DNA from: Candidatus Obscuribacteraceae bacterium | Lineage (GTDB): Bacteria > Cyanobacteriota > Vampirovibrionia > Obscuribacterales > Obscuribacteraceae | NCBI GenBank assembly: GCA_044226015.1 | Contig: JBGAHS010000009.1 | Span: 192,001 to 256,000, forward strand | DNA: 64,000 nt | Reading direction: 5' to 3' | Part shown: positions 1 to 64,000 of the stretch, piece after piece | How the letters are laid out: the number at the start of each line of letters is the position of its first letter | How positions within the stretch are numbered: position 1 is the first letter of the stretch | The notes under the pieces: generated by a model | Database searches by the model: none | What the model saw: the letters and a program-made list of their open reading frames with translations, nothing else | What the model was told of the DNA's origin: nothing | Position numbers and translations under genes: made by a program

Positions 1-73
1 TAGCCCCGTGAGTGAGGAGCGATAAGCGAGGAAGCGATGCCTGCTTCAGCGCGCAAGAAAGAGAAGACAAGCA

Positions 74-187
74 ATGAAAGTTAGAGCTTCAGTCAAGAAA
101 ATTTGTGAAAAGTGCAAGGTAATTCGTCGTAAAGGACGAGTCGCAATCATTTGCGAAAACCCCAAGCATAAGCAACGCCAGGGTTAA
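74..187 (+). CDS. rpmJ: 50S ribosomal protein L36 (zinc-ribbon, C+ form)
   Basis: Not in the ORF track (too short). Manual translation [37 protein letters not shown]; directly upstream of rpsM. Confidence 0.98.
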
Positions 188-256
188 TACCGGCTCGCCG
201 AAAGGCGAAATGTTTGACGTTCGATGTATATAACCCCCGAAAGGGATGGAGGATAG

Positions 257-637
257 ATGGCTCGCATAGCGGGTGTTGACCTGCCAAGAAACAAAAAAGT
301 CTACATAGCGCTTCGCTACCTATATGGTGTCGGACCTACTGGTGCTGCAAAAATTTGCGAAAAGCTGAGTATTGCAGACCACAAGCGTGTACAAGACCTC
401 ACAGAAGATGAAGTCAACCGTATTCGTGAAGAGATAGACAAGAACTGGCAGGTGGAGGGTGACCTCCGTCGTGTCGAAGGTCTCAATGTTAAGAGACTTA
501 TCGAGATCAACTGCTTCCGTGGTCAACGTCACCGCAAGGGTCTACCGACCCGCGGTCAGAGAACGAAGACCAATGCTCGTACAAGACGTGGACGCAAGCG
601 CGTCACCGTTGCCAACAAAAAAGTCGCTACCAAGTAG
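257..637 (+). CDS. rpsM: 30S ribosomal protein S13
   Basis: [13 protein letters not shown]...[22 protein letters not shown] at 248-252. Confidence 0.99.
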
Positions 638-796
638 CACTAGTCGAGTTGATTGCGATTGCAGGATCGCAATCAACGACGAGTTTAAAAGGCATAACGA
701 CGATTACGGATCAAGTATTAGGGAAACGAGCCTGTGGCTAAACCCAGGCAGTATGCGGAGTAATCCGCACAACGTAAAAAAGGACCAAAGACAGAA

Positions 797-1189
797 ATGG
801 CTAAAGCACCAAAAGCAAGAGCTAAGAAAAAAGACCGCCGCGTAGTACTTGAAGGCGTTGTACATATTCAATCAACCTTCAATAACACCATTGTCAGTGC
901 CACAGACCCGGTCGGAGCGGTTATCGCATGGGCCTCGGCAGGTACGGTAGGATTCAAGGGCGCCAAGAAAGGCACTCCGTTTGCTGCTCAGCAAGCTGCA
1001 GAATCCGTAGCAAAGCGTTCGATGGACCAGGGCATGCGCAAGTGTGAAGTGCTGGTTAAGGGACCGGGAGCCGGACGTGAAACGGCAATTCGTGCTCTTC
1101 AATCATCGGGGCTTGAGATTACGTTGATCCGTGACTGCACACCGATTCCACATAACGGTTGCCGTCCACCAAAGAGACGTCGCGTGTAA
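797..1189 (+). CDS. rpsK: 30S ribosomal protein S11
   Basis: [40 protein letters not shown]. Confidence 0.99.
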
Positions 1190-1244
1190 TACACGGAACC
1201 AATTGCAGTAAGCATTGGAACCGCATTTTTGAGGAGATACGGCA

Positions 1245-1868
1245 TTGGCCAGGTATTGTGATTCAGTATGCAAATTGTGCCGCAACGAAGGCACCAAACT
1301 CTTTTTGAAGGGCTCACGTTGCTATAGCAGCAAGTGCGCCATCGAGCGCCGTCGCTACCCTTCAGGTCAGCACGGTCAGGAAAGAAAGAAGCAATCCGAG
1401 TATGCGATTCAGCTTCGTGAGAAACAGAAAGTTCGTCGTGGTTATGGCGTTCTTGAAAGACAATTCTCACGTTATTTCGAATCTGCATCGCGTCAGAAAG
1501 CAGTTCCAACAGGTCTGCGTTTGCTTCAGCTTCTTGAAGTACGTCTCGACAACATCGTCCACCGTTCTGGCATGGTGCCATCGCGCGCTCAAGCCAGACA
1601 GCTCATTTTGCACGGTCACGTTACCGTCGATGGAAATGTTGTCACCGTTCCTTCTCTCCAGTTGAAGGTTAATCAAGTCGTTTCTGTTAAAGACAAGAGC
1701 AAGTCTCTCGTCAAAAAGCTGATCGCCGACAATCCTTCTGCAGGCGCACCGAGATGGGTGTCAGCTGACCTTGAAAATCTCAAAGTGTCAGTTCAACAGC
1801 TTCCAGCTCGTGAAGATTTAGACCAAACAATTAAAGAAGCGCTCATAGTTGAATTCTATTCGCGTTAA
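1245..1868 (+). CDS. rpsD: 30S ribosomal protein S4 (Cys-containing zinc-binding form)
   Basis: MARY...CKLCRNEG..LFLKGSRC...KC, QLREKQK, LEVRLDNIV, IVEFYSR; TTG start after GAGGAG. Confidence 0.98.
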   Translation: MARYCDSVCKLCRNEGTKLFLKGSRCYSSKCAIERRRYPSGQHGQERKKQSEYAIQLREKQKVRRGYGVLERQFSRYFESASRQKAVPTGLRLLQLLEVRLDNIVHRSGMVPSRAQARQLILHGHVTVDGNVVTVPSLQLKVNQVVSVKDKSKSLVKKLIADNPSAGAPRWVSADLENLKVSVQQLPAREDLDQTIKEALIVEFYSR

Positions 1869-1901
1869 TTCATAACAAGCCTTCAAGGAGAAACTGGACG
1901 A

Positions 1902-2858
1902 ATGTACGGAGTAAGCATCGAACCGCTCAAGATCAAGTGCCTGGAAAACAAAACCGGCACCGATGGATCTATTTATGGCAAGTTCGTAATTGAGCCACTG
2001 GAAAGAGGATATGGCACCACTGTGGGCAACTCGTTGCGCAGAGTATTGCTGAGCTCTCTTGAAGGTGCATCTGTTACTGCAGTAAGAATGGAAGGTGTCA
2101 CCCACGAATTCACCACCATTCCGGGTGTTGTTGAAGATGTAATCGACATCATGCTCAACTTGAAAGGTCTTGTTGTTAAGTCATTTAGCAACGACCCACA
2201 ATATCTGCATATCGATTTGCAGCGCTCAGGTCCGGTCACCGGCCGCGATATCATCTGCCCAGCAGACGTGACAATCATCAATCCTGATTGGCAAATCTGC
2301 ACATTGGCTGAAGATGGTCGCATCCGCGCTGAAATCACAGTAGAGCGTGGTCGCGGTTATGTACCGGCTGATCAACACAGCCACTACAAGCAAGCTATCG
2401 ACGTATTGCCAATCGACGCAGTATTCATGCCGATTCGCAAAGTCAGCTATAACGTCGAGCCGACCCGCGTTGGCGAGTCAACCGACTACGACAAACTGAC
2501 AATCGACCTCTGGAGCAATGGCTCAATCGACGCAACCGAAGCAATCAGCCAGGCTGCTCGTCAATTGATCGACCACCTCGTTCCAATCGCTGAACTTTCC
2601 GGAAGACCAGTAGTACCGGTTGCACCACAACCAACACAGTCTGATGGCAAGCATCATTCAATCTCTATCGAAGAATTGGAACTCTCAGTAAGAGCTTATA
2701 ACTGCTTGAAGAGAGCCAATATTCATTCACTCGGTGAGCTTCTCAAACTAAGTTACGATGATTTGATGAACATCAAAAACTTCGGTAAGAAGTCTGCCGA
2801 CGAAGTAATCGAACGTCTCAGACAATTTGGTTTGGGTCTTTCAGACACCGCCAAATAA
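1902..2858 (+). CDS. rpoA: RNA polymerase subunit alpha
   Basis: EPLERGYGTTVGNSLRRVLLSS, HEFTTIPGVVEDV, alpha-CTD LELSVRAYNCLKRANI...KNFGKKS. Confidence 0.99.
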   Translation: MYGVSIEPLKIKCLENKTGTDGSIYGKFVIEPLERGYGTTVGNSLRRVLLSSLEGASVTAVRMEGVTHEFTTIPGVVEDVIDIMLNLKGLVVKSFSNDPQYLHIDLQRSGPVTGRDIICPADVTIINPDWQICTLAEDGRIRAEITVERGRGYVPADQHSHYKQAIDVLPIDAVFMPIRKVSYNVEPTRVGESTDYDKLTIDLWSNGSIDATEAISQAARQLIDHLVPIAELSGRPVVPVAPQPTQSDGKHHSISIEELELSVRAYNCLKRANIHSLGELLKLSYDDLMNIKNFGKKSADEVIERLRQFGLGLSDTAK

Positions 2859-2879
2859 GCACTAAAAGGAATTGGAATT

Positions 2880-3329
2880 ATGCGTCACCGCAAACCAGGA
2901 AATCGTCTAAGCCGCCCGCAAGACCAGAACAATGCAATTCTTCGCGCTCTGGCTACCGAGCTTCTTCGTCACGATGAAATCGTCACCACTTTGTCAAAAG
3001 CAAAAGCTGTTCGCAGCCATGCAGAAAAGATGATTACGCTTGCTAAGCATGGTCGTCTGGCTGACAAAGAAACGCTCTACAAAAACGCTAAGAGTGAAGA
3101 TGCTGCAGTTGCAAGCGAAGCTTCAAAAGCAATTGCTAAGCATGTTCATAAACGTCGTCAAATGCAAGCTTTCATCTATGACAAAGATGTGGTCAGCCGC
3201 ACTTTTGATGAAATCGCTCCGCGTTATGAAAAGCGTAACGGTGGCTACACACGTATCGTGAAGACTCACTTCCGTCGTGGTGATGCTGCTCCGATGGCTC
3301 TTATTCAGTTGGTTGAAGCTGACAAATAG
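2880..3329 (+). CDS. rplQ: 50S ribosomal protein L17 with internal insertion
   Basis: MRHRK..., IVTTLSKAK, RNGGYTRIVK..RRGDAAPMALIQLV. Confidence 0.98.
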   Translation: MRHRKPGNRLSRPQDQNNAILRALATELLRHDEIVTTLSKAKAVRSHAEKMITLAKHGRLADKETLYKNAKSEDAAVASEASKAIAKHVHKRRQMQAFIYDKDVVSRTFDEIAPRYEKRNGGYTRIVKTHFRRGDAAPMALIQLVEADK

Positions 3330-3351
3330 TCAGTTCTGACCTATTCGATTT

Positions 3352-3376
3352 GGGCAGCCGCCTGGCTGCCCTTTTT
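3352..3376 (+). terminator. Intrinsic terminator after rplQ
   Basis: GGGCAGCC-gcct-GGCTGCCC followed by TTTTT. Confidence 0.8.
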
Positions 3377-3526
3377 GTTATGGGACCTGAATCGGTTGGA
3401 ATCCGATCTGAGTGAATCTGTCCTTTTCTTTTGTATGTCGTTTCTTGTTTTGACAGTCAAGAATTCGCCAGATCCGAAGTCGCCAGGATGGCGGGGCCCA
3501 GACCGAACTGAACGAAGAAGATGTAG

Positions 3527-4459
3527 ATGAGTACGAGAAGAATAGCCGTAAAAATGGAGTACGCTGGCGAAAAGTTCAGCGGCTCTCAAATGCAGGCCAA
3601 CGCTCGTACTGTGCAGGAAGATTTTGAGAAAGCTCTAAACGTACTTTTTCGCACTGGAAGCACTCGAAGCATCAAGGCGACCTTATGTGGACGAACAGAT
3701 GCCGGCGTCAATGCAAGAGGGCAGGTCGCTCATTTTGACCTTGATGACGAGTTTCTTTTGCGTTGTTTTTCAGTACTGGCGGCAGATGGCAAACAGTTGG
3801 CTCATAGTGGACGTGCCAACATGGTAATTTCGCTTGATGAGCTTGAGAAGCCAATTGTGGATTCAGAAGTCTTGCGAAGAATGTGTTGGGCACTTAACGG
3901 CATTCTGGAAAAAGACATCAGTATTGTCGAGGCTCAGGTCGTTCCGGACAAATTCAACGCCAGATTTACTGCGGTTAAGAGAACATATTTGTATCGTATC
4001 CTTAATAGAGAGCAAAGGACGGCGATAGGTCACAAAGAGCAACATTTTATTCCGTTTCAGCTCGATGTTGATGCAATGAAAGTGGCTGCTGAAGCGCTTC
4101 TCGGCAAGCATGACTTCAGCGCATTTAAGTCTTCTAATGCTGATTTGCGAACCACAATCTGCCGCGTTGAGCGCGCTGAATTATTGAAGAAAGGTGAATC
4201 TGAGCTTGAATTCTGGATTTCAGCCAATCACTTCGTTTACAATATGGTGCGCATTATTGTCGGGACGTTAATAGACGTTGGACTCGGCAAACGCGCACCG
4301 TCGGTCATCGCTGATGCTTTGGCTGCGAAGGACAGGCAATTTGCCGGACCCACCGCACCGCCTTGGGGGCTCTGTCTTTATTCGGTAGATTACCCGGCTG
4401 AGTACAAATTGTTTGAGAGAGAGACCAGAGAAGGTTCTCTAATTAGTCAGGAGAAATGA
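3527..4459 (+). CDS. truA: tRNA pseudouridine(38-40) synthase
   Basis: GRTDAGV catalytic motif, FNARF.A..RTY.Y, GKHDFSAF, FVYNMVRIIVGTL, GPTAPPWGL. Confidence 0.97.
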   Translation: MSTRRIAVKMEYAGEKFSGSQMQANARTVQEDFEKALNVLFRTGSTRSIKATLCGRTDAGVNARGQVAHFDLDDEFLLRCFSVLAADGKQLAHSGRANMVISLDELEKPIVDSEVLRRMCWALNGILEKDISIVEAQVVPDKFNARFTAVKRTYLYRILNREQRTAIGHKEQHFIPFQLDVDAMKVAAEALLGKHDFSAFKSSNADLRTTICRVERAELLKKGESELEFWISANHFVYNMVRIIVGTLIDVGLGKRAPSVIADALAAKDRQFAGPTAPPWGLCLYSVDYPAEYKLFERETREGSLISQEK

Positions 4460-4462
4460 GTC

Positions 4463-4894
4463 GTGAAAACCACAGTGCCTAAGGTAGAAGATGTCCAGCG
4501 CGACTGGTACGTCGTTGACGCAGAAGGCCAGACATTGGGCAGGCTGGCGGTGCAAGTTGCCAACGTTCTTCGTGGCAAGCATAAGCCCATCTTCACTCCG
4601 CACATGGATTGTGGCGATTTCGTAGTTATCGTCAACGCTGAAAAAATCCAGCTTAGCGGAAACAAAGAAACCCAGAAGCTTTATCGTCACCACTCTGGAT
4701 ATCCAGGTGGTTTCAAAATCGAAACTGCAAAAGCATTGAGAGAGCGTCGCCCAGATCAATTGGTTGAGCGCGCTGTCAAAGGCATGCTCCCACACACCAG
4801 ATTGGGCGCTCGCCAATTCACCAAATTGAAAGTTTATGTTGGCGGCGAGCATCCACATGCTGCTCAAAACCCAAAGGCTTTGGAAATCAAATAG
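4463..4894 (+). CDS. rplM: 50S ribosomal protein L13
   Basis: [48 protein letters not shown] start. Confidence 0.99.
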
Positions 4895-4941
4895 TCAATT
4901 AGTGTAGCCAGCAAGGCAGGAAGAAAAGGAAAGATATTGCG

Positions 4942-5340
4942 ATGACAAGCGTAATTCAGTATTACGGAACCGGAAGAAGAAAAACAGCGACCGCTCGCGT
5001 TCGTCTCGTTCCAGGTACCGGCAAGGTCACAATCAACAACAGAACCGTTGAAGATTATGTTGGCAATCGTCCAGGTCTCGCTCGTGAAATCGGATTGCCA
5101 TTTGAAATCGCTGATGCTCAGGGACGTTTTGACGTAATCGTCAACGTTTGTGGCGGCGGAATTTCCGGACAGGTCGGTGCGATTCGTCACGGTATCTCCA
5201 GAGCCCTTGCAGAAGCAGCTCCTCAGAACCGTCCATTGCTCCGCACAATTGACTTACTCACTCGTGACCCACGCGTCAAAGAGCGTAAGAAATATGGTCG
5301 TAAGCGTGCTCGTAAGCGTTTCCAATTCAGCAAGCGCTAA
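4942..5340 (+). CDS. rpsI: 30S ribosomal protein S9
   Basis: YYGTGRRKTATARV, GGGISGQ, LTRDPRVKERKKYG..ARKRFQFSKR. Confidence 0.99.
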   Translation: MTSVIQYYGTGRRKTATARVRLVPGTGKVTINNRTVEDYVGNRPGLAREIGLPFEIADAQGRFDVIVNVCGGGISGQVGAIRHGISRALAEAAPQNRPLLRTIDLLTRDPRVKERKKYGRKRARKRFQFSKR

Positions 5341-5368
5341 TTTGTCAGAGCAGCACAAAGAATCGAAG

Positions 5369-5396
5369 AAGGTCCAGCATTTGCTGGACCTTTTTT
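5369..5396 (+). terminator. Intrinsic terminator of the ribosomal cluster
   Basis: GGTCCAGC-attt-GCTGGACC followed by TTTTTT. Confidence 0.88.
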
Positions 5397-5430
5397 GTAC
5401 AATCAGCTTGCTGCACCATAGGAGTTACGC

Positions 5431-6087
5431 ATGCGTGATTTAGTCATTTTTGGAACCACCGGACTGGCTGAACTTCTGCATTTCTTCTTTACTAATGACT
5501 CTGAATATTCCGTCAAAGCATTTACGGTTGACCGTGATTTCTTGACTGAGACAAGCTATCTCGGATTGCCGGTAGTTCCTTTTGACGAGGTCACGCAGCA
5601 TTTTTCCCCATCAGAATTTGGAATGGCGGTGGCTGTTGGTCCCAAGAAAATAAATGGAATTCGCAAGGAAAAATACCTTGCTGCAAAATCCATGGGCTAT
5701 AAACTGGCTTCCTATGTCAGTTCACGCAGCTCAATTTGGAACACCACAGTTGGTGAAAACACATTCGTATTTGAAAATTCAGTGATTCAACCTTTCGTAG
5801 AGATAGGCAATAACGTTATCGTCTGGAGCACAAATCACCTCGGCTACCACTCGGTCATTCGCGATCATGTCTTCATATCAGCCCATGTTGTTATTGGTGG
5901 TGGCGTTGAAATCGGTGAACAGTGCTTTCTGGGACTCAACAGCACAATTAGGGACCATGTTAGGGTTGGCGAGCGCTGCCTCGTTGGCGCTGGAGCTCTA
6001 ATTTTGGGGGACACGCCAGCCGATGGCTTCTTCCGTGTCGGTGGTACTCCTCGTCTGACGAAAGACAATTCCTCCATTCATCTGTAA
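5431..6087 (+). CDS. NeuD/PglD-family sugar O-acetyltransferase (hexapeptide left-handed beta-helix)
   Basis: N-terminal Rossmann-like LVIFGTTGLA; hexapeptide repeats VGENTF/IGNNVI/IRDHVF/IGEQCF/VGERCL; GGAG RBS. Confidence 0.85.
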   Translation: MRDLVIFGTTGLAELLHFFFTNDSEYSVKAFTVDRDFLTETSYLGLPVVPFDEVTQHFSPSEFGMAVAVGPKKINGIRKEKYLAAKSMGYKLASYVSSRSSIWNTTVGENTFVFENSVIQPFVEIGNNVIVWSTNHLGYHSVIRDHVFISAHVVIGGGVEIGEQCFLGLNSTIRDHVRVGERCLVGAGALILGDTPADGFFRVGGTPRLTKDNSSIHL

Positions 6088-6231
6088 GCTCTCGCAAATA
6101 CAACGTTTTAGAGTTTTACTCGTCGTAAGGCTTCCTGGAAGTCGTCAGGATTTGTTGATTTTTGCTATTCTGCGGATTATAGACCCCGTCTTCCGGGCAC
6201 TATATTTGGGGATTTGAAACGGGTGGTATGC

Positions 6232-7875
6232 ATGAAAAGCAAAAACGTGGATAGATTCATACTGGCAGCGTCATTGTCGCTTCTCTCTTTTGCCATTCTG
6301 TTGCCTGCGACTGATGCCGCAGCAACAAAAAAAGAGAACGCAATGCTGAAGATTGCAAATGGTCTGTCTGTAGAGAAGAAGTATCCGCAAGCAATCGATT
6401 ATTACAAGAAAGCAATTGCTGCAGAGCCTAACAATGCGGATTGCTATCACTTTTATGGTCGAACATTGGCGCAGATGGGGTTGGTTTATGACGCCATTCG
6501 TGAATACCAGAACGCTTTGCGTCTGAAGCCAAACGATGCTGAACTTTATAACGACATCGGTTGCGCTCTGGTCGTAAATGAAGATGTAAGAGAGGGCGCA
6601 AGGTATATCAGGCGAGCTACGCAGCTCAACGATAAGTTCATAGCGGCTTACAACAATTTAGGTGCTGCTCTGCAAAAGCTTGGCGATTATAAGTCGGCAC
6701 AAGATATGTTCTTTAAGTCATTGAAGCTTCAGCCTACAAATCCAGTAATACAAAAACGCTTTGCTTTGTGCAAAGCAAAAGCGAATGAAAGTAAGCCTTT
6801 TGATTTTGGTGCGCCAATTTCACCGAAAGAGCCGATTTTTAGAACCCGAGAGACTGTGCGAACAGAGACGAAGGCACCTGGCATCGTCGTTGCAACACCA
6901 GATGAGACGAAAGGTGCTGATGAAGCTGCACCAAATGCGGTATCGGGACCTAGCGGCGCTTTGAAGCCACCTGACTCTGCCGCCCAGCCTGTAGGAGCCT
7001 TGAAGCCTCCAGTCCAACCCGCTGGGGCGATGAAGACAGCTGCTCCACCGGCGGCTCAGACTCAAGCTCCAACAGCGACAGGCACGCCAAGCCCAGCACC
7101 CGGCAAGCCGGCAGTACCAGCAGCGACTACAGCAGTCCATAAGCCTGTGTCCAACTCTGGCAGCAAGCCCAGTTCAAGTGAACCTGTCGGGGCGCTTAAA
7201 TCGCCAGATGCCACCGAGTCCCCCTCAGTGCCGGTGAAGGCTGCTCAGCCTCAAAAAACGCCAGCTACTAGCAAAGCAACAGTGCATGAACCGGCAACTA
7301 AGACTACATCTGTCAGCTCATCTCCTGCAACATCTGTGAAAAAGACTCCCTCTGGTGCTGCCGTCTCCAGCCCTCCAGTCTTTTCTGGTCCACCGACGCA
7401 AAATGCTTCGCCAAGTTTTGTACCCGAAGGTGTGAGCACAAAACTTGATGACGGCTCAAGTTCGACTGCTCCTGCGAATCCTTCAAATTCTGGTGATTTT
7501 AAAGTGGTACCAGCTCCTAAGGACATAGAAGCTTCTGGCACCGCTAGTGGTGAACCGGACTCCAATACAGCTACAAGTAGCTCAACGGGAGCCCCTCCTG
7601 AGGCGGCAGGCTCAAGCTCGCCCGGTACTCCAGCTAGTTCATCGAGTCCTCCAGTTAGTCCACCCGCAGCTACTACTTCACCCACGGATCCATCTGGCAC
7701 TCAGACTCAGACCCCGTCCGCATCACGTTCTGGTACTACATCTGGTGAAACCGTTCCAACTGCTCCCCAATCCGATGGCAACTCAACAGCTGTTCCTTCA
7801 GGGCAAGACAGCAGTTCGTCTGGCACAAAGCCCAGTGAATCTGATGCTTCAAGTAAAGAAACGAATCGACAATAA
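6232..7875 (+). CDS. Exported TPR protein with long Pro/Ser/Thr/Ala-rich disordered tail
   Basis: Signal peptide (FILAASLSLLSFAILLPATDA); 3-4 TPRs (AIDYYKKAIAAEPNNA, YNNLGAALQKLG). Start ATG 6232 chosen; TTG 6214 possible. Confidence 0.8.
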   Translation: MKSKNVDRFILAASLSLLSFAILLPATDAAATKKENAMLKIANGLSVEKKYPQAIDYYKKAIAAEPNNADCYHFYGRTLAQMGLVYDAIREYQNALRLKPNDAELYNDIGCALVVNEDVREGARYIRRATQLNDKFIAAYNNLGAALQKLGDYKSAQDMFFKSLKLQPTNPVIQKRFALCKAKANESKPFDFGAPISPKEPIFRTRETVRTETKAPGIVVATPDETKGADEAAPNAVSGPSGALKPPDSAAQPVGALKPPVQPAGAMKTAAPPAAQTQAPTATGTPSPAPGKPAVPAATTAVHKPVSNSGSKPSSSEPVGALKSPDATESPSVPVKAAQPQKTPATSKATVHEPATKTTSVSSSPATSVKKTPSGAAVSSPPVFSGPPTQNASPSFVPEGVSTKLDDGSSSTAPANPSNSGDFKVVPAPKDIEASGTASGEPDSNTATSSSTGAPPEAAGSSSPGTPASSSSPPVSPPAATTSPTDPSGTQTQTPSASRSGTTSGETVPTAPQSDGNSTAVPSGQDSSSSGTKPSESDASSKETNRQ

Positions 7876-7877
7876 AA

Positions 7878-8519
7878 ATGCCAAGTCTGAATATATACTT
7901 GCTGCGGCACGGAGAAACTGAGTTTAGCAAGACCGGAGGCTTTTGTGGTTTTCTAGATGCAGAACTCAGTGCAGACGGACACCGCATGGCGGAGCAATTT
8001 GCTAACGCTTATGAAAGCCGAGACTGGAAGGCAATCTATTGCAGCAGTCTAAAACGCACTGTCGACACGGCTACTCCCCTTGCAAGACTAAAGGGTCTTG
8101 AACTCGAGAAGCGTGCTGGACTGAAGGAAATCAATTACGGTTTGTGGGAAGGTCTGACACACGACATCGTCATGGAAAAACATGCAGGCGACTATGAAAA
8201 ATGGGTTGCTGAGCCAGGCTGGAATTCACCTACAAACGGCGAAACCGCTTTTCAAATCGCTGAAAGAGCAATGAATGTGCTCAGTGAAATCATGCAGAAG
8301 CATAATTCTGGAGATGTTCTGCTCGTTTCGCACAAAGCAACGATTCGCATAATAATCTGCAGCTTGCTGGGCATTGAACTTGGTCGATATCGTGACAGAG
8401 TGAACGCGCTTGCTGGTTCGCTTGCGCACATAAAGTTGGCTGAGCATGGACCTATGCTCGAACTAATCAATGATCGCTCTTACATGAGTCAAGATTTGAA
8501 GGACAAGCCTGGCACCTGA
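7878..8519 (+). CDS. Histidine phosphatase (phosphoglycerate mutase superfamily)
   Basis: LLRHGET, SSLKRTVDTA, LKEINYGLWEG, GET, LVSH. Confidence 0.92.
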   Translation: MPSLNIYLLRHGETEFSKTGGFCGFLDAELSADGHRMAEQFANAYESRDWKAIYCSSLKRTVDTATPLARLKGLELEKRAGLKEINYGLWEGLTHDIVMEKHAGDYEKWVAEPGWNSPTNGETAFQIAERAMNVLSEIMQKHNSGDVLLVSHKATIRIIICSLLGIELGRYRDRVNALAGSLAHIKLAEHGPMLELINDRSYMSQDLKDKPGT

Positions 8520-8535
8520 GAATCTTCTTCTCAAA

Positions 8536-9327
8536 CTAGTAGTTGGCTTCTTGACCCTGGTCTTCTACGTTGTTTGCTGTCTGAGCAAAGAGAATGTAAG
8601 TGCCCATACCACCAGGATTCTTTAGTGGTTTTCCGTCGAAGCCTGCGCCCCAAACGTATATATTTCCTTGACCATCACCGTAACCATATATGGTGCCAGG
8701 TTGTCCTGTCCAATTTAGAGGCGGGCTCTTGCGATATTCATCAAGTGTTGTGGGATTGATACTTTGATCCATCGCAAGTTGGATGCGATGCGCGTTGTCT
8801 GCTGTGAGCTCAGCCGTCCATTCATCATTTGCGACAGGTCCAGAGGTGTTTGGAGTGCCATCTGAATTGTAGTAGTACGACAGACCAGGAGACAGACCGT
8901 TAAGTTCACCATCCTGCACAGCACCAATTGCATTTGCGTAAGGATTTGAACCAACGAGTTCAGTCAACTGCACTTCCGCGGCTCTTTCTATGGTGCCTGA
9001 ACTTCCATAGTTTCCTGGAAAACGGTTTTGATTGCGCAGGCAGAACTCTTGTAACCAGCCCGCGACTTTCTGAATTTGTCGGCGCATTTCGTCGTCGTCG
9101 CTTTGAAGTAGAGCTTTCATTTGCTCTCTTTGAGCGGCTGCGCTCGCGCCGCTATTTTTCTTGGTGTAGCTTTGAGCGTTCGAACTGAAATCTGAGAAAA
9201 GCGGTTTGTCAGACTCAGAAGGGAAAAGGCTGTTGCCGAAAAGTTCATCAGCGTGAACCGCATTTGCTGAGCACAAAAGAAACACTGAACTCAGAATCGA
9301 TTGAGCGATGCCAGCTCTTTTCATCAT
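8536..9327 (-). CDS. Exported hypothetical protein (possible pilin-like head)
   Basis: Sec-type signal ending AVHA; AGGAG RBS; 263-aa ORF. Confidence 0.7.
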   Translation of the reverse strand: MMKRAGIAQSILSSVFLLCSANAVHADELFGNSLFPSESDKPLFSDFSSNAQSYTKKNSGASAAAQREQMKALLQSDDDEMRRQIQKVAGWLQEFCLRNQNRFPGNYGSSGTIERAAEVQLTELVGSNPYANAIGAVQDGELNGLSPGLSYYYNSDGTPNTSGPVANDEWTAELTADNAHRIQLAMDQSINPTTLDEYRKSPPLNWTGQPGTIYGYGDGQGNIYVWGAGFDGKPLKNPGGMGTYILFAQTANNVEDQGQEANY

Positions 9328-9389
9328 CTACTCCTTGAGAAAATTCCATCCTGAATTATATGGTATTGAGATCTCAGGATACGGGAGTA

Positions 9390-10394
9390 TTAAGGCCAAT
9401 CAACGGCGAACAGGAACTTGCGAGCCTGAGGTACAGCTTGATCTTGACTAGTGCCTGCTGAGGCTCGCAATACAAAAGCATAGCGAGGCGCATCCCAGGG
9501 GAAATACCCGCAAATCCAGGACTGGAAACTACTGCCATGAGGAGTTGTTCCGGTTTTGATCGCTAACTTCAATTTATTTTCAGGGTCTAATTTTTTCCCG
9601 GTGCCTTGCCTGCTGGCAATTTGCATTCCTTGTTCTAAAACGTGCCAGGTATGGCTGTCCATCAGTATTTCAAAAGGCTTAGCCTCCGCATTCGGGTTTT
9701 CGGCACTGTGCAAAAATGGCACTTTGCCTCTTGTCGCTACAAGGGCAGCCACCCGCATCAGTTGCAAGGCGCTTGGTCTCACACTGTCAGTCAGCCCCAG
9801 CGCCAGCAGCTCAGGCACAGCATTTTTGTCTGCTGCCTGAAACTTGCCAGACCCGAAGTCTGCAACCGGTGTGTTTAAGCCGAATTTTTCAGCGAATTCT
9901 AAAATTGTATTTTTGCTGACTTTACTGGCGAAATGAGCAAAGTAAACGTTGCAGGAGAGTCCGAGTGCATGCTGCATATCCACTATGCCGTGAGCAAATT
10001 GACATTTGATTGTCTGCTTATGAGCTTTGTAAACGCCTCTGCACTCGAATTTCTCGTCTGCATGAATGGCGCGAGTCTCCAATAAAGCCGAAGCTGTGAT
10101 CAGTTTCATTATTGAGCCTGGCATACCGATCGGAACGTCATGACCCGTGGGGCAGCCAATCTGACCATTATGCAAACTGGTCCAGAAGAATTTACCACTG
10201 CTGTCGTTGCGGGACTCGGCTGCAGGCGGCTCTACTTCCGATTCTACGATTGAGCCCAGACCAAAGAATGAGCGCAGAAACTGTCTGCGTCCCATCTCTG
10301 ACGATTTTTCTTTGCCTTCTGCCATAGTCTTGATTTCGACTTTACGTGATGTGTTTGTTTTTTTACCTGTTCTTTTCTTTAGCTTGACTGTCAC
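9390..10394 (-). CDS. Stand-alone penicillin-binding transpeptidase-domain protein with twin-arginine-like motif
   Basis: SxxK (PGSIMK), SxN (LSCNVYF), KTG (AIKTGT), SWICGYFP..PRYA; GRRQFL near the N-terminus. Start may be ATG 10325. Confidence 0.88.
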   Translation of the reverse strand: MTVKLKKRTGKKTNTSRKVEIKTMAEGKEKSSEMGRRQFLRSFFGLGSIVESEVEPPAAESRNDSSGKFFWTSLHNGQIGCPTGHDVPIGMPGSIMKLITASALLETRAIHADEKFECRGVYKAHKQTIKCQFAHGIVDMQHALGLSCNVYFAHFASKVSKNTILEFAEKFGLNTPVADFGSGKFQAADKNAVPELLALGLTDSVRPSALQLMRVAALVATRGKVPFLHSAENPNAEAKPFEILMDSHTWHVLEQGMQIASRQGTGKKLDPENKLKLAIKTGTTPHGSSFQSWICGYFPWDAPRYAFVLRASAGTSQDQAVPQARKFLFAVDWP

Positions 10395-10465
10395 CTAATT
10401 CTCTTATCAGAGAATCTACTTAGAAGCAGGAATTTCTTTATTCCAATAAGTCTATAAGGTCTGCC

Positions 10466-11221
10466 ATGATTATTGCTGTTGCTGAGCTAATCTCAATGAA
10501 GAATGTGAATCGCCAATCACTGCAATTCTTACTGGCTGCCATCTTGCTGCTGCTGCTTCTCTGCGTTAAGCCGGCGCTTGCGCTTGAGACCATCTGCCAG
10601 ACCAAAAACGACCCTTCCTTTGCTCGAATAACTATTTCAAAATCCGACTATTTGAAGCATGGTCAGTCGTTGAATCAATATGTTGGACTGAAGGAGATAG
10701 CAAAGAGAACGATGTATCGCTATTTCGGCAAAGAAATGCCAGGGCAGAGCAACAAGGCTGATCTAAATGAGCCCATGTTAAGCCTGGTCAATAAGCTGAA
10801 CGTCGAAAAGAAGTTCCTTAGCCCTGCAGGAGTCTTTGTAACTCTGAGCAAGGCTGGTAAGACTCGAGCTTGTTGGGGCTCTATTCACCCGAGAGAGAGT
10901 ACTGCGGCAAGAGAAACCGTTCTTTCAACACTCGGAGCCCTAAATAAAGAATATCGCTTCAAACGCATAACTACTAACGAACTTAAAACTCTGAAGGTTC
11001 AAGTCACAGTAGTTAGAGATCTCTCAGCGGTGACAGATATCAAATCTGTAAACCCGCTAACAGATGGAGTTATGGTACGCTCAGGCGGTCGCGGTGGAGT
11101 AATTCTCCCCGGCGAAGCAGTCGATGCGTATTACGAAATGGTGCTTGCCAAACTGAAGGCTGGTATTAAGCCCGATGAACCGTGTCAAATCTACAAGATA
11201 AAGGCTGAAATATATGACTAA
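10466..11221 (+). CDS. AMMECR1-domain protein with signal peptide
   Basis: GVFVTLSKAGKTRACWG (cf. LRGCIG), YRFKRIT..EL..LKVQVTV, DGVMVRSGGRGGVILP, LKAGI; hydrophobic leader ending ALA. Start may be ATG 10496. Confidence 0.85.
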   Translation: MIIAVAELISMKNVNRQSLQFLLAAILLLLLLCVKPALALETICQTKNDPSFARITISKSDYLKHGQSLNQYVGLKEIAKRTMYRYFGKEMPGQSNKADLNEPMLSLVNKLNVEKKFLSPAGVFVTLSKAGKTRACWGSIHPRESTAARETVLSTLGALNKEYRFKRITTNELKTLKVQVTVVRDLSAVTDIKSVNPLTDGVMVRSGGRGGVILPGEAVDAYYEMVLAKLKAGIKPDEPCQIYKIKAEIYD

Positions 11222-14200
11222 TCCAGTCAAATCGCTAAACACAAATCCGCTTTTGTCGTGGCAGTTTTTTCTGCTCAAAATTCTCTTGTTCGGATTGGCT
11301 GCAGTGCTGATTTCCAAGCCTGTTGGTTCCATATCGGGACGCATCGCGATGGAACAAGAAGGGTTCAATCTTTACTCTTACAATTTGAGAGACCACCATG
11401 TATATGCAACCGCTATCGGACCTCGTGGTGGCGATGAGCAAGAGCGCGGGGTCTGGGTTGATGGAGATGGGCGATTTGAAATCAGTCAATTACCTGTTGG
11501 TGAATATCAGCTGAAAGTACGCGTGCCTGGGTTCTCGACTACATATGAAAGTGGCTATTTTGTCGAAGAAGGCAAAGCTACTGAGCTAAATGAACCAATC
11601 ATGCTGCAAATAGCTAATCCTAGCGTTAGCGTTGGAAGCAGCTCACGAGTGTTTACAAGCAAGGAGAAACCAAGATTTTGGGCTAACGTTCAGAGTGCTA
11701 CGAAGATTGATGTAAAACTCTACAAGAAAGATTTGCTTTCAATTCTCGGCACGGAAACTGAGAAGCATATGGGTGTTGAAGTTAGCTCTGATTTGAGTTT
11801 GTACAAGCCTTACGGAGAAGAGCACAAAGTCCAAAATGTGTTTGAGAAGGATAAGCTGGTCAAGACATGGTCGAGAACCCCTCGCAGCGACGCTGAGGAT
11901 TCTTCCCACGAAACTTTTCAGTGCGAGCAACCCTTACCGGCGGGTGATTACTTTGCTGTAGTCGAAGCTTCCAATATTAAGAATGAGTCTGACCGTAGCA
12001 TTATCTGGTTCTCAGTGACAGATATTGGACTAATAGTGAAGCAGGACTACAGCAAGACTGTAGTTCGAGCAATCGATTTGAACACTCTTAAACCCATGCC
12101 TGATGTGGCAATTCAGGTGAGACAGCGAGATGCGGGAACGAGCGACAGCGGAGGCGAGGGCGACTCGGCTGCTCCAGCTGCTGCAAAAGCGAAGAGCAAG
12201 GGAACAGTCTTGCTGTCGAAAGATGGTATCAAAACTGGTGCTGACGGGTTTGCTGAGTTAGCAGTTGGTTCTGCAATTGCCAGCGGTTCCACCAACCTCT
12301 TATTCTGTGGGTTTAAGGGTGAGCAACATGCTTTCGGTGGCATGTCGATGTACAGAAATAGCAACGATGATCACCAGCTCTACTTCTATACTGATAGACC
12401 GATTTATCGTCTAGGTCAGACTGTTTATTTCCGCGGAATTTGTCGAAATCTTAAAGGCGAAGGCTTGAAGAACCCGGGAGAAATGAGTCTTGATTTAAGT
12501 CTGGAAGATCCCGATAACACATCTATATGGACTGGAAAAGTTAAAACCAGCAAGTTTGGTACTTTCCACGGAGTTCTGGAAATTCCCAGTGACGGAAAAA
12601 CTGGTGCTTACCAGGTCAACATAACCTACCCTGATGGTTCTAGCGATTACGAGAGAATCGAAATTGATGAGTATCGCAAGCCTGAATACAAAGTGGATGT
12701 AACTCCGCTTGAGACGCGAGTAAATCAAGGCGGCAAGGCCAAAGCACGCATCAAAGCTACGTACTACTTCGGTGCGCCTGTTGCCAATGCGAAAGTCAAA
12801 TATTCTATCTATTCATCAAACGATTGGATGAACAGATATCGAATCAAAGAGCGCCCCGATTATTACAGCTATTTCGATGATTGGGATTCTGGTAGCAGTG
12901 ACTACTACTACGGGGGAGACTTCGTAGAAGAAGGCACCGTGCAAACCGATGCTAGCGGCGAAGCTATAGTTGAATTCAATACTCGTGAAGGCAGTAAAGA
13001 TCTTGACGCTGTTTTTGACAGCGGTTTTGAAGATAAGAAGTACAAAATCGATGTTGAAGTCACCGACATAAGCAGATTGAGTGTACTCAATTCAGGTTTT
13101 GTCGAAGCGACGCCTGGTGACTTCGTTCTCTTCGTCGAACCTGACAGCTACGTGGCTAAGGTCGGCGAGAAAATCAAAGCGAACGTCCGAGCCGTTTCCT
13201 ATGACGGCCAGCCAATTGCCAATCGCAAAGTGAAAATGCAATTGCTGCGAAGACTTTGGGATCGCAACGAGCACTACTATCGTGGAAACGAGAAGTATGA
13301 AGAGCTTGAAGTCACAACAGACAAAGACGGTAAAGCCACTGTCAGTTTCAACACCGTCGCAAAATGGGCAACTGACACGTATTACATCGTTGGCTCCGCT
13401 AAAGATGATGGCAACAGACTTATCGCTTCTTCCAACAGCATCTGGGTTGTTAGCGACAGCTACCCCTACTCGCTGAGCGATTCCGAATCGCAGAAAGAAC
13501 CGCTGACAGTCAAGTTGGATAAGGAAGTTTATAAGCCAGGTGAAACTGTGCGTGCGATGATTTCAGCTCCTGTAACAGGAAAAGAAGGCGCACAGGCAAT
13601 CGTGGCAGTAGAGGGCTCTCAAATTTACAACTACAGAGCTGTAGACCTGAAAGCAAGCGCGACCCTGGTCGAAATTCCTGTCGACAAAAAGTACGCTCCT
13701 AACGTGCATTTGACGGTGACTTTCGTGAGTAAGAAACGCCAGTTCTTCAACGATAGTCAAATGATCAAGGTTTCGCCTCAGTCTAATTTCTTGACTGTGA
13801 GTGTCGCTACCGATAAGCCCAAATATCATCCCGGAGACATGGCTACCTACACTCTCAAAGCTGTGGATGCCGATAACAAGCCAGCTCCAAATGTTGAATT
13901 GGCTATGGGAGTTGTTGACGAGAGTATTTATGCAATTCGACCAGAGACTGCTGGCGATATTCGCAAATTCTTTTATAAGCAGAGAAACAACAATGTAATT
14001 ACGATGTGCTCTTTCCCTGAAGAGTATTCGGGTGGTCCCAACAAGATTGAACCTCGCGTTCGCAAAGACTTTAAGGATACGGCTGCCTGGTTCCCCTCTC
14101 TGATTACAAATGATAAGGGTATAGTGACTGCTAAGTTTAAGATGCCTGATAATTTGACTACATGGCGTGCCACTGTTCGCGGTGTCAACATGGAGACGCA

Positions 14201-16301
14201 GGTTGGCTCAGTTATCCAAAAAGTGGTTAGCACTCAAGACCTGATTGTGCGCCTGGCTCTACCGCGCTTCTACTCTCAGGGAGACGAAGCCGAGGTGAGT
14301 GCAATAGTTCACAACTACTCTGACATAAAGCAAAAGATCAAGGTTGATTTGAAGCTTTCACCTGAATTCCAATTTATGGATAAGAGCGCGCCTCAGTCGG
14401 TTGACCTTGAGCCAGAAAAGGTCGCCCGCGTCAGCTGGCGAGCCAGAGTCATGAACTCAGGCACCGGACTGATTTCCGTGAAGGCTATCGGCCAGACGGC
14501 CGGTGACGCAATGGAAATGAAATTGCCAATCCGACCGCTCGGTGTTCCAATATTTGTGAGTAAGAGTGGTGTCATCAATTCCGATGACGAGAGTATAGAA
14601 TTGCCTCTGACTTTACCGTCTGATGCAGCTCCTGGGTCCGTCGACCTGACCGTACACATGGCACCATCTGCATTGTCCCCGGTGCTCGGTAACTTCAGCT
14701 CTTTGATCGATTACCCCTATGGGTGTACTGAGCAGACGATGAGCAGGCTGATGCCGGCTGTAGTTGCCATTAAGATGAACAAGAAGCTTGGCGTGCCGCT
14801 CGCTGCTGCTGATCTGAAAAAGTTCAAGGCAGTTTACGACATGTCTATGACCAAGCTCGATGAATATCAGCACGCCGACGGCGGCTGGGGCTGGTGGGTT
14901 GACGACAAGAGCAATCCATATCTTACTGCGCTGGTTCTTGAAGGATACAAGCTTCTGGAAGATGCTGGCTATCCAGTGGATAAAGAGCGCAAGAAGAATG
15001 GATTGAATTGGCTTGCAAAATCTACCGTTGAGTTGCAAAAACAACTATCAGATCCCCAACTGGTTAAAGTTTGGTGGCATGAAAATGAATCTATGGTTGA
15101 CCTGGCGAAGGCTACCTATGTTCAAAGTCTGCATGGTGTGAAGTCGGCGCCGAAGCTGGTGCAGTGGGTCTGCAGTTCTGAACTACTAGACAAACAAACA
15201 CCTGAGTCACTCGCTTATTACACCCTTGCCTTCAAAGCTAGTGGATATGCTGATGCGGCAAAGAAAATGTACGATCGACTGATTTATCTATCTAATTCAG
15301 AAGACAGTGCATTTGGCTCTCTTGTTAATTGGGAGCGCAACGATGACATGTATCGCAAGTTCGGTGTTGCATCAAATAACTACTACTACTATTACAGTTA
15401 TAGATTCACCGGAGTTGAGTCATCGGCTCTCGCTCTCAGAGCATGCATTGCAATGGAGCCTGGTTCCGAAAGAATCGAAGGCATCAAGTCTTGGATTCTT
15501 ACTGAACGCGGTAAGGACGGATGGGGCAACACCAAGACCACAGCTGAAGTCTTCAAATCGTTCATGGAAGATGAGCTGGTAAATGCGAAGAATGTACCCT
15601 GCGATTTCAAAACGGAAATCGCTAGCGCGGATGGACAGGCTGCTGACCTGGGAGTTGCATCGTTCAACCAGAAGTCGCTGTTTGCCCCAGAACAGGTAAT
15701 TAAGTTAAATCTCAAGACAAACCAGAAGGCTAAACTCCATAAGTCTGGCTCAGGACGTTTGTACTGGAGTTGCGTACTTAAGTACTATAAAAAGTTGTCT
15801 CCTAGCGGCATAAACACTGCAAATGTGACGCTGCCATCAACACCAACGAAGCTTGCCATGCATCGAAGCTTCAAGAGGCTGATTGCTCACTATGACAGCA
15901 GTAACAATGTCAGCTTTACAGAAGAGCCCATTAATGGCAAAGTCAAAGCAGGAGAAACTATTCTGATGACATTGTCTATTGACTCACCAATCAGTGTTCC
16001 CTACACACTTTGCGAAATGCCATTGCCGAGCGGTGCTGAAGTTGTAAAAGACAATGCCAAAGAAGAAATAAGTTCTCGTGGCAATTATTCAGCCGTCAGA
16101 TGGTGGGACCATCAAGACATTATGGATGACCATATAGCCAATTTCTCGGGATGGTATCGCGATGGACACTCCGAGTTGAGAACCATGATTCGAATGGAAC
16201 TTCCCGGAAAATTCCAGATGAATCCAGCAATAATCGAAGGCATGTATACCAACAATGTGCATGGATATTCCGAGGCCCAAGAAATCGAGGTCGTCGAGTA
16301 A
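11214..16301 (+). CDS. Bacterial alpha-2-macroglobulin with intact thioester motif
   Basis: YFYTDRPIYRLGQTV, EYRKPE, VDESIY, RKDFKDTAAW, MPDNLTTWR, LPRF, YPYGCTEQT, QHADGGWGWW, WGNTKTTA, LPSGAE; N-terminal TM anchor. Confidence 0.96.
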   Translation: MTNPVKSLNTNPLLSWQFFLLKILLFGLAAVLISKPVGSISGRIAMEQEGFNLYSYNLRDHHVYATAIGPRGGDEQERGVWVDGDGRFEISQLPVGEYQLKVRVPGFSTTYESGYFVEEGKATELNEPIMLQIANPSVSVGSSSRVFTSKEKPRFWANVQSATKIDVKLYKKDLLSILGTETEKHMGVEVSSDLSLYKPYGEEHKVQNVFEKDKLVKTWSRTPRSDAEDSSHETFQCEQPLPAGDYFAVVEASNIKNESDRSIIWFSVTDIGLIVKQDYSKTVVRAIDLNTLKPMPDVAIQVRQRDAGTSDSGGEGDSAAPAAAKAKSKGTVLLSKDGIKTGADGFAELAVGSAIASGSTNLLFCGFKGEQHAFGGMSMYRNSNDDHQLYFYTDRPIYRLGQTVYFRGICRNLKGEGLKNPGEMSLDLSLEDPDNTSIWTGKVKTSKFGTFHGVLEIPSDGKTGAYQVNITYPDGSSDYERIEIDEYRKPEYKVDVTPLETRVNQGGKAKARIKATYYFGAPVANAKVKYSIYSSNDWMNRYRIKERPDYYSYFDDWDSGSSDYYYGGDFVEEGTVQTDASGEAIVEFNTREGSKDLDAVFDSGFEDKKYKIDVEVTDISRLSVLNSGFVEATPGDFVLFVEPDSYVAKVGEKIKANVRAVSYDGQPIANRKVKMQLLRRLWDRNEHYYRGNEKYEELEVTTDKDGKATVSFNTVAKWATDTYYIVGSAKDDGNRLIASSNSIWVVSDSYPYSLSDSESQKEPLTVKLDKEVYKPGETVRAMISAPVTGKEGAQAIVAVEGSQIYNYRAVDLKASATLVEIPVDKKYAPNVHLTVTFVSKKRQFFNDSQMIKVSPQSNFLTVSVATDKPKYHPGDMATYTLKAVDADNKPAPNVELAMGVVDESIYAIRPETAGDIRKFFYKQRNNNVITMCSFPEEYSGGPNKIEPRVRKDFKDTAAWFPSLITNDKGIVTAKFKMPDNLTTWRATVRGVNMETQVGSVIQKVVSTQDLIVRLALPRFYSQGDEAEVSAIVHNYSDIKQKIKVDLKLSPEFQFMDKSAPQSVDLEPEKVARVSWRARVMNSGTGLISVKAIGQTAGDAMEMKLPIRPLGVPIFVSKSGVINSDDESIELPLTLPSDAAPGSVDLTVHMAPSALSPVLGNFSSLIDYPYGCTEQTMSRLMPAVVAIKMNKKLGVPLAAADLKKFKAVYDMSMTKLDEYQHADGGWGWWVDDKSNPYLTALVLEGYKLLEDAGYPVDKERKKNGLNWLAKSTVELQKQLSDPQLVKVWWHENESMVDLAKATYVQSLHGVKSAPKLVQWVCSSELLDKQTPESLAYYTLAFKASGYADAAKKMYDRLIYLSNSEDSAFGSLVNWERNDDMYRKFGVASNNYYYYYSYRFTGVESSALALRACIAMEPGSERIEGIKSWILTERGKDGWGNTKTTAEVFKSFMEDELVNAKNVPCDFKTEIASADGQAADLGVASFNQKSLFAPEQVIKLNLKTNQKAKLHKSGSGRLYWSCVLKYYKKLSPSGINTANVTLPSTPTKLAMHRSFKRLIAHYDSSNNVSFTEEPINGKVKAGETILMTLSIDSPISVPYTLCEMPLPSGAEVVKDNAKEEISSRGNYSAVRWWDHQDIMDDHIANFSGWYRDGHSELRTMIRMELPGKFQMNPAIIEGMYTNNVHGYSEAQEIEVVE

Positions 16302-16993
16302 TGAAAAGACGAAAGATAATTAGCTGGACGGCGCTCATAGCTTTACCGCTAAGTCTGCTCTCGTTTTTCGTGTTGTCTCATCCGTTTCGCGATGAGATTG
16401 CAAGTAGAACCTTTGGGTTGAGTTATCTTTCGCCCACGCAGGTCAATAACATTTCCATTGCGGCAAATGCACTCAATGGCTACGTTCTAGAGCCTGGACA
16501 GGTATTCTCCTTTAACCGCATTGTCGGACCGAGAACCGATTCTAGAGGCTATCGCTCTGCCAGGTCCTATCTGGGTAATGAGAGTCCTGCTACCTTCGGT
16601 GGTGGCATCTGCCTTCTTTCATCAGGTTTGTATCAGGACGCTTTGATCGCCGGGCTAAAGATTGAAGAGCGTCTGCCTCACTTGCGCACAATCTCAAGTG
16701 TAGAACCGGGACTAGATGCGACTGTGTGGTATGGGAATGCTGATCTGAAAATTCGCAATACAACAGCCCACCCTCTGCAAATAAAAGCAGAAGTGCGCGA
16801 GCACAATTTGTACGTCAAGTTCATGTCCGAAAACGCAGCAGATATGCCAGTCAAGGCTGATCTGAGTACCTTCGTTGCTCGCAGAACAAAAAATGAGTTG
16901 CTTGTTGAGGTATTTCGAAATGTGGGGGGGAAGCGTTGCTTTGTTTCCCGAGATCACTATCAGCTGAGTTCTGCGCCCGGCACAAGAAGCTGA
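16301..16993 (+). CDS. VanW-family protein with N-terminal membrane anchor
   Basis: NISIAANALNG.VL.PG.VFSFN.IVGPRT..RGY, GGGICLLSSGLY, GLDATV..G.ADL.IRN; ATG overlaps the A2M stop (TAATG). Confidence 0.92.
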   Translation: MKRRKIISWTALIALPLSLLSFFVLSHPFRDEIASRTFGLSYLSPTQVNNISIAANALNGYVLEPGQVFSFNRIVGPRTDSRGYRSARSYLGNESPATFGGGICLLSSGLYQDALIAGLKIEERLPHLRTISSVEPGLDATVWYGNADLKIRNTTAHPLQIKAEVREHNLYVKFMSENAADMPVKADLSTFVARRTKNELLVEVFRNVGGKRCFVSRDHYQLSSAPGTRS

Positions 16994-17005
16994 TTCGATT
17001 CATTG

Positions 17006-18304
17006 CTAGTTCTGGGTCTGAATTGAAGGGTCTACAGGCGGAGGCACCGCTGATGGTTTCAATTCGTTCTGTGGAGCTGCTATCGTTCTTTCATTTATTG
17101 GACGAGGGCTCATATCCTGAGTTGGGGCTTCAATGGCTCTTTCCTCGTACTCTTCAGCGGCTTCTTTTGCTAGTTTTGCTGCAGCTTCTTTCTCTTTTTG
17201 CGCTGCCTCAATTTGTTTCAGACGATTAGAAACTTCGAAATTGAGTTCGCTTGGAAGTGTTTCGCGATTGCGAATGTCTGTCCAGACTCGCAGGGAAAAC
17301 TTCAATGAGTCTTTTGAAAATTCATCAAATGAAACTATAGGTTTTGGTTCTTTTACGACTAGCTGATTTTGGTTTGCTATGCCCAGCAGCAAGCTTCGAA
17401 CGTCCTCTGGTGCCATGCTTCCTGGAAAAGTCATTGAGCACTTAATACCTACGCTTCTTCCATTGTACGTACAGTTGATTACGTTTGAGGAAACAAACTG
17501 AGAGTTAGGCACCACAATTGCGATGTTGTTGCTTGTCATAACCGTGGTGGCACGCAGAGAAATCTCTTTGACCTCACCAGTTACATCTCCGATCTGCACT
17601 TGATCGCCAATCTTAATGGGACGTTCAAACAAAATGATTATGCCGCTTACCAGATTATTTGTTATTGTCTGTAATCCGAAACTGAGACCGATACTGAGAG
17701 CGCCGAGCATAACTGTCATTGCACTCAGGTCGATTCCTGCAGTCTGCAGCAAAATCACAAAGCCAACAAACAGTACGCCGTACTGCACGGCTGAAGCAAA
17801 AGCCTGCCTCGCACCGACATCCATCTTTGTTTTAATCAGATAACGCGAAACCAATATATTGCGCAGCTGGCCTGTGAACCTTACGAGCAAAAATGACAGC
17901 GCCAGAATATAGAGAAGTGATAAAAGTGTTAATTGAGAGTTTCCAATTTTTGCAAGTTTCAGATCGAGAATTCCCTGAATCAACTTGTAACCGGAATGAA
18001 CCTGATTGCCGACCCAGCCATCAAGACCGACCAAATGCAAGGTCAGCCAGATTCCTAGAAAGACTAGAGCAATTCGACTGGCTCTGACTAGAAATGTCAG
18101 CACAGCCTTGTCAAGTTTCTCTATCTTGGGAGAGACTTTCTTTAGAAGCAACCCGTTCAACTTTGGAGCCAGCCAAACAACCGCGCAACTGAGCACCAAC
18201 AGCTCTATCAAAGTCAGAACTGTGATGACGTGAGTTCCCAGCCTCAAGAGCTCTAGCTGCATGTAGGGCAATATTGGCTGGAAAAACAATGAAATGCTAT
18301 CCAT
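17006..18304 (-). CDS. mscS: MscS-family mechanosensitive channel with extra N-terminal TM helices
   Basis: GALSIGLSFGLQ...NLVSGIIILFERPIKIGD, ISLRAT, VVPNS. Start ATG 18304 chosen (GAGAGG RBS), which removes the overlap with the kinase. Confidence 0.9.
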   Translation of the reverse strand: MDSISLFFQPILPYMQLELLRLGTHVITVLTLIELLVLSCAVVWLAPKLNGLLLKKVSPKIEKLDKAVLTFLVRASRIALVFLGIWLTLHLVGLDGWVGNQVHSGYKLIQGILDLKLAKIGNSQLTLLSLLYILALSFLLVRFTGQLRNILVSRYLIKTKMDVGARQAFASAVQYGVLFVGFVILLQTAGIDLSAMTVMLGALSIGLSFGLQTITNNLVSGIIILFERPIKIGDQVQIGDVTGEVKEISLRATTVMTSNNIAIVVPNSQFVSSNVINCTYNGRSVGIKCSMTFPGSMAPEDVRSLLLGIANQNQLVVKEPKPIVSFDEFSKDSLKFSLRVWTDIRNRETLPSELNFEVSNRLKQIEAAQKEKEAAAKLAKEAAEEYEERAIEAPTQDMSPRPINERTIAAPQNELKPSAVPPPVDPSIQTQN

Positions 18305-18437
18305 AGTCCGCCTCTCTCGGTGTCTTAGGGATGGACTGGGAGCTAAATCTTTAGTTCCCGCATCATTAAACACTAGCAAGCAGGCATTGAAGCTTGTTGT
18401 TTTTGGTAGACTTTTCTTGCCCCTTGCATGGCTAAGA

Positions 18438-21401
18438 ATGCTCAAACCCAGTCTGGCAAAATCTCTAGTGCTGCTCTTCGTTCTTCTGGTCATGCTAGAG
18501 TCATTTTTTCTCGGGCTGATTTCGTTCGATGTATTGAACGTTGAAAATCAAGCTCAAAAAGAGATGAAGGCAATCAACGTTTCGCTGGGCATGTATCAAG
18601 CGATGCACGAATGGGTCGATGTTCAAAGAGCATTCGATGCCGCCGATGATGCTGTCGCGGAAAACAGCCCGAGAGCGGCTGAAAAATTAGCCTATGCAGA
18701 GAAGAAGGATCAGGAATTCAGAAAAGGACTCGTTGAGAAGGAAAAGCAGGTTTTCGATGTTGTTGGAGATCGAAGGCTCATGGTCCAGCTACAGGACTCA
18801 GCGTTTCATTTCTTGGAACAGAATCGCCTGAAAAATCATCCAACTGCTGATACAAATTTGCAAGACCTGGAAATGGACCATCTCAAAGCTGGAAAAGAAT
18901 GTGTCAAGTTGTTGGCACTTCAGATCATGCAAATAAGGAAGAAGGTGGCTAGTGCACCTCCACCGCATCCGCTTGGATTGACTCCCACCACTGTTGTTAA
19001 CATTGCGGTAGCAACGAACCTCATCTACATGCTCTTATTTGCGATATACATAAGAAGGGCAATCAGTTTGCCTTTGGGTAGGCTAGCAGACAGCTGCGAG
19101 AAACTTCGCCTTCACGAGAAACTAGAAAAAATGCCGGTTTCGAAAACAGAAATAGGAGCCCTTCAGCAGAGTTTTCAGGACATGTCTGAACAGGTTATGC
19201 AAAACGAAATGCAGCGGTCTAGCTATCTACAGATATTACAGTCGGTGCAGAGTGCTGCTCTGAGCAGGGTTAAGAGCTCTTTCGAGCAATTGATCGCTAT
19301 GTCGAATTGCTCGGACAAAGCCAAGCAAAGAATCACGCGAGCAAAGAACAATGTAGATTCACTGCTAACTTTGCTTCAATCAATGACTGAGCAGCTGGCT
19401 TCATCTAGGCAATCAGCACCAAAAATGCAGATAGGCACATGCAAGGTTAGCAGCCTCGTGCAGGAAGTTGCATCTAGTGTTGAGTCTCTCTTACAACAGC
19501 GAAAAATTCGGCTTGAGGTCACCCAGGTTGATTTCGATGTTAATGTTGATAGAGCTTTGATTTCACGCGTCTTATTGAATCTGGTTTCGAATGCAATTAA
19601 ATATTCTCCTGAAGGCGGTGTCGTTAGAATTTCGTTGAGCAATGAGAAGTCGGTATTCAGATTTGCTGTCAAGGATGATGGACCCGGCATATCTGAAGAA
19701 GGCCGTTCTAAATTGTTCAAGCGCTATCAGCAACTCGAGGCGTTGGATGGTGTCAAGCGAAGTGGCACTGGGCTGGGCCTGGTGATTGCAAAAGAGTTTG
19801 TCGAGTTGCATGGTGGCAAGATATCTTGCGATAGCACACCCGGGCAGGGAAGTCAGTTCTGCTTCGAGATTCCGCAAAACAAAGCTCGTTTACAAAAAAC
19901 GTCGGACGCTCAGTTGAGCCAGACGAAAACTGAGACTGGTGATTCCAAAAAAAGGAAAAATAATCATGCAAATAGCATTCTTTCACGCTTTGCTTTCACT
20001 TTGATCATCTTCTTATGCACTCAAATCTTCTTGTTCTTTCAATTGAATGTTTTGTTGAAGCAGTCGGCCGATAAAGCCACTGTTTATGTCTTGCGCAAGC
20101 AGGAGTGTTTGGAGACCGAAGAACTCTATGCAAAGTTTTGCTATTTTGGTCGAATTGTGGAAATTGCGGCTCGCACACAAGATTTGGGAAGCGCAAAAAC
20201 AAGTGTCAAGTTTTTGCAAGAGCATCTAAAGCAACTCGCTTCGTTTCACAAAATAATTCCCAAAGATGATCCGATCTTCAATATATTGAAGGTTGTTCGC
20301 TCGCGGGAATCATATCTCTTTAAGGGACTCTCTCACTTTCTTGATGATCCGCAATCTGTACTCAGTCATGTGAACGATTTCGCCAAAGAAGTCGCTGAGC
20401 TTGCTACGAAAATTGCCAATGACCTTATTCGGGTTATGGATTTCGCGGTGGATGAAGTGCGGCTTACGTTCGAGTCGACTCGCGACTTGCGCAACGATAT
20501 TCTCTTTATGTTGGGCATGTCTGCCGTCTTTGATCTTCTGATTATTTCAGCAGCCAGTTACATTGGCTTGAACATGGCTGGAAAAATTTTGATTCTAAAA
20601 TCAAAGGCGGAGACCTTTGCTGCAGGCAAGGAAATAGCACCTTCAATAAAAGGAAATGACGAACTTTCATTCCTTGATCAGCGCTTGTGTCTTGCTGCTC
20701 AAGACATTCTAGATGCTGCTGCGGAGAAGAAAGAACTGCTTGCGATCATCAATCACGATTTGCGCACTCCTCTAGCCTCAATTTTGGGAACCACTCAGAT
20801 GCTATCGCAGGGAGTTCTGGGTCCATTGCCAGCTCATGAGGCTCAAATTAGTCAAAAGACTGAAAGAGAATTGACTTATCTGCTTCAACAGATAAATGAC
20901 TTGCTTTTGATGGAAAAGATAGAGTCAGGTTCGTACTCTGTTGCCAGCGAAGAGCTCGACTTGCGTGAAGTGATAAACATGGTGAGCGCTGAGTTGAAAC
21001 CTTTTGGTGAGGAGAAGGGATTGCGTCTTCGTGTCGATACACAGCCAGATAAAATCAAGTTGGTATGTGACAGACAATTATTAACTCGGCTTCTCGGGAT
21101 TGTTCTGCAGAATGCGATAGCCGCATCGCAAAAGCAAGGACAAATCAGCGTTATTGTGCGCCTGAATACAGAGGCAGTTGATATCAACGTCGTAAATTCA
21201 GGTGCTACGATCGATCCGTCCTTGCGTTCTGTAATTTTTGAACGATTTCGATATGTCAACGGCAGCGCAATTACTGGCTTTGGTTTGCCACTGGCTTCGA
21301 GGATATGCAAGATTCAAAATGCCAGCATTGATTTGCAATCTGAGGGCGATAGAACTACAGCCCATATTTGCATAGGACTGACGAATTCGCCGGTAAAATA
21401 G
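18438..21401 (+). CDS. Membrane sensor histidine kinase with two tandem sensor-HAMP-DHp-HATPase modules
   Basis: Two TM pairs; HAMP-like segments EIGALQQSFQDM and NDELSFLDQRL; NLVSNAIKYS/DDGPGI/GTGLGL in module 1; NHDLRTPL in module 2. Start ATG 18438 chosen. Confidence 0.9.
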   Translation: MLKPSLAKSLVLLFVLLVMLESFFLGLISFDVLNVENQAQKEMKAINVSLGMYQAMHEWVDVQRAFDAADDAVAENSPRAAEKLAYAEKKDQEFRKGLVEKEKQVFDVVGDRRLMVQLQDSAFHFLEQNRLKNHPTADTNLQDLEMDHLKAGKECVKLLALQIMQIRKKVASAPPPHPLGLTPTTVVNIAVATNLIYMLLFAIYIRRAISLPLGRLADSCEKLRLHEKLEKMPVSKTEIGALQQSFQDMSEQVMQNEMQRSSYLQILQSVQSAALSRVKSSFEQLIAMSNCSDKAKQRITRAKNNVDSLLTLLQSMTEQLASSRQSAPKMQIGTCKVSSLVQEVASSVESLLQQRKIRLEVTQVDFDVNVDRALISRVLLNLVSNAIKYSPEGGVVRISLSNEKSVFRFAVKDDGPGISEEGRSKLFKRYQQLEALDGVKRSGTGLGLVIAKEFVELHGGKISCDSTPGQGSQFCFEIPQNKARLQKTSDAQLSQTKTETGDSKKRKNNHANSILSRFAFTLIIFLCTQIFLFFQLNVLLKQSADKATVYVLRKQECLETEELYAKFCYFGRIVEIAARTQDLGSAKTSVKFLQEHLKQLASFHKIIPKDDPIFNILKVVRSRESYLFKGLSHFLDDPQSVLSHVNDFAKEVAELATKIANDLIRVMDFAVDEVRLTFESTRDLRNDILFMLGMSAVFDLLIISAASYIGLNMAGKILILKSKAETFAAGKEIAPSIKGNDELSFLDQRLCLAAQDILDAAAEKKELLAIINHDLRTPLASILGTTQMLSQGVLGPLPAHEAQISQKTERELTYLLQQINDLLLMEKIESGSYSVASEELDLREVINMVSAELKPFGEEKGLRLRVDTQPDKIKLVCDRQLLTRLLGIVLQNAIAASQKQGQISVIVRLNTEAVDINVVNSGATIDPSLRSVIFERFRYVNGSAITGFGLPLASRICKIQNASIDLQSEGDRTTAHICIGLTNSPVK

Positions 21402-21493
21402 GTCAAAGAACAGTTTTGAAATTGTCTCTGACCTCAGTTCGGTGCTTTAAGGCAGCTGTAAGATCATGATATTCGGTCTTCAGCAGGTGAGTC

Positions 21494-24100
21494 ATGAGCG
21501 CAATAATTTCGTCGGAAGTTTCTACAAGAGTAAATAAGCCATGGTCGTTTCAGGAGGCTCTTAACGCATTTCTAGCCTCCCCTACCGATGTTTACCTCAA
21601 TTTCGTATTGATGCAATTGGCCAAACGAGATGGAAGAGAAAGAGAGGCGGCTGGCATTATCGAATCTCGCTTGAATGTAATTCGGCGAAGCCAGCCACGT
21701 CGAGGGGATCTAAGGCAAGTGAATCTGCTTTCACTGCTTTCTGGACGGGTGGGCGTTCAAGAGTGTCTACAAATTGAGGCGATGAGAGAACACTACGGAT
21801 TTGCTGACCCCTCGCCGCTGGCTCAGGGTGCTTTCGCTTCGAATGGAACCGCTGCAGACAGATTGTCTCCAAATCAGGATTTCTCGCCGCCCGCCTCAGA
21901 AAAGCGGATTCCCTTCGCTTCTTTGGCTGTTCCGGATCAAAAGAGCCATCCCTGGTCTGAAATGCTGGCTGCGTCGACGCCTGCACAAAATCCTTCAGCC
22001 TTGTCCAGGCTTATGCCTGCGGATTTCCTGTTTGCTGAATCAAGGTCTGCAAAACGTTTATTAGAAACGATGGAGACAATCTGTGAGTGGGGCGACACAA
22101 TCTCTCGCAGTTTGCAAAAGAAATCGAATGCAAACAAGACAGTCATGCGGGCTGCAAACAAGTTGGGGATAGATCGCTTTCTGGAGCGAATCGAGATTCT
22201 TGACTCTGTTGAATCCGCTGTTGCCAGCTCAGACCTTTTTCTCAGTGAGGGCACGGACATTTCAGTTTTGTTGCGGTTTAAAGCAGATGATTCCATGTCT
22301 GTTTATCTTGCGGATTTGTCTTCGAAGCGTCATGTTCGTGCTCATAGGTATCGTGAGCACTCCTACGATGAATTGATTCATGAAGGTTTTACAAGTTTTT
22401 CCGCCAAACTAGATGAGCAAACATTTTTGTGCAGTAATTCGCAAAAAGCAGCTCATAAGATTCTCGATGCTTGCATCTCGAAAGTGAGCCTCGGCAATTC
22501 CGATGAATTCAAATACATAAGAACTCTGATGCCAGAGTCAGAGTCTGCCGACGAAGTGCTTTTGTATTTTTCGGACCCCTTCATTCATCATATTGTGAGC
22601 CCTAAATTGCGTGTGACAGAACACAGACGAATCAGTTGCCTGGCAAATCTACGTCTTTTCGAATATTCCGTGCTTTTATTCAGAACGCAGTTTGGAAGAA
22701 ACCCCGTTTCGCTGGCAGAAATAGCTGAACGAGGCTGTTTACCTGCAGCTGCCAATCAGGGACGGCTCTGCTGCCCATGTTCTGGTACATATTCGCTAAT
22801 CGAAGAAAAGCAGGACGAACTAGCGTTTCCGAAATGCTCTTCGCATGGCAGTGCGAGCCACTTGATTCCCTGTATCGATTTTGACTATGGCGACGCCACA
22901 GAAGCTGAAGCTGCAGAATATACTCAATTCGTCAATGAATACAACCGCTATTGGCAAAATTATTTTGACCCTATCGGAGTACGATTTGCATACGACAGAG
23001 CAAAAAATGCAAAAACAGTTGAGACTATCATTTTGCCATTGATGCAAAACAGCATTTATTCGGGATTGGCTTCCGTAGTGAGAAACGCAAGTCCGGCGAA
23101 TTTAGAAGACCCTGTGACTCCGAACTCAAGCATCTTCTCTGCTGCATTCCGCTTCGATGCAGATGTGGTCAAAGAGGCGCTGCATGCCAACCAGCAAGCT
23201 TCCATGTATAAGAGCGTTCTCGATTCTCAAGTCGAAGCCTTGAATTATCGCAAGTTCCTCATTAATGGAGTTGATAAGCAAATAGGTTTTCACGTTATTG
23301 ATTCTGAGCCGCCTTTCACGCTCGATTTTTCCAAGGTGCTGGGCTTCGCTGTCGGTTCAATGTCTACCAATAACAATCGCGCCTTTGGTTCAAACCCACT
23401 TTTCCTGGCTGGAGCATTCATTCTCACAGCGATAAACTCACCTGTCTATCTGTCAATTCCTGTGCTCGATGAAGCCATAGTGGATAAGTTCTGTGCCGAC
23501 CTGTCTTCTCTTCTAGTTAAGGTCTGTCATCACAACCAGGTATTTGGAACCGACCCCTACTCATATAAGCTGGATGATGGAACTCAAGCTTACTGTGTCA
23601 CCATTTCGCTTTTGGCTGCCACCTTCCGCTTACATTGGGCGCGGGTTGGCTCTCGACTGGTCATCGCAAGTAAGCAATCTGTATTGACTCAGCTCTCTGA
23701 GGCTCTCCATGACAGTAGTAAGCGTGACTCAATAAACTATTTGTCTCCTCAGCTTTGCGCGCATGCTGGTGTTCGCTTGCGGCAGGAAAATTGGAATCGC
23801 ATCAAAGCTGATCTTGATGCTGCCGCTGCGGAAAACAATCGAGCAATATGCTTTAGCAATCAGGCTCCTCTGGGCAATCAGCTTCGTGCCGGTTTGTCTA
23901 TCAAGCAGATTGACAGGTATGTGTGTCCTTGTGGTGGCACTTACGAGTTGGACGGAAATATAGTTAAATGCTCAATTCACAATAACCCGTTGAAACCTGA
24001 ACAGGGCGTCAAGCATAGCAACGAGCGAGTAAGAGCTTTCAGTGCACAATTAGCTTTTCTCGAAGACGGTCTACACGCCAAGTTGATAATGGATTTGTAA
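21494..24100 (+). CDS. Large hypothetical protein with two CPCxGTY...CSxH motifs
   Basis: 868-aa ORF with AGGTGA RBS; no family recognised. Confidence 0.75.
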   Translation: MSAIISSEVSTRVNKPWSFQEALNAFLASPTDVYLNFVLMQLAKRDGREREAAGIIESRLNVIRRSQPRRGDLRQVNLLSLLSGRVGVQECLQIEAMREHYGFADPSPLAQGAFASNGTAADRLSPNQDFSPPASEKRIPFASLAVPDQKSHPWSEMLAASTPAQNPSALSRLMPADFLFAESRSAKRLLETMETICEWGDTISRSLQKKSNANKTVMRAANKLGIDRFLERIEILDSVESAVASSDLFLSEGTDISVLLRFKADDSMSVYLADLSSKRHVRAHRYREHSYDELIHEGFTSFSAKLDEQTFLCSNSQKAAHKILDACISKVSLGNSDEFKYIRTLMPESESADEVLLYFSDPFIHHIVSPKLRVTEHRRISCLANLRLFEYSVLLFRTQFGRNPVSLAEIAERGCLPAAANQGRLCCPCSGTYSLIEEKQDELAFPKCSSHGSASHLIPCIDFDYGDATEAEAAEYTQFVNEYNRYWQNYFDPIGVRFAYDRAKNAKTVETIILPLMQNSIYSGLASVVRNASPANLEDPVTPNSSIFSAAFRFDADVVKEALHANQQASMYKSVLDSQVEALNYRKFLINGVDKQIGFHVIDSEPPFTLDFSKVLGFAVGSMSTNNNRAFGSNPLFLAGAFILTAINSPVYLSIPVLDEAIVDKFCADLSSLLVKVCHHNQVFGTDPYSYKLDDGTQAYCVTISLLAATFRLHWARVGSRLVIASKQSVLTQLSEALHDSSKRDSINYLSPQLCAHAGVRLRQENWNRIKADLDAAAAENNRAICFSNQAPLGNQLRAGLSIKQIDRYVCPCGGTYELDGNIVKCSIHNNPLKPEQGVKHSNERVRAFSAQLAFLEDGLHAKLIMDL

Positions 24101-24103
24101 GTG

Positions 24104-25201
24104 TCAATCAATCTTGATGATGTTGCGATGGAAGCGAGTAACTATGTTGGGATCAGGAGTGATGCGAACTTTCGCATGCTCTTTCCCAGCGTAGGGAAGC
24201 GAGTTGAGTACATATCTGATGCTCTCCAATCGTGCAAGCTTTTTATTATTTGCTTTCACGATGATCCACGGGCTAAACGATGTGTGCGTTTTGCCAAACA
24301 TCTCCTCTTTGTAATGAGTGTAGTCGTTCCACAATTCTTGAGCTCGCTCATCGATAGGGCTGAGCTTCCATTGTTTAAGCGGATTTGTTCTACGTGTGGC
24401 AAAGCGCTTTTCCTGCTCTTCCTTGGAAATAGAAAACCAGAATTTGATTATGCTCAGTCCGTCCTCATACAGCATGTGCTCCCACTCGGGCACCTGTTGC
24501 ATGAATCTGAGATATTCGCTTTCCGTGCAAAACTTGTTCACCGGCTCAACGACAGCACGGTTGTACCAGCTGCGGTCGAAGAATACCATTTCCCCTTCAT
24601 TAGGAAGGTGTTTTGAATAACGTTGAAAATACCATTGCCCTTTTTCTTCTTCGCTGGGTTTAGGCAGGGCTACTACACGAAGTGAACGGGGGTTGAGGTG
24701 CTCGGTAAATCGGCGAATTGAACCACCTTTGCCCGCCGCATCTCTGCCTTCAAAAATTATCGCCACGCGTTTGCTGTTGTCTTTAATCCACCTCTGAAGT
24801 TTGACCAGTTCTATCTGCAGATATACGAGTTCTTTCTCGTATCGCAGAGTTGTCATCACGTCTTTCAAGCGGATGTTTTTCGCTTTCAATAACTCTAAAA
24901 GACCGCGGTTTGAGTTAATTAAAACCAAATCGTCATGACTGAGATTGAAATCGGCTTTTGCGATTGACTTCTTCTTTAGGTCTTTTTCCTCATCGGCAAA
25001 CTTGGCTTCAGCTTCGTGAAAACGGGCTTCGGCTTCGAGCAGAAGTGTTTTTGCTTCGTTAAGCTGAGCTTCAGATTCCTTCAGTTCACTCTCAGCCACA
25101 TCTACAGTGCCGCGGGCCTTGAGCTGCTCTTTGTGCGGTTCTTTGTTGTGCTGCTGTTGCTTATTTGAGTCACCATTTTTTGAGTTGGAATCGGCACCCA
25201 T
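24104..25201 (-). CDS. ppk2: Polyphosphate kinase 2 with N-terminal coiled coil
   Basis: FEGRDAAGKGG, QWYFQRY, FDRSWYNRA.VE.V, KQWKLSP.D, SPWIIVKANNKKLARL; GAGG RBS. Confidence 0.95.
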   Translation of the reverse strand: MGADSNSKNGDSNKQQQHNKEPHKEQLKARGTVDVAESELKESEAQLNEAKTLLLEAEARFHEAEAKFADEEKDLKKKSIAKADFNLSHDDLVLINSNRGLLELLKAKNIRLKDVMTTLRYEKELVYLQIELVKLQRWIKDNSKRVAIIFEGRDAAGKGGSIRRFTEHLNPRSLRVVALPKPSEEEKGQWYFQRYSKHLPNEGEMVFFDRSWYNRAVVEPVNKFCTESEYLRFMQQVPEWEHMLYEDGLSIIKFWFSISKEEQEKRFATRRTNPLKQWKLSPIDERAQELWNDYTHYKEEMFGKTHTSFSPWIIVKANNKKLARLESIRYVLNSLPYAGKEHAKVRITPDPNIVTRFHRNIIKID

Positions 25202-25229
25202 GTTTATTCCTCAAGACCATCCGAGACTA

Positions 25230-27302
25230 CTATACCCCCATAATTTGAGATTTATGAGTTGGAACCGATTTTAAGGCAGATTCATGGTTTACTCGCTTAA
25301 GGATTCGTTGAGGAATTGACCGCGTCTCTCTGCTTTCCGCCATTAAGTCAAGATATTTTTTATAGCTGAAACGTGCTTCTTTTGTCTTGCCCAACTTCCA
25401 GTAAGAGTCTCCAAGATTTAAGTAAGCTACGGCTCGCTCAGGTGAGATTCTTGTGACAAGTTGAAGCACTTGGCGCGACTCATCGAGGCAATCGTTTTGT
25501 TGCAGAAAATAACCATAATCGTTTAATGCTGTTATATAGTCTGCCACTGGAAGCCCCTGGTATTTCAATGCTTCAGCCCATTGCTCGAATCTGCTTAGAT
25601 TCTCTGTTGAAACGAATTGCCGTTGTGAGTTTATCGCTTGGGTCACAAAGTCGAATACCATTCCCAGTCTCTCCGCGGCTGCTGGAATATCACCGTCACC
25701 ATAGAGCAATAGAGCTTTGTGCTCGCCTTTTCGAATCGCTTCATTGAGCAAATTGTTGTTGATGTATGAAGAGGGAACTGATTGCACTGAACCTTCATCG
25801 AGCGCATCTGGGTCTCCATTTAGAACGGCAGTAAGTTGACTTTCGATTTGCTCTACATAGGCATCGACGGTGGTGCTTGCGATCTCTGTCATTTTCTTCT
25901 GAGCAATCAAATAAGTATCGTTGTGCCAGACGGGTCCATCTCCATCTCTCCACGAGACTTTCAATTGGTCTCTATCAACTGACATGTTGACTATTCCTGT
26001 TGGGCAGGCACCAAATACAGTGCTCCAAATGATTTCACCTTCATTGAATGCCTCTAATTTGAGTTCTCCGTGTTGATACCAACATTGGATATGGTCGTAG
26101 TATGTGCTCTCAAAATTTTTCACTCCATCGATTGGAATCAATTCCGTTCGCATCCAGTATTCTGGGTCGCTGCTGGCATCATCAGCTTCATTATGCTCGA
26201 CTGCTTTTTCCTGGGCGCTTAGCACCGTGCAACTTGCTCTCTTACTGTTGAGTATCGCTCTTATTCGAGCTGCTTCGGTGTCAAACTTTAGTTCAGCTAG
26301 CAGTGAGGCATAGGACTGCAGGAAATCGACAGAGAGCGAGGCAAGAGAAGATTTACGTGGTAAAAACGCCTCTTGTGCTTGATGTCTCAGCTTTGCTGCT
26401 TCGTCTTTTTCTCCGTGAGCTTCCTTTTCTTTTGCTAAAGCCGCGATATCCCTTGCGTAAGCAAAGCTACTTGTCCCCATGTGCTTTTCGTCTACTTTCA
26501 ATGCTCTATTGAGGTAAACTAGCTTCTGTTCGTACTCGCTTTCTTCTGCAGCAGCTTGTAAGAGAAGTGGTGCCAGGTCAGGATGCTCTGGCCCTTGCAG
26601 TTTTTCCTGAATGCTGATGGCTTGTAGAGATAAATTCAATTTCTCTTGAGGCTCTAATTCGCCAACAGTGGCATAACTTGAAAGCGCTTGCGCATAGTCG
26701 ACGCAATTTGTGTCAACACGTTCAAGTATGCGTATTGCTGCTCGGCTTGCAGAAATGGCAGCAGCAGTCTTCTGCTTTTCGTCGTAACAGGATGCAAGTT
26801 CTATTAGCACCCTGGCACAGTTTCTCTCTTGTTTGTTGGCTCGAAAGATTCGCAGGCTCTTACGAAAAAGGCTTATCGACTCATCATTGTCGGCCACAAC
26901 ATTTGCAAGGTAGATCATTGCTTCGGCTGTTTGGAGTGAGTTTTTGCCGTAGAGAGTAGAGCTCAGGTCCATAGCTTCTCTTGCCAGTTTGCTTGAGAGT
27001 TCGAGTTCTTCAAACTCAGCATCTATTCTTGAGGAGTTCAGTAGAGCCATATACAGCTCATGCTTGCGGGAACTAGCTCGTGCTTTGAGCAAAAGCAGGT
27101 CATAGTCTTGTCTGGCCTGTCTGTAATCGCCGCGTTGTTCAGCTTGTCTGCCTTTCTCAAGAAGCGAATCTGTTATTCTCTCGTTGTTGCTGTAGCTGCT
27201 CATGATCGAAACTGTGCTTGCTAGAGCCGCTACGACACAGGCAAGTGACCATGCCCTCCAGTTTACTTCGCGAATACTATGGAAAAATACTGACGATGAC
27301 AT
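25230..27302 (-). CDS. Membrane-anchored TPR-repeat protein
   Basis: N-terminal hydrophobic segment; kinesin-light-chain-like TPRs (QGPEHPDLA); C-terminal TPR AVAYLNLGDSYWKLG. Confidence 0.8.
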   Translation of the reverse strand: MSSSVFFHSIREVNWRAWSLACVVAALASTVSIMSSYSNNERITDSLLEKGRQAEQRGDYRQARQDYDLLLLKARASSRKHELYMALLNSSRIDAEFEELELSSKLAREAMDLSSTLYGKNSLQTAEAMIYLANVVADNDESISLFRKSLRIFRANKQERNCARVLIELASCYDEKQKTAAAISASRAAIRILERVDTNCVDYAQALSSYATVGELEPQEKLNLSLQAISIQEKLQGPEHPDLAPLLLQAAAEESEYEQKLVYLNRALKVDEKHMGTSSFAYARDIAALAKEKEAHGEKDEAAKLRHQAQEAFLPRKSSLASLSVDFLQSYASLLAELKFDTEAARIRAILNSKRASCTVLSAQEKAVEHNEADDASSDPEYWMRTELIPIDGVKNFESTYYDHIQCWYQHGELKLEAFNEGEIIWSTVFGACPTGIVNMSVDRDQLKVSWRDGDGPVWHNDTYLIAQKKMTEIASTTVDAYVEQIESQLTAVLNGDPDALDEGSVQSVPSSYINNNLLNEAIRKGEHKALLLYGDGDIPAAAERLGMVFDFVTQAINSQRQFVSTENLSRFEQWAEALKYQGLPVADYITALNDYGYFLQQNDCLDESRQVLQLVTRISPERAVAYLNLGDSYWKLGKTKEARFSYKKYLDLMAESRETRSIPQRILKRVNHESALKSVPTHKSQIMGV

Positions 27303-27461
27303 ATTATTGACCTCAATGCTTCACTTTCCAATTTAGTCAATGAAAGTGAAGGGAGCATATGCGCAGATTTAGCAAGCTGTAAAAATAGGTTAGTTATTTG
27401 TAAAACCGCTTATCAGTCATATCTGCGAGGAATGTAGTAATTGTGAGTTGGAGAGCATCGT

Positions 27462-28319
27462 ATGGCAGATTTGAAGAAACGATTAGCGACAAATGTGGAA
27501 GGTGCCTTCTTTGTAGATTCAACATGTATTGACTGTGATGCTTGTCGACAAGTAGCTCCGGGCACCTTTGTCGAAGATGGTGATTATTCCGCAGTTAAGA
27601 AACAGCCTTTATCTGCTGACGAAATTAGAAGTGCCTGGCATGCGCTTTTGACTTGTCCAGTAGGTTCGATAGGATGCACTGCCGAAAATAAAGCATTGGA
27701 AATGCAAGGAGACTTTCCCTTGTCTGTGGATGAGCATATTTACTTTTGTGGTTTTAACTCAAAAGATTCATATGGTGCCAATAGTTATTTCATTTCGCAT
27801 GAGAGCGGTAATTGGTTAGTCGAAGCACCACGGTTTGTGAAAACGCTTGCAAACAAGCTTGAAAAGATGGGTGGTTTGAAGTACATATTTCTGAGCCATC
27901 GAGATGATGTTGCAGATGCTGATGAATACGCTAAAGTCTTTTCAGCAAAGCGAATCATTCATGAGGAAGATCTGTCAGCGCAACCTGCTGCCGAGATTGT
28001 GCTGCAGGGTGATGATTTGAGTGTTTACGAAAAAGACTTTGTTGTGATTCCCACACCAGGACATTCAAAAGGACATTGTGTATTACTCTACAAGAACAAA
28101 TACCTGTTTACTGGCGATCATCTGTTTTGGAACAGAGATGAAAAAAGGCTAGATGCGCACGATCGTTATTGCTGGTACTCGTGGGATAAGCAAAGGGAAT
28201 CGATGAAGAGTTTGCTCGATTACGATTTCGAATGGGTTTTACCTGGACATGGGCAGAGTGTGCAACTCACTGTGCAAGAGATGAAAAAACAACTTGCAGA
28301 TCTAGTTGATCGAATGTAG
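27462..28319 (+). CDS. Ferredoxin-fused metallo-beta-lactamase-fold hydrolase
   Basis: CIDCDAC...CPVGSI Fe-S motif; SHRDDVAD, PTPGHSKGH, FTGDH, LPGHG. Confidence 0.88.
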   Translation: MADLKKRLATNVEGAFFVDSTCIDCDACRQVAPGTFVEDGDYSAVKKQPLSADEIRSAWHALLTCPVGSIGCTAENKALEMQGDFPLSVDEHIYFCGFNSKDSYGANSYFISHESGNWLVEAPRFVKTLANKLEKMGGLKYIFLSHRDDVADADEYAKVFSAKRIIHEEDLSAQPAAEIVLQGDDLSVYEKDFVVIPTPGHSKGHCVLLYKNKYLFTGDHLFWNRDEKRLDAHDRYCWYSWDKQRESMKSLLDYDFEWVLPGHGQSVQLTVQEMKKQLADLVDRM

Positions 28320-28338
28320 GTATTCGCCACTCGCTTAT

Positions 28339-29448
28339 TTAGGACCTACCTTCTTTGAGGGCGCTCACCAGGCGAATCGCAATGTGAATCAGGACAAGGA
28401 AAAAGAACGAAAAATTGTGCAACACGGCCGTTGGCCAGCTGTAGCCTGGCACCTCGTCGGGATCTTCATCTCTATCTTCTACCTCTCCTTCCTCCAGTTC
28501 ATTACCTCTTCTTTGTCTTGAAAGAAACCTTGCTAGCCTTCGCAAATAAGTCGGTCCAAATGGTCCTGCAATACCATCGACTAGTTCTCGGTCTATACTT
28601 CTTTCGCCTTTCTTTGCTCCGAGCCAGGCGCCCAAAATTGCTGCGTTTGAGTCTGTGTCGCCCCCGGCAGAAATCACTTCATTTAGTGCGTCCATGAGTT
28701 CGCCGTCTCCAAATCTGAGAAAGCAAAAAAGAGCTAAAGGAACACTTTGTATTACAAAGCCGCTGTTTCCTAACGCTTTTGCTGCGGCTTCAGTGCTCGA
28801 ATTCTGTTCAGCGAGGCGAGAAGCATAGAGCAGTTTCTCCTTCAGCGATGAGTTCTCGACGCTTCCTATCACTTCGTCGAAGCACTGTCGGCAAGTGCTT
28901 TGTCGAGTATTTCTAGTGCAAGCCGCTGCTAGCTCAGCGACAAATAGAGCTGCAGCCACTGCTCTTGGATCGGTGTGAGTGACCTGACAAATTGCTTTGC
29001 CGTATTCTTTTCTTTTGCTCTCTGAATCATGGAAGTAAACTCCAATTACTGCTGCTCTCATGGCAGAGCCATTACCAGCTGAATTTACTCCTGTCTTCTT
29101 TTGTTTGAACAATATATTCAGGCACGCTTTAATCGTCGCCATGCCGATGCCGCATGGAAGTCGCAAGAACCAACCAAGCAGCGCCCGCTTAAAGTCTTCA
29201 ACACAGCCATCTACGTCATCGGGATTAAGTGCAATGGCTCGAGCAAGCAGGGCTGATTGCTCTGTGTCATCGCTTATGAAGCCCATGCTTCCAGCAAATG
29301 AAAAATGATCGACCTTTCCGTATCGGCGAGCAATTTGCTTGGCGCTGAGACCTTCCATTGGTAGTCCCAGGGCATCTCCCAATGCTGTTCCGAGTAGAGT
29401 ACCGGCCATGCAAGAGCTAAGTCTGGTGCTGAGTTGTTCGTTCGTCAA
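28339..29448 (-). CDS. ADP-ribosylglycohydrolase (DraG/ARH family) with C-terminal hydrophobic helix
   Basis: GTALGDALG.P.E, SDDTEQ, SAGNGSAMR, VTHTDP, GGDTDSNAAI.GA..GA. Confidence 0.93.
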   Translation of the reverse strand: MTNEQLSTRLSSCMAGTLLGTALGDALGLPMEGLSAKQIARRYGKVDHFSFAGSMGFISDDTEQSALLARAIALNPDDVDGCVEDFKRALLGWFLRLPCGIGMATIKACLNILFKQKKTGVNSAGNGSAMRAAVIGVYFHDSESKRKEYGKAICQVTHTDPRAVAAALFVAELAAACTRNTRQSTCRQCFDEVIGSVENSSLKEKLLYASRLAEQNSSTEAAAKALGNSGFVIQSVPLALFCFLRFGDGELMDALNEVISAGGDTDSNAAILGAWLGAKKGERSIDRELVDGIAGPFGPTYLRRLARFLSRQRRGNELEEGEVEDRDEDPDEVPGYSWPTAVLHNFSFFFLVLIHIAIRLVSALKEGRS

Positions 29449-29449
29449 T

Positions 29450-30304
29450 TTATTGCTGACCTATCAGAAACCTTTCAAGTCTATTTACCACAAGTTCTTC
29501 ACTTTCAATATGGGGGCAATGTCCGCAGTTGCTTATAAATTCGGAACTGGCGTTGTTAAGTGTCTGAGCTAGTGAACGTCCATTTTCTACCTTCAGAATT
29601 CTATCGGACTCACCATGTAGCACCAGGAATTCCTGACTTAGCTGCGCAGCAAATGTAGAGGCGTCGAAATGACGAAATGCCATTAGTTGTGGTATCAGCA
29701 CTCTTGGTGGTGTGGGATAGGGTCTGGCTTTTGTGCAGATGTCATCGAGTAACTTTCGGTGGCGTCTGACACCGTCAGCTTGCATACAGAGGTCAAAGAA
29801 ATCAAAAAGCATTTCATCGAAGTTATTGCCACGCGGATTAGCGAGTCTGTCTTTTACCTCGGGGTCCGAGCCCGTATATAGTTTTCCGCCCGCAGTTGTG
29901 GACTGCAAAACAACTCGATTGCTGAGAGCTGCATATTTTCTGGCAAATTCTAATGCCACACAACCTCCCATGCTATAACCAAAAAGATGAGCGTCAGAGA
30001 TTGAAAGAAAATCCAGGACGCCTTTGAGGTCGTCTGCAAATTGTTCTATTCGAAGCTCAGTATTTTCATCGAGCTTATTACTTCTTCCAGTGCCCCGATT
30101 GTCGAATATCAGGACGGGTCGAGTCTCAGCCAGTCGATTAATAAATGCTTCGGGCCAGGCGAACATGCAGCCGCCATAACCCATTATCATAAGCAGCGGA
30201 AGATCCTTCGATTGCTTGTTATACAATCGAAAAAAAATGCCATTTGTGGCCAGGGCTTCCTCGAAATTTTGTGTTTTTTGCATGTGGCATTTCCTCACAT
30301 GCAA
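29450..30304 (-). CDS. Alpha/beta hydrolase
   Basis: FDNRGTGRS, GYSMGG nucleophile elbow, HGESD, CGH. Start may be the downstream ATG (MQKTQ). Confidence 0.9.
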   Translation of the reverse strand: MHVRKCHMQKTQNFEEALATNGIFFRLYNKQSKDLPLLMIMGYGGCMFAWPEAFINRLAETRPVLIFDNRGTGRSNKLDENTELRIEQFADDLKGVLDFLSISDAHLFGYSMGGCVALEFARKYAALSNRVVLQSTTAGGKLYTGSDPEVKDRLANPRGNNFDEMLFDFFDLCMQADGVRRHRKLLDDICTKARPYPTPPRVLIPQLMAFRHFDASTFAAQLSQEFLVLHGESDRILKVENGRSLAQTLNNASSEFISNCGHCPHIESEELVVNRLERFLIGQQ

Positions 30305-30377
30305 ATATTAGCAAATCGCACGAGTCTGCGTATCACATAGTCTGAGATAAAGTGATGCTTGAATCTAAGTCCTTGCC

Positions 30378-31052
30378 TTAGCGGCAGTGCCTTCCAAATA
30401 CTCTACCAATGACATGTCCGGCAATTTTGCCCGGGTACCATCCGCCATGATGAGGTCTGCAATTTCTCTGCTGATAGGGATGCATTTCTCTTGGCTGACA
30501 AGGGTAAGTCTGCCGTGGTTCGCAAGCGGGTCGGCTGTTCTCGTGCGCGCGAGGTGCACCGTCTGCGGGACGAGTACGGTTGCCGTCTTTGACTAATTCA
30601 GCGCGTGGCACCGAATGCGGTTGCATATCGATTGGACGATACGGTTGTACAGAAGAGTTTTGATCGTTTTGATAATAGCTGTAGGCGTCGAATCTTGTAT
30701 TTCCTTGCGCCGTTGGATTCTCAGATGGGCGACCTTTCTGATGCCAGCTGTATTGATCGTTATTTTGAGCAGAGTTCGAATAATAAGGTTGGGCATCGCC
30801 GCTGCGAATTGCTGCAATTTTGGTGCCTTTATCGCTATTTACTAGGGCATCCAGCGCTTCACCGTATGTGGAGGGCTTAGCTGCAGTCTTATAGATGTCG
30901 CCCTCAATAATGATGGAGTTTCCGACCTGACGGCGTGAGTTGTTAGCATTGTGCTCTTGCGACCAACTATTATCGTAACGGTTCCAATCTACCGGTGCCG
31001 ACTGCGATGCCCGTGGAGCTTCTGCTTGCTCGAAACGTTGATTTGCTGCCAT
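30378..31052 (-). CDS. Hypothetical protein, largely disordered
   Basis: 224-aa ORF with AGGAGA RBS; N/Q/P-rich; basic Gly-rich C-terminal end. Confidence 0.65.
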   Translation of the reverse strand: MAANQRFEQAEAPRASQSAPVDWNRYDNSWSQEHNANNSRRQVGNSIIIEGDIYKTAAKPSTYGEALDALVNSDKGTKIAAIRSGDAQPYYSNSAQNNDQYSWHQKGRPSENPTAQGNTRFDAYSYYQNDQNSSVQPYRPIDMQPHSVPRAELVKDGNRTRPADGAPRAHENSRPACEPRQTYPCQPREMHPYQQRNCRPHHGGWYPGKIAGHVIGRVFGRHCR

Positions 31053-31166
31053 TTTGTTTGGTCTCTCCTGACGATGAGGCCCAGCTGCTTTCCTTATCCT
31101 GGCTTAATATTAGATTTTTGCAAGGATTGGGTCAATGGGACTTCTCCCATCCTGGAAATGCTTGCT

Positions 31167-32147
31167 CTATCTAGCTTGGCGGAGCTGCTTTTGAGGCTCG
31201 TTTATCCTCTGGGTATGCTGATTGGCTGGACCACGAAAAACCAGAGCTTTCTGGTCGGCTGGGCTGATGCTCACGATAGAGCCAGAGTTGAAGTTTATAA
31301 AGTCAGATTCGATTCCGTCGCTGAAAATGGTTCCTTCTGACGGCATGCTGGACTCGATTGTTAAACTGTTAGATTGGGAAATGAACCCAGAAACTATATT
31401 TGACTCTGAATGCCTGCTGAAAAAGGGCTCCCTTACGACAAATATGAGATTTGAGCTGTTCCAGGCGAGTTTAATTGGGCTGATGCGACTTCCTCCCGCA
31501 AATTCCGTCAATCCGCTAGCCATGTTGAATAGGGAAGAAAGCCAGCCCGTCGACCCTGCTCCTGTAGAAACGATGATTCCACTGGAGGACTGATTCTCGG
31601 ATTCACTCTGGTATCGAATGCGATATCGTGCTGATATGTGTGTTTTGGCTCCGATAAATAAGTCGTTGAAGGCAAGGAGTTTTTGTCCATCGTTCAGGCG
31701 AGCCTCGGCTAGTGTAACTGCAGAGTACTCGGCAGTGTTATTCAGAACGCAGTGCAGATCTGAGCGAACCTTATTAGGGCTTGAGGACAAGAGAACTCCA
31801 TCAATTCTGCTTGTGTCTGGATTTACTCCGATGATCGGAAGCCCTGTGGCGTATTTTGCTACATTGGCAAGAAGTCCGTCCTGACCAACGACCAAAACGA
31901 TGTCCTTTTCTGTGAATATGAAATTGGAGATGTACTTTCTGTCCACGAATTGAATCTGGAGCCCTATATCGATTTGCGTGTGGATAGTTTCTAGGCTTCG
32001 TTGATATGCGTCATCTTCTTCCTGGTACTCGTTGAAATTTGCGCCGGAGTGCTTGATGTAGAATGCCGCTTGAGCTTTTGTGTTGAATCTCGCGATGAGC
32101 TCTTGCATTCGCGTTTCACGACTTATCACGACAATTTTCTCGAACAT
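31167..32147 (-). CDS. NAD kinase-like (ATP-NAD/diacylglycerol kinase fold) protein
   Basis: VVGQDG (variant of GGDG), PIIGVN, AFND, QSSSGIIVSTGAGSTGW, FVVREP, SDG; start ATG 32147 with AGGAG RBS. Confidence 0.85.
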   Translation of the reverse strand: MFEKIVVISRETRMQELIARFNTKAQAAFYIKHSGANFNEYQEEDDAYQRSLETIHTQIDIGLQIQFVDRKYISNFIFTEKDIVLVVGQDGLLANVAKYATGLPIIGVNPDTSRIDGVLLSSSPNKVRSDLHCVLNNTAEYSAVTLAEARLNDGQKLLAFNDLFIGAKTHISARYRIRYQSESENQSSSGIIVSTGAGSTGWLSSLFNMASGLTEFAGGSRISPIKLAWNSSNLIFVVREPFFSRHSESNIVSGFISQSNSLTIESSMPSEGTIFSDGIESDFINFNSGSIVSISPADQKALVFRGPANQHTQRINEPQKQLRQAR

Positions 32148-32154
32148 GATGCTC

Positions 32155-33153
32155 CTACTCTCTTGAGTTTTTGGTAGAAGGATTCGAAGGGGCATTGAGA
32201 AGTGTTTGTAGCAAATCTGGCGTCAAATTTAGCGTTCCGATTTTTGAAGCATTTTCTGCCAGCTCTTGAAACGCGAGACTCATAATCATGCGCGAATCAC
32301 CGCCATTTTTGCCGGCCATGGCAATAAGCGTGCGCCAGTCGACATCCCGAACTGGTTTAAGCGTTGATTCGAGTGCATAAGCTCGAGAGTCAGCTTCTTT
32401 GCGATCATTTTCGGTTTTCTTCGAAATTAAAGCCTCCCGTTGTTCTTCGATTGCTATGTCAGCAGCCATGCGGGTTTCGCGGATCTCTCGCTTTTTGGTT
32501 TCAACCGCTTTTTCTGTGTTTAACTCACTTTCCTTGATGCGTCGTTCTTCTTCAACGGCTGCGTTCCTCCTTAAATAGATGGCTTGATCTGATTGCTGGA
32601 GAATTCTTTCCCTGGTTTCAGATTCCAGAGCCCTGGCAGTTTCCTTCGTTGGCGAGAGGTTGAGAATCGCCAGATCAAGTATTTGAACACCGAGAATGAC
32701 AAGTACATCTGATTTCTTTAGTTCTTCGAGAATACCGGAGACCACCATATGCGGTGCCTGGAGAATTTCGCGCAGAATGAGTGGGCGAATTATGGACTGT
32801 GAAACAACTTGCGTCGTATTTACCAGTCGAGTCTCAAGTTGTTGAATCGGGCTGTCGCCGCTAGCCTTATATCTTCCTTTCTCGTCAACAGAGAAGTCCA
32901 GCATTTGGGCAGCCTGTTCAGGGTTACTTATTTTGTAAGTGATTTGTCCCTGTACGCTTATGGTTTGAAAGTCGGCTGTTGGCTCGTTGAATATAAATGG
33001 GACTACCTGACTTACCAAAGGTATTTCAGATACAGAAGAAATAGGGGCGAAATACCAGAAGTTAAGCCCGGCACCTTGCTTACTTATTTTTCCTGACTCG
33101 TGAAGGATGACGTGCCTGGTAGGTGGTGATTTCTTATATTCAATTCCCAACAT
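32155..33153 (-). CDS. SPFH/band-7 domain protein
   Basis: TADFQTISVQGQITYKI, LGVQILDLAI, C-terminal coiled coil RRNAAVEEERRIKESELNTE, IGTLNLTPDLL; GAGG RBS. Confidence 0.88.
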   Translation of the reverse strand: MLGIEYKKSPPTRHVILHESGKISKQGAGLNFWYFAPISSVSEIPLVSQVVPFIFNEPTADFQTISVQGQITYKISNPEQAAQMLDFSVDEKGRYKASGDSPIQQLETRLVNTTQVVSQSIIRPLILREILQAPHMVVSGILEELKKSDVLVILGVQILDLAILNLSPTKETARALESETRERILQQSDQAIYLRRNAAVEEERRIKESELNTEKAVETKKREIRETRMAADIAIEEQREALISKKTENDRKEADSRAYALESTLKPVRDVDWRTLIAMAGKNGGDSRMIMSLAFQELAENASKIGTLNLTPDLLQTLLNAPSNPSTKNSRE

Positions 33154-33174
33154 TGAGCTTTCCTCGAATTCAAA

Positions 33175-33195
33175 TAAGCGTCTATAATACTATTA
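33175..33195. promoter_or_regulatory. Candidate NrtR-type operator upstream of the SPFH gene
   Basis: 21-bp imperfect palindrome TAAGC-GT-CTATAAT-AC-TATTA (GT-N7-AC core), downstream of a minus-strand TTGACA (33226-33221)-N17-CAAGAT. Confidence 0.55.
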
Positions 33196-33396
33196 CTATC
33201 TTGCGACAAAAGTGTAAGTCTGTCAAGTGATCGGTGCCGTATTCCCTATTGGGCGCTGTAGCTTACAGCTGCTTGGGTGTAATTCACTGCCAGGTAATTT
33301 GCTATACTACGGTTATAGTAGGGGCGGCTTGTGTCAGCAGGAGGCGGAGCGTCCGGTTATAATGGCAGCTGACGGTCTCTTCCGGAGGAGTCGAAC

Positions 33397-33840
33397 ATGC
33401 AAGCTGAAGACGTTATTTATCGCTTCGATCCTAGAAAAATTCGCGTTGTTTCTGGAGACGTTCCTGTTGGATATTGGGAGCTGCGCGGCTGCAAATTGGT
33501 CAGATGCCGTGATGTATTCGATGGTTCTACCTCTGACGGGATGGAGCTTGATTTGGACGCTAAGGTCAAGAAGTTGCAGCTTCGAAAAATTGCTGATGCT
33601 AATCCAGGAGCGAACATTGTCGGTGTTGGGTTAGGTGCGCTGCTTGGTCTTCGCTGTTGCGGAAGGGTTGGTGCTATCACTGGCGCTATTGCCGGGCAAC
33701 TTCTGGTGGGAAATCGCTACGACATGACCGTAGATGTGCACCTGACTGACGGCAAACAATTCCTTGCCCACATGGACTCCGCCGTATACAAACGAATGCA
33801 AGCTGTCGGTGCTCGTTGTGCCGAATTCACAGATTCTTGA
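33397..33840 (+). CDS. Hypothetical protein with glycine-zipper segment
   Basis: GGAGG RBS; GVGLGALLG...GAITGAIAG. Confidence 0.65.
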   Translation: MQAEDVIYRFDPRKIRVVSGDVPVGYWELRGCKLVRCRDVFDGSTSDGMELDLDAKVKKLQLRKIADANPGANIVGVGLGALLGLRCCGRVGAITGAIAGQLLVGNRYDMTVDVHLTDGKQFLAHMDSAVYKRMQAVGARCAEFTDS

Positions 33841-34176
33841 TTAGCAAAATCAAATTTGCTTCAATCGAATTCTCACTCTAGGGTAATGATTTCTCAGCGA
33901 CAACGCTCACCATTTATGGTGGCGAATCTTGTCTGGAATGTGGCTTTGAACAAGCTCGCCTTCAGAAAAAAGAGGCTTGGTCGCCGCAATTTATAGACCA
34001 AATTCTCTTTCGATTGCAAGTTTTTCATGAGCCCTGACTTATCCAAAACGCCCTGAATTAGGTAGTTCTTAGCTCTGAACGGTAAAATTCCCATTGCAGC
34101 TAGCTGCCTTCCAGACGATTATCAATTGGGGCAAGTTTTCTAGACTTGGGCAGCTAGTAAACGGTAGAGATTGGGC

Positions 34177-35481
34177 ATGAACGAGCGGCTGGAATTAGTT
34201 AGCGACAAAATGTTGCTGAATAAATCTGATACTGAATCATCCTCTAAGTTGGTCGACGACTTGTGGTCGAGGGTGAAGGAGTCTAAAGAGGCTCTGGCTG
34301 TGCCAGCTCTTATTGCTGGCGCTGCGCTCTTACCCCGCCTTTTCAAGCACGGCATCTCACTTGTCACTAGTGTAGGTGAGAAGTCTCCAAGCCTGGTTTC
34401 GCGAGTAAGTGAGCAGGCACTTAACGGAGCCGCAAAAGAAGAATCTTCAGCGTCGCTAGTTCACAGGCTTGATTATCACCGACCGATTCCAGACTTCGTG
34501 AAGTCTCGTGAGCAAATCGTAAGCCGTCCGCCAGATGCATCACTTGCCTTAAATCCGCATTCCCAGCAGGGAAAAAGCCTGGTTCGCTGGGTTGATGTCG
34601 GAGGAGAGCATCGCAGTTATATGCTGCACATACCGCGCAGTGTTGACCCTGAAAAAGGTGCACCGCTTGTGGTGGCTATGGAAGGGTTTCTTGCCGGAAC
34701 CAACAAACCATGGCACGGAATGGCAGAAACTAATGGTATTAATTCTCAGGCTGAGAAGCTCGGTTTCATTGCGCTATACCCTGTTCCTAAGCCAAGATTA
34801 AGGGACCGTGTTTTTACCTGGAATGAGCCAGACGGTGCCACCAATTTCCTTGGCGCTCGACCTTACAGCGACAATGAATATATACAAGCCGCAATGCAGG
34901 CTGTTATGAAAGATTTTCCGGTAGACAAATCCAGAGTATATGGAATTGGCTTTTCTCAAGGTGCCATGCAGTTGCATCATGTCGTGAATTCATCGGAGCC
35001 CGGGACCTTTAAGGCTATAGCTTCTGTTGCTGGAACCTTAACGGAAAAATTCAGCTTGCCTCCTGCTGGTACCCGCTTGCTAGTAATGCATAGCGAGGCA
35101 GATCCAACGCTACCCTACTCGGGTGGTACTGGTTTCCTTCCATCCTTCGCTGATCGCATGGGTTGGGGATTCGCTAGAAACTCAAGACCTCACCTACAAG
35201 TGCCAAATTATTTGCGTGCCAATGATATATCGCACTTGACTCCCGAATACTTCAAAATGCCGGAATATAATGTTCGAAGCTGGATGAAGGATGGACATGT
35301 TTTGCCGACGGTTCAGGAAGTTATGTTCAGTTCTAAATACGGACACACTTTTCCAGGGCGCTTAACCCGCGACAAAGAAACTCTCTTCACCATTATTAAT
35401 GGACCAGTTCCAGCGCCGGCTGTTTTGGATGCGAAGCGGTGGATTACGGAAGACTTTTTTGGCTTGAAGAATCTAGCCTAG
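34177..35481 (+). CDS. PHB depolymerase/LpqC-type esterase with N-terminal extension
   Basis: RSYMLHIP, PLVVAM, AEKLGFIALYP, VDKSRVYGIGFSQGA, HSEADPTLPY.GG, GHTFPG. ATG 34177 or TTG 34171. Confidence 0.85.
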   Translation: MNERLELVSDKMLLNKSDTESSSKLVDDLWSRVKESKEALAVPALIAGAALLPRLFKHGISLVTSVGEKSPSLVSRVSEQALNGAAKEESSASLVHRLDYHRPIPDFVKSREQIVSRPPDASLALNPHSQQGKSLVRWVDVGGEHRSYMLHIPRSVDPEKGAPLVVAMEGFLAGTNKPWHGMAETNGINSQAEKLGFIALYPVPKPRLRDRVFTWNEPDGATNFLGARPYSDNEYIQAAMQAVMKDFPVDKSRVYGIGFSQGAMQLHHVVNSSEPGTFKAIASVAGTLTEKFSLPPAGTRLLVMHSEADPTLPYSGGTGFLPSFADRMGWGFARNSRPHLQVPNYLRANDISHLTPEYFKMPEYNVRSWMKDGHVLPTVQEVMFSSKYGHTFPGRLTRDKETLFTIINGPVPAPAVLDAKRWITEDFFGLKNLA

Positions 35482-35485
35482 ACCT

Positions 35486-37339
35486 TTAGTAGTCTATGAT
35501 GGCGCCGCTGCGCTCAAGTATGAAGTCACAAACATCTTCGTCATTTAACAAGACTGAACCTGGCATAGCATGCCTGTTTTTATCATCAGTATGTTGTTTT
35601 GCCCAGCGCTTGGAAGCAATTATTTGCCCTCCATTTTTCAAAATTTGCTGAAGCAGTGCCTGCATGCCTGTTATTCGTTTTGAAATCTGCGCGTCTAGCT
35701 TGAGTTTGTTTAGGATGATATCAGGGTGCATGATCATTATCGTAGCTTCGGAATCTAGAAAAACGCTGACTTGTAAATCTCGAGCTTGAATTCGTCCTGC
35801 AAGGCAGAGTCCGTCGAAGACGCTGTCGAGTTCCTCATTCGATTTACATTTTCGAAATCGAATAGTCAAAGCGTACTTGCTGTCTGACGTTGCTGGCATC
35901 ACACCGGCCGCGGTGCTCGCCTTTGCAGCACTCGCTTTCAGTTTCGCCAGGCTTGACGGAACTGCATTTGAATTCAATGAGTCTGTTATCTCGCTGCTGG
36001 CATGTGTCGCAGCGCTTGGTACCTGTGTCGTATTGACATTGTGAGGCACCTTTGCTGGTATCACATCAAGCTCAGAGCTGCCCTGTGCTCTGTTTCGTGA
36101 TGTTGCAAAAATGAATAAATCTGCTCCTAAATCGGAAGCTGAAGGATAGCGTTTGTCAGGATTTTTCTCCAGGCAACGCATAACGATTTGCTCAAGTTTT
36201 GGTGGCACAAAGCCCTCGGGGCATACGGAGGATAGCGGCGGAGGTGGGTCACCAAGTTGCATCATTAGTACTTTAATCGAGCTCTCGTGTACAAAAGGCG
36301 GATGCCCAGCCAGCGCTTCGTACATGACACATCCCAATGAGTAAACATCAATGCGCGGGTCTGCCTTCGCGCCAGCGGCTTGCTCTGGGGAGATATAGGC
36401 TGGGCTGCCAACTATATTTCCAGTCGGTGTAAGCTCGTTTTGGTCGGTTTCATTGATTATTTTAGCGATTCCAAAGTCCAGAACCTTTGCGGTCTCTTGA
36501 CCTTCCGAGCGCAATACCATGATGTTGCTTGGTTTCACATCACGGTGAACAACGTTCTTCTCATGCGCGTAGCGAAGTCCATCACAAATTTGCAAGAAGA
36601 GATTGATAAAACGAGGAATTTCGAGTCGCTTGCTTTGTTCGATTACGTCGGTGAGTGATTGACCTTCAAGATATTCCATGAGCATGTAAGGCTGTCCATG
36701 TTTGGACACACCAAACTCATAGACGTTTATCAAATTACGATGTTTAAGGTCCAGGCAAGCTTTCGCTTCACGCATGAAGCGCTTTTGGTTCTCTTCCTCA
36801 TCCATCAGGTGCCCGTGCAAGACTTTCAAGGCGACCAGTTCGTCTGTGTCCTTCCTTTTGGCTTTGTAAATGACGCCCATTCCGCCTGCGCCGAGCCGCG
36901 AAATCAGCTCACAATTCTCGGTAAACTCTCCCTGGCTTGGCAGGCTAGAAGCGAGCTTTTCTGCCTGATATCCCGGGCGCAGAAATTCAGGGATAACTGC
37001 TTTGCCAGGCTCTGGTGGTTTTGCTGCCTCGAGCAAGTTGTGAACGAGCTCTACGTCACTACTAGTATGGCGCCAGGCTATGGCGGATATCGTTTCTGCT
37101 CCTACGTGGAGAATCCAGGTTGGTTCGTAAGTGCCGTAGCTGTGAGTTGCTGTGAGAATGTATGTATCGCTCTCTGTCATCCAGCTGAGCGCGCTCGGTC
37201 GACCTACTTGTTTGCGCGACTGCTCCATGCAGAACTTCAGGTCTTCCATGGAGGGTGGCGTTCTAAGAGGCGCGACTTTGAAAGCTTCGGCTTTCGTGTC
37301 GTGATTCTGCTTTTTCTTGAACGCGTCCTGTAAGGGCAT
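35486..37339 (-). CDS. Cytoplasmic Hanks-type Ser/Thr kinase with C-terminal DsrE-like domain
   Basis: LGAGGMGVIY, VALK, HRDVKPSN, DFG, GSPAYISPE, DVYSLG. Start ATG 37339 chosen to avoid overlap with the divergent gene. Confidence 0.92.
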   Translation of the reverse strand: MPLQDAFKKKQNHDTKAEAFKVAPLRTPPSMEDLKFCMEQSRKQVGRPSALSWMTESDTYILTATHSYGTYEPTWILHVGAETISAIAWRHTSSDVELVHNLLEAAKPPEPGKAVIPEFLRPGYQAEKLASSLPSQGEFTENCELISRLGAGGMGVIYKAKRKDTDELVALKVLHGHLMDEEENQKRFMREAKACLDLKHRNLINVYEFGVSKHGQPYMLMEYLEGQSLTDVIEQSKRLEIPRFINLFLQICDGLRYAHEKNVVHRDVKPSNIMVLRSEGQETAKVLDFGIAKIINETDQNELTPTGNIVGSPAYISPEQAAGAKADPRIDVYSLGCVMYEALAGHPPFVHESSIKVLMMQLGDPPPPLSSVCPEGFVPPKLEQIVMRCLEKNPDKRYPSASDLGADLFIFATSRNRAQGSSELDVIPAKVPHNVNTTQVPSAATHASSEITDSLNSNAVPSSLAKLKASAAKASTAAGVMPATSDSKYALTIRFRKCKSNEELDSVFDGLCLAGRIQARDLQVSVFLDSEATIMIMHPDIILNKLKLDAQISKRITGMQALLQQILKNGGQIIASKRWAKQHTDDKNRHAMPGSVLLNDEDVCDFILERSGAIIDY

Positions 37340-37475
37340 AGCAGTCTCGGCAAATTTGGGCACCCTTAGATTTTTTGCCCAAAAAATAGGCAAAGCCTCC
37401 GTTTTCTGGTTAATTGTTAGATTTATCCCTATTTTCCGAATGAAATTCGTCAGCTTGCAAAAGTGAGGATTGCCC

Positions 37476-38210
37476 ATGCTTCGAAAGTATATAGTTGCCG
37501 GTTTTATGCTGCTTTGCTCAGCCTTCAATTGTGTCGGCGCAAATGCATATTATGCAAACTACCTTCCTGAGCAGATACTCCTTAACTCAAGCAAGTTAAA
37601 GCAGAAAAAATTGGGTGAGATTTCGCCTGACGGGAGTCTGACGGCTCCTAATGGAGTGCAGATTGAATGCAAAGAAGCCGTCCTTTCGCTAAAGGGCGTC
37701 GATAAAGCTGGTCGCCCCTGGACGATAAAAGATGAGAACGAACGAGGGTTTGGAGGCACAGTCTACTTTGCTGATGTGGACAAAAATGGATATGACGACC
37801 TGATTTTTTTGTTTGGAACTGCTGCCTGCGGCATGCCATTTCAGGCTCTGGATATTGCCTTTGTGGCTGCAGATGGAACCGTGAAGTATACCGAACTGCT
37901 TAGCCGATTTAGCGAAGAAGAGGATGGTATCGACGATATACGAGTGGGTAAAGATGGACATACGTATTTGCTGCTTCAAGACCTCAGCTACAGTACTCTC
38001 GGAAAGCGCGATTTTAGTTATTGGCGATTTTCTGCGATGAAAGCAGAGAACTGTGCTTTGTCGGATGTGCCGTCTGCATTTGGTTTACGTCTTCCTTGCT
38101 TCGTTTGGTTTACCACCAAGCCTAACCACAAGTTGTCTCTGCGAACGCCAACTCTGGAAAAGCAATATCAAATAGATCAAAAGAGAATGGCGCAAGAGTC
38201 CGCGAAGTGA
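37476..38210 (+). CDS. Exported hypothetical protein
   Basis: Signal peptide ending ANA; DVDKNGYDD (DxDxNG calcium-binding-like loop); GAGG RBS. Confidence 0.7.
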   Translation: MLRKYIVAGFMLLCSAFNCVGANAYYANYLPEQILLNSSKLKQKKLGEISPDGSLTAPNGVQIECKEAVLSLKGVDKAGRPWTIKDENERGFGGTVYFADVDKNGYDDLIFLFGTAACGMPFQALDIAFVAADGTVKYTELLSRFSEEEDGIDDIRVGKDGHTYLLLQDLSYSTLGKRDFSYWRFSAMKAENCALSDVPSAFGLRLPCFVWFTTKPNHKLSLRTPTLEKQYQIDQKRMAQESAK

Positions 38211-38380
38211 TTTCTCGGAAATTGAGTTTTGATGCAGCTCTCGGTGGACTATTGCTGTGAGGTGCTCTTGCATCTGAGCGAAACTACAGCATGCCTCGTG
38301 ACACTAAATATGGTGTTGAGCACCATAGATGCAGCAAAACAACACCGTTGTTTGCTTGCTTCAGTTTCTCTTGTAAAAGG

Positions 38381-38457
38381 TGGGGCAGATGACGGGACTT
38401 GAACCCGCGAGTACCGGAACCACAATCCGGGGCCTTAACCGCTTGGCGACACCTGCC
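38381..38457 (-). tRNA. tRNA-His (GUG)
   Basis: Reverse complement folds as a cloverleaf: G-1, acceptor GCAGGTG/CATCTGC, anticodon arm CCGGA-TTGTGGT-TCCGG, T-loop TTCAAGT, discriminator C, encoded CCA. Confidence 0.97.
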
Positions 38458-38538
38458 ACTAGAACACATATTAACACGCAACTTACAGACTTGAATTCAC
38501 GTGTTAAAAGCCTCGCAATCTTCTTTAATTGCCGTTTT

Positions 38539-38571
38539 AAAACAAGAAGAGGAGGCGTGAACCTCCTCTTC
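38539..38571 (-). terminator. Intrinsic terminator downstream of the 67-aa ORF
   Basis: GAAGAGGAGG/CCTCCTCTTC 10-bp stem followed on the minus strand by TTGTTTT. Confidence 0.7.
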
Positions 38572-38593
38572 GAAAATTGTTGTCTTTGACAGC

Positions 38594-38797
38594 TTATCTG
38601 TCTGTCTTAGCTGCAAGTTGCTTCTGAAGAACACTTACACGCTGCAATAAGGCTTTGAGTAAATCCTCATAGCTGGATTCATCGCGGTAATAAGCGACTT
38701 TCTTCAGGTCAACCTTCTCCACTATCTCGGGTGCTGGTTGAAGTTCGACTGTAGGGCTGCCAACGAAGCTTGTGGTACCTGCTGTTGTTCCAATCAT
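38594..38797 (-). CDS. Small hypothetical protein (67 aa)
   Basis: GAGAGG RBS, own terminator, C-terminal coiled-coil-like segment. Confidence 0.6.
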   Translation of the reverse strand: MIGTTAGTTSFVGSPTVELQPAPEIVEKVDLKKVAYYRDESSYEDLLKALLQRVSVLQKQLAAKTDR

Positions 38798-39249
38798 TGG
38801 ATTGTCCTCTCTACCAGATTTACCTGGTTTCCCATTTCGGTTAAAAAACCGCCTGCCAATTTTCTTACCGCCAATTTAGAATTTTATTCGCTTGACGTCT
38901 CGATATTTTAAGTCTATCCAGATCTGCTTGACATTTGCCATGGTAAATACCGCAGTTCGGTGAAACTTTTCCAAGCCAAGAATGCCAAGCACTTGAAACA
39001 AGCTAACTATTACACGAATCTCCTTGAAAACGGCATTCTTAATAACAAGATAAGATTCTTCAAATCTTTTTCTCTGCTCTAATATTTTCTGTTCCTTGTC
39101 TGCAGTTTTTTCCCTCATCGTATTTGATACCAGTCAAAGACCAGTGACTCTCTCTCTTTGCTCGGACTGCGCTCATGGCCAGCTACAGCACAATTCAGCA
39201 TTTGGGATCCCAAATGGATACATTTGCTCAGGTTGCGGAATAAGATTTG

Positions 39250-41268
39250 CTATTTAAGAATGAAAGGAAGCACGCGTGCCAGAGCCGCTCCGATGGCTAC
39301 TGCAAATAGCCATGAACCAATCCAGATCGAGAATGCAACTTTGGCTCCTCGTTCTTTGATCATCACCCCTACGGTGGCGATACAAGGCACAAACAATGTG
39401 ATCACAACCATCGCTGTAACTGCCTGAGTCGCCGATAAGGCTACGTCGGTTAGACCAAAAGCAGCGAAGTCACGCCGTACAATACCTAGAATAAAAGTTG
39501 TCGGAATACGCGGGTCAGAGGGCAGTTTCAAGAGGTCTACTGTGATTGGTTTGAGCGCTTGAATAAACCAATCGAGTACTCCTGTCATTTGTCCTATCGT
39601 TACTACCAGTCCTGCGATGCAGAACATTGGAATTGACTCAAGCATGAAATTGTACGTTTTCGTCCACGTTTTCTTCAGAACATTTTTTGCTCTGGGCAAA
39701 CGCATGGGTGGAAGGTCGATCATCAACGATGCCGATTTGCCCGGCAATATCTTATTTAGAAGAAGCCCTGTAGCTACAAGAATTCCGAAAACAACAGAGC
39801 CGTAAACTGCCCAGGGAAGGGGACCACCGCATTTTGCCAGGGTACCAGAGACTATTCCTAATTGAGCTGAGCAAGGAATTGCAATACCAAGCAAAGCTGT
39901 CGCAATAATTTTTTCTCGAGTTGAAGACAATAAGCGTGTTGTAACTGTCGCCATCGTGACACAACCAAGACCCAGGATAAGCGGAATTATTGCGCGTCCG
40001 GTCAAACCGATGCGATTCAACACTCTGTCAACTAGCACCGCCAGTCGTGGCAGATAGCCGGAGTCTTCGAGTATGGAAAGGGCAAAATAAAAGGCAAGAA
40101 CAAGAGGAAATAGAAGACCAAATAGATAAGTTACAGTGAGTGTGAGTATGCCGTATTCACCCGCCAGTGTGTTTCCTGCAGCTCCCATAAGATCACGATG
40201 TGACCAGAAGTCATACTTAACTTCGTCTACAGCAGTGCTGTTCTTGGTGCTTTCGAATTCACTTGCCTCCACTGCTGGTGCTTGCATAATTCCCGCAGGA
40301 AAATCAAAGGTCTTGTTGCCGACAGTTACCGTAGAAGGGAAGACTTGTGCGACGACTCTGCGAACATTAGGTTCGCAATAAACCCGCATAAACTTCTTTT
40401 CGGTCAAATCCACAACCACTCCAGCAACTAAGACACCGAGCAATTGATAGAAGATCAGATAACAGACTACTGCGGAAATGATGCCACCATAAAAGGGGTT
40501 TAGCAGCAGGCGTCCAAAAAATACTGAGAATTGCTTCTTCGTATTTGAATGTTTGACCGCGCCAGCAACAATTTCATTAACTCGTTGTCGACGCTCTCTG
40601 TATATTTCATTGCGATGAGTGAGGGCTTGTGTCTTACATTCATCAGCAGAGCTCTGGTCGCCTTCAGCTACTAGAAGCGCATGATCTTCGCTTATGCCAT
40701 TTTTTCGCAATTCCTTTGTTCGTTCTTGAACCAGGCTGGAAATTGTTCCGCGACAGGCGTCTGCAAGGCTCATGTTTATTTCTGATATGCCTTTGCCTTG
40801 GACAGCCACGGTAGGTATAACCGGAACCCCAAGGGACTCAGACAGTTTGCTCAGGTCTATTCTCATATTGCGCGACTCGGCTTCGTCCCATTGATTCAAA
40901 ACTAGAATCATTGGTTTTCCCATGTCGATTAACTGAAGAGTGAGGAAGAGGTCTCTTTCTAGACTCAGTGCAGAAGCGACATTGATGATCATTTCTGCTT
41001 TTAAAATCATTTTTCGCGCTATCAACTCTTCATCATTGAAGCTTGAAACGCCATAAATGCCTGGAGTGTCTGCCAGGTCATCTGCTCCGAGCTTACCTCG
41101 AGAGATGTCTATAGTTGTCCCCGGAAAATTTGAAACCTCTGCGTGAACACCAGTCAGAGCCGAAAAAAGAGCCGACTTGCCGACGTTAGGATTTCCAGCA
41201 AGCACGATTTGCTTACCTTTAACTTCCTGCTCTGTCGCAGAAGCCTGATTTCCCGTGGCAGTAGCCAC
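39250..41268 (-). CDS. feoB: Ferrous iron transporter FeoB
   Basis: GNPNVGKS, VSNFPGTT, DTPGIY, NQWD, LEDSGYLPRLA, PLILGLGC, IPCSAQ, LFVPCIAT; GTG start with AAGGA RBS. Confidence 0.96.
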   Translation of the reverse strand: MATATGNQASATEQEVKGKQIVLAGNPNVGKSALFSALTGVHAEVSNFPGTTIDISRGKLGADDLADTPGIYGVSSFNDEELIARKMILKAEMIINVASALSLERDLFLTLQLIDMGKPMILVLNQWDEAESRNMRIDLSKLSESLGVPVIPTVAVQGKGISEINMSLADACRGTISSLVQERTKELRKNGISEDHALLVAEGDQSSADECKTQALTHRNEIYRERRQRVNEIVAGAVKHSNTKKQFSVFFGRLLLNPFYGGIISAVVCYLIFYQLLGVLVAGVVVDLTEKKFMRVYCEPNVRRVVAQVFPSTVTVGNKTFDFPAGIMQAPAVEASEFESTKNSTAVDEVKYDFWSHRDLMGAAGNTLAGEYGILTLTVTYLFGLLFPLVLAFYFALSILEDSGYLPRLAVLVDRVLNRIGLTGRAIIPLILGLGCVTMATVTTRLLSSTREKIIATALLGIAIPCSAQLGIVSGTLAKCGGPLPWAVYGSVVFGILVATGLLLNKILPGKSASLMIDLPPMRLPRAKNVLKKTWTKTYNFMLESIPMFCIAGLVVTIGQMTGVLDWFIQALKPITVDLLKLPSDPRIPTTFILGIVRRDFAAFGLTDVALSATQAVTAMVVITLFVPCIATVGVMIKERGAKVAFSIWIGSWLFAVAIGAALARVLPFILK

Positions 41269-41298
41269 TGCTCAATCCTTCATTTGTCGAGGTTTATT

Positions 41299-41363
41299 TG
41301 AGAAATCATATCAACAAAATGCTGAATTTGAGAAGAAATATCAATAATACGAATTCATTCTCA
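41299..41363. promoter_or_regulatory. Fur-box-like array upstream of feoB
   Basis: 7-1-7 elements TGAGAAA-T-CATATCA (41299-41313) and TGAGAAG-A-AATATCA (41329-41343), plus a half-site ATTCTCA ending at 41363; resembles TGATAAT-N-ATTATCA. Confidence 0.65.
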
Positions 41364-41554
41364 ATAAACACGAATTACTAAATTAGGTAATTCTTGGGAA
41401 CCCCAAAGCTCTATATGGTATAAGCAAAATCGCCTCTTGCCTTAGACGCAGGTCCGGGCGCAGGACAGATCAGTGCAAATCGTTGCTAAGCCTGTATTCA
41501 CAGTGCTTGCTTAGATTATTTCCAAAAGGAGAATGCTCCCTGAGCAAGTTTTAC

Positions 41555-44500
41555 ATGACTGCAAAATCGAGAAAAACTGGCATTACATTGGCCTTAGCTT
41601 GTCTTTTGTTAAACATGCAAATTGCATGCTATTCACAGACAGCTCCAGAGGAGTCTGCCCCCGATTCGCTCGCCGTACCGCGCTTCTCACTACCTGCGGT
41701 AGGGTCTATTCCGGGAGAGAATTCTGCGCTGGAAACTTCGAAGCCTGTATCCAAACCTGAATCGCGGACAATTTTCTCGGGGTTTCGTAAAGCGGTAAAG
41801 CCCGCTGGGACGAGTCAGGCTGCCGCGAATAGTTCTGAACAAAACAAAACCAGTACGGCTATAGAATCAAGCACCGCCAGGCAAACAGAGTCCAGTAAAA
41901 CTAGCACTCCTGCTGCGTCAACTGTATCATCCGTAGACCTCAAATCGAACTCAGGCGGAGACAGTTCGACAAGTTCTAAGCCTGCTGATTCACCAGTCTC
42001 TCGACCAAGCACTACTAAGTCGTCGCTGGCCGCGGCCGCACTTACTGCGTCTATTCCGGTCATTAAGTCTGGACAGGTTATGGCTCAGGAATTTGTGCTG
42101 CCGAACGGACTTAAGGTTCTTATTCAAGAAAATCATGAATTCCCAGTAGTTTCGACCCTGGTATTTTATCGTGTCGGTTCTCGTGATGAGCAAACTGGGT
42201 CGACCGGGCTGACGCACATGGTTGAGCATTTGATGTTTCAAGAGGTCGGAAACTTCAAAGCTGGCGATATAGGAAGCATGATTGCCAGAGTGGGCGGTCA
42301 GTTCAACGGTTATACCAGTGATGATTTCACGACGTTTTTTGAGACTTTGCCGTCTTCTCGACTGGAAATGGCTTTGAAAATTGAATCGGATCGCATGGCA
42401 CGCACCAAATTTAGTGCTAGCGAAGTGAAACAAGAAGTTGCAAACATACAGAAAGAACTGGAAGCGGAGTCGAAAGATCCGCAGGCGCTTCTTTCCAAAG
42501 AAGTACGTGCGATGATGTTCATGCAACATCCATATCACAATCCAACGATTGGCTGGAAGACGGATGTTGAAGGGCTCACTGCCGAAACAGCACGCAATTT
42601 TTACTCCAAATACTTCAGTCCATCAAACGCTACTCTTGTTATTTCAGGAGACGTGTATTTTCGCCAAGCCAGCCAGCTTGTCCAAAAATATTTTGCAACT
42701 ATAAATGGTGCTGAAAAAGCTAGTCATGTTTCAGTGACTGAGTCTATGCCTCGCAGCGAAAGACGTGTAAACACCAAGTACGATGGCAATAAAGAGCTGA
42801 TGCAGGTCGCCTATCGTGCTCCAGCGATGGATGACCCTGATGCACCGGCCATGGTGGTGATGGAGAAACTGTTGAATGGCGGCATCGTGGGTCGCCTTAA
42901 GGGACGACTTGTTGACTCAAAGATTTGTTCGTCTACTCAGGCAAATTACGAAATCAAGAAAGAGCCGGGTCTCTTCACTGTCAGTTGTACTGCTGTACCT
43001 GCAACTTTTAACGCGCAATCAAAAATACTGGAAGGTGTTGATTCTGTTGTCTCTCAGGTGCGCGATAAACTCCCCTCTGATGCCGAAGTTCGTCGCGCCA
43101 GAAATCAGGCAGAATTTGCTTACTTTGCAGAATGTGATGGACCATATCGTGCCGGGTTCCACCTGGGCTATTTTGAATGCCTGGACAAATGGCAAGATAA
43201 TTACAGCTGGGCTGAGAAACTTCGTGCGGTTTCTGCTGCCGATATTAATCGTGTAGCTAAAAAATATTTCTCTCCAGAAACTAGAGTAATCGGATGGATT
43301 TCTGGAAGTTCAGCTCCGAAGGCAGCGCCACCGGCACCAGCAGCCGCTCCAAGTCCCAAAGCATCTGTTCCCGATACCAAACACGGTGCTTTGGCCACTT
43401 GTCTGCAGGGACAGAATATCGCATTATTCGATGAGCAATTTTCGGCTAAGCCGTCGTATAGCCGTAATATGGAACATTTGACAGTCGCGGCTTATAAGGA
43501 GACTGATGAAATCCCAGCTCCTGACGCGTCTTCTGAAAAGACTACTGTTGACTCAGCAGATAACGCATCGGGTAAACCGGGGACTGTTTTGTCTGGTACA
43601 GCACAAAAAATTAGCCCAAAGAGCACCAAGAAAACAGGAATACCAGCAGTTATTAGAGACATTCCGAATGCCCTGGGCAATGCCGTCACAGGTAACATTC
43701 CTGGTGCTGTGGGCAACGTTGGAGCTGCACTCATAAACCTACCGGTAGCCATCGGAGACATCGGCGTTGCAGTGGGTAGCACTGCTAGTGCCCTTGGAAA
43801 ACAGATAGTGGCACTGAAGCCTGGCGCGCTTGAAAGTGATTCCAAGTTTGTTTCTCAGCGTGTTCTCAAAAATGGTTTGAAAGTTGTTGTCTATGAAAGC
43901 CACGTGAGTCCAATTGTGCAAGTTTCAGGCTCTATACAGGCAGGTGAAGCATACTCAAAATCAAAGACGGGCTATTCATTACTTTCCAATAGTATTTTGT
44001 CGCTAGGTTCAAGTCGCCGAAACAAAGCTCAGTCACAATCTCTGCAGGATGACCTGGGAATATCACCCCAGCACATGCTGAAGTTTGATTCCAACCTGGA
44101 GACAATTGATTTCTCCACGAGATGCTTGAGTCGCGATTTTTCTCAGCAGCTTGATTTGATCGCTGATAACCTATCTTCGCCTTTAATTGACGAGGCCAAT
44201 CTGGAAAAGGCAAAAGCTGATGCGAGCTATTCACTCAAGCACAATCAAGACTTTGTTGGAAAGAAAGTAAATCGTCTATTGTTGCAAGGTCTCCTCGACG
44301 ATAATTCACCCTTCTGCCCCACTGACCCCAGTGATCGTGCAAAAACAATTGCGCAAGCAGATCTGGCTGAAACGCAGAAGTTTTTCTCAAGTCACATAAC
44401 TCCTGCAGCAACCACTATCGTGCTGGCCGGAGATTTGAATCCTGAAACCGTTTTTGCTCAAATGGAGCGATCTTTTGGGAAGTGGGCAAATAAAGGGGCG

Positions 44501-45313
44501 CACAATCAGTTGAAAGCAAAACTACGCACCCAGAGAGTTTTGCGAAGCTCACTTCCTTTGAAGGATAGTAAAAAGAGCAACATTTGCTTTGGTCAACTTG
44601 TTCCAATGGCTGAATCACACCCGGAATATGGCAGTCTCTTAATTGCAGACTGCATATTGGTGAACCATCCGATGATATCTAGATTTGAACAAGCTCTCTC
44701 CAAAAATCCAGCACTGGAGTCTGCCATCGCCAATGGTGAGATGACAGTTAAACTTGAACCATTTTCAAATCTTACGCAGTGGTCGATGTCGCTGTTTTTG
44801 GACCCTGCTGCCGTGCAAGTTTCAGTACGTACTATAAAGAACGAGCTGAAGCAAATTTCTAAGCTAGGTGTAACTGCTGAGGAGTTCACTGAAGCAAAAC
44901 GATATCTACTAGGCTCTCTGCCCGTGAGAACACAGGCAACGCTGGGTGAAGTTAGCAGTTCTATGCTCGATTCTTACGAGCATAGTGACACCATAAATGG
45001 TTACAACGCAGAAATTGCTTCTGTTAAAGCTGCAAGTGTAGATTCTGTCAATAAGGTAATCAGAACCATCTTCAAGCCCGAACAGTCGACAATTGTGATA
45101 GCTGGTGGCGGACAGTCAATCAAAGCTGCTCGCAATCCCTCAGAGAGCAGCGAATCAAAAGCAGAAACGGAAACATCGCCTTCTCCAAGCAAGCCTTCTC
45201 CTGAGAAGAAAGTTGCCCCGAAACCCTCTTCTGCCAATAAACCAGCGGATTCTTCGAAATCTAGCAAGTCCAAAAAAGATGATGCTAAAAGTGTCGGCAA
45301 AGTCAAGAAGTAG
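41555..45313 (+). CDS. Exported M16 (pitrilysin/insulinase) zinc peptidase, two fused halves
   Basis: LPNGLKVL, YRVGSRDE..GLTHMVEHLMF (HxxEH), NGYTS.DFT, HPYHNPTIGW; second LKNGLKVV half; N-terminal signal/TM. Start uncertain (41483-41555). Confidence 0.92.
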   Translation: MTAKSRKTGITLALACLLLNMQIACYSQTAPEESAPDSLAVPRFSLPAVGSIPGENSALETSKPVSKPESRTIFSGFRKAVKPAGTSQAAANSSEQNKTSTAIESSTARQTESSKTSTPAASTVSSVDLKSNSGGDSSTSSKPADSPVSRPSTTKSSLAAAALTASIPVIKSGQVMAQEFVLPNGLKVLIQENHEFPVVSTLVFYRVGSRDEQTGSTGLTHMVEHLMFQEVGNFKAGDIGSMIARVGGQFNGYTSDDFTTFFETLPSSRLEMALKIESDRMARTKFSASEVKQEVANIQKELEAESKDPQALLSKEVRAMMFMQHPYHNPTIGWKTDVEGLTAETARNFYSKYFSPSNATLVISGDVYFRQASQLVQKYFATINGAEKASHVSVTESMPRSERRVNTKYDGNKELMQVAYRAPAMDDPDAPAMVVMEKLLNGGIVGRLKGRLVDSKICSSTQANYEIKKEPGLFTVSCTAVPATFNAQSKILEGVDSVVSQVRDKLPSDAEVRRARNQAEFAYFAECDGPYRAGFHLGYFECLDKWQDNYSWAEKLRAVSAADINRVAKKYFSPETRVIGWISGSSAPKAAPPAPAAAPSPKASVPDTKHGALATCLQGQNIALFDEQFSAKPSYSRNMEHLTVAAYKETDEIPAPDASSEKTTVDSADNASGKPGTVLSGTAQKISPKSTKKTGIPAVIRDIPNALGNAVTGNIPGAVGNVGAALINLPVAIGDIGVAVGSTASALGKQIVALKPGALESDSKFVSQRVLKNGLKVVVYESHVSPIVQVSGSIQAGEAYSKSKTGYSLLSNSILSLGSSRRNKAQSQSLQDDLGISPQHMLKFDSNLETIDFSTRCLSRDFSQQLDLIADNLSSPLIDEANLEKAKADASYSLKHNQDFVGKKVNRLLLQGLLDDNSPFCPTDPSDRAKTIAQADLAETQKFFSSHITPAATTIVLAGDLNPETVFAQMERSFGKWANKGAHNQLKAKLRTQRVLRSSLPLKDSKKSNICFGQLVPMAESHPEYGSLLIADCILVNHPMISRFEQALSKNPALESAIANGEMTVKLEPFSNLTQWSMSLFLDPAAVQVSVRTIKNELKQISKLGVTAEEFTEAKRYLLGSLPVRTQATLGEVSSSMLDSYEHSDTINGYNAEIASVKAASVDSVNKVIRTIFKPEQSTIVIAGGGQSIKAARNPSESSESKAETETSPSPSKPSPEKKVAPKPSSANKPADSSKSSKSKKDDAKSVGKVKK

Positions 45314-45690
45314 TCTCTTTTATTGGACGTATTAGATTCCTGATAGAAGTCAAAAGGAAACTTTCTGTAATATTATTCTCGCTTAAGCTGAGCTTTCAAA
45401 GTCCGCTGCCACAAGCGATCTGACGCATTCACTTCCTGTATATGAAATGCATAGGATCGAAATCTGATACATAGTTGTCAAAATTTCATAGAACTGTCTT
45501 TGGTGGCGGAAATAGCGAATTTGTTATCTTTTTTGCTCTTGCTTTTGTTCTTCATTTCCCCTGTCGCACAATACTTTCCGCGGGTGCCGACTAAGTTGTA
45601 TGTTGTCATATAATTAATGATTGAGCTTGAACTGAGCCTGTTACTGATCTTGTAATCTGAAACTTATATGCGGGAATTGCTGTAAAAGGT

Positions 45691-45699
45691 TGCTATAAT
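45691..45699 (+). promoter_or_regulatory. Extended -10 promoter element
   Basis: Perfect TGcTATAAT in the AT-rich spacer about 125 nt upstream of the LysM gene; a second candidate TTGACT-N16-GATAAT at 45727-45754. Confidence 0.5.
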
Positions 45700-45823
45700 T
45701 AGTTCCGTAGATTTTAGATTGCAAGTTTGACTTTCTTCGCTCAATATCGATAATATGCCAAGATAAATCGAATTCCTGAGTAAAGGAAGCTAAGGGGTCA
45801 CCTCTGAGAGGTCGTTAAAGCGT

Positions 45824-46516
45824 ATGGCTGTTTTAGGTACAAACGGGAGTGCAGTTTTGCTAAGTGATAAGGAAAAACTAGACTTCGATTCCGTTCCCGA
45901 ATATGTCCGCGAGCCCAAATCTAGTCGCGATTCATATGTTTCAAAAGCCGGTTATGTAGAAGACGATTACGAGCCTCACCACAAGTCAGCTGAAATTGAG
46001 ACATTGTGGCCAGGTGTCAGTGCTGATTTTCTTCATGGAAATTCTCACAAGCGTCAACCATCTTTCTACTGGAGCATCGGATTCGTTTCTGGAATAGTTG
46101 CTTCTATTCTATGTGCTGGTGTCGTCTATGGTGGTATGCAGTTGTTTGCCAACCACACGCAAGCTGCTGGTATAGCTCAAATTGTTGTTGCAGGAAAAGG
46201 CACCGTCAACCAGGCGAAAGATCAGTTGAGCACTGTCAATGGTGCGGCTGTGGTAACCACTCGCACTGCCACTGCCCTCGGTGACCCGGATCTTATTGTT
46301 CCGCTTTTCTCACAGTACACAGTTAAAACTGGTGATACTCTGGCTTCTATCGCTGTTCAGGCGTACAAGAGAGCTACACCAAGACTTCTGGATGAAATTT
46401 GCAAAGCAAACAATATGCGCAATGCCAACGTTCTCAGTCTTGGTCAAACTTTGAATTTGCCTCAGTACAGACCTCAATCGAGGCAGATAGCTAGCGGTGC
46501 TGCCAGCATCCAGTAG
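45824..46516 (+). CDS. Bitopic membrane protein with C-terminal LysM domain
   Basis: TM FYWSIGFVSGIVASILCAGVVYGG; YTVKTGDTLASIA...ANNMRNANVLSLGQTLNLP. Confidence 0.88.
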   Translation: MAVLGTNGSAVLLSDKEKLDFDSVPEYVREPKSSRDSYVSKAGYVEDDYEPHHKSAEIETLWPGVSADFLHGNSHKRQPSFYWSIGFVSGIVASILCAGVVYGGMQLFANHTQAAGIAQIVVAGKGTVNQAKDQLSTVNGAAVVTTRTATALGDPDLIVPLFSQYTVKTGDTLASIAVQAYKRATPRLLDEICKANNMRNANVLSLGQTLNLPQYRPQSRQIASGAASIQ

Positions 46517-48431
46517 AGCTTATGATGCGGACGAGTCCGCTGATGTAGAGTCGACATTTGTTCGTCTTGAAGACTATTTGCCATCTTATGAATTGCGAGT
46601 TCAACAGGTTGAATTTGCACATTCCATTGATAACGCTATTAAGCGGGGACGGGTTGGCATCTTCGAAGCCGGGACAGGTACCGGGAAAAGTCTTGCCGCC
46701 TTAATTCCAGCAGCTTTGTCTCGCAAGCGTGTGGTGGTTTCTACCGCTACGATTGCCCTGCAAGAGCAGTACATTCACAAAGACATTCCGTGTCTAAAGA
46801 AGATTCTCCCGTTTGAAATCCAGGCTTCTCTATTTAAGGGACGTGGAAACTATATCAGCTTGCGGCGTTTTGAAGAACACAAGTTGGAAGCTGAAATAGA
46901 TTCACGCCTCATCAATTTTGTGCAAAATACGATGACTGGCGATCGCTCAGACCTCGATTTTTTACCGATGTCAGACACCTGGGGTGAAATTAATTCTGAC
47001 TCCGATGATTGTATGCGCACGAAATGTCCCACATACAATCAGTGCTTTTATTTCAGATCAAAAAAGAATGCTGAGCAGGCAGACATCATCGTTGTAAACC
47101 ATTCTTTGCTGCTGATCGATGCTTTGAGTGGTGGCAATTTGTTGCCACCATATGAGGTATTGATAGTCGATGAAGCGCACCATTTACCAGAGGTTGCTAG
47201 TAAGTCTTTCAGCGCGTCTGTAAACCTTAGAGGTGTACAGTTGCTCGCTGCGAAAGCCGCAAAGCAGTTATCTGCACCGTCGTACATTATTCATAACCTT
47301 GAGGAAATTGCCGAAGAGTTCTTCACGCACTTGCATTCTTTAATTCCTTACGGAAAGACAAGAATCAGGAAGCCAGTTGAGGGAATCATGGAGTTTCTCA
47401 ACACGCTCTATATAACCCGTGACTGGTTAGCTGCTGCCAATTTCGAAACAGTGCTTGATATAGATAATCAGAGAGATAAGCTTAAGTTGAAAGCGAAGGC
47501 TTTGCTTACAACAACCAACGGTTATATAAAATGTCTGGAACTTCTCGAGCAGCTCGATGAGGAATGGGTTTTCTGGGCAGAGAAGATGGATAACGTGCCC
47601 TGGCGGACAGAGCTGGTTGCAGCACCGCTGACAGTGGCTGATCTTATTGAGCAGTATGTGTTTGATAAGGAAGGCTTGCTGTCGAGCATATGGATGTCTG
47701 CGACACTCGCCACTGCTGGTGATGACCCCTTTCACTATTTTAAGAGGCTAGTTGGTGCTCCTCGTGTTTTGACACAGGCTCAGGTAGCCAGCCCGTTCGA
47801 CTATGGCAGGCAATCAGTTCTCTATTTGCCCAAGAATATGCCCGAACCAAATACGCGAGAGTTCGGTGAAGCCGCATGCGAAGAAATCGAACGCATTCTG
47901 GAACTAAGTCAGGGAAGAGCGTTTGTATTGTTCACAAGTTATACAGGAATGAACAATATCTATGGTTATTTGAAAGAGCGTATTCCTTACCCTTCCCGCA
48001 AGCAAGGCGAAATGCCGCGAAAAAAATTGCTCGATTGGTTTCGCGAGACCCCAAATGCAGTTCTCTTTGCCACAGCAAGTTTCTGGGAGGGTGTCTCTGT
48101 CGATGGCGATCAACTTAGCGCCGTGATTATCGACAAGATTCCATTTCAATCGCCTGATGATCCTATTTACGAGGCTCGTTGCGATCGCTTGAAAGAGGAT
48201 GGCACCGAGATGAGTTGGTTTAGTGAACTTGCGCTGCCCTACGCCACCATGCGCTTGAAGCAAGGTGTTGGCCGACTCATTCGAACTAGGACTGATCGGG
48301 GAGTAGTGGCTATTTTGGATCCCCGAATGACCAGCAAAACATATGGCAAAGCAATCTTGTCTTGTCTGCCGCCGATGCAGGTTGTGCGCTCTATTCAAGG
48401 CGCTCGAAGCATAGATGATTTGCTCCCTTAG
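46497..48431 (+). CDS. DinG/YoaA-family ATP-dependent DNA helicase
   Basis: Q motif R.QQ, EAGTGTGKS, STATIALQEQ, VVNHSLL, DEAH, SATL, SPFDY, LFTSY, FWEGV, QGVGRLIR, LDPR. Confidence 0.95.
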   Translation: MLPASSRAYDADESADVESTFVRLEDYLPSYELRVQQVEFAHSIDNAIKRGRVGIFEAGTGTGKSLAALIPAALSRKRVVVSTATIALQEQYIHKDIPCLKKILPFEIQASLFKGRGNYISLRRFEEHKLEAEIDSRLINFVQNTMTGDRSDLDFLPMSDTWGEINSDSDDCMRTKCPTYNQCFYFRSKKNAEQADIIVVNHSLLLIDALSGGNLLPPYEVLIVDEAHHLPEVASKSFSASVNLRGVQLLAAKAAKQLSAPSYIIHNLEEIAEEFFTHLHSLIPYGKTRIRKPVEGIMEFLNTLYITRDWLAAANFETVLDIDNQRDKLKLKAKALLTTTNGYIKCLELLEQLDEEWVFWAEKMDNVPWRTELVAAPLTVADLIEQYVFDKEGLLSSIWMSATLATAGDDPFHYFKRLVGAPRVLTQAQVASPFDYGRQSVLYLPKNMPEPNTREFGEAACEEIERILELSQGRAFVLFTSYTGMNNIYGYLKERIPYPSRKQGEMPRKKLLDWFRETPNAVLFATASFWEGVSVDGDQLSAVIIDKIPFQSPDDPIYEARCDRLKEDGTEMSWFSELALPYATMRLKQGVGRLIRTRTDRGVVAILDPRMTSKTYGKAILSCLPPMQVVRSIQGARSIDDLLP

Positions 48432-48679
48432 CTGCTGACTGTGTTTTCTTACACTGTAGATGTCGTAAGTAATAAAACATAGTTTTAAATGCGTGGATGC
48501 CTATTATCTACGAAAGAACATTTGCATATAGTTGAATGGAATGTAGAGGAGCTACGTTTCAAGTTTTTTTCAATCAAGATCAATCAATATCTAGTCAGCA
48601 TTTTGAGGTCATAAAAGGAAGGGATTTTCGGAGTTTCTAACTCCGAAGATTAAATACGTGTTTGTACGTATTGAGATTT

Positions 48680-48695
48680 TAGACTGAACCGTCTA
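48680..48695. promoter_or_regulatory. Candidate TetR operator, copy 1
   Basis: TAGACTGAACCGTCTA (TAGAC-N6-GTCTA) 31 nt upstream of the 48727 start; matches the copy at 51110. Confidence 0.55.
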
Positions 48696-48726
48696 GTCTA
48701 AAGATACCAGCCCCGGAGATTCATAA

Positions 48727-50976
48727 ATGGACCACATTAAAGAAAGCAGAGATGAAAAGACTCAATCTGAGCCATCTCATTTGTCCCTAAATGCTCTTCT
48801 AGCACCGGAAAAATCCACCTCTCTGGCTTCAGATTTCGGTCGCTCATTCACACACAGCTTGCTTCAGTCGCCTCTTGAAGGTGTTGCTCAGCTTGTTGAC
48901 GGCAAGGCTAACGGTGCTACCCAGAAGGCAGTGCATTTTATGGATGCACCTGAACAAGCTAAATTCGGCACCTCCTCCTGGGTGGCACAGCAAGCAGGAA
49001 GCGGGCTCGGCGCAATTTTGCCGGTACTGCTCGTTCATAAAGGCGTTTCAACGGCTCTTGCTTCGAACTATGAAGCTAAGGCGAGCCTCGCAATGAGCGA
49101 GCATATGGGCGCTTTAACCAGCAAGCAGGCTTTGGGTGCAGGCTCCTTGAAAATGGCTGAAGCTGGACTGACCGGTATGGTCTATTCTGGAGTGCTTACT
49201 CCGGCTAAGGATAATGATCATTTCTGGCAACAACGTCTGCACAACACTGCTGTCGGTGGCTTGACTTTCGCTACTCTGTCTGGAGCAGGGCTAGGCATGA
49301 AAGGCTTGGGTGAGAGAACGGCCCAATCACTGCCTGCTTTATCGAAAGTCATGAAAAATGAAATTGCCGCAGGTGCTCTATCAGGTATTCCAGCCGGTAT
49401 CGTTGCTGCCAATGCAGATTCACTGCTTTCTGGAAAAGGTCTGGCTACAAAAGAGCAAAATTTCCAATCGGTAGCGACCTTTTCACTTACTGGTGCCGGT
49501 TTTGCTTACGGCAAAGCAAAGCTGGGTGAGACGCGCCCGGAAGAGCGCAGCACAAAAGCCCCTGAGCAGTTTGCCAAAGCCGGCGTAGATGTTGACGGAC
49601 GACCTTTGCACAAGAGCCAACGAGCTGAGGTCTCTCAAAAATGGACAAATTACTCACCTGAAGAATTAGGGCGTGCTCGTTCGCAAACATTGAAGGAGCT
49701 TGGTGAAATCAAAGCACTCGAAGAGGGTAAGAGTGTTCTTGCACAGTTTAAGGACTCAGGTCTTTCAATCAGTCAAAAATATCGTGTTTTGAATTCACTT
49801 GCTGAAGTAAGAGAACATTTCGTCAATCAGCGCGTGAATGGGTCCATTGAGCCTGATCAACAAGGAAATTGGATTCACACCCAAGGTGAATTTGGACGAG
49901 TAATCGACGCCAGCAAGGCCGGCAAACTATCTGCAGTGCAAACTGAAGACGCTTTGCTTTCTTCCATGTTCGCGGATGCAGTAAAGAGCAAAGCTAATTT
50001 CTTTACTCATCATATGGATGGTGCTCTTGCCGCTGACCATGTTCTATCCAAAGAATTTGGTGCCGGTTTCGGAAGAGAGAGATTGAACGGTGTGGTGAAC
50101 GCGGTGAAGGAGCATCAGATTGGACCTCCCGAATTCATGTCGAACCTCTATGCTAACCGAATTAGGACAGCATTGGGCAATAATATGACGCCTGAATTAG
50201 AGGCTACTCTATCTTCTTTGCAGAAGAAAATTGCGGATCCATTCAATCCTTCAAATCGAACAGTTAGAACCGCGGATGGTGCCAGTGTGCTGAAGATTTC
50301 CCCGCAGGAAAAACAGCTTTTGCAGATCACAGGAGTACCCGAATGGTACGTTCCAGAAAAATCGAACGCCTGGAACAAGTCTTCCCGTGCTGTTATCGAT
50401 GGCGATACCATGGACAATTATTACACCCCAGGTGGCATTGGTAAGATAACAGGGCTTGGTGGTCCAGAATCGGACAAGTGGTTTATGACAAAGCAGATAG
50501 ACGGCGGTGCTGGCACTATCGATCGCTCTACTAATATTGGATCAGCAAGAAATAGTGCCCGTGATGCTGGAAGTCTCCTCACGCCAGAAAGCAAAGCTCT
50601 TGCTGGAAATGGATTAGCTCAAACCGAAGCGGCAATCGAGTCAGCCAAAGGTAAAGTTGCGGAATGGCTTAAGACGGAAAAGGGAATCGACACAGCCAAG
50701 CAAAATGTTCCTTTCTTTAACTCAGATTTGAAATATCCTCAGTTTGGCGAAGCCGACGCGCAATGGTGGAACATTCACCGAACTGCAGCTGATAAGCGCA
50801 GTGCTGAGCAGCAGTCATTCTATGACAGCCACAGATTTGATGGTCTGAATCAAGCAGAACAAAATAGCTTTCTTCTTGCCAAAGACATCAGAAATAAGGT
50901 CGCCGACAATCTCCGAGCAGCTCAGAGAATAGATGGGCAGCAAGCTCCGCAATATCAACCCTCGACTCGACGTTAG
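48727..50976 (+). CDS. Hypothetical protein: Gly/Ala-rich multi-helix N-terminal module plus HD-like C-terminal domain
   Basis: 749-aa ORF with GGAG RBS; several GxxxG hydrophobic helices; WIHT...SSMFADAVK...HH.DGA..A...EH...DGD.MD. Confidence 0.75.
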   Translation: MDHIKESRDEKTQSEPSHLSLNALLAPEKSTSLASDFGRSFTHSLLQSPLEGVAQLVDGKANGATQKAVHFMDAPEQAKFGTSSWVAQQAGSGLGAILPVLLVHKGVSTALASNYEAKASLAMSEHMGALTSKQALGAGSLKMAEAGLTGMVYSGVLTPAKDNDHFWQQRLHNTAVGGLTFATLSGAGLGMKGLGERTAQSLPALSKVMKNEIAAGALSGIPAGIVAANADSLLSGKGLATKEQNFQSVATFSLTGAGFAYGKAKLGETRPEERSTKAPEQFAKAGVDVDGRPLHKSQRAEVSQKWTNYSPEELGRARSQTLKELGEIKALEEGKSVLAQFKDSGLSISQKYRVLNSLAEVREHFVNQRVNGSIEPDQQGNWIHTQGEFGRVIDASKAGKLSAVQTEDALLSSMFADAVKSKANFFTHHMDGALAADHVLSKEFGAGFGRERLNGVVNAVKEHQIGPPEFMSNLYANRIRTALGNNMTPELEATLSSLQKKIADPFNPSNRTVRTADGASVLKISPQEKQLLQITGVPEWYVPEKSNAWNKSSRAVIDGDTMDNYYTPGGIGKITGLGGPESDKWFMTKQIDGGAGTIDRSTNIGSARNSARDAGSLLTPESKALAGNGLAQTEAAIESAKGKVAEWLKTEKGIDTAKQNVPFFNSDLKYPQFGEADAQWWNIHRTAADKRSAEQQSFYDSHRFDGLNQAEQNSFLLAKDIRNKVADNLRAAQRIDGQQAPQYQPSTRR

Positions 50977-51053
50977 TGTGTCTGCCTCGATAACAGACAT
51001 GTCAGATTGAGAACTCTCACTTTTGCAGCGTGGGTAAGTTCACTAGTTCGAGA

Positions 51054-51088
51054 GGTGCACGTGCAAGATTGCTCCTTGTACGTGCACC
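51054..51088 (+). terminator. Long hairpin between the 749-aa gene and tetR (possible terminator)
   Basis: GGTGCACGTGCAAG-attgctc-CTTGTACGTGCACC, 14 bp with one G-U pair, followed by AAATTTTT. Confidence 0.5.
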
Positions 51089-51109
51089 AAATTTTTGACA
51101 ATTATATGC

Positions 51110-51125
51110 TAGACTGGGTGGTCTA
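51110..51125. promoter_or_regulatory. Candidate TetR operator, copy 2 (autoregulatory position)
   Basis: TAGACTGGGTGGTCTA ending 2 nt before the tetR ATG; overlaps a TGcTAGACT extended -10 candidate. Confidence 0.6.
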
Positions 51126-51126
51126 A

Positions 51127-52452
51127 ATGTCTCTGAAACCTTCTCTCATAAGCTCATTCGCCATATCAGTTCAGGAGCAAAAGTTGGACAAGCGCACAAA
51201 AATACTTGATGCCGCTGCCAGCTCTTTTCTGCGAAAAGGCTTTGCTGAAACAAGCATTGATGACATAGTGGAGGAGAGCGGTGTCGTTAAACAGACCATC
51301 TACAACTATTTTGAAAACAAAGAAGCTCTTTTTCTTGCTGTAGTAGATTTTTTACTAGCCAAGAATGCCGGTGAACCTTTTTTACCTGAGCTGCATAACC
51401 TTGCTCCAAAAGAATTCTTCGAAAAGATGGGTAAGCAGTTAATCAAGGCGATTACTGAGCCTTCGATGCGTGATTTCTTAAGCTTGATCGTCCAAGAATG
51501 CAGGCGCTTTCCAGTGCTGCAGCAAATTTATGCAGAAAAGATTCCACGTCCATTTGTTGATGCGATTAAATCTTATATTCTTTCGCGAAATGCGAGTCTT
51601 TCAGATGATTATGCTGAGACTCTGTCGTGGGCTTTTCGACTCACAATAACTGGATTTGCAACGCTCTCCAATTTGGCTAGCTTACTACCCTATCCTATTC
51701 CTAATAGAAGTCGATACCTGCAAACTGCAGCAAGCTCTTATGCAGCGGTGCTGGCGCTGCCAGGACCCGAGCCGTCAGTGCCAAAGTCTTTGCCGGAAAT
51801 TGATAATAGCTCATCTGTTTTACCCGATGAGCTAGCTGATATCTGCGAGTTTTTCAAATCACAAAAAGACGCGCTTGGCGAAAAGAAGATGTTGATTATG
51901 CAAGCTGCAATCAGATTGCTTTCGACTAAGGGTCTTGCTGATACCAGCATGGAAGAGATTGCTGTACAAGCCAAGGTTTCAAAGCAAACCGTTTACAAAC
52001 ACTTTCGAAGCAAGAGTTTTCTCTACTCGTTTTTATGTAAATCAATCAGTTCAGAATTGTTCTCGCTGAAACTGACCGAAGAAGAGCTTGCTAGCAGTGA
52101 TTACTTAATGCTGTTTTTTAGTAAGTTGTCGGGAGTTTCTTCCCAGTGCTGGGTTAGGGAATATTTGCGCATGCTTTTCGGCGAAGCCAAAAGCTTCCCT
52201 GCTGAAGCCGGAATGATGTTGCTCTTTATTATCGAACATGGCAGAGAGCAAATTGAGTCAAAACTCAAAAGCATTCTGGCTGGCTCAGATGCAGATGTGG
52301 AATCTGTCTCCGTAATGCTCAGGTGCACCATGGGCAGTTTCATTCTATTGAACCAAATATTTGTGGTTGCAGAGAATCAATTTCTGACGACAGATTCACT
52401 GCTTACAATATTGGCAGAGCTCGTCAAAGAGATAAGAAAAAACGAAGCTTGA
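51127..52452 (+). CDS. Tandem (double) TetR/AcrR-family regulator
   Basis: Two HTHs: ILDAAASSFLRKGFAETSIDDIVEESGVVKQTIYNYFENKEALF and IMQAAIRLLSTKGLADTSMEEIAVQAKVSKQTVYKHFRSKSFLY, each followed by a helical C-domain. Confidence 0.92.
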   Translation: MSLKPSLISSFAISVQEQKLDKRTKILDAAASSFLRKGFAETSIDDIVEESGVVKQTIYNYFENKEALFLAVVDFLLAKNAGEPFLPELHNLAPKEFFEKMGKQLIKAITEPSMRDFLSLIVQECRRFPVLQQIYAEKIPRPFVDAIKSYILSRNASLSDDYAETLSWAFRLTITGFATLSNLASLLPYPIPNRSRYLQTAASSYAAVLALPGPEPSVPKSLPEIDNSSSVLPDELADICEFFKSQKDALGEKKMLIMQAAIRLLSTKGLADTSMEEIAVQAKVSKQTVYKHFRSKSFLYSFLCKSISSELFSLKLTEEELASSDYLMLFFSKLSGVSSQCWVREYLRMLFGEAKSFPAEAGMMLLFIIEHGREQIESKLKSILAGSDADVESVSVMLRCTMGSFILLNQIFVVAENQFLTTDSLLTILAELVKEIRKNEA

Positions 52453-52453
52453 A

Positions 52454-52930
52454 TTACTCTTGCTCAAGTTCCGGCGTGAGATCCATTATGCCCGGAGTTG
52501 CTGTGGGGTCATCTGCTCTAACCAGGCACAGGCTTATTGGGCATTTGTCTACTAGGTAATGCACCACAGGATCTCTGCTCATGTAAAATCGAGGCTTCTG
52601 ATGCAAGTTGGTTGTTCCAACAAATAGCAGATTTACACCCAGTTCGATTGCCGCTTTGACTATGCCTGGAGCTACTTCACCAACGCGAAGTTCGCCTCTG
52701 GCATTGATGCCTTTTTCTTTTAGTTTTGCGACCATCATGTCGATTTGCTTTTGCGCTTTTCCTTGCGGGCGATCACTCGCGATCAACTGCGCAATAACAC
52801 CGACTTTTTCTGCATCAGGAAGAACTCTGACAAGAATCAACTCTGCACCAACAGCTAGCGCATGGCGCGCAGCGACTGTCACTACCGGAGATGAACGCTT
52901 AGGGCTGCTAAAAGCCACCATGAATTTCAT
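52454..52930 (-). CDS. Universal stress protein (UspA family)
   Basis: KFMVAFSSPKRS, ELILVRV, GEVAPGIVKAAIELGVNLLFVGT, LVDKCPISLCLV; AGGAG RBS. Confidence 0.85.
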   Translation of the reverse strand: MKFMVAFSSPKRSSPVVTVAARHALAVGAELILVRVLPDAEKVGVIAQLIASDRPQGKAQKQIDMMVAKLKEKGINARGELRVGEVAPGIVKAAIELGVNLLFVGTTNLHQKPRFYMSRDPVVHYLVDKCPISLCLVRADDPTATPGIMDLTPELEQE

Positions 52931-52939
52931 AGTCGTCTC

Positions 52940-53974
52940 CTACGCGTGCCAGACAAATCTGAGGATAGCATAAGTGATGGCAGCAAATGTTGCTGCTACT
53001 GGAAGCGTGAGCACCCAGGCCAGCACAATCAAGCGCATTGTTGTAGCATTCAATTTTTTTGCGCCATAAACGGGTATAGTGCCGCCCGCAACAGCTGAGC
53101 TAAGAGTGTGAGTGGTACTTATCGGAGCACCAACGTGCGAGGCGATCAAAATGATGAGCGCCGTGCTCATTGATGCACCAAAACCTTGTGAGTGGGTGAG
53201 CTTCTCTCTGCTAATTTTGGTGCCAACCGTGCGAATGACTTTCCACCCGCCAATCATTGTGCCAAGTGCAATTGCAAGTGCTGCAGATACCATAACCCAC
53301 AATGGAACTTCAGTTGCGCTAAAACCGTATTGAGCAAAATGGGTAGCTAAAATCAGAGTTATGATGCCCATTGTTTTTTGCCCATCGTTGCTTCCATGAC
53401 TGAAACTGACCGATGCGCTGGAGAGGACGTGTAACCACCTCATGATTTTTGAGTGGGGCTGGTCGCCGCTGCTGCCCTCGTGTTCTTTTTCGCCTGAAAT
53501 CTTGAGCGCTGCCCAAGTGAATGCAGCCCCGGAGAGGAATCCGACCACTGGAGAGATGAGTAATCCCATACCAACATGCTGCAGTTCTGCCCAGCTAATT
53601 CCGTTGAATCCATGAGCTGCTACGCCGGCACCTGTCAGAGCACCAATAAGGCAATGCGATGAGCTGACGGGAAGTCCTTTCCACCAGGTTAAGAGATTCC
53701 AGAAAACAGATGCTAATAGAACGCTGACTATCAGTGGAAGTGAAACCTGGTCTGCAGGAATAATCTTAGTGATCACCATGGCAACTGCAGTGCCAACCAT
53801 CACGCAGCCGAGGAAATTCAAAATTCCAGCCATAACTATTGCTACGCCTGGTTTTAGAGCCTTTGTATATATTACCGTAGCAACTGCGTTTGCCGTGTCA
53901 TGGAAACCATTCACAAAATCAAAGCCAAGTGCCAGAAGGATGGCGATGACAGCGATTGTGGTATCGGCGTTCAT
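52940..53974 (-). CDS. pit: Inorganic phosphate transporter, PiT family
   Basis: FDFVNGFHDTANAVAT, GLPVSSSH, SHGSNDGQKTMG, GGWKVIRTVG, PISTTH, AWVLTLP. Confidence 0.95.
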   Translation of the reverse strand: MNADTTIAVIAILLALGFDFVNGFHDTANAVATVIYTKALKPGVAIVMAGILNFLGCVMVGTAVAMVITKIIPADQVSLPLIVSVLLASVFWNLLTWWKGLPVSSSHCLIGALTGAGVAAHGFNGISWAELQHVGMGLLISPVVGFLSGAAFTWAALKISGEKEHEGSSGDQPHSKIMRWLHVLSSASVSFSHGSNDGQKTMGIITLILATHFAQYGFSATEVPLWVMVSAALAIALGTMIGGWKVIRTVGTKISREKLTHSQGFGASMSTALIILIASHVGAPISTTHTLSSAVAGGTIPVYGAKKLNATTMRLIVLAWVLTLPVAATFAAITYAILRFVWHA

Positions 53975-54072
53975 TGGATTTGGAAAAACTCCAGCACTAA
54001 CTTATAGCGGGAATATAACCGCTTATCGGTTAAGGAGTCCCTATGGAGTTTGCTCTTTCATAATTCTTGATA

Positions 54073-54387
54073 CTAGACTCTGACGAGACCTAGTGCTTCA
54101 ACCGGTTGCAGCGAATCCTCGTCTGTATAGACCCAGAGATCGCCCTGTCGCCATGGTAGCGGTTTTCTTAACAGATACTTATAAACAAGGAGCTGCTGAA
54201 TAATCCGCTGGGCGCTGGGGTTATTTTCTCCGCGCCTATCGTTTGCCAGGCGCGTGCGCAGCTGAATCGCTTCGCGTTTTGTCCAGCAGTATGCTGGTCC
54301 GGGATTGTTTCCCTTAGACCTGCATAAAACAGCTACTTTTCCCGATGCCTGGGGCAGTCCCAGAACAAAATATGCTTCGTCAGCCAT
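54073..54387 (-). CDS. Hypothetical protein (104 aa)
   Basis: AAGGA RBS; clean ORF co-oriented with pit. Confidence 0.6.
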   Translation of the reverse strand: MADEAYFVLGLPQASGKVAVLCRSKGNNPGPAYCWTKREAIQLRTRLANDRRGENNPSAQRIIQQLLVYKYLLRKPLPWRQGDLWVYTDEDSLQPVEALGLVRV

Positions 54388-54595
54388 ATGTTTAAATGTG
54401 CTTCCTTGTCTTTTGGCTACAGATAATCAAGCAAAATGCGGCCGACTCAATTATCATATGATTGTGCAAGCTTGGCAAATGAACTGCTTATATGACTTGG
54501 ATATTAGATAAATTCAAGTAATGAGCCACCACCACTAGTGGTGTGTATACAAGTTTGCTTAGCAATGCATCGAGAGTATTTACCAGACAGAATTT

Positions 54596-55555
54596 ATGAA
54601 AAGCATTGTAATTTACCATACGGCTGCAATCGGCGACTCCATTTTGGCTTTGCCTGTTAGTTTGATGCTGAAAAAGGCGTTTCCAGACGCACGAATAAAC
54701 TATATCGCTCATGAGTCGATCGTAGCTCTGTTGTCGCTGTGTCCGAGTATTGATGGATTCATTCCATATACAGATCAGCCTGTACTCGAACTTCGTAAAG
54801 CGATTCAGGAGCTTCATCCTGATTTGATAGTTGACCTTAGCAACTCGATGAAAAGCATTTCTCAAACAGTGTTTTTGGCAAAAAATATTGTTCGCTACAA
54901 GAAAGATCCGGCAATCCATGCTGTTGATAACTTTCTTGGAACGATTGCTTCAATTTGTGAAACGAGTGCAGAGAATTATTTTCCATGCATGTTTCCTCCA
55001 GAAGATATGAAGGAAAAAATGCGCAAGATTCTGCCGCAAGAAGGTCGCAGATATCTCGCGCTTGTTCCAGGCGTTGGAACTCTTCGACCGCATCGCGCAT
55101 GGCCGGAGGACAACTGGGTTGCTTTAGCAAAGCATATACTTTGGGAAAAGGATCACTCTATAGTCTTGATTGGTGGACCTGATGAGAGAACTCTCTGCTC
55201 TCGAATTGCTGAGAAAATTGGAGAGAACTGTTATAACTTTGCAGGCAAGTTAAGCCTAGTTGAAACAGCTACAGTTTTCAGCATGTGTGATGGCACCGTA
55301 GCTAGTGACACTGGACCGGCGCATCTCTCGATAGCCTGCGATACTCCTGTCGTTGGACTATATGGTCCCACTCTCATGGAACGGAGCGGTCCATATGGAT
55401 GTGATGGTCTAACTCTTACGGTATCTGACAAATGCAAGTGTTTGAATCGCAAGACTTGCTCTCTTCAAGAAGGGTCTGGATTCTGCATGAAGGAAATTCC
55501 GATGAAGCTTGTTTACGGAAACCTCAGCCAGATCTTCCCCTGGAATAGAGTTTAG
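54596..55555 (+). CDS. Glycosyltransferase family 9 (LPS heptosyltransferase-like)
   Basis: AIGDSILALP..LKKAFPDARI, RAWP, GGPDE, AGKLSL, SDTGPAHL, VGLYGPT, C-terminal Cys cluster. Confidence 0.92.
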   Translation: MKSIVIYHTAAIGDSILALPVSLMLKKAFPDARINYIAHESIVALLSLCPSIDGFIPYTDQPVLELRKAIQELHPDLIVDLSNSMKSISQTVFLAKNIVRYKKDPAIHAVDNFLGTIASICETSAENYFPCMFPPEDMKEKMRKILPQEGRRYLALVPGVGTLRPHRAWPEDNWVALAKHILWEKDHSIVLIGGPDERTLCSRIAEKIGENCYNFAGKLSLVETATVFSMCDGTVASDTGPAHLSIACDTPVVGLYGPTLMERSGPYGCDGLTLTVSDKCKCLNRKTCSLQEGSGFCMKEIPMKLVYGNLSQIFPWNRV

Positions 55556-55566
55556 AGTTTAGTTTC

Positions 55567-58500
55567 CTATTTGATAACAGGTACTGTGTGGACGACATTT
55601 CTGAGATCTGCACTTTCGAATTCAGCCACGTACGATCTCCAATTGCGAGAAAGGTCTTTTACAGCCATTTCTCTGACGATTGAATTTGGAATGTGCAACT
55701 GGAAGGTCTTTCGTCCACCATTCTGCTTATGCAGATAGCGAAAAGCTTTGCTCGCGCTGCTCTGGTAGTAAGCAATAGTTTGCCATTCTGCATTGTATTG
55801 GCGTTCGAGCCTGGCGTGAAAAACTTCTTCGTCATCTCTGTCACAAGTATATTCAATAACTATTCTCGTATCAGTCGAAAGAATCTTGATATCGAGGTTG
55901 TCTTCTGCCACCAGTGGCAACTCAACGTCCTTTGATTGGAAGTAGATCTTCGAGTCGTTTTTATTGTTGTGTTCTGCAATATCTTTCAGCTTGTTCAGGA
56001 ATTGCTCTATCTCTTTCCACTCGCCGGTCGAATATTGTTCGTTCGGTGAAAATGTAGGACGCGATTTCTTTTTTCTTCTCTCAAGCGGCGTAAAGTCAAT
56101 TGCTGTCTCTTTGCTTGATTCTGTGCTCTGATTCTTGCTAACAACTTCTTCTATTGTTCGGCTAATCGTTTGAATCAGTTCATCAGCTTCCTGCCAGACG
56201 TTATTTTTATCTCCGCGCTTTGCTACGAGGACTTTGTTGTTTGAACCTTTGCCGAAGTAAAGCCCAGCGAACACTTTCATTTCTTTTGAAGTAGGCAGCC
56301 AGATTATTTGTCCTACTTTGAGCACTAGCTCGCGCTGTCCATTTCTTGATTGATATTTGAGCTGTCCCCTATTGACCATTTCGATCAACTGGTCAAATCT
56401 GGAGTCTCCCAAAATTGATTTTGCAATGGATTGAAGTGTGTCGCCTTCCTTTACTACATATTTTTTTCTTGACTCATTTTCATTGGACGATTTGTCTTCT
56501 GAGTCTTGGTTTTCGTCAAGATCTACATCCGTTTTCTTCTTTCCAGCCAGGATGAGATTGAGTATTTCGTCATCGTGATCGGAATTTTGTTCAAGGATGT
56601 CCTTTTTGTCCTCGTCATCACTATCATCTTCTTGTTCGTCGTCAAGAGAGTCAGCGTCGTTCTTATCGGTCAGGTCCTGAACCTTTCGTCCATCTGGTTG
56701 GGCATCGGAACCTTTCAATCCACCTTTCTTATCATCTTTGTTATCTAGTTCTTCATTGGCACCGGTTTTAATACCAGTTGATGGATCGATCTTTCCTGCT
56801 TTGTTTCCAATCAGGGTTGATTCATCAACTTTGGACGCATCTCCCTTCGTTTTGCCGGTTCCAAGGTCTACAATCTTTCCGCTGTCAATTGCGGTTTTGC
56901 CATCAAGAGGCAAAATTCCTTTTACGTCAATCGGAGTACCTTTGATGCTTGTAGGGTCAAGCTGTCTGCTGGCTGCGATTAAGTCTTTGAGTGAGATCGC
57001 TTCGCCCGAATTCAATTTTGATGACTTGTTTCCGGCATCTACATTAATGTTCCTTGCAGCATCACCGAGTGAAGCCCGTTTCAATTCTGATGCGATTTCG
57101 TTAATTCGCATGATTGGGTTTTGAAACAACGGCAATTCGGTTTTGCTCAAAGAAGTTTGAGCTGCAGAAACTGTTCTGATTTCGCTGGAGTTGTTTGCTT
57201 TATCGCCGACCGAAGCAACAATGTTTGAGAGCTTGTTTTCTACAACACTTTCGATTTTATTGATGAGCTGCGCGATAGGATTCTTATGCTCCTTGTCTGC
57301 AGCGGCCATCTCATACTTTTCATTTGAGGGCGTGATGGCTTTGCTGACGACTTGTGGTGTATCGTCTTTCTCGATTTTCGGTGCTGCTGGAACTGAATTA
57401 GCGAAGAGTTGTTGGAGCAGTCGTTCGTGCTCGAGAGATTTATCCTCGTCTTTTTTCTTGTTTTCTGAGACTGGCTCAGCTTTCGACTCAAGGGGTCTGA
57501 TGTCTTTTTTGAATTCTTGAGTGTTTACTTCGGTTTTGAACTCCTGCGGTCTTGTTTCGCTGAGTCTAGTTTCTATCGCTTTTGCTCCGAGGTCTTTTGG
57601 TTCCGCCGTTAATTTTTCTGTATTTCTAGGTTCAGGAGACTTAACCGTATCGGAAATTCTATTATCTAAACGAGATGACTGATCCTTGTTTAGTGCTGAT
57701 ACAACGTCAGCGACTTTTCCTGAATCTTTCGGGTTTTGCGGGTTTTGGCTATTGTCCAGCAAAGTGCTAAGGAGAGTTCGGTCTTCAGGACCCTTGCCTT
57801 TTTCAGGAGCTGGCAAGATGCCGATTTCCTTTCCTTTGGGATCTGCAGCAGGATCTCCACCAGGGTGAGATTTGCTCTCTGCAGGTACCGCTTCAGCAAG
57901 TGGTTTTGTTGTGTTAGCCAATCCATGCAAGATGCCACTACCAATAGTGTCTCCCGGAGAAGGTACTCTTTCCTTAGTCTGTTGTCCACCTATATCTGAG
58001 TCCTTGCGATTGGGCTGGGGTTCTGGAGATCCTGAACCTTGTGAATTAATTCTAGGTACGGATGGTTCTATAGCTTTGTCCGGCAGAGCCTTCACAACAT
58101 TGGGTTGCTTAGAATCAGCATGGATATCCGAATTCGATGGCACTATTTTTTGATCAGATGCAACAAGATCTTGCATCCCACCCTTTTCAGAATTCAGCAG
58201 CTTTTTTATTCCTGGAATTGTTTCCGTGGCTTCGCCTTTGGCGGGTGAGGCGTCAGGAATCACGTCCTTGGGGGCGTCCTTGTGTTGAGGCTGATTTATT
58301 AATTGAGATAGCGGGGGTGCTGTAGATGATTCTGAGTCTTCATTTCTTGGCTTGTTTTCTTTTTCGACTTTTGGTACTGCAGGTGGCAGAACGGCGTCTG
58401 CCTGAGTTCCTGATGGCTGCTCGTGGTTCTGAGCTTGTTGATTTATGTGCTTCTCGCCCTCTGCTTCTGGAGCGCGCTTGGCGGCATGCGGTAACAGACT

Positions 58501-59166
58501 CTCACTTCGCTCGGAAGGATCATGTTTAGTGCTATCTGAAGCTTTTACTTCTGGCTGTGAAGCGCTAGTCCCACTGTCAGATTCGCCTGATGGCTTAATT
58601 GCTTGCTTAGTTTTTTCACCTTGAAGGCTTTGCTCTTCAGCTGAAACAGTCTCGCCTGTAGTGCCTGACTCAGTAGGTCGCTTTGTGTGAGCGGGTTTAG
58701 CTCCTGGATTAGTCTCGGTCGGTGCAGATTGCGTTGCCGCTGTAGCCAGGTCCTCAGTGCCATTAGTTCCTACGGCACTCGAGTCAGCTGATGGAGAAGC
58801 TGGCGTAGGTTTTGAGCCTGACTTGGTGTTGCTGCCTTCCTGCCTCTCATTGTTTCCCCCGGCAGATCCACTTGCCGGCTGATTTCCTCTAGCGTCTCGG
58901 TTGCTTGAATCTCCTTCCGTAATCAGAACTTCCGGAAGTACTTGTTTTTGCACAGCGTTGTTACCGTACGCTGTCATGTCCTTTACTATTTGCGGACTAT
59001 CAGGTCCCAAATCGGACATTCTCTCGCGTGCCTGCTCGTTCTGGGCTTCCCGTGAATCGGGTTGCTCTTCGTGGTCGGTAGAATCGCGACCATCAACATA
59101 CGGAGTTTCCGCAGTTTCTTTTCTTGAAGTCTCAATCGGTGGGCTCATGGTTAGAATCAGCCCCAT
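55567..59166 (-). CDS. Very large low-complexity protein with C-terminal LysM and unknown globular domain
   Basis: About 850 aa of charged/Pro/Ser-rich sequence, an acidic run, then YVVKEGDTLQSIA...LGDSRF..I...N...LKVGQIIWLP. Confidence 0.8.
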   Translation of the reverse strand: MGLILTMSPPIETSRKETAETPYVDGRDSTDHEEQPDSREAQNEQARERMSDLGPDSPQIVKDMTAYGNNAVQKQVLPEVLITEGDSSNRDARGNQPASGSAGGNNERQEGSNTKSGSKPTPASPSADSSAVGTNGTEDLATAATQSAPTETNPGAKPAHTKRPTESGTTGETVSAEEQSLQGEKTKQAIKPSGESDSGTSASQPEVKASDSTKHDPSERSESLLPHAAKRAPEAEGEKHINQQAQNHEQPSGTQADAVLPPAVPKVEKENKPRNEDSESSTAPPLSQLINQPQHKDAPKDVIPDASPAKGEATETIPGIKKLLNSEKGGMQDLVASDQKIVPSNSDIHADSKQPNVVKALPDKAIEPSVPRINSQGSGSPEPQPNRKDSDIGGQQTKERVPSPGDTIGSGILHGLANTTKPLAEAVPAESKSHPGGDPAADPKGKEIGILPAPEKGKGPEDRTLLSTLLDNSQNPQNPKDSGKVADVVSALNKDQSSRLDNRISDTVKSPEPRNTEKLTAEPKDLGAKAIETRLSETRPQEFKTEVNTQEFKKDIRPLESKAEPVSENKKKDEDKSLEHERLLQQLFANSVPAAPKIEKDDTPQVVSKAITPSNEKYEMAAADKEHKNPIAQLINKIESVVENKLSNIVASVGDKANNSSEIRTVSAAQTSLSKTELPLFQNPIMRINEIASELKRASLGDAARNINVDAGNKSSKLNSGEAISLKDLIAASRQLDPTSIKGTPIDVKGILPLDGKTAIDSGKIVDLGTGKTKGDASKVDESTLIGNKAGKIDPSTGIKTGANEELDNKDDKKGGLKGSDAQPDGRKVQDLTDKNDADSLDDEQEDDSDDEDKKDILEQNSDHDDEILNLILAGKKKTDVDLDENQDSEDKSSNENESRKKYVVKEGDTLQSIAKSILGDSRFDQLIEMVNRGQLKYQSRNGQRELVLKVGQIIWLPTSKEMKVFAGLYFGKGSNNKVLVAKRGDKNNVWQEADELIQTISRTIEEVVSKNQSTESSKETAIDFTPLERRKKKSRPTFSPNEQYSTGEWKEIEQFLNKLKDIAEHNNKNDSKIYFQSKDVELPLVAEDNLDIKILSTDTRIVIEYTCDRDDEEVFHARLERQYNAEWQTIAYYQSSASKAFRYLHKQNGGRKTFQLHIPNSIVREMAVKDLSRNWRSYVAEFESADLRNVVHTVPVIK

Positions 59167-59418
59167 GCTGTTGGACTCAGTGAAGGTCCTCGCAGAAGGC
59201 TACTGGTAAAAATGGGTGGCTGGTTGATTGGGCTGGCGGGGAGAAAGTTCGCTATCTTTGAGCAATCAATATTCCAGTTTGGACAGAAACTAGATTATTT
59301 TTTTCAGGATCGCTAAACTGATTTTGCACACTTCCTCTCTATCAATATGCGATAAAAAAGGAACATGCAATAGGTTCATCAGTGCAGAGAATCTGCGTAA
59401 TTACGCAAAAGGAATTTA

Positions 59419-59961
59419 ATGTTCAAAGGCAGCTTTGTTTTGCTTGCAATTCTTCTGGCAGTTTGTGCTACATCCGCAGAATCCAAGTCGGATGGGACAT
59501 TTCCAGGAAAAGGTAGTTATACAGCCTGGGTAAATGCTAACCATTTCCTGACTTTTGGTAATCAATATGCGGAAAAAGGTGAGCTGGACAAGGCATTAGA
59601 GTGCTACAAAAAAGCTGTTCATACCTACGAGTTCGACAGTGCCTACTATTTCAACATGGCCAATGCCTTCGCGATGAAAGGGCAGTATTCAATTGCCGAA
59701 GAGTCCTATCGCAGAGCTATCGATTTAGAATCAGACTATTTTCAAGCCTGGCTTAATCTCGGACATTCAATAGCCAGGCAAGGTCGCCCTCATGATGCTG
59801 CTGTGGCATTGAAGCATGCCGCACAGCTGGCTCAAAATCCTATTGAGAAGGAAGCCATCGAAAAACAAGTTTTGCAGTTCGAACAACTGCCTCAAATGGA
59901 GAGTCCAGCAACTCCTAAAAAGGAAAAGCAGAAGAAAAAGAAAAAAGCTAAGAATGACTAA
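59419..59961 (+). CDS. Exported TPR protein
   Basis: Signal peptide; TPRs GNQYAEKGELDKALECYKKAV, AWLNLGHSIARQG; Lys-rich tail; AAGGA RBS. Confidence 0.85.
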   Translation: MFKGSFVLLAILLAVCATSAESKSDGTFPGKGSYTAWVNANHFLTFGNQYAEKGELDKALECYKKAVHTYEFDSAYYFNMANAFAMKGQYSIAEESYRRAIDLESDYFQAWLNLGHSIARQGRPHDAAVALKHAAQLAQNPIEKEAIEKQVLQFEQLPQMESPATPKKEKQKKKKKAKND

Positions 59962-61919
59962 TTGCTCGCCAGAATCTTCAGCGCTTGTTGAAACAGCTCG
60001 GCGGACGAGCCTTCTGTCTTCAGGAGCTTCTCGTAGTAGTCTTTTAACTTGCTTCTTGTTTGTGGAAATTTCTTCAATTCTTCCAGCGGAGCTATTAAAG
60101 TTCTGTCGAGATTGTCTTTGTTTTTCCAGATGCGTAAGGCGTCAGTGTCTGCCCCGCTTTTAGCAGCACAGATTGCTAAATGACTGAGCCAGTATGGTTG
60201 CTCTGATGCTTGAAGTTGTTTCTTTGCTTCCGGGTAGATCGCCTCAGCTTCTTGCCACTTATTGAGAGCGAGGTAGGCTTCAAACAAGGTAAAATTTGCT
60301 CTGATTTTGCTATCGCTATCGTTCAAATTCTTGCGAGCAAAATCTAAAAGAGGCACGGCACGCTGGTTTGCATTCGAACGCGTCATCACCCACGCTAAAA
60401 CATTGCATCGGCTGGGCTCATTTTTGGCGATTTTTTCAAGTTCAGTCCAGAATTTTGAGCGCTCTGTATTTGGACAATTCTCTGCCATTCGAAGCAATAT
60501 GTGTTCTTGCCTGTATTCCCAGTGCTTACTTTCTTTGAGATAAGTCCAGAGTCTCGTTTGATTACTACTCAGCCAAGACGTATCGAGCTGAAATACCTGC
60601 TCAACCACACGCGCTCTGTATGTTAGAGAATTGGATTTGTCAAAATCTTGCCAGAGAAACTGTTGGGATTTGCCAGGCTCAGAGTTTTCGAAATAGAAGC
60701 GAGAAAGCAAATTCACAACCTGCGATCGATTAAAAATCTCTGTTTGAGCTGACCCGCTAGTTGGCACTCGTGTTAGAGCTAAAGCCTTGTTTAGTGCGTC
60801 AAGTTCGGGTGCCTTTTCTTTTCTTCCTTTGTAATACGCCGCACGACCGATCCAATATTGAGTGTCGTTCTTGTTAACTTGTTCGGACTGTTGAATTCGT
60901 CTTTCTAGTGGTCTTTGGATGGTGCTTTGTTGAACCGAACCCGCAAACTGTGTAAGTGCAAAAACAGGTAGTTGACCTGGTGTTTGCTTATCTAGTTCAA
61001 CGAGCAGTTGCTGCGCTTTCTCTGAGGCGCCCATTCTTTTGTAACATAGTGCCAGAGCTTGTTTCGCTGCAATTCGAAGTGTACTCTCCCACGAGGTGTT
61101 CTTTTCTATGAACCTTGCAGAGTGTTTTCGCATAAACTCGTCCATCGACTCTTGGTCAGCTTCGGTCCACGGTAATGAGATTGCTTTTTGAAAAAACTCT
61201 GCTGCACAATGTTCGTGATTGGTGCTGACTGCTTCGCCAGCCCTCCAAGTTTCGTAAGCTGATTTTGGCTTGTAGCAAGTATTTATCCAGCTTAAGTCGC
61301 TAGTTTCGTTGAGCCCGTCGTAAGCCAAAATATAGGCACGTAAGGATTCAACTGAAGGGTGCGATTTAAGTTCTTGTGAGAGTTCTGCGCACAAACTCGA
61401 CTTCTTGGAAGCTTTCTGTGCCGCTTGAACACGAAGGCTTATGGAGTTTTGCAAATCAGCTCGGGGGAATTTTTTGAGCCAGTCATCAACATCTTTAAAC
61501 GTTTTTTCCTCAAGCAAATGCTGCACCAGAATGTACCCGTAGCCTGGCGTGGCTTCTGGAAAAGATTCCATTATCAACTGCGCATTTTCCCAGGAATTGC
61601 TTTTGATCAAAAAATCGCATAAGTCGGAGAGTTTAGGTGAACTATCTTTAGAGCTGTGCTTTTGCAAAGACAAGATCGCTTGCTTCGCCAGCTCTTTGTT
61701 TCCCGCTCGTGTCGCAAGAGCTACAGATTTAATACAATCGTCCTCTGACTTCAAATTCGATGGGGCATCGTACAGTTTGAGTGTTTTTGACAACCCTTGC
61801 GATTCGATTTGATTGCAAAGATCTTTTTCAATCTCGTACCAGGTCGATGCCATAGCTGTTGAAGTGGAAAGAATTAGGGAGCTAAGCGCGGAAAACGCGA
61901 CTTTCTTGTGCGATGTCAT
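59958..61919 (-). CDS. Exported all-helical (TPR-like) hypothetical protein
   Basis: Signal peptide ending AMA; helical repeats (ALALCYKRMGASEKAQQLL). Confidence 0.7.
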   Translation of the reverse strand: MTSHKKVAFSALSSLILSTSTAMASTWYEIEKDLCNQIESQGLSKTLKLYDAPSNLKSEDDCIKSVALATRAGNKELAKQAILSLQKHSSKDSSPKLSDLCDFLIKSNSWENAQLIMESFPEATPGYGYILVQHLLEEKTFKDVDDWLKKFPRADLQNSISLRVQAAQKASKKSSLCAELSQELKSHPSVESLRAYILAYDGLNETSDLSWINTCYKPKSAYETWRAGEAVSTNHEHCAAEFFQKAISLPWTEADQESMDEFMRKHSARFIEKNTSWESTLRIAAKQALALCYKRMGASEKAQQLLVELDKQTPGQLPVFALTQFAGSVQQSTIQRPLERRIQQSEQVNKNDTQYWIGRAAYYKGRKEKAPELDALNKALALTRVPTSGSAQTEIFNRSQVVNLLSRFYFENSEPGKSQQFLWQDFDKSNSLTYRARVVEQVFQLDTSWLSSNQTRLWTYLKESKHWEYRQEHILLRMAENCPNTERSKFWTELEKIAKNEPSRCNVLAWVMTRSNANQRAVPLLDFARKNLNDSDSKIRANFTLFEAYLALNKWQEAEAIYPEAKKQLQASEQPYWLSHLAICAAKSGADTDALRIWKNKDNLDRTLIAPLEELKKFPQTRSKLKDYYEKLLKTEGSSAELFQQALKILASN

Positions 61920-62059
61920 AGAGCCGGTGCACTCCGAAAATTGCTTACTGTCAGCTTATCACAGCTGTTGGTCCTTCGCTCGGGAACTTACGAGCATAAA
62001 ACATTGTCACTTGTGACTTGAGTAGCTAGACTTAGCTGGTTCTTGATTGGAGAAATCGC

Positions 62060-63604
62060 GTGAAAAATATTGATAGAAAGAGAACTATTGGTTTACTGGC
62101 ACTTGCTTTTGCAAACTCATTTTTGCTCAGCGCCAGTGCGTTTGCTGATGACGTGAAAGACTATGGATTTCCACGCGCATGGAAAATGAATTTCAAGAAA
62201 ACCAATGCAGATGCGGTAGATGGCAACATTGTGTTTTCCACCGCAGGACAAGCGGTTTCGGGCAACCTCGTTTTGACTAATGGCGTCAAGGCACGGGCGA
62301 TAGGTACATTCAAGCAAGACAAACTAAATTACACTCTAGAACATCCTGACGGCAAGCTTGTTTTTGTGGGCGATTATAGGAATGACAAAGACCAGATTGA
62401 CGGAACCATCAAAAAAGATGGAAAAGACTACGGACAATTCAGCATGGTTCCAGTCAAGCCACCAGGTGGGGATGCTAAGTTTCCCTGGGAATGGCATCTC
62501 AGAATGGAAATCGGAGATGGCAGCACGTTGAAAAATAGTTCCTACGCTCTTTACCTGGTTAAGGAAGACGAGAATGTTCGCGGATTTGGCAGAGCCATTT
62601 ACGAAAAGAAAGGGCAGGCTCCTATTAATTTACGTGGACGTTTTGAGGGAGCCGTTAACGGTAATGTCGCGAATCTAGCCCTGGTAGACGGTGTCATGGG
62701 CACAGTCAGATTGGTGGGCAATTGGAATCCGGTCCTCAAAGAGTACCAGGGTAAGGTCTATGGCTACAAGGAAAATGCAAAGTTCGCTCTTGGAACTCAG
62801 TTGAGCAACGCAGCAATTCTGCCGACACCTGCCAAAGCAAACACTGGTTCTTCTGCAGGAAGCACAGGTGGACAGAGCACAACGAGTTCAGCTGCAAGCA
62901 GCTCAGCCACCAAAGGTGGTGCTGCTAGCAATCCATCGGGTACATCGGCTAGCAAGCCCGGCTCTGGTACTGCTGGCGGTGCCGCGGCAAGTCAAGATGC
63001 TTCTAGCGGACAAGGAGCAAGTGGACAGAGTCAAGTCTCAACTGGGTCAGGTTCATCCGCTTCTAAGCCGGGTGCTGCTTCCAATGGTTCGGGCACTTTG
63101 CCTGCGGCAGTGCCACCATCGACAAGTTCAACTTCTACACCTGTGAAGCCTCAAGAACAGGCGCCGCCAGCTGTGCAGGCGTACACGCTAAGCTATGCTC
63201 CTGCTGTTCAGATCAGGGGAAATGACTTGAACCCTTCGCTTACGTTGAAACGAAACGGAAGTGTATTTGAAGGTTCTGTTGATTATAAGAGTGCCTTCCA
63301 GCGCAACGATGCGACTGCAAGCGGCGAGGGAAATTCGTCCGGACGTGGCGGTGGATTCGGAGGCGCTGGTGGTCCAGGTGGTTCAGGCGCTGGTGCTCCG
63401 GGACGGGGAGGATCTTTCGGTGGATCAAATCGAGTCATGGAAAGTGCTGTGAATGGCTCTTGGGACGGCAAGACTGTGACATTGAATTTTCAGAATTACA
63501 ATGGTGAACAGGTCGTTCTGAAAGGAACATATGATGCCGCCAGCGGTATCATCAAAGGCGAGGCTTCAAATAGTGCCACTTTTGTTCTTAAGCCTGCCAA
63601 GTAA
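62060..63604 (+). CDS. Exported protein with three beta-rich repeats and Ser/Gly linkers
   Basis: Signal peptide ending AFA; GTG start with GGAG RBS; own downstream hairpin. Confidence 0.75.
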   Translation: MKNIDRKRTIGLLALAFANSFLLSASAFADDVKDYGFPRAWKMNFKKTNADAVDGNIVFSTAGQAVSGNLVLTNGVKARAIGTFKQDKLNYTLEHPDGKLVFVGDYRNDKDQIDGTIKKDGKDYGQFSMVPVKPPGGDAKFPWEWHLRMEIGDGSTLKNSSYALYLVKEDENVRGFGRAIYEKKGQAPINLRGRFEGAVNGNVANLALVDGVMGTVRLVGNWNPVLKEYQGKVYGYKENAKFALGTQLSNAAILPTPAKANTGSSAGSTGGQSTTSSAASSSATKGGAASNPSGTSASKPGSGTAGGAAASQDASSGQGASGQSQVSTGSGSSASKPGAASNGSGTLPAAVPPSTSSTSTPVKPQEQAPPAVQAYTLSYAPAVQIRGNDLNPSLTLKRNGSVFEGSVDYKSAFQRNDATASGEGNSSGRGGGFGGAGGPGGSGAGAPGRGGSFGGSNRVMESAVNGSWDGKTVTLNFQNYNGEQVVLKGTYDAASGIIKGEASNSATFVLKPAK

Positions 63605-63630
63605 GATTCAATCAAATCTGCGCATTCTGT

Positions 63631-63665
63631 AAGATAGGAAGGAGGCTATCGCTCCTTCCTATCTT
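63631..63665 (+). terminator. Terminator hairpin after the 62060 gene
   Basis: AAGATAGGAAGGAG/CTCCTTCCTATCTT 14-bp stem followed by TGTGTT. Confidence 0.7.
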
Positions 63666-63695
63666 TGTGTTCAATTCTCTGTTTTGCAAACAAAC

Positions 63696-63721
63696 AAAAA
63701 GAGGGACTTGCGTCCCTCTTT
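63696..63721 (-). terminator. Intrinsic terminator of tuf
   Basis: GAGGGAC-GCAA-GTCCCTC then TTTTTGTTTG on the minus strand. Confidence 0.8.
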
Positions 63722-63742
63722 CCGATTTTTAGTTTCAGTCGA

Positions 63743-64000
63743 TTACTCGATGATTGATGCAACTACGCCAGCGCCGACGGTACGACCGCCTTCACGGATA
63801 GCGAATCTCATTCCTTCTTCAACTGCGACAGGCATGATCAGTTCAACTTCCATGCTGACGTTGTCGCCAGGCATAACCATTTCAACACCTGCTGGCAGGG
63901 TGATGGAGCCGGTCACGTCAGTTGTACGGATGTAGAACTGTGGTCTGTAACCTGGGAAGAATGGGGTGTGACGACCACCTTCTTCTTTGGACAGAACGTA
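63743..64000 (-). CDS. tuf: Elongation factor Tu, 3' end (runs off the window)
   Basis: Manual translation [31 protein letters not shown]...MVMPGDNV...[25 protein letters not shown]. Confidence 0.98.

Follow-up and report, generated by a model that had tools for sequence, protein, structure and literature searches.

A thioester alpha-2-macroglobulin locus with exported AMMECR1 and VanW genes is apparently an undescribed variant of a known operon type

Introduction

Two settings have been described for bacterial alpha-2-macroglobulins (A2Ms), proteins with few firmly established targets. Bait cleavage in these proteins exposes the thioester. The host studied here, Candidatus Obscuribacteraceae bacterium, is an uncultured, non-photosynthetic relative of the cyanobacteria in which an A2M gene adjoins three others at 9390..16993, encoding an AMMECR1-family protein, a VanW-domain protein and a penicillin-binding-protein (PBP) transpeptidase. 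Which kind of A2M system do these genes form, and what might it do? Coordinates refer throughout to the window, the whole stretch of 64,000 nucleotides of contig JBGAHS010000009.1 that was analysed (G000:C3:192001-256000 in the numbering used for this genome). An earlier reading of the letters alone (the original prediction) had proposed a different A2M system, possibly for protease trapping and wall repair with the other three proteins as partners, in a combination that it did not recognise as described.

Results and discussion

Layout of the locus

The four genes and their main features are as follows.

9390..10325, minus strand: stand-alone class B-like PBP transpeptidase (Pfam PF00905, Transpeptidase, E 1e-23, sole domain)
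10394, minus strand: alternative GTG start of the transpeptidase
10326..10465: spacer common to the divergent transpeptidase and AMMECR1 genes (from the sequence)
10466..11221, plus strand: AMMECR1-family protein with predicted signal peptide (Pfam PF01871, AMMECR1, E 8e-23)
11214..16301, plus strand: thioester A2M, 1695 aa (Pfam MG2/A2M_BRD/A2M/TED/bMG10 with an N-terminal CarboxypepD_reg)
14013..14063, plus strand: short, conserved A2M bait-position loop, residues 934-950 (alignment to E. coli YfhM and YfaS)
14724..14735, plus strand: A2M thioester motif CTEQ, residues 1171-1174 (from the sequence)
16301..16993, plus strand: minimal, membrane-anchored VanW-domain protein, a predicted L,D-transpeptidase (Pfam PF04294, VanW, E 1e-41)

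The AMMECR1 and A2M reading frames overlap by ATGACTAA at 11214-11221, and the A2M/VanW junction is a TAATG overlap at 16299-16303; the original prediction had named both, the first as an overlap of 8 nt, and both are present in the sequence. The divergent spacer measures 71 nt from the GTG at 10394 or 140 nt from the ATG at 10325, the latter start agreeing with those of relatives. Promoter matches, in a scan that included this spacer, occur at chance level (10 versus 11.9), as do terminator matches (10 versus 10.0). Export or anchor signals had been claimed for AMMECR1, A2M and VanW, and hydrophobicity, the one measure by which export was judged, agrees for all three: the best 15-residue Kyte-Doolittle means are 3.0, 2.7 and 2.5, respectively, the A2M N-terminus being a putative anchor or signal. 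The end of an rpoA/truA region, with small ORFs that we take to be rplM and rpsI, lies 4 kb upstream of the locus (257-5340), a core-chromosome setting.

Conservation of the gene set

We compared 36 relative loci, made up of 10 of 12 gathered by A2M (two duplicates dropped) and 26 of 28 others (two canonical AMMECR1 loci dropped). Eleven of the 12 closest A2M loci are labelled Obscuribacterales or Melainabacteria. AMMECR1 lies immediately 5′ of A2M at 32/36 loci (two cut by contig ends, two misses), A2M is followed by VanW at 28/36 (six cut, two misses), and the divergent transpeptidase is present at 28/36 (four cut, four misses). The arrangement of the four genes is not due to chance, and the neighbourhood check bears out the proposed set: the genes co-occur, with order and catalytic residues kept across the class and beyond it. 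Two further genes recur, one with a SpoIID domain behind the transpeptidase and one for a 480-aa membrane protein behind VanW, each at 19/36 loci. The set has six members, two of which lie outside the window, on another contig of this genome (C11:812662 and C11:880008).

Twenty loci from other classes of the phylum, picked by AMMECR1 score, divide into 16 with an RxCWG motif and four with the canonical RGCIG; the partner genes are absent from the latter. AMMECR1, A2M and VanW are contiguous at 12 of the 16 RxCWG loci, three more stop at a contig edge inside A2M, and in the remaining genome, G297, the genes are scattered. At two loci (L084, L090) the order runs membrane protein, transpeptidase, SpoIID, AMMECR1, A2M, VanW, all on one strand; two others (L086, L088) share this order with inserted genes. 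The one-strand order in other classes indicates that the divergent layout is lineage-specific.

Among 300 sampled genomes of the phylum, 19 hold an A2M match at E<=1e-100, a cut picked after the match list had been seen. VanW and the membrane protein are present in 19/19 of these genomes and AMMECR1 (E<=1e-20) in 18/19, against overall totals of 30 genomes for VanW and 22 for the membrane protein; kin genomes are non-independent, and these counts are given without a P value. Named homologues of the exported AMMECR1 include records from Sericytochromatia, Thermostichus, Synechococcus sp. Nb3U1, a Myxococcales and a Bacillota. With P0157 as seed, 23 metagenome loci came up, all with short or canonical (RGC[IV]G) AMMECR1 and none with the partners, and a plasmid search with AMMECR1 gave no match. 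One alignment (A3) contained a non-homologous row, L034:137-1447 (14% identity).

Relation to known A2M operons

The transpeptidase profile resembles residues 56-130 of E. coli YfaQ (hhalign probability 87%, E 4e-6) and the SpoIID profile residues 253-414 (probability 95%, E 2e-8). YfaQ is described as a transpeptidase joined to SpoIID (bioRxiv 10.1101/2025.02.11.637708). The two genes thus correspond to a split YfaQ, and the system is best seen as a yfa/mag A2M operon in variant form, with a thioester; the YfaQ/MagE-like pair that marks type II operons is present, by profile, as two genes, linked at the 19 loci with SpoIID. The original prediction is partly supported: the four genes do go together, but the transpeptidase is no stranger to the yfa/mag genes, since with SpoIID it matches the YfaQ halves, and the set does not amount to a new kind of A2M system. 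The A2M profile likewise ranks YfaS over YfhM (E 5e-77 versus 2e-65); its PDB matches are ECAM and Sa-A2M, and identity to YfhM is ~21%.

In Meiothermus, a related A2M that has kept its thioester is immediately preceded by DUF1175 (MagC/YfaT); the present set is therefore not alone in placing a thioester A2M among yfa-like genes. By gene order, AMMECR1 is the putative occupant of the slot that DUF1175 holds in E. coli and Meiothermus; DUF1175 is reported to be a peptidoglycan-binding but inactive member of NlpC/P60 (PMC10318531). DUF2135, DUF2138 and DUF1175 were found neither in the 37 window ORFs nor in the 37 locus proteins scanned.

Type II operons (E. coli yfaA-yfaT-yfaS-yfaQ-yfaP; P. aeruginosa magABCDEF) share with the present set an envelope operon around a lipobox-free A2M, the YfaQ/MagE-like transpeptidase and SpoIID, an exported small protein before the A2M and a membrane protein. 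Here, however, the thioester is intact, whereas YfaS lacks CxEQ; YfaQ is split in two genes; AMMECR1 stands in for DUF1175 and a pyrophosphatase-fold membrane protein for DUF2138; VanW is added, the bait is shorter, and the scanned window ORFs include no DUF2135 gene. Type I systems (E. coli yfhM-pbpC; Salmonella Sa-A2M) share the CxEQ thioester and the coupling to a wall-building enzyme, but the present set has no lipobox, no adjacent pbpC and no glycosyltransferase. By analogy, the system would work like mag/yfa, yet it fits neither the type I nor the type II definition. No description joining a bacterial A2M with AMMECR1 or VanW appears in the literature among the matches listed, in keeping with the claim of novelty for the combination, and we regard the set as a conserved variant, apparently not described before, of an operon type already known. 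It represents a further A2M context, in which a type I thioester meets type II-like partners and a newly characterised family of cross-linking enzymes.

Partner proteins

The transpeptidase (310 aa) carries SIMK, SCN and KTG motifs and no further domain, as expected of the divergent, transpeptidase-only PBP with SxxK/SxN/KTG motifs first proposed. Zinc-binding PBPs are described as combining SxxK, SxN and KTG with a Cys/Asp-Cys/Asp-His-Cys tetrad (PMC9334274); residues C94, C107, H111 and C124 (numbered from the Ala at 10322) match this tetrad and form a predicted zinc site. In the window's class, S70/K73, SCN and the tetrad are conserved in 26/26 sequences and KTG in 25/26, with one gap. The predicted model (pLDDT 89) finds its best PDB folds in C. 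difficile PBP3, SpoVD and PBP2s, its domain starting at residue 44 after a disordered leader; an N-terminal membrane helix and a pedestal domain are absent from the model of the 310-aa protein. The likeness to the Zn2+-binding class B PBPs C. difficile PBP3 and SpoVD thus covers the fold and a Cys-Cys-His-Cys tetrad that includes the SxN cysteine, and the differences are the missing helix and pedestal, a twin-arginine leader and the loss of the SxN asparagine in other classes. The leader motif, RRQFL, was read against the Tat consensus; RRx[FL][ILM] recurs in 29/29 sequences, mostly with a weak hydrophobic stretch, and the transpeptidase may be exported metal-loaded through Tat. SxN has become SCS in 7/7 transpeptidases from other classes, and its YfaQ counterpart is SCG, with KTW for KTG; this loss of the asparagine, as in YfaQ, makes cross-linking activity doubtful for the family. 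Against PBP_1c the transpeptidase scores 11 bits (cut-off 494).

VanW had been taken as an uncharacterised envelope protein, a view overtaken by its description as a Cys-His-Asp L,D-transpeptidase family that makes 3-3 cross-links, in which only 3/7 foreign VanW proteins are reported active (PMC11348318). The window VanW matches PF04294 and has the triad C104, H127 and D139, conserved in 29/29 and 32/32 sequences of two alignments, so 3-3 cross-linking is predicted. C. difficile Ldt4 and Ldt5 have the same VanW domain, Cys-His-Asp triad and N-terminal membrane helix; the protein described here differs in having no PG4/G5 domains, a diderm host and a gene coupled to A2M.

SpoIID belongs to the lytic transglycosylases; it cleaves glycan strands and relies on a catalytic Glu. 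The membrane protein has no Pfam family, and its model resembles membrane pyrophosphatases (Z 23.2, rmsd 3.8, 436 aligned residues, 12% identity), the next unrelated fold match being at Z 8.3. At L078:1477-3952 (G000:C11:879k-882k) it is accompanied by a divergent 295-aa partner of no family, adjacent in 15 loci. In the window, the place of SpoIID behind the transpeptidase is taken by a gene for an exported protein of no Pfam family (8536-9327, minus strand), with weak Atlas likeness to pseudopilin-like clusters. We did not count it among the core genes, since only this genome and five same-genus loci have it after the transpeptidase, and its Atlas leads are weak.

AMMECR1 has been linked to a human syndrome. 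For the family as a whole, the source that defines its RGChG and DxRa motifs and a putative catalytic Cys offers only a predicted RNA-modifying role (PMC2034487). In the window protein these motifs take variant forms, RACWG (134-138) and EYRF (EYR, 162-164), and there is an LPGE motif; the Arg, Cys and Gly of the first and the Arg of the second are invariant, R, C, W and G of RACWG in 28/28 sequences, and the putative catalytic Cys is thereby conserved throughout the alignment. The stretch ahead of the motif is 72-233 residues long, compared with 49-72 in 24 canonical homologues, which lack the N-terminal extension, and 30/34 exported-type proteins have a hydrophobic stretch of at least 2.0. 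The neighbours are A2M and the transpeptidase, with the Memo/radical-SAM neighbourhood absent; the score against TIGR04335 is 62.6 bits, below the cut-off of 99, and canonical proteins form a separate branch of the FastTree phylogeny, which carries long-branch warnings, as does the A2M tree. AmmeMemoRadiSam protein A thus shares the fold family, the conserved Arg-x-Cys-x-Gly and the Arg of DxRa, whereas the present protein has a signal peptide, the RACWG, EYR and LPGE motifs, other neighbours and its own branch. Twenty-one of 132 AMMECR1 representatives (P0294-P0425) are short, with RxCMG, an LPGE-like motif and a hydrophobic leader, which suggests a second exported sub-branch.

In three genomes SpoIID and AMMECR1 are encoded as a single continuous frame, with no signal between the domains in G093 and a relic signal-like linker in G041 and G111; a fusion also occurs in one of the 132 representatives (P0416). 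The three genomic fusions may go back to a single event, the tree giving no sign of independent origins. This fusion of the exported branch to a glycan-cutting domain points towards muropeptides as an assayable substrate, and the six-gene set likely gives the AMMECR1 family a testable job at the wall. The homologues in Synechococcus sp. Nb3U1 and Thermostichus mean that a culturable host probably exists.

Thioester, bait and proposed function

The thioester motif PYGC[TV]EQT is kept in 30/30 A2M orthologues. The first Cys of the protein is residue 237, which leaves no lipobox. We located the bait by aligning the protein with YfhM and YfaS of E. coli, setting aside for bait conservation those A2Ms that had been gathered by bait-region likeness, as circular. 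For reference, the MagD bait is given as ANRSERG (PMC5764988), with its YfaS counterpart aligned over residues 944-948, and ECAM is reported as disordered at 923-942 (PMC4498604). The bait-holding segment spans 65-67 residues in 22/22 orthologues, 12-17 fewer than in YfhM (79) and YfaS (82). A complex prediction for the AMMECR1 core with A2M residues 375-1112, the only part of A2M in the run, scored 0.00, a value that speaks neither for nor against an interaction.

The genome holds two further A2Ms. The second (L043:6968-14324, G000:C1; 2120 aa, CSEQ) has a long bait, in a segment of 141 residues, and the next gene, with a weak YkuD match (E 3e-5), may encode a wall enzyme. The third (L044:8782-16987, G000:C4; 1411 aa, CFEQ) has a very short segment of 46 residues and precedes chlorite dismutase and haem peroxidase genes.

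We consider it reasonably likely that this six-gene yfa/mag variant serves in defence and repair of the cell wall in the periplasm, the A2M trapping through its thioester while its partners excise and re-cross-link damaged peptidoglycan. Tethered to the membrane, the A2M would bind attacking enzymes covalently; SpoIID would open the glycan; the transpeptidase domain, with its predicted Zn site and probable Tat export, would trim or sense stem peptides; VanW would re-link tetrapeptides without new lipid II; the exported AMMECR1, in the MagC/YfaT slot, would bind or process SpoIID products; and the membrane protein would anchor the set, as MagB does. This reading builds on the A2M-PBP1c hypothesis, restated in PMC5764988, and on the report that MagD protects against wall-targeting T6SS effectors (PMC12663445). 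The conserved order, co-inheritance, YfaQ homology, the higher rank of YfaS over YfhM, the DUF1175 gene beside the Meiothermus A2M and the SpoIID::AMMECR1 fusions support it; the unlinked SpoIID and membrane protein genes here, and the scattered genes of G297 and G038, speak against it, as do the short conserved bait, the SxN replacement in other classes and the 3/7 share of active foreign VanW proteins.

A broad trap fits poorly with a conserved bait shorter than those of E. coli YfhM and YfaS, and the A2M could instead be a covalent patch or tether dedicated to one task and triggered from within, with a bait loop that some specific partner cuts or uses. VanW, acting via Lys944, or the thioester, reacting with free wall amines, would then attach the protein to peptidoglycan. 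Attachment of proteins to the wall by L,D-transpeptidases is known from systems other than VanW. The uniform segment length would suit such a role, as would residues 934-953, which fall in the top 1% of 20-residue windows by conservation: F934, G941, K944 and R950 are invariant in the loop, K944 in 22/22 and 33/33 orthologues of two alignments. Low-complexity baits in DUF1175-linked Meiothermus and Deinococcus A2Ms are, by eye, ~20-25 residues longer, and for MagD, cleavage in vivo is reported to require its partners (PMC3735191, PMC5764988). Shortness is, however, not unique, the segment of the third A2M being shorter still; a comparable aromatic-x-GG-D word (RFGGD) in YfhM means that the loop may be conserved for structural reasons, and a bait-loop lysine is equally a site for a trypsin-like protease. 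We judge this alternative unlikely.

Most partners are wall enzymes, and the set might also be read as a housekeeping machine for wall remodelling in growth, division or a developmental stage, in which the A2M would be a scaffold and defence would play no part. In the A2M tree, genomes cluster with others of their family, as under vertical inheritance, and deletion of E. coli yfaQ is reported to give wider cells without any attacker (bioRxiv 10.1101/2025.02.11.637708). Against such a role stand the thioester, kept in 30/30 orthologues, and the distribution of the set, for which most of the 300 genomes gave no match: A2M, VanW and the membrane protein were detected in 0/129 genomes of family f6, and neither A2M nor VanW was found in G011, which is 96% complete. 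We hold a purely housekeeping role to be quite improbable. That the genes are neighbours by history with no joint function is very improbable, for although they are scattered in G297 and G038 and single members are missing from four loci (L033, L038, L051, L060), all six are kept in both scattered genomes, so that co-presence survives the scattering and co-inheritance weakens the idea, as do overlapping stop and start codons, gene fusions and an order kept across classes.

Beyond the defence-and-repair reading lies a bolder and doubtful proposal, that the exported AMMECR1 is a Cys-dependent peptidoglycan enzyme acting with SpoIID while the A2M, with its short loop and invariant lysine, answers to a specific trigger and becomes covalently bound to the wall, through either VanW or the A2M thioester. 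If true, this would amount to complement-like covalent patching of the wall, possibly as old as the cyanobacterial phylum, and would provide the first substrate class for the AMMECR1 family.

Elsewhere in the window, four long ORFs (21494-24100, 48727-50976, 62060-63604 and 31167-32195) have no Pfam match, and a gene at 55567-59166 (minus strand) that adjoins a TPR gene encodes a 1199-aa protein with weak LysM and C-terminal DUF7718 matches.
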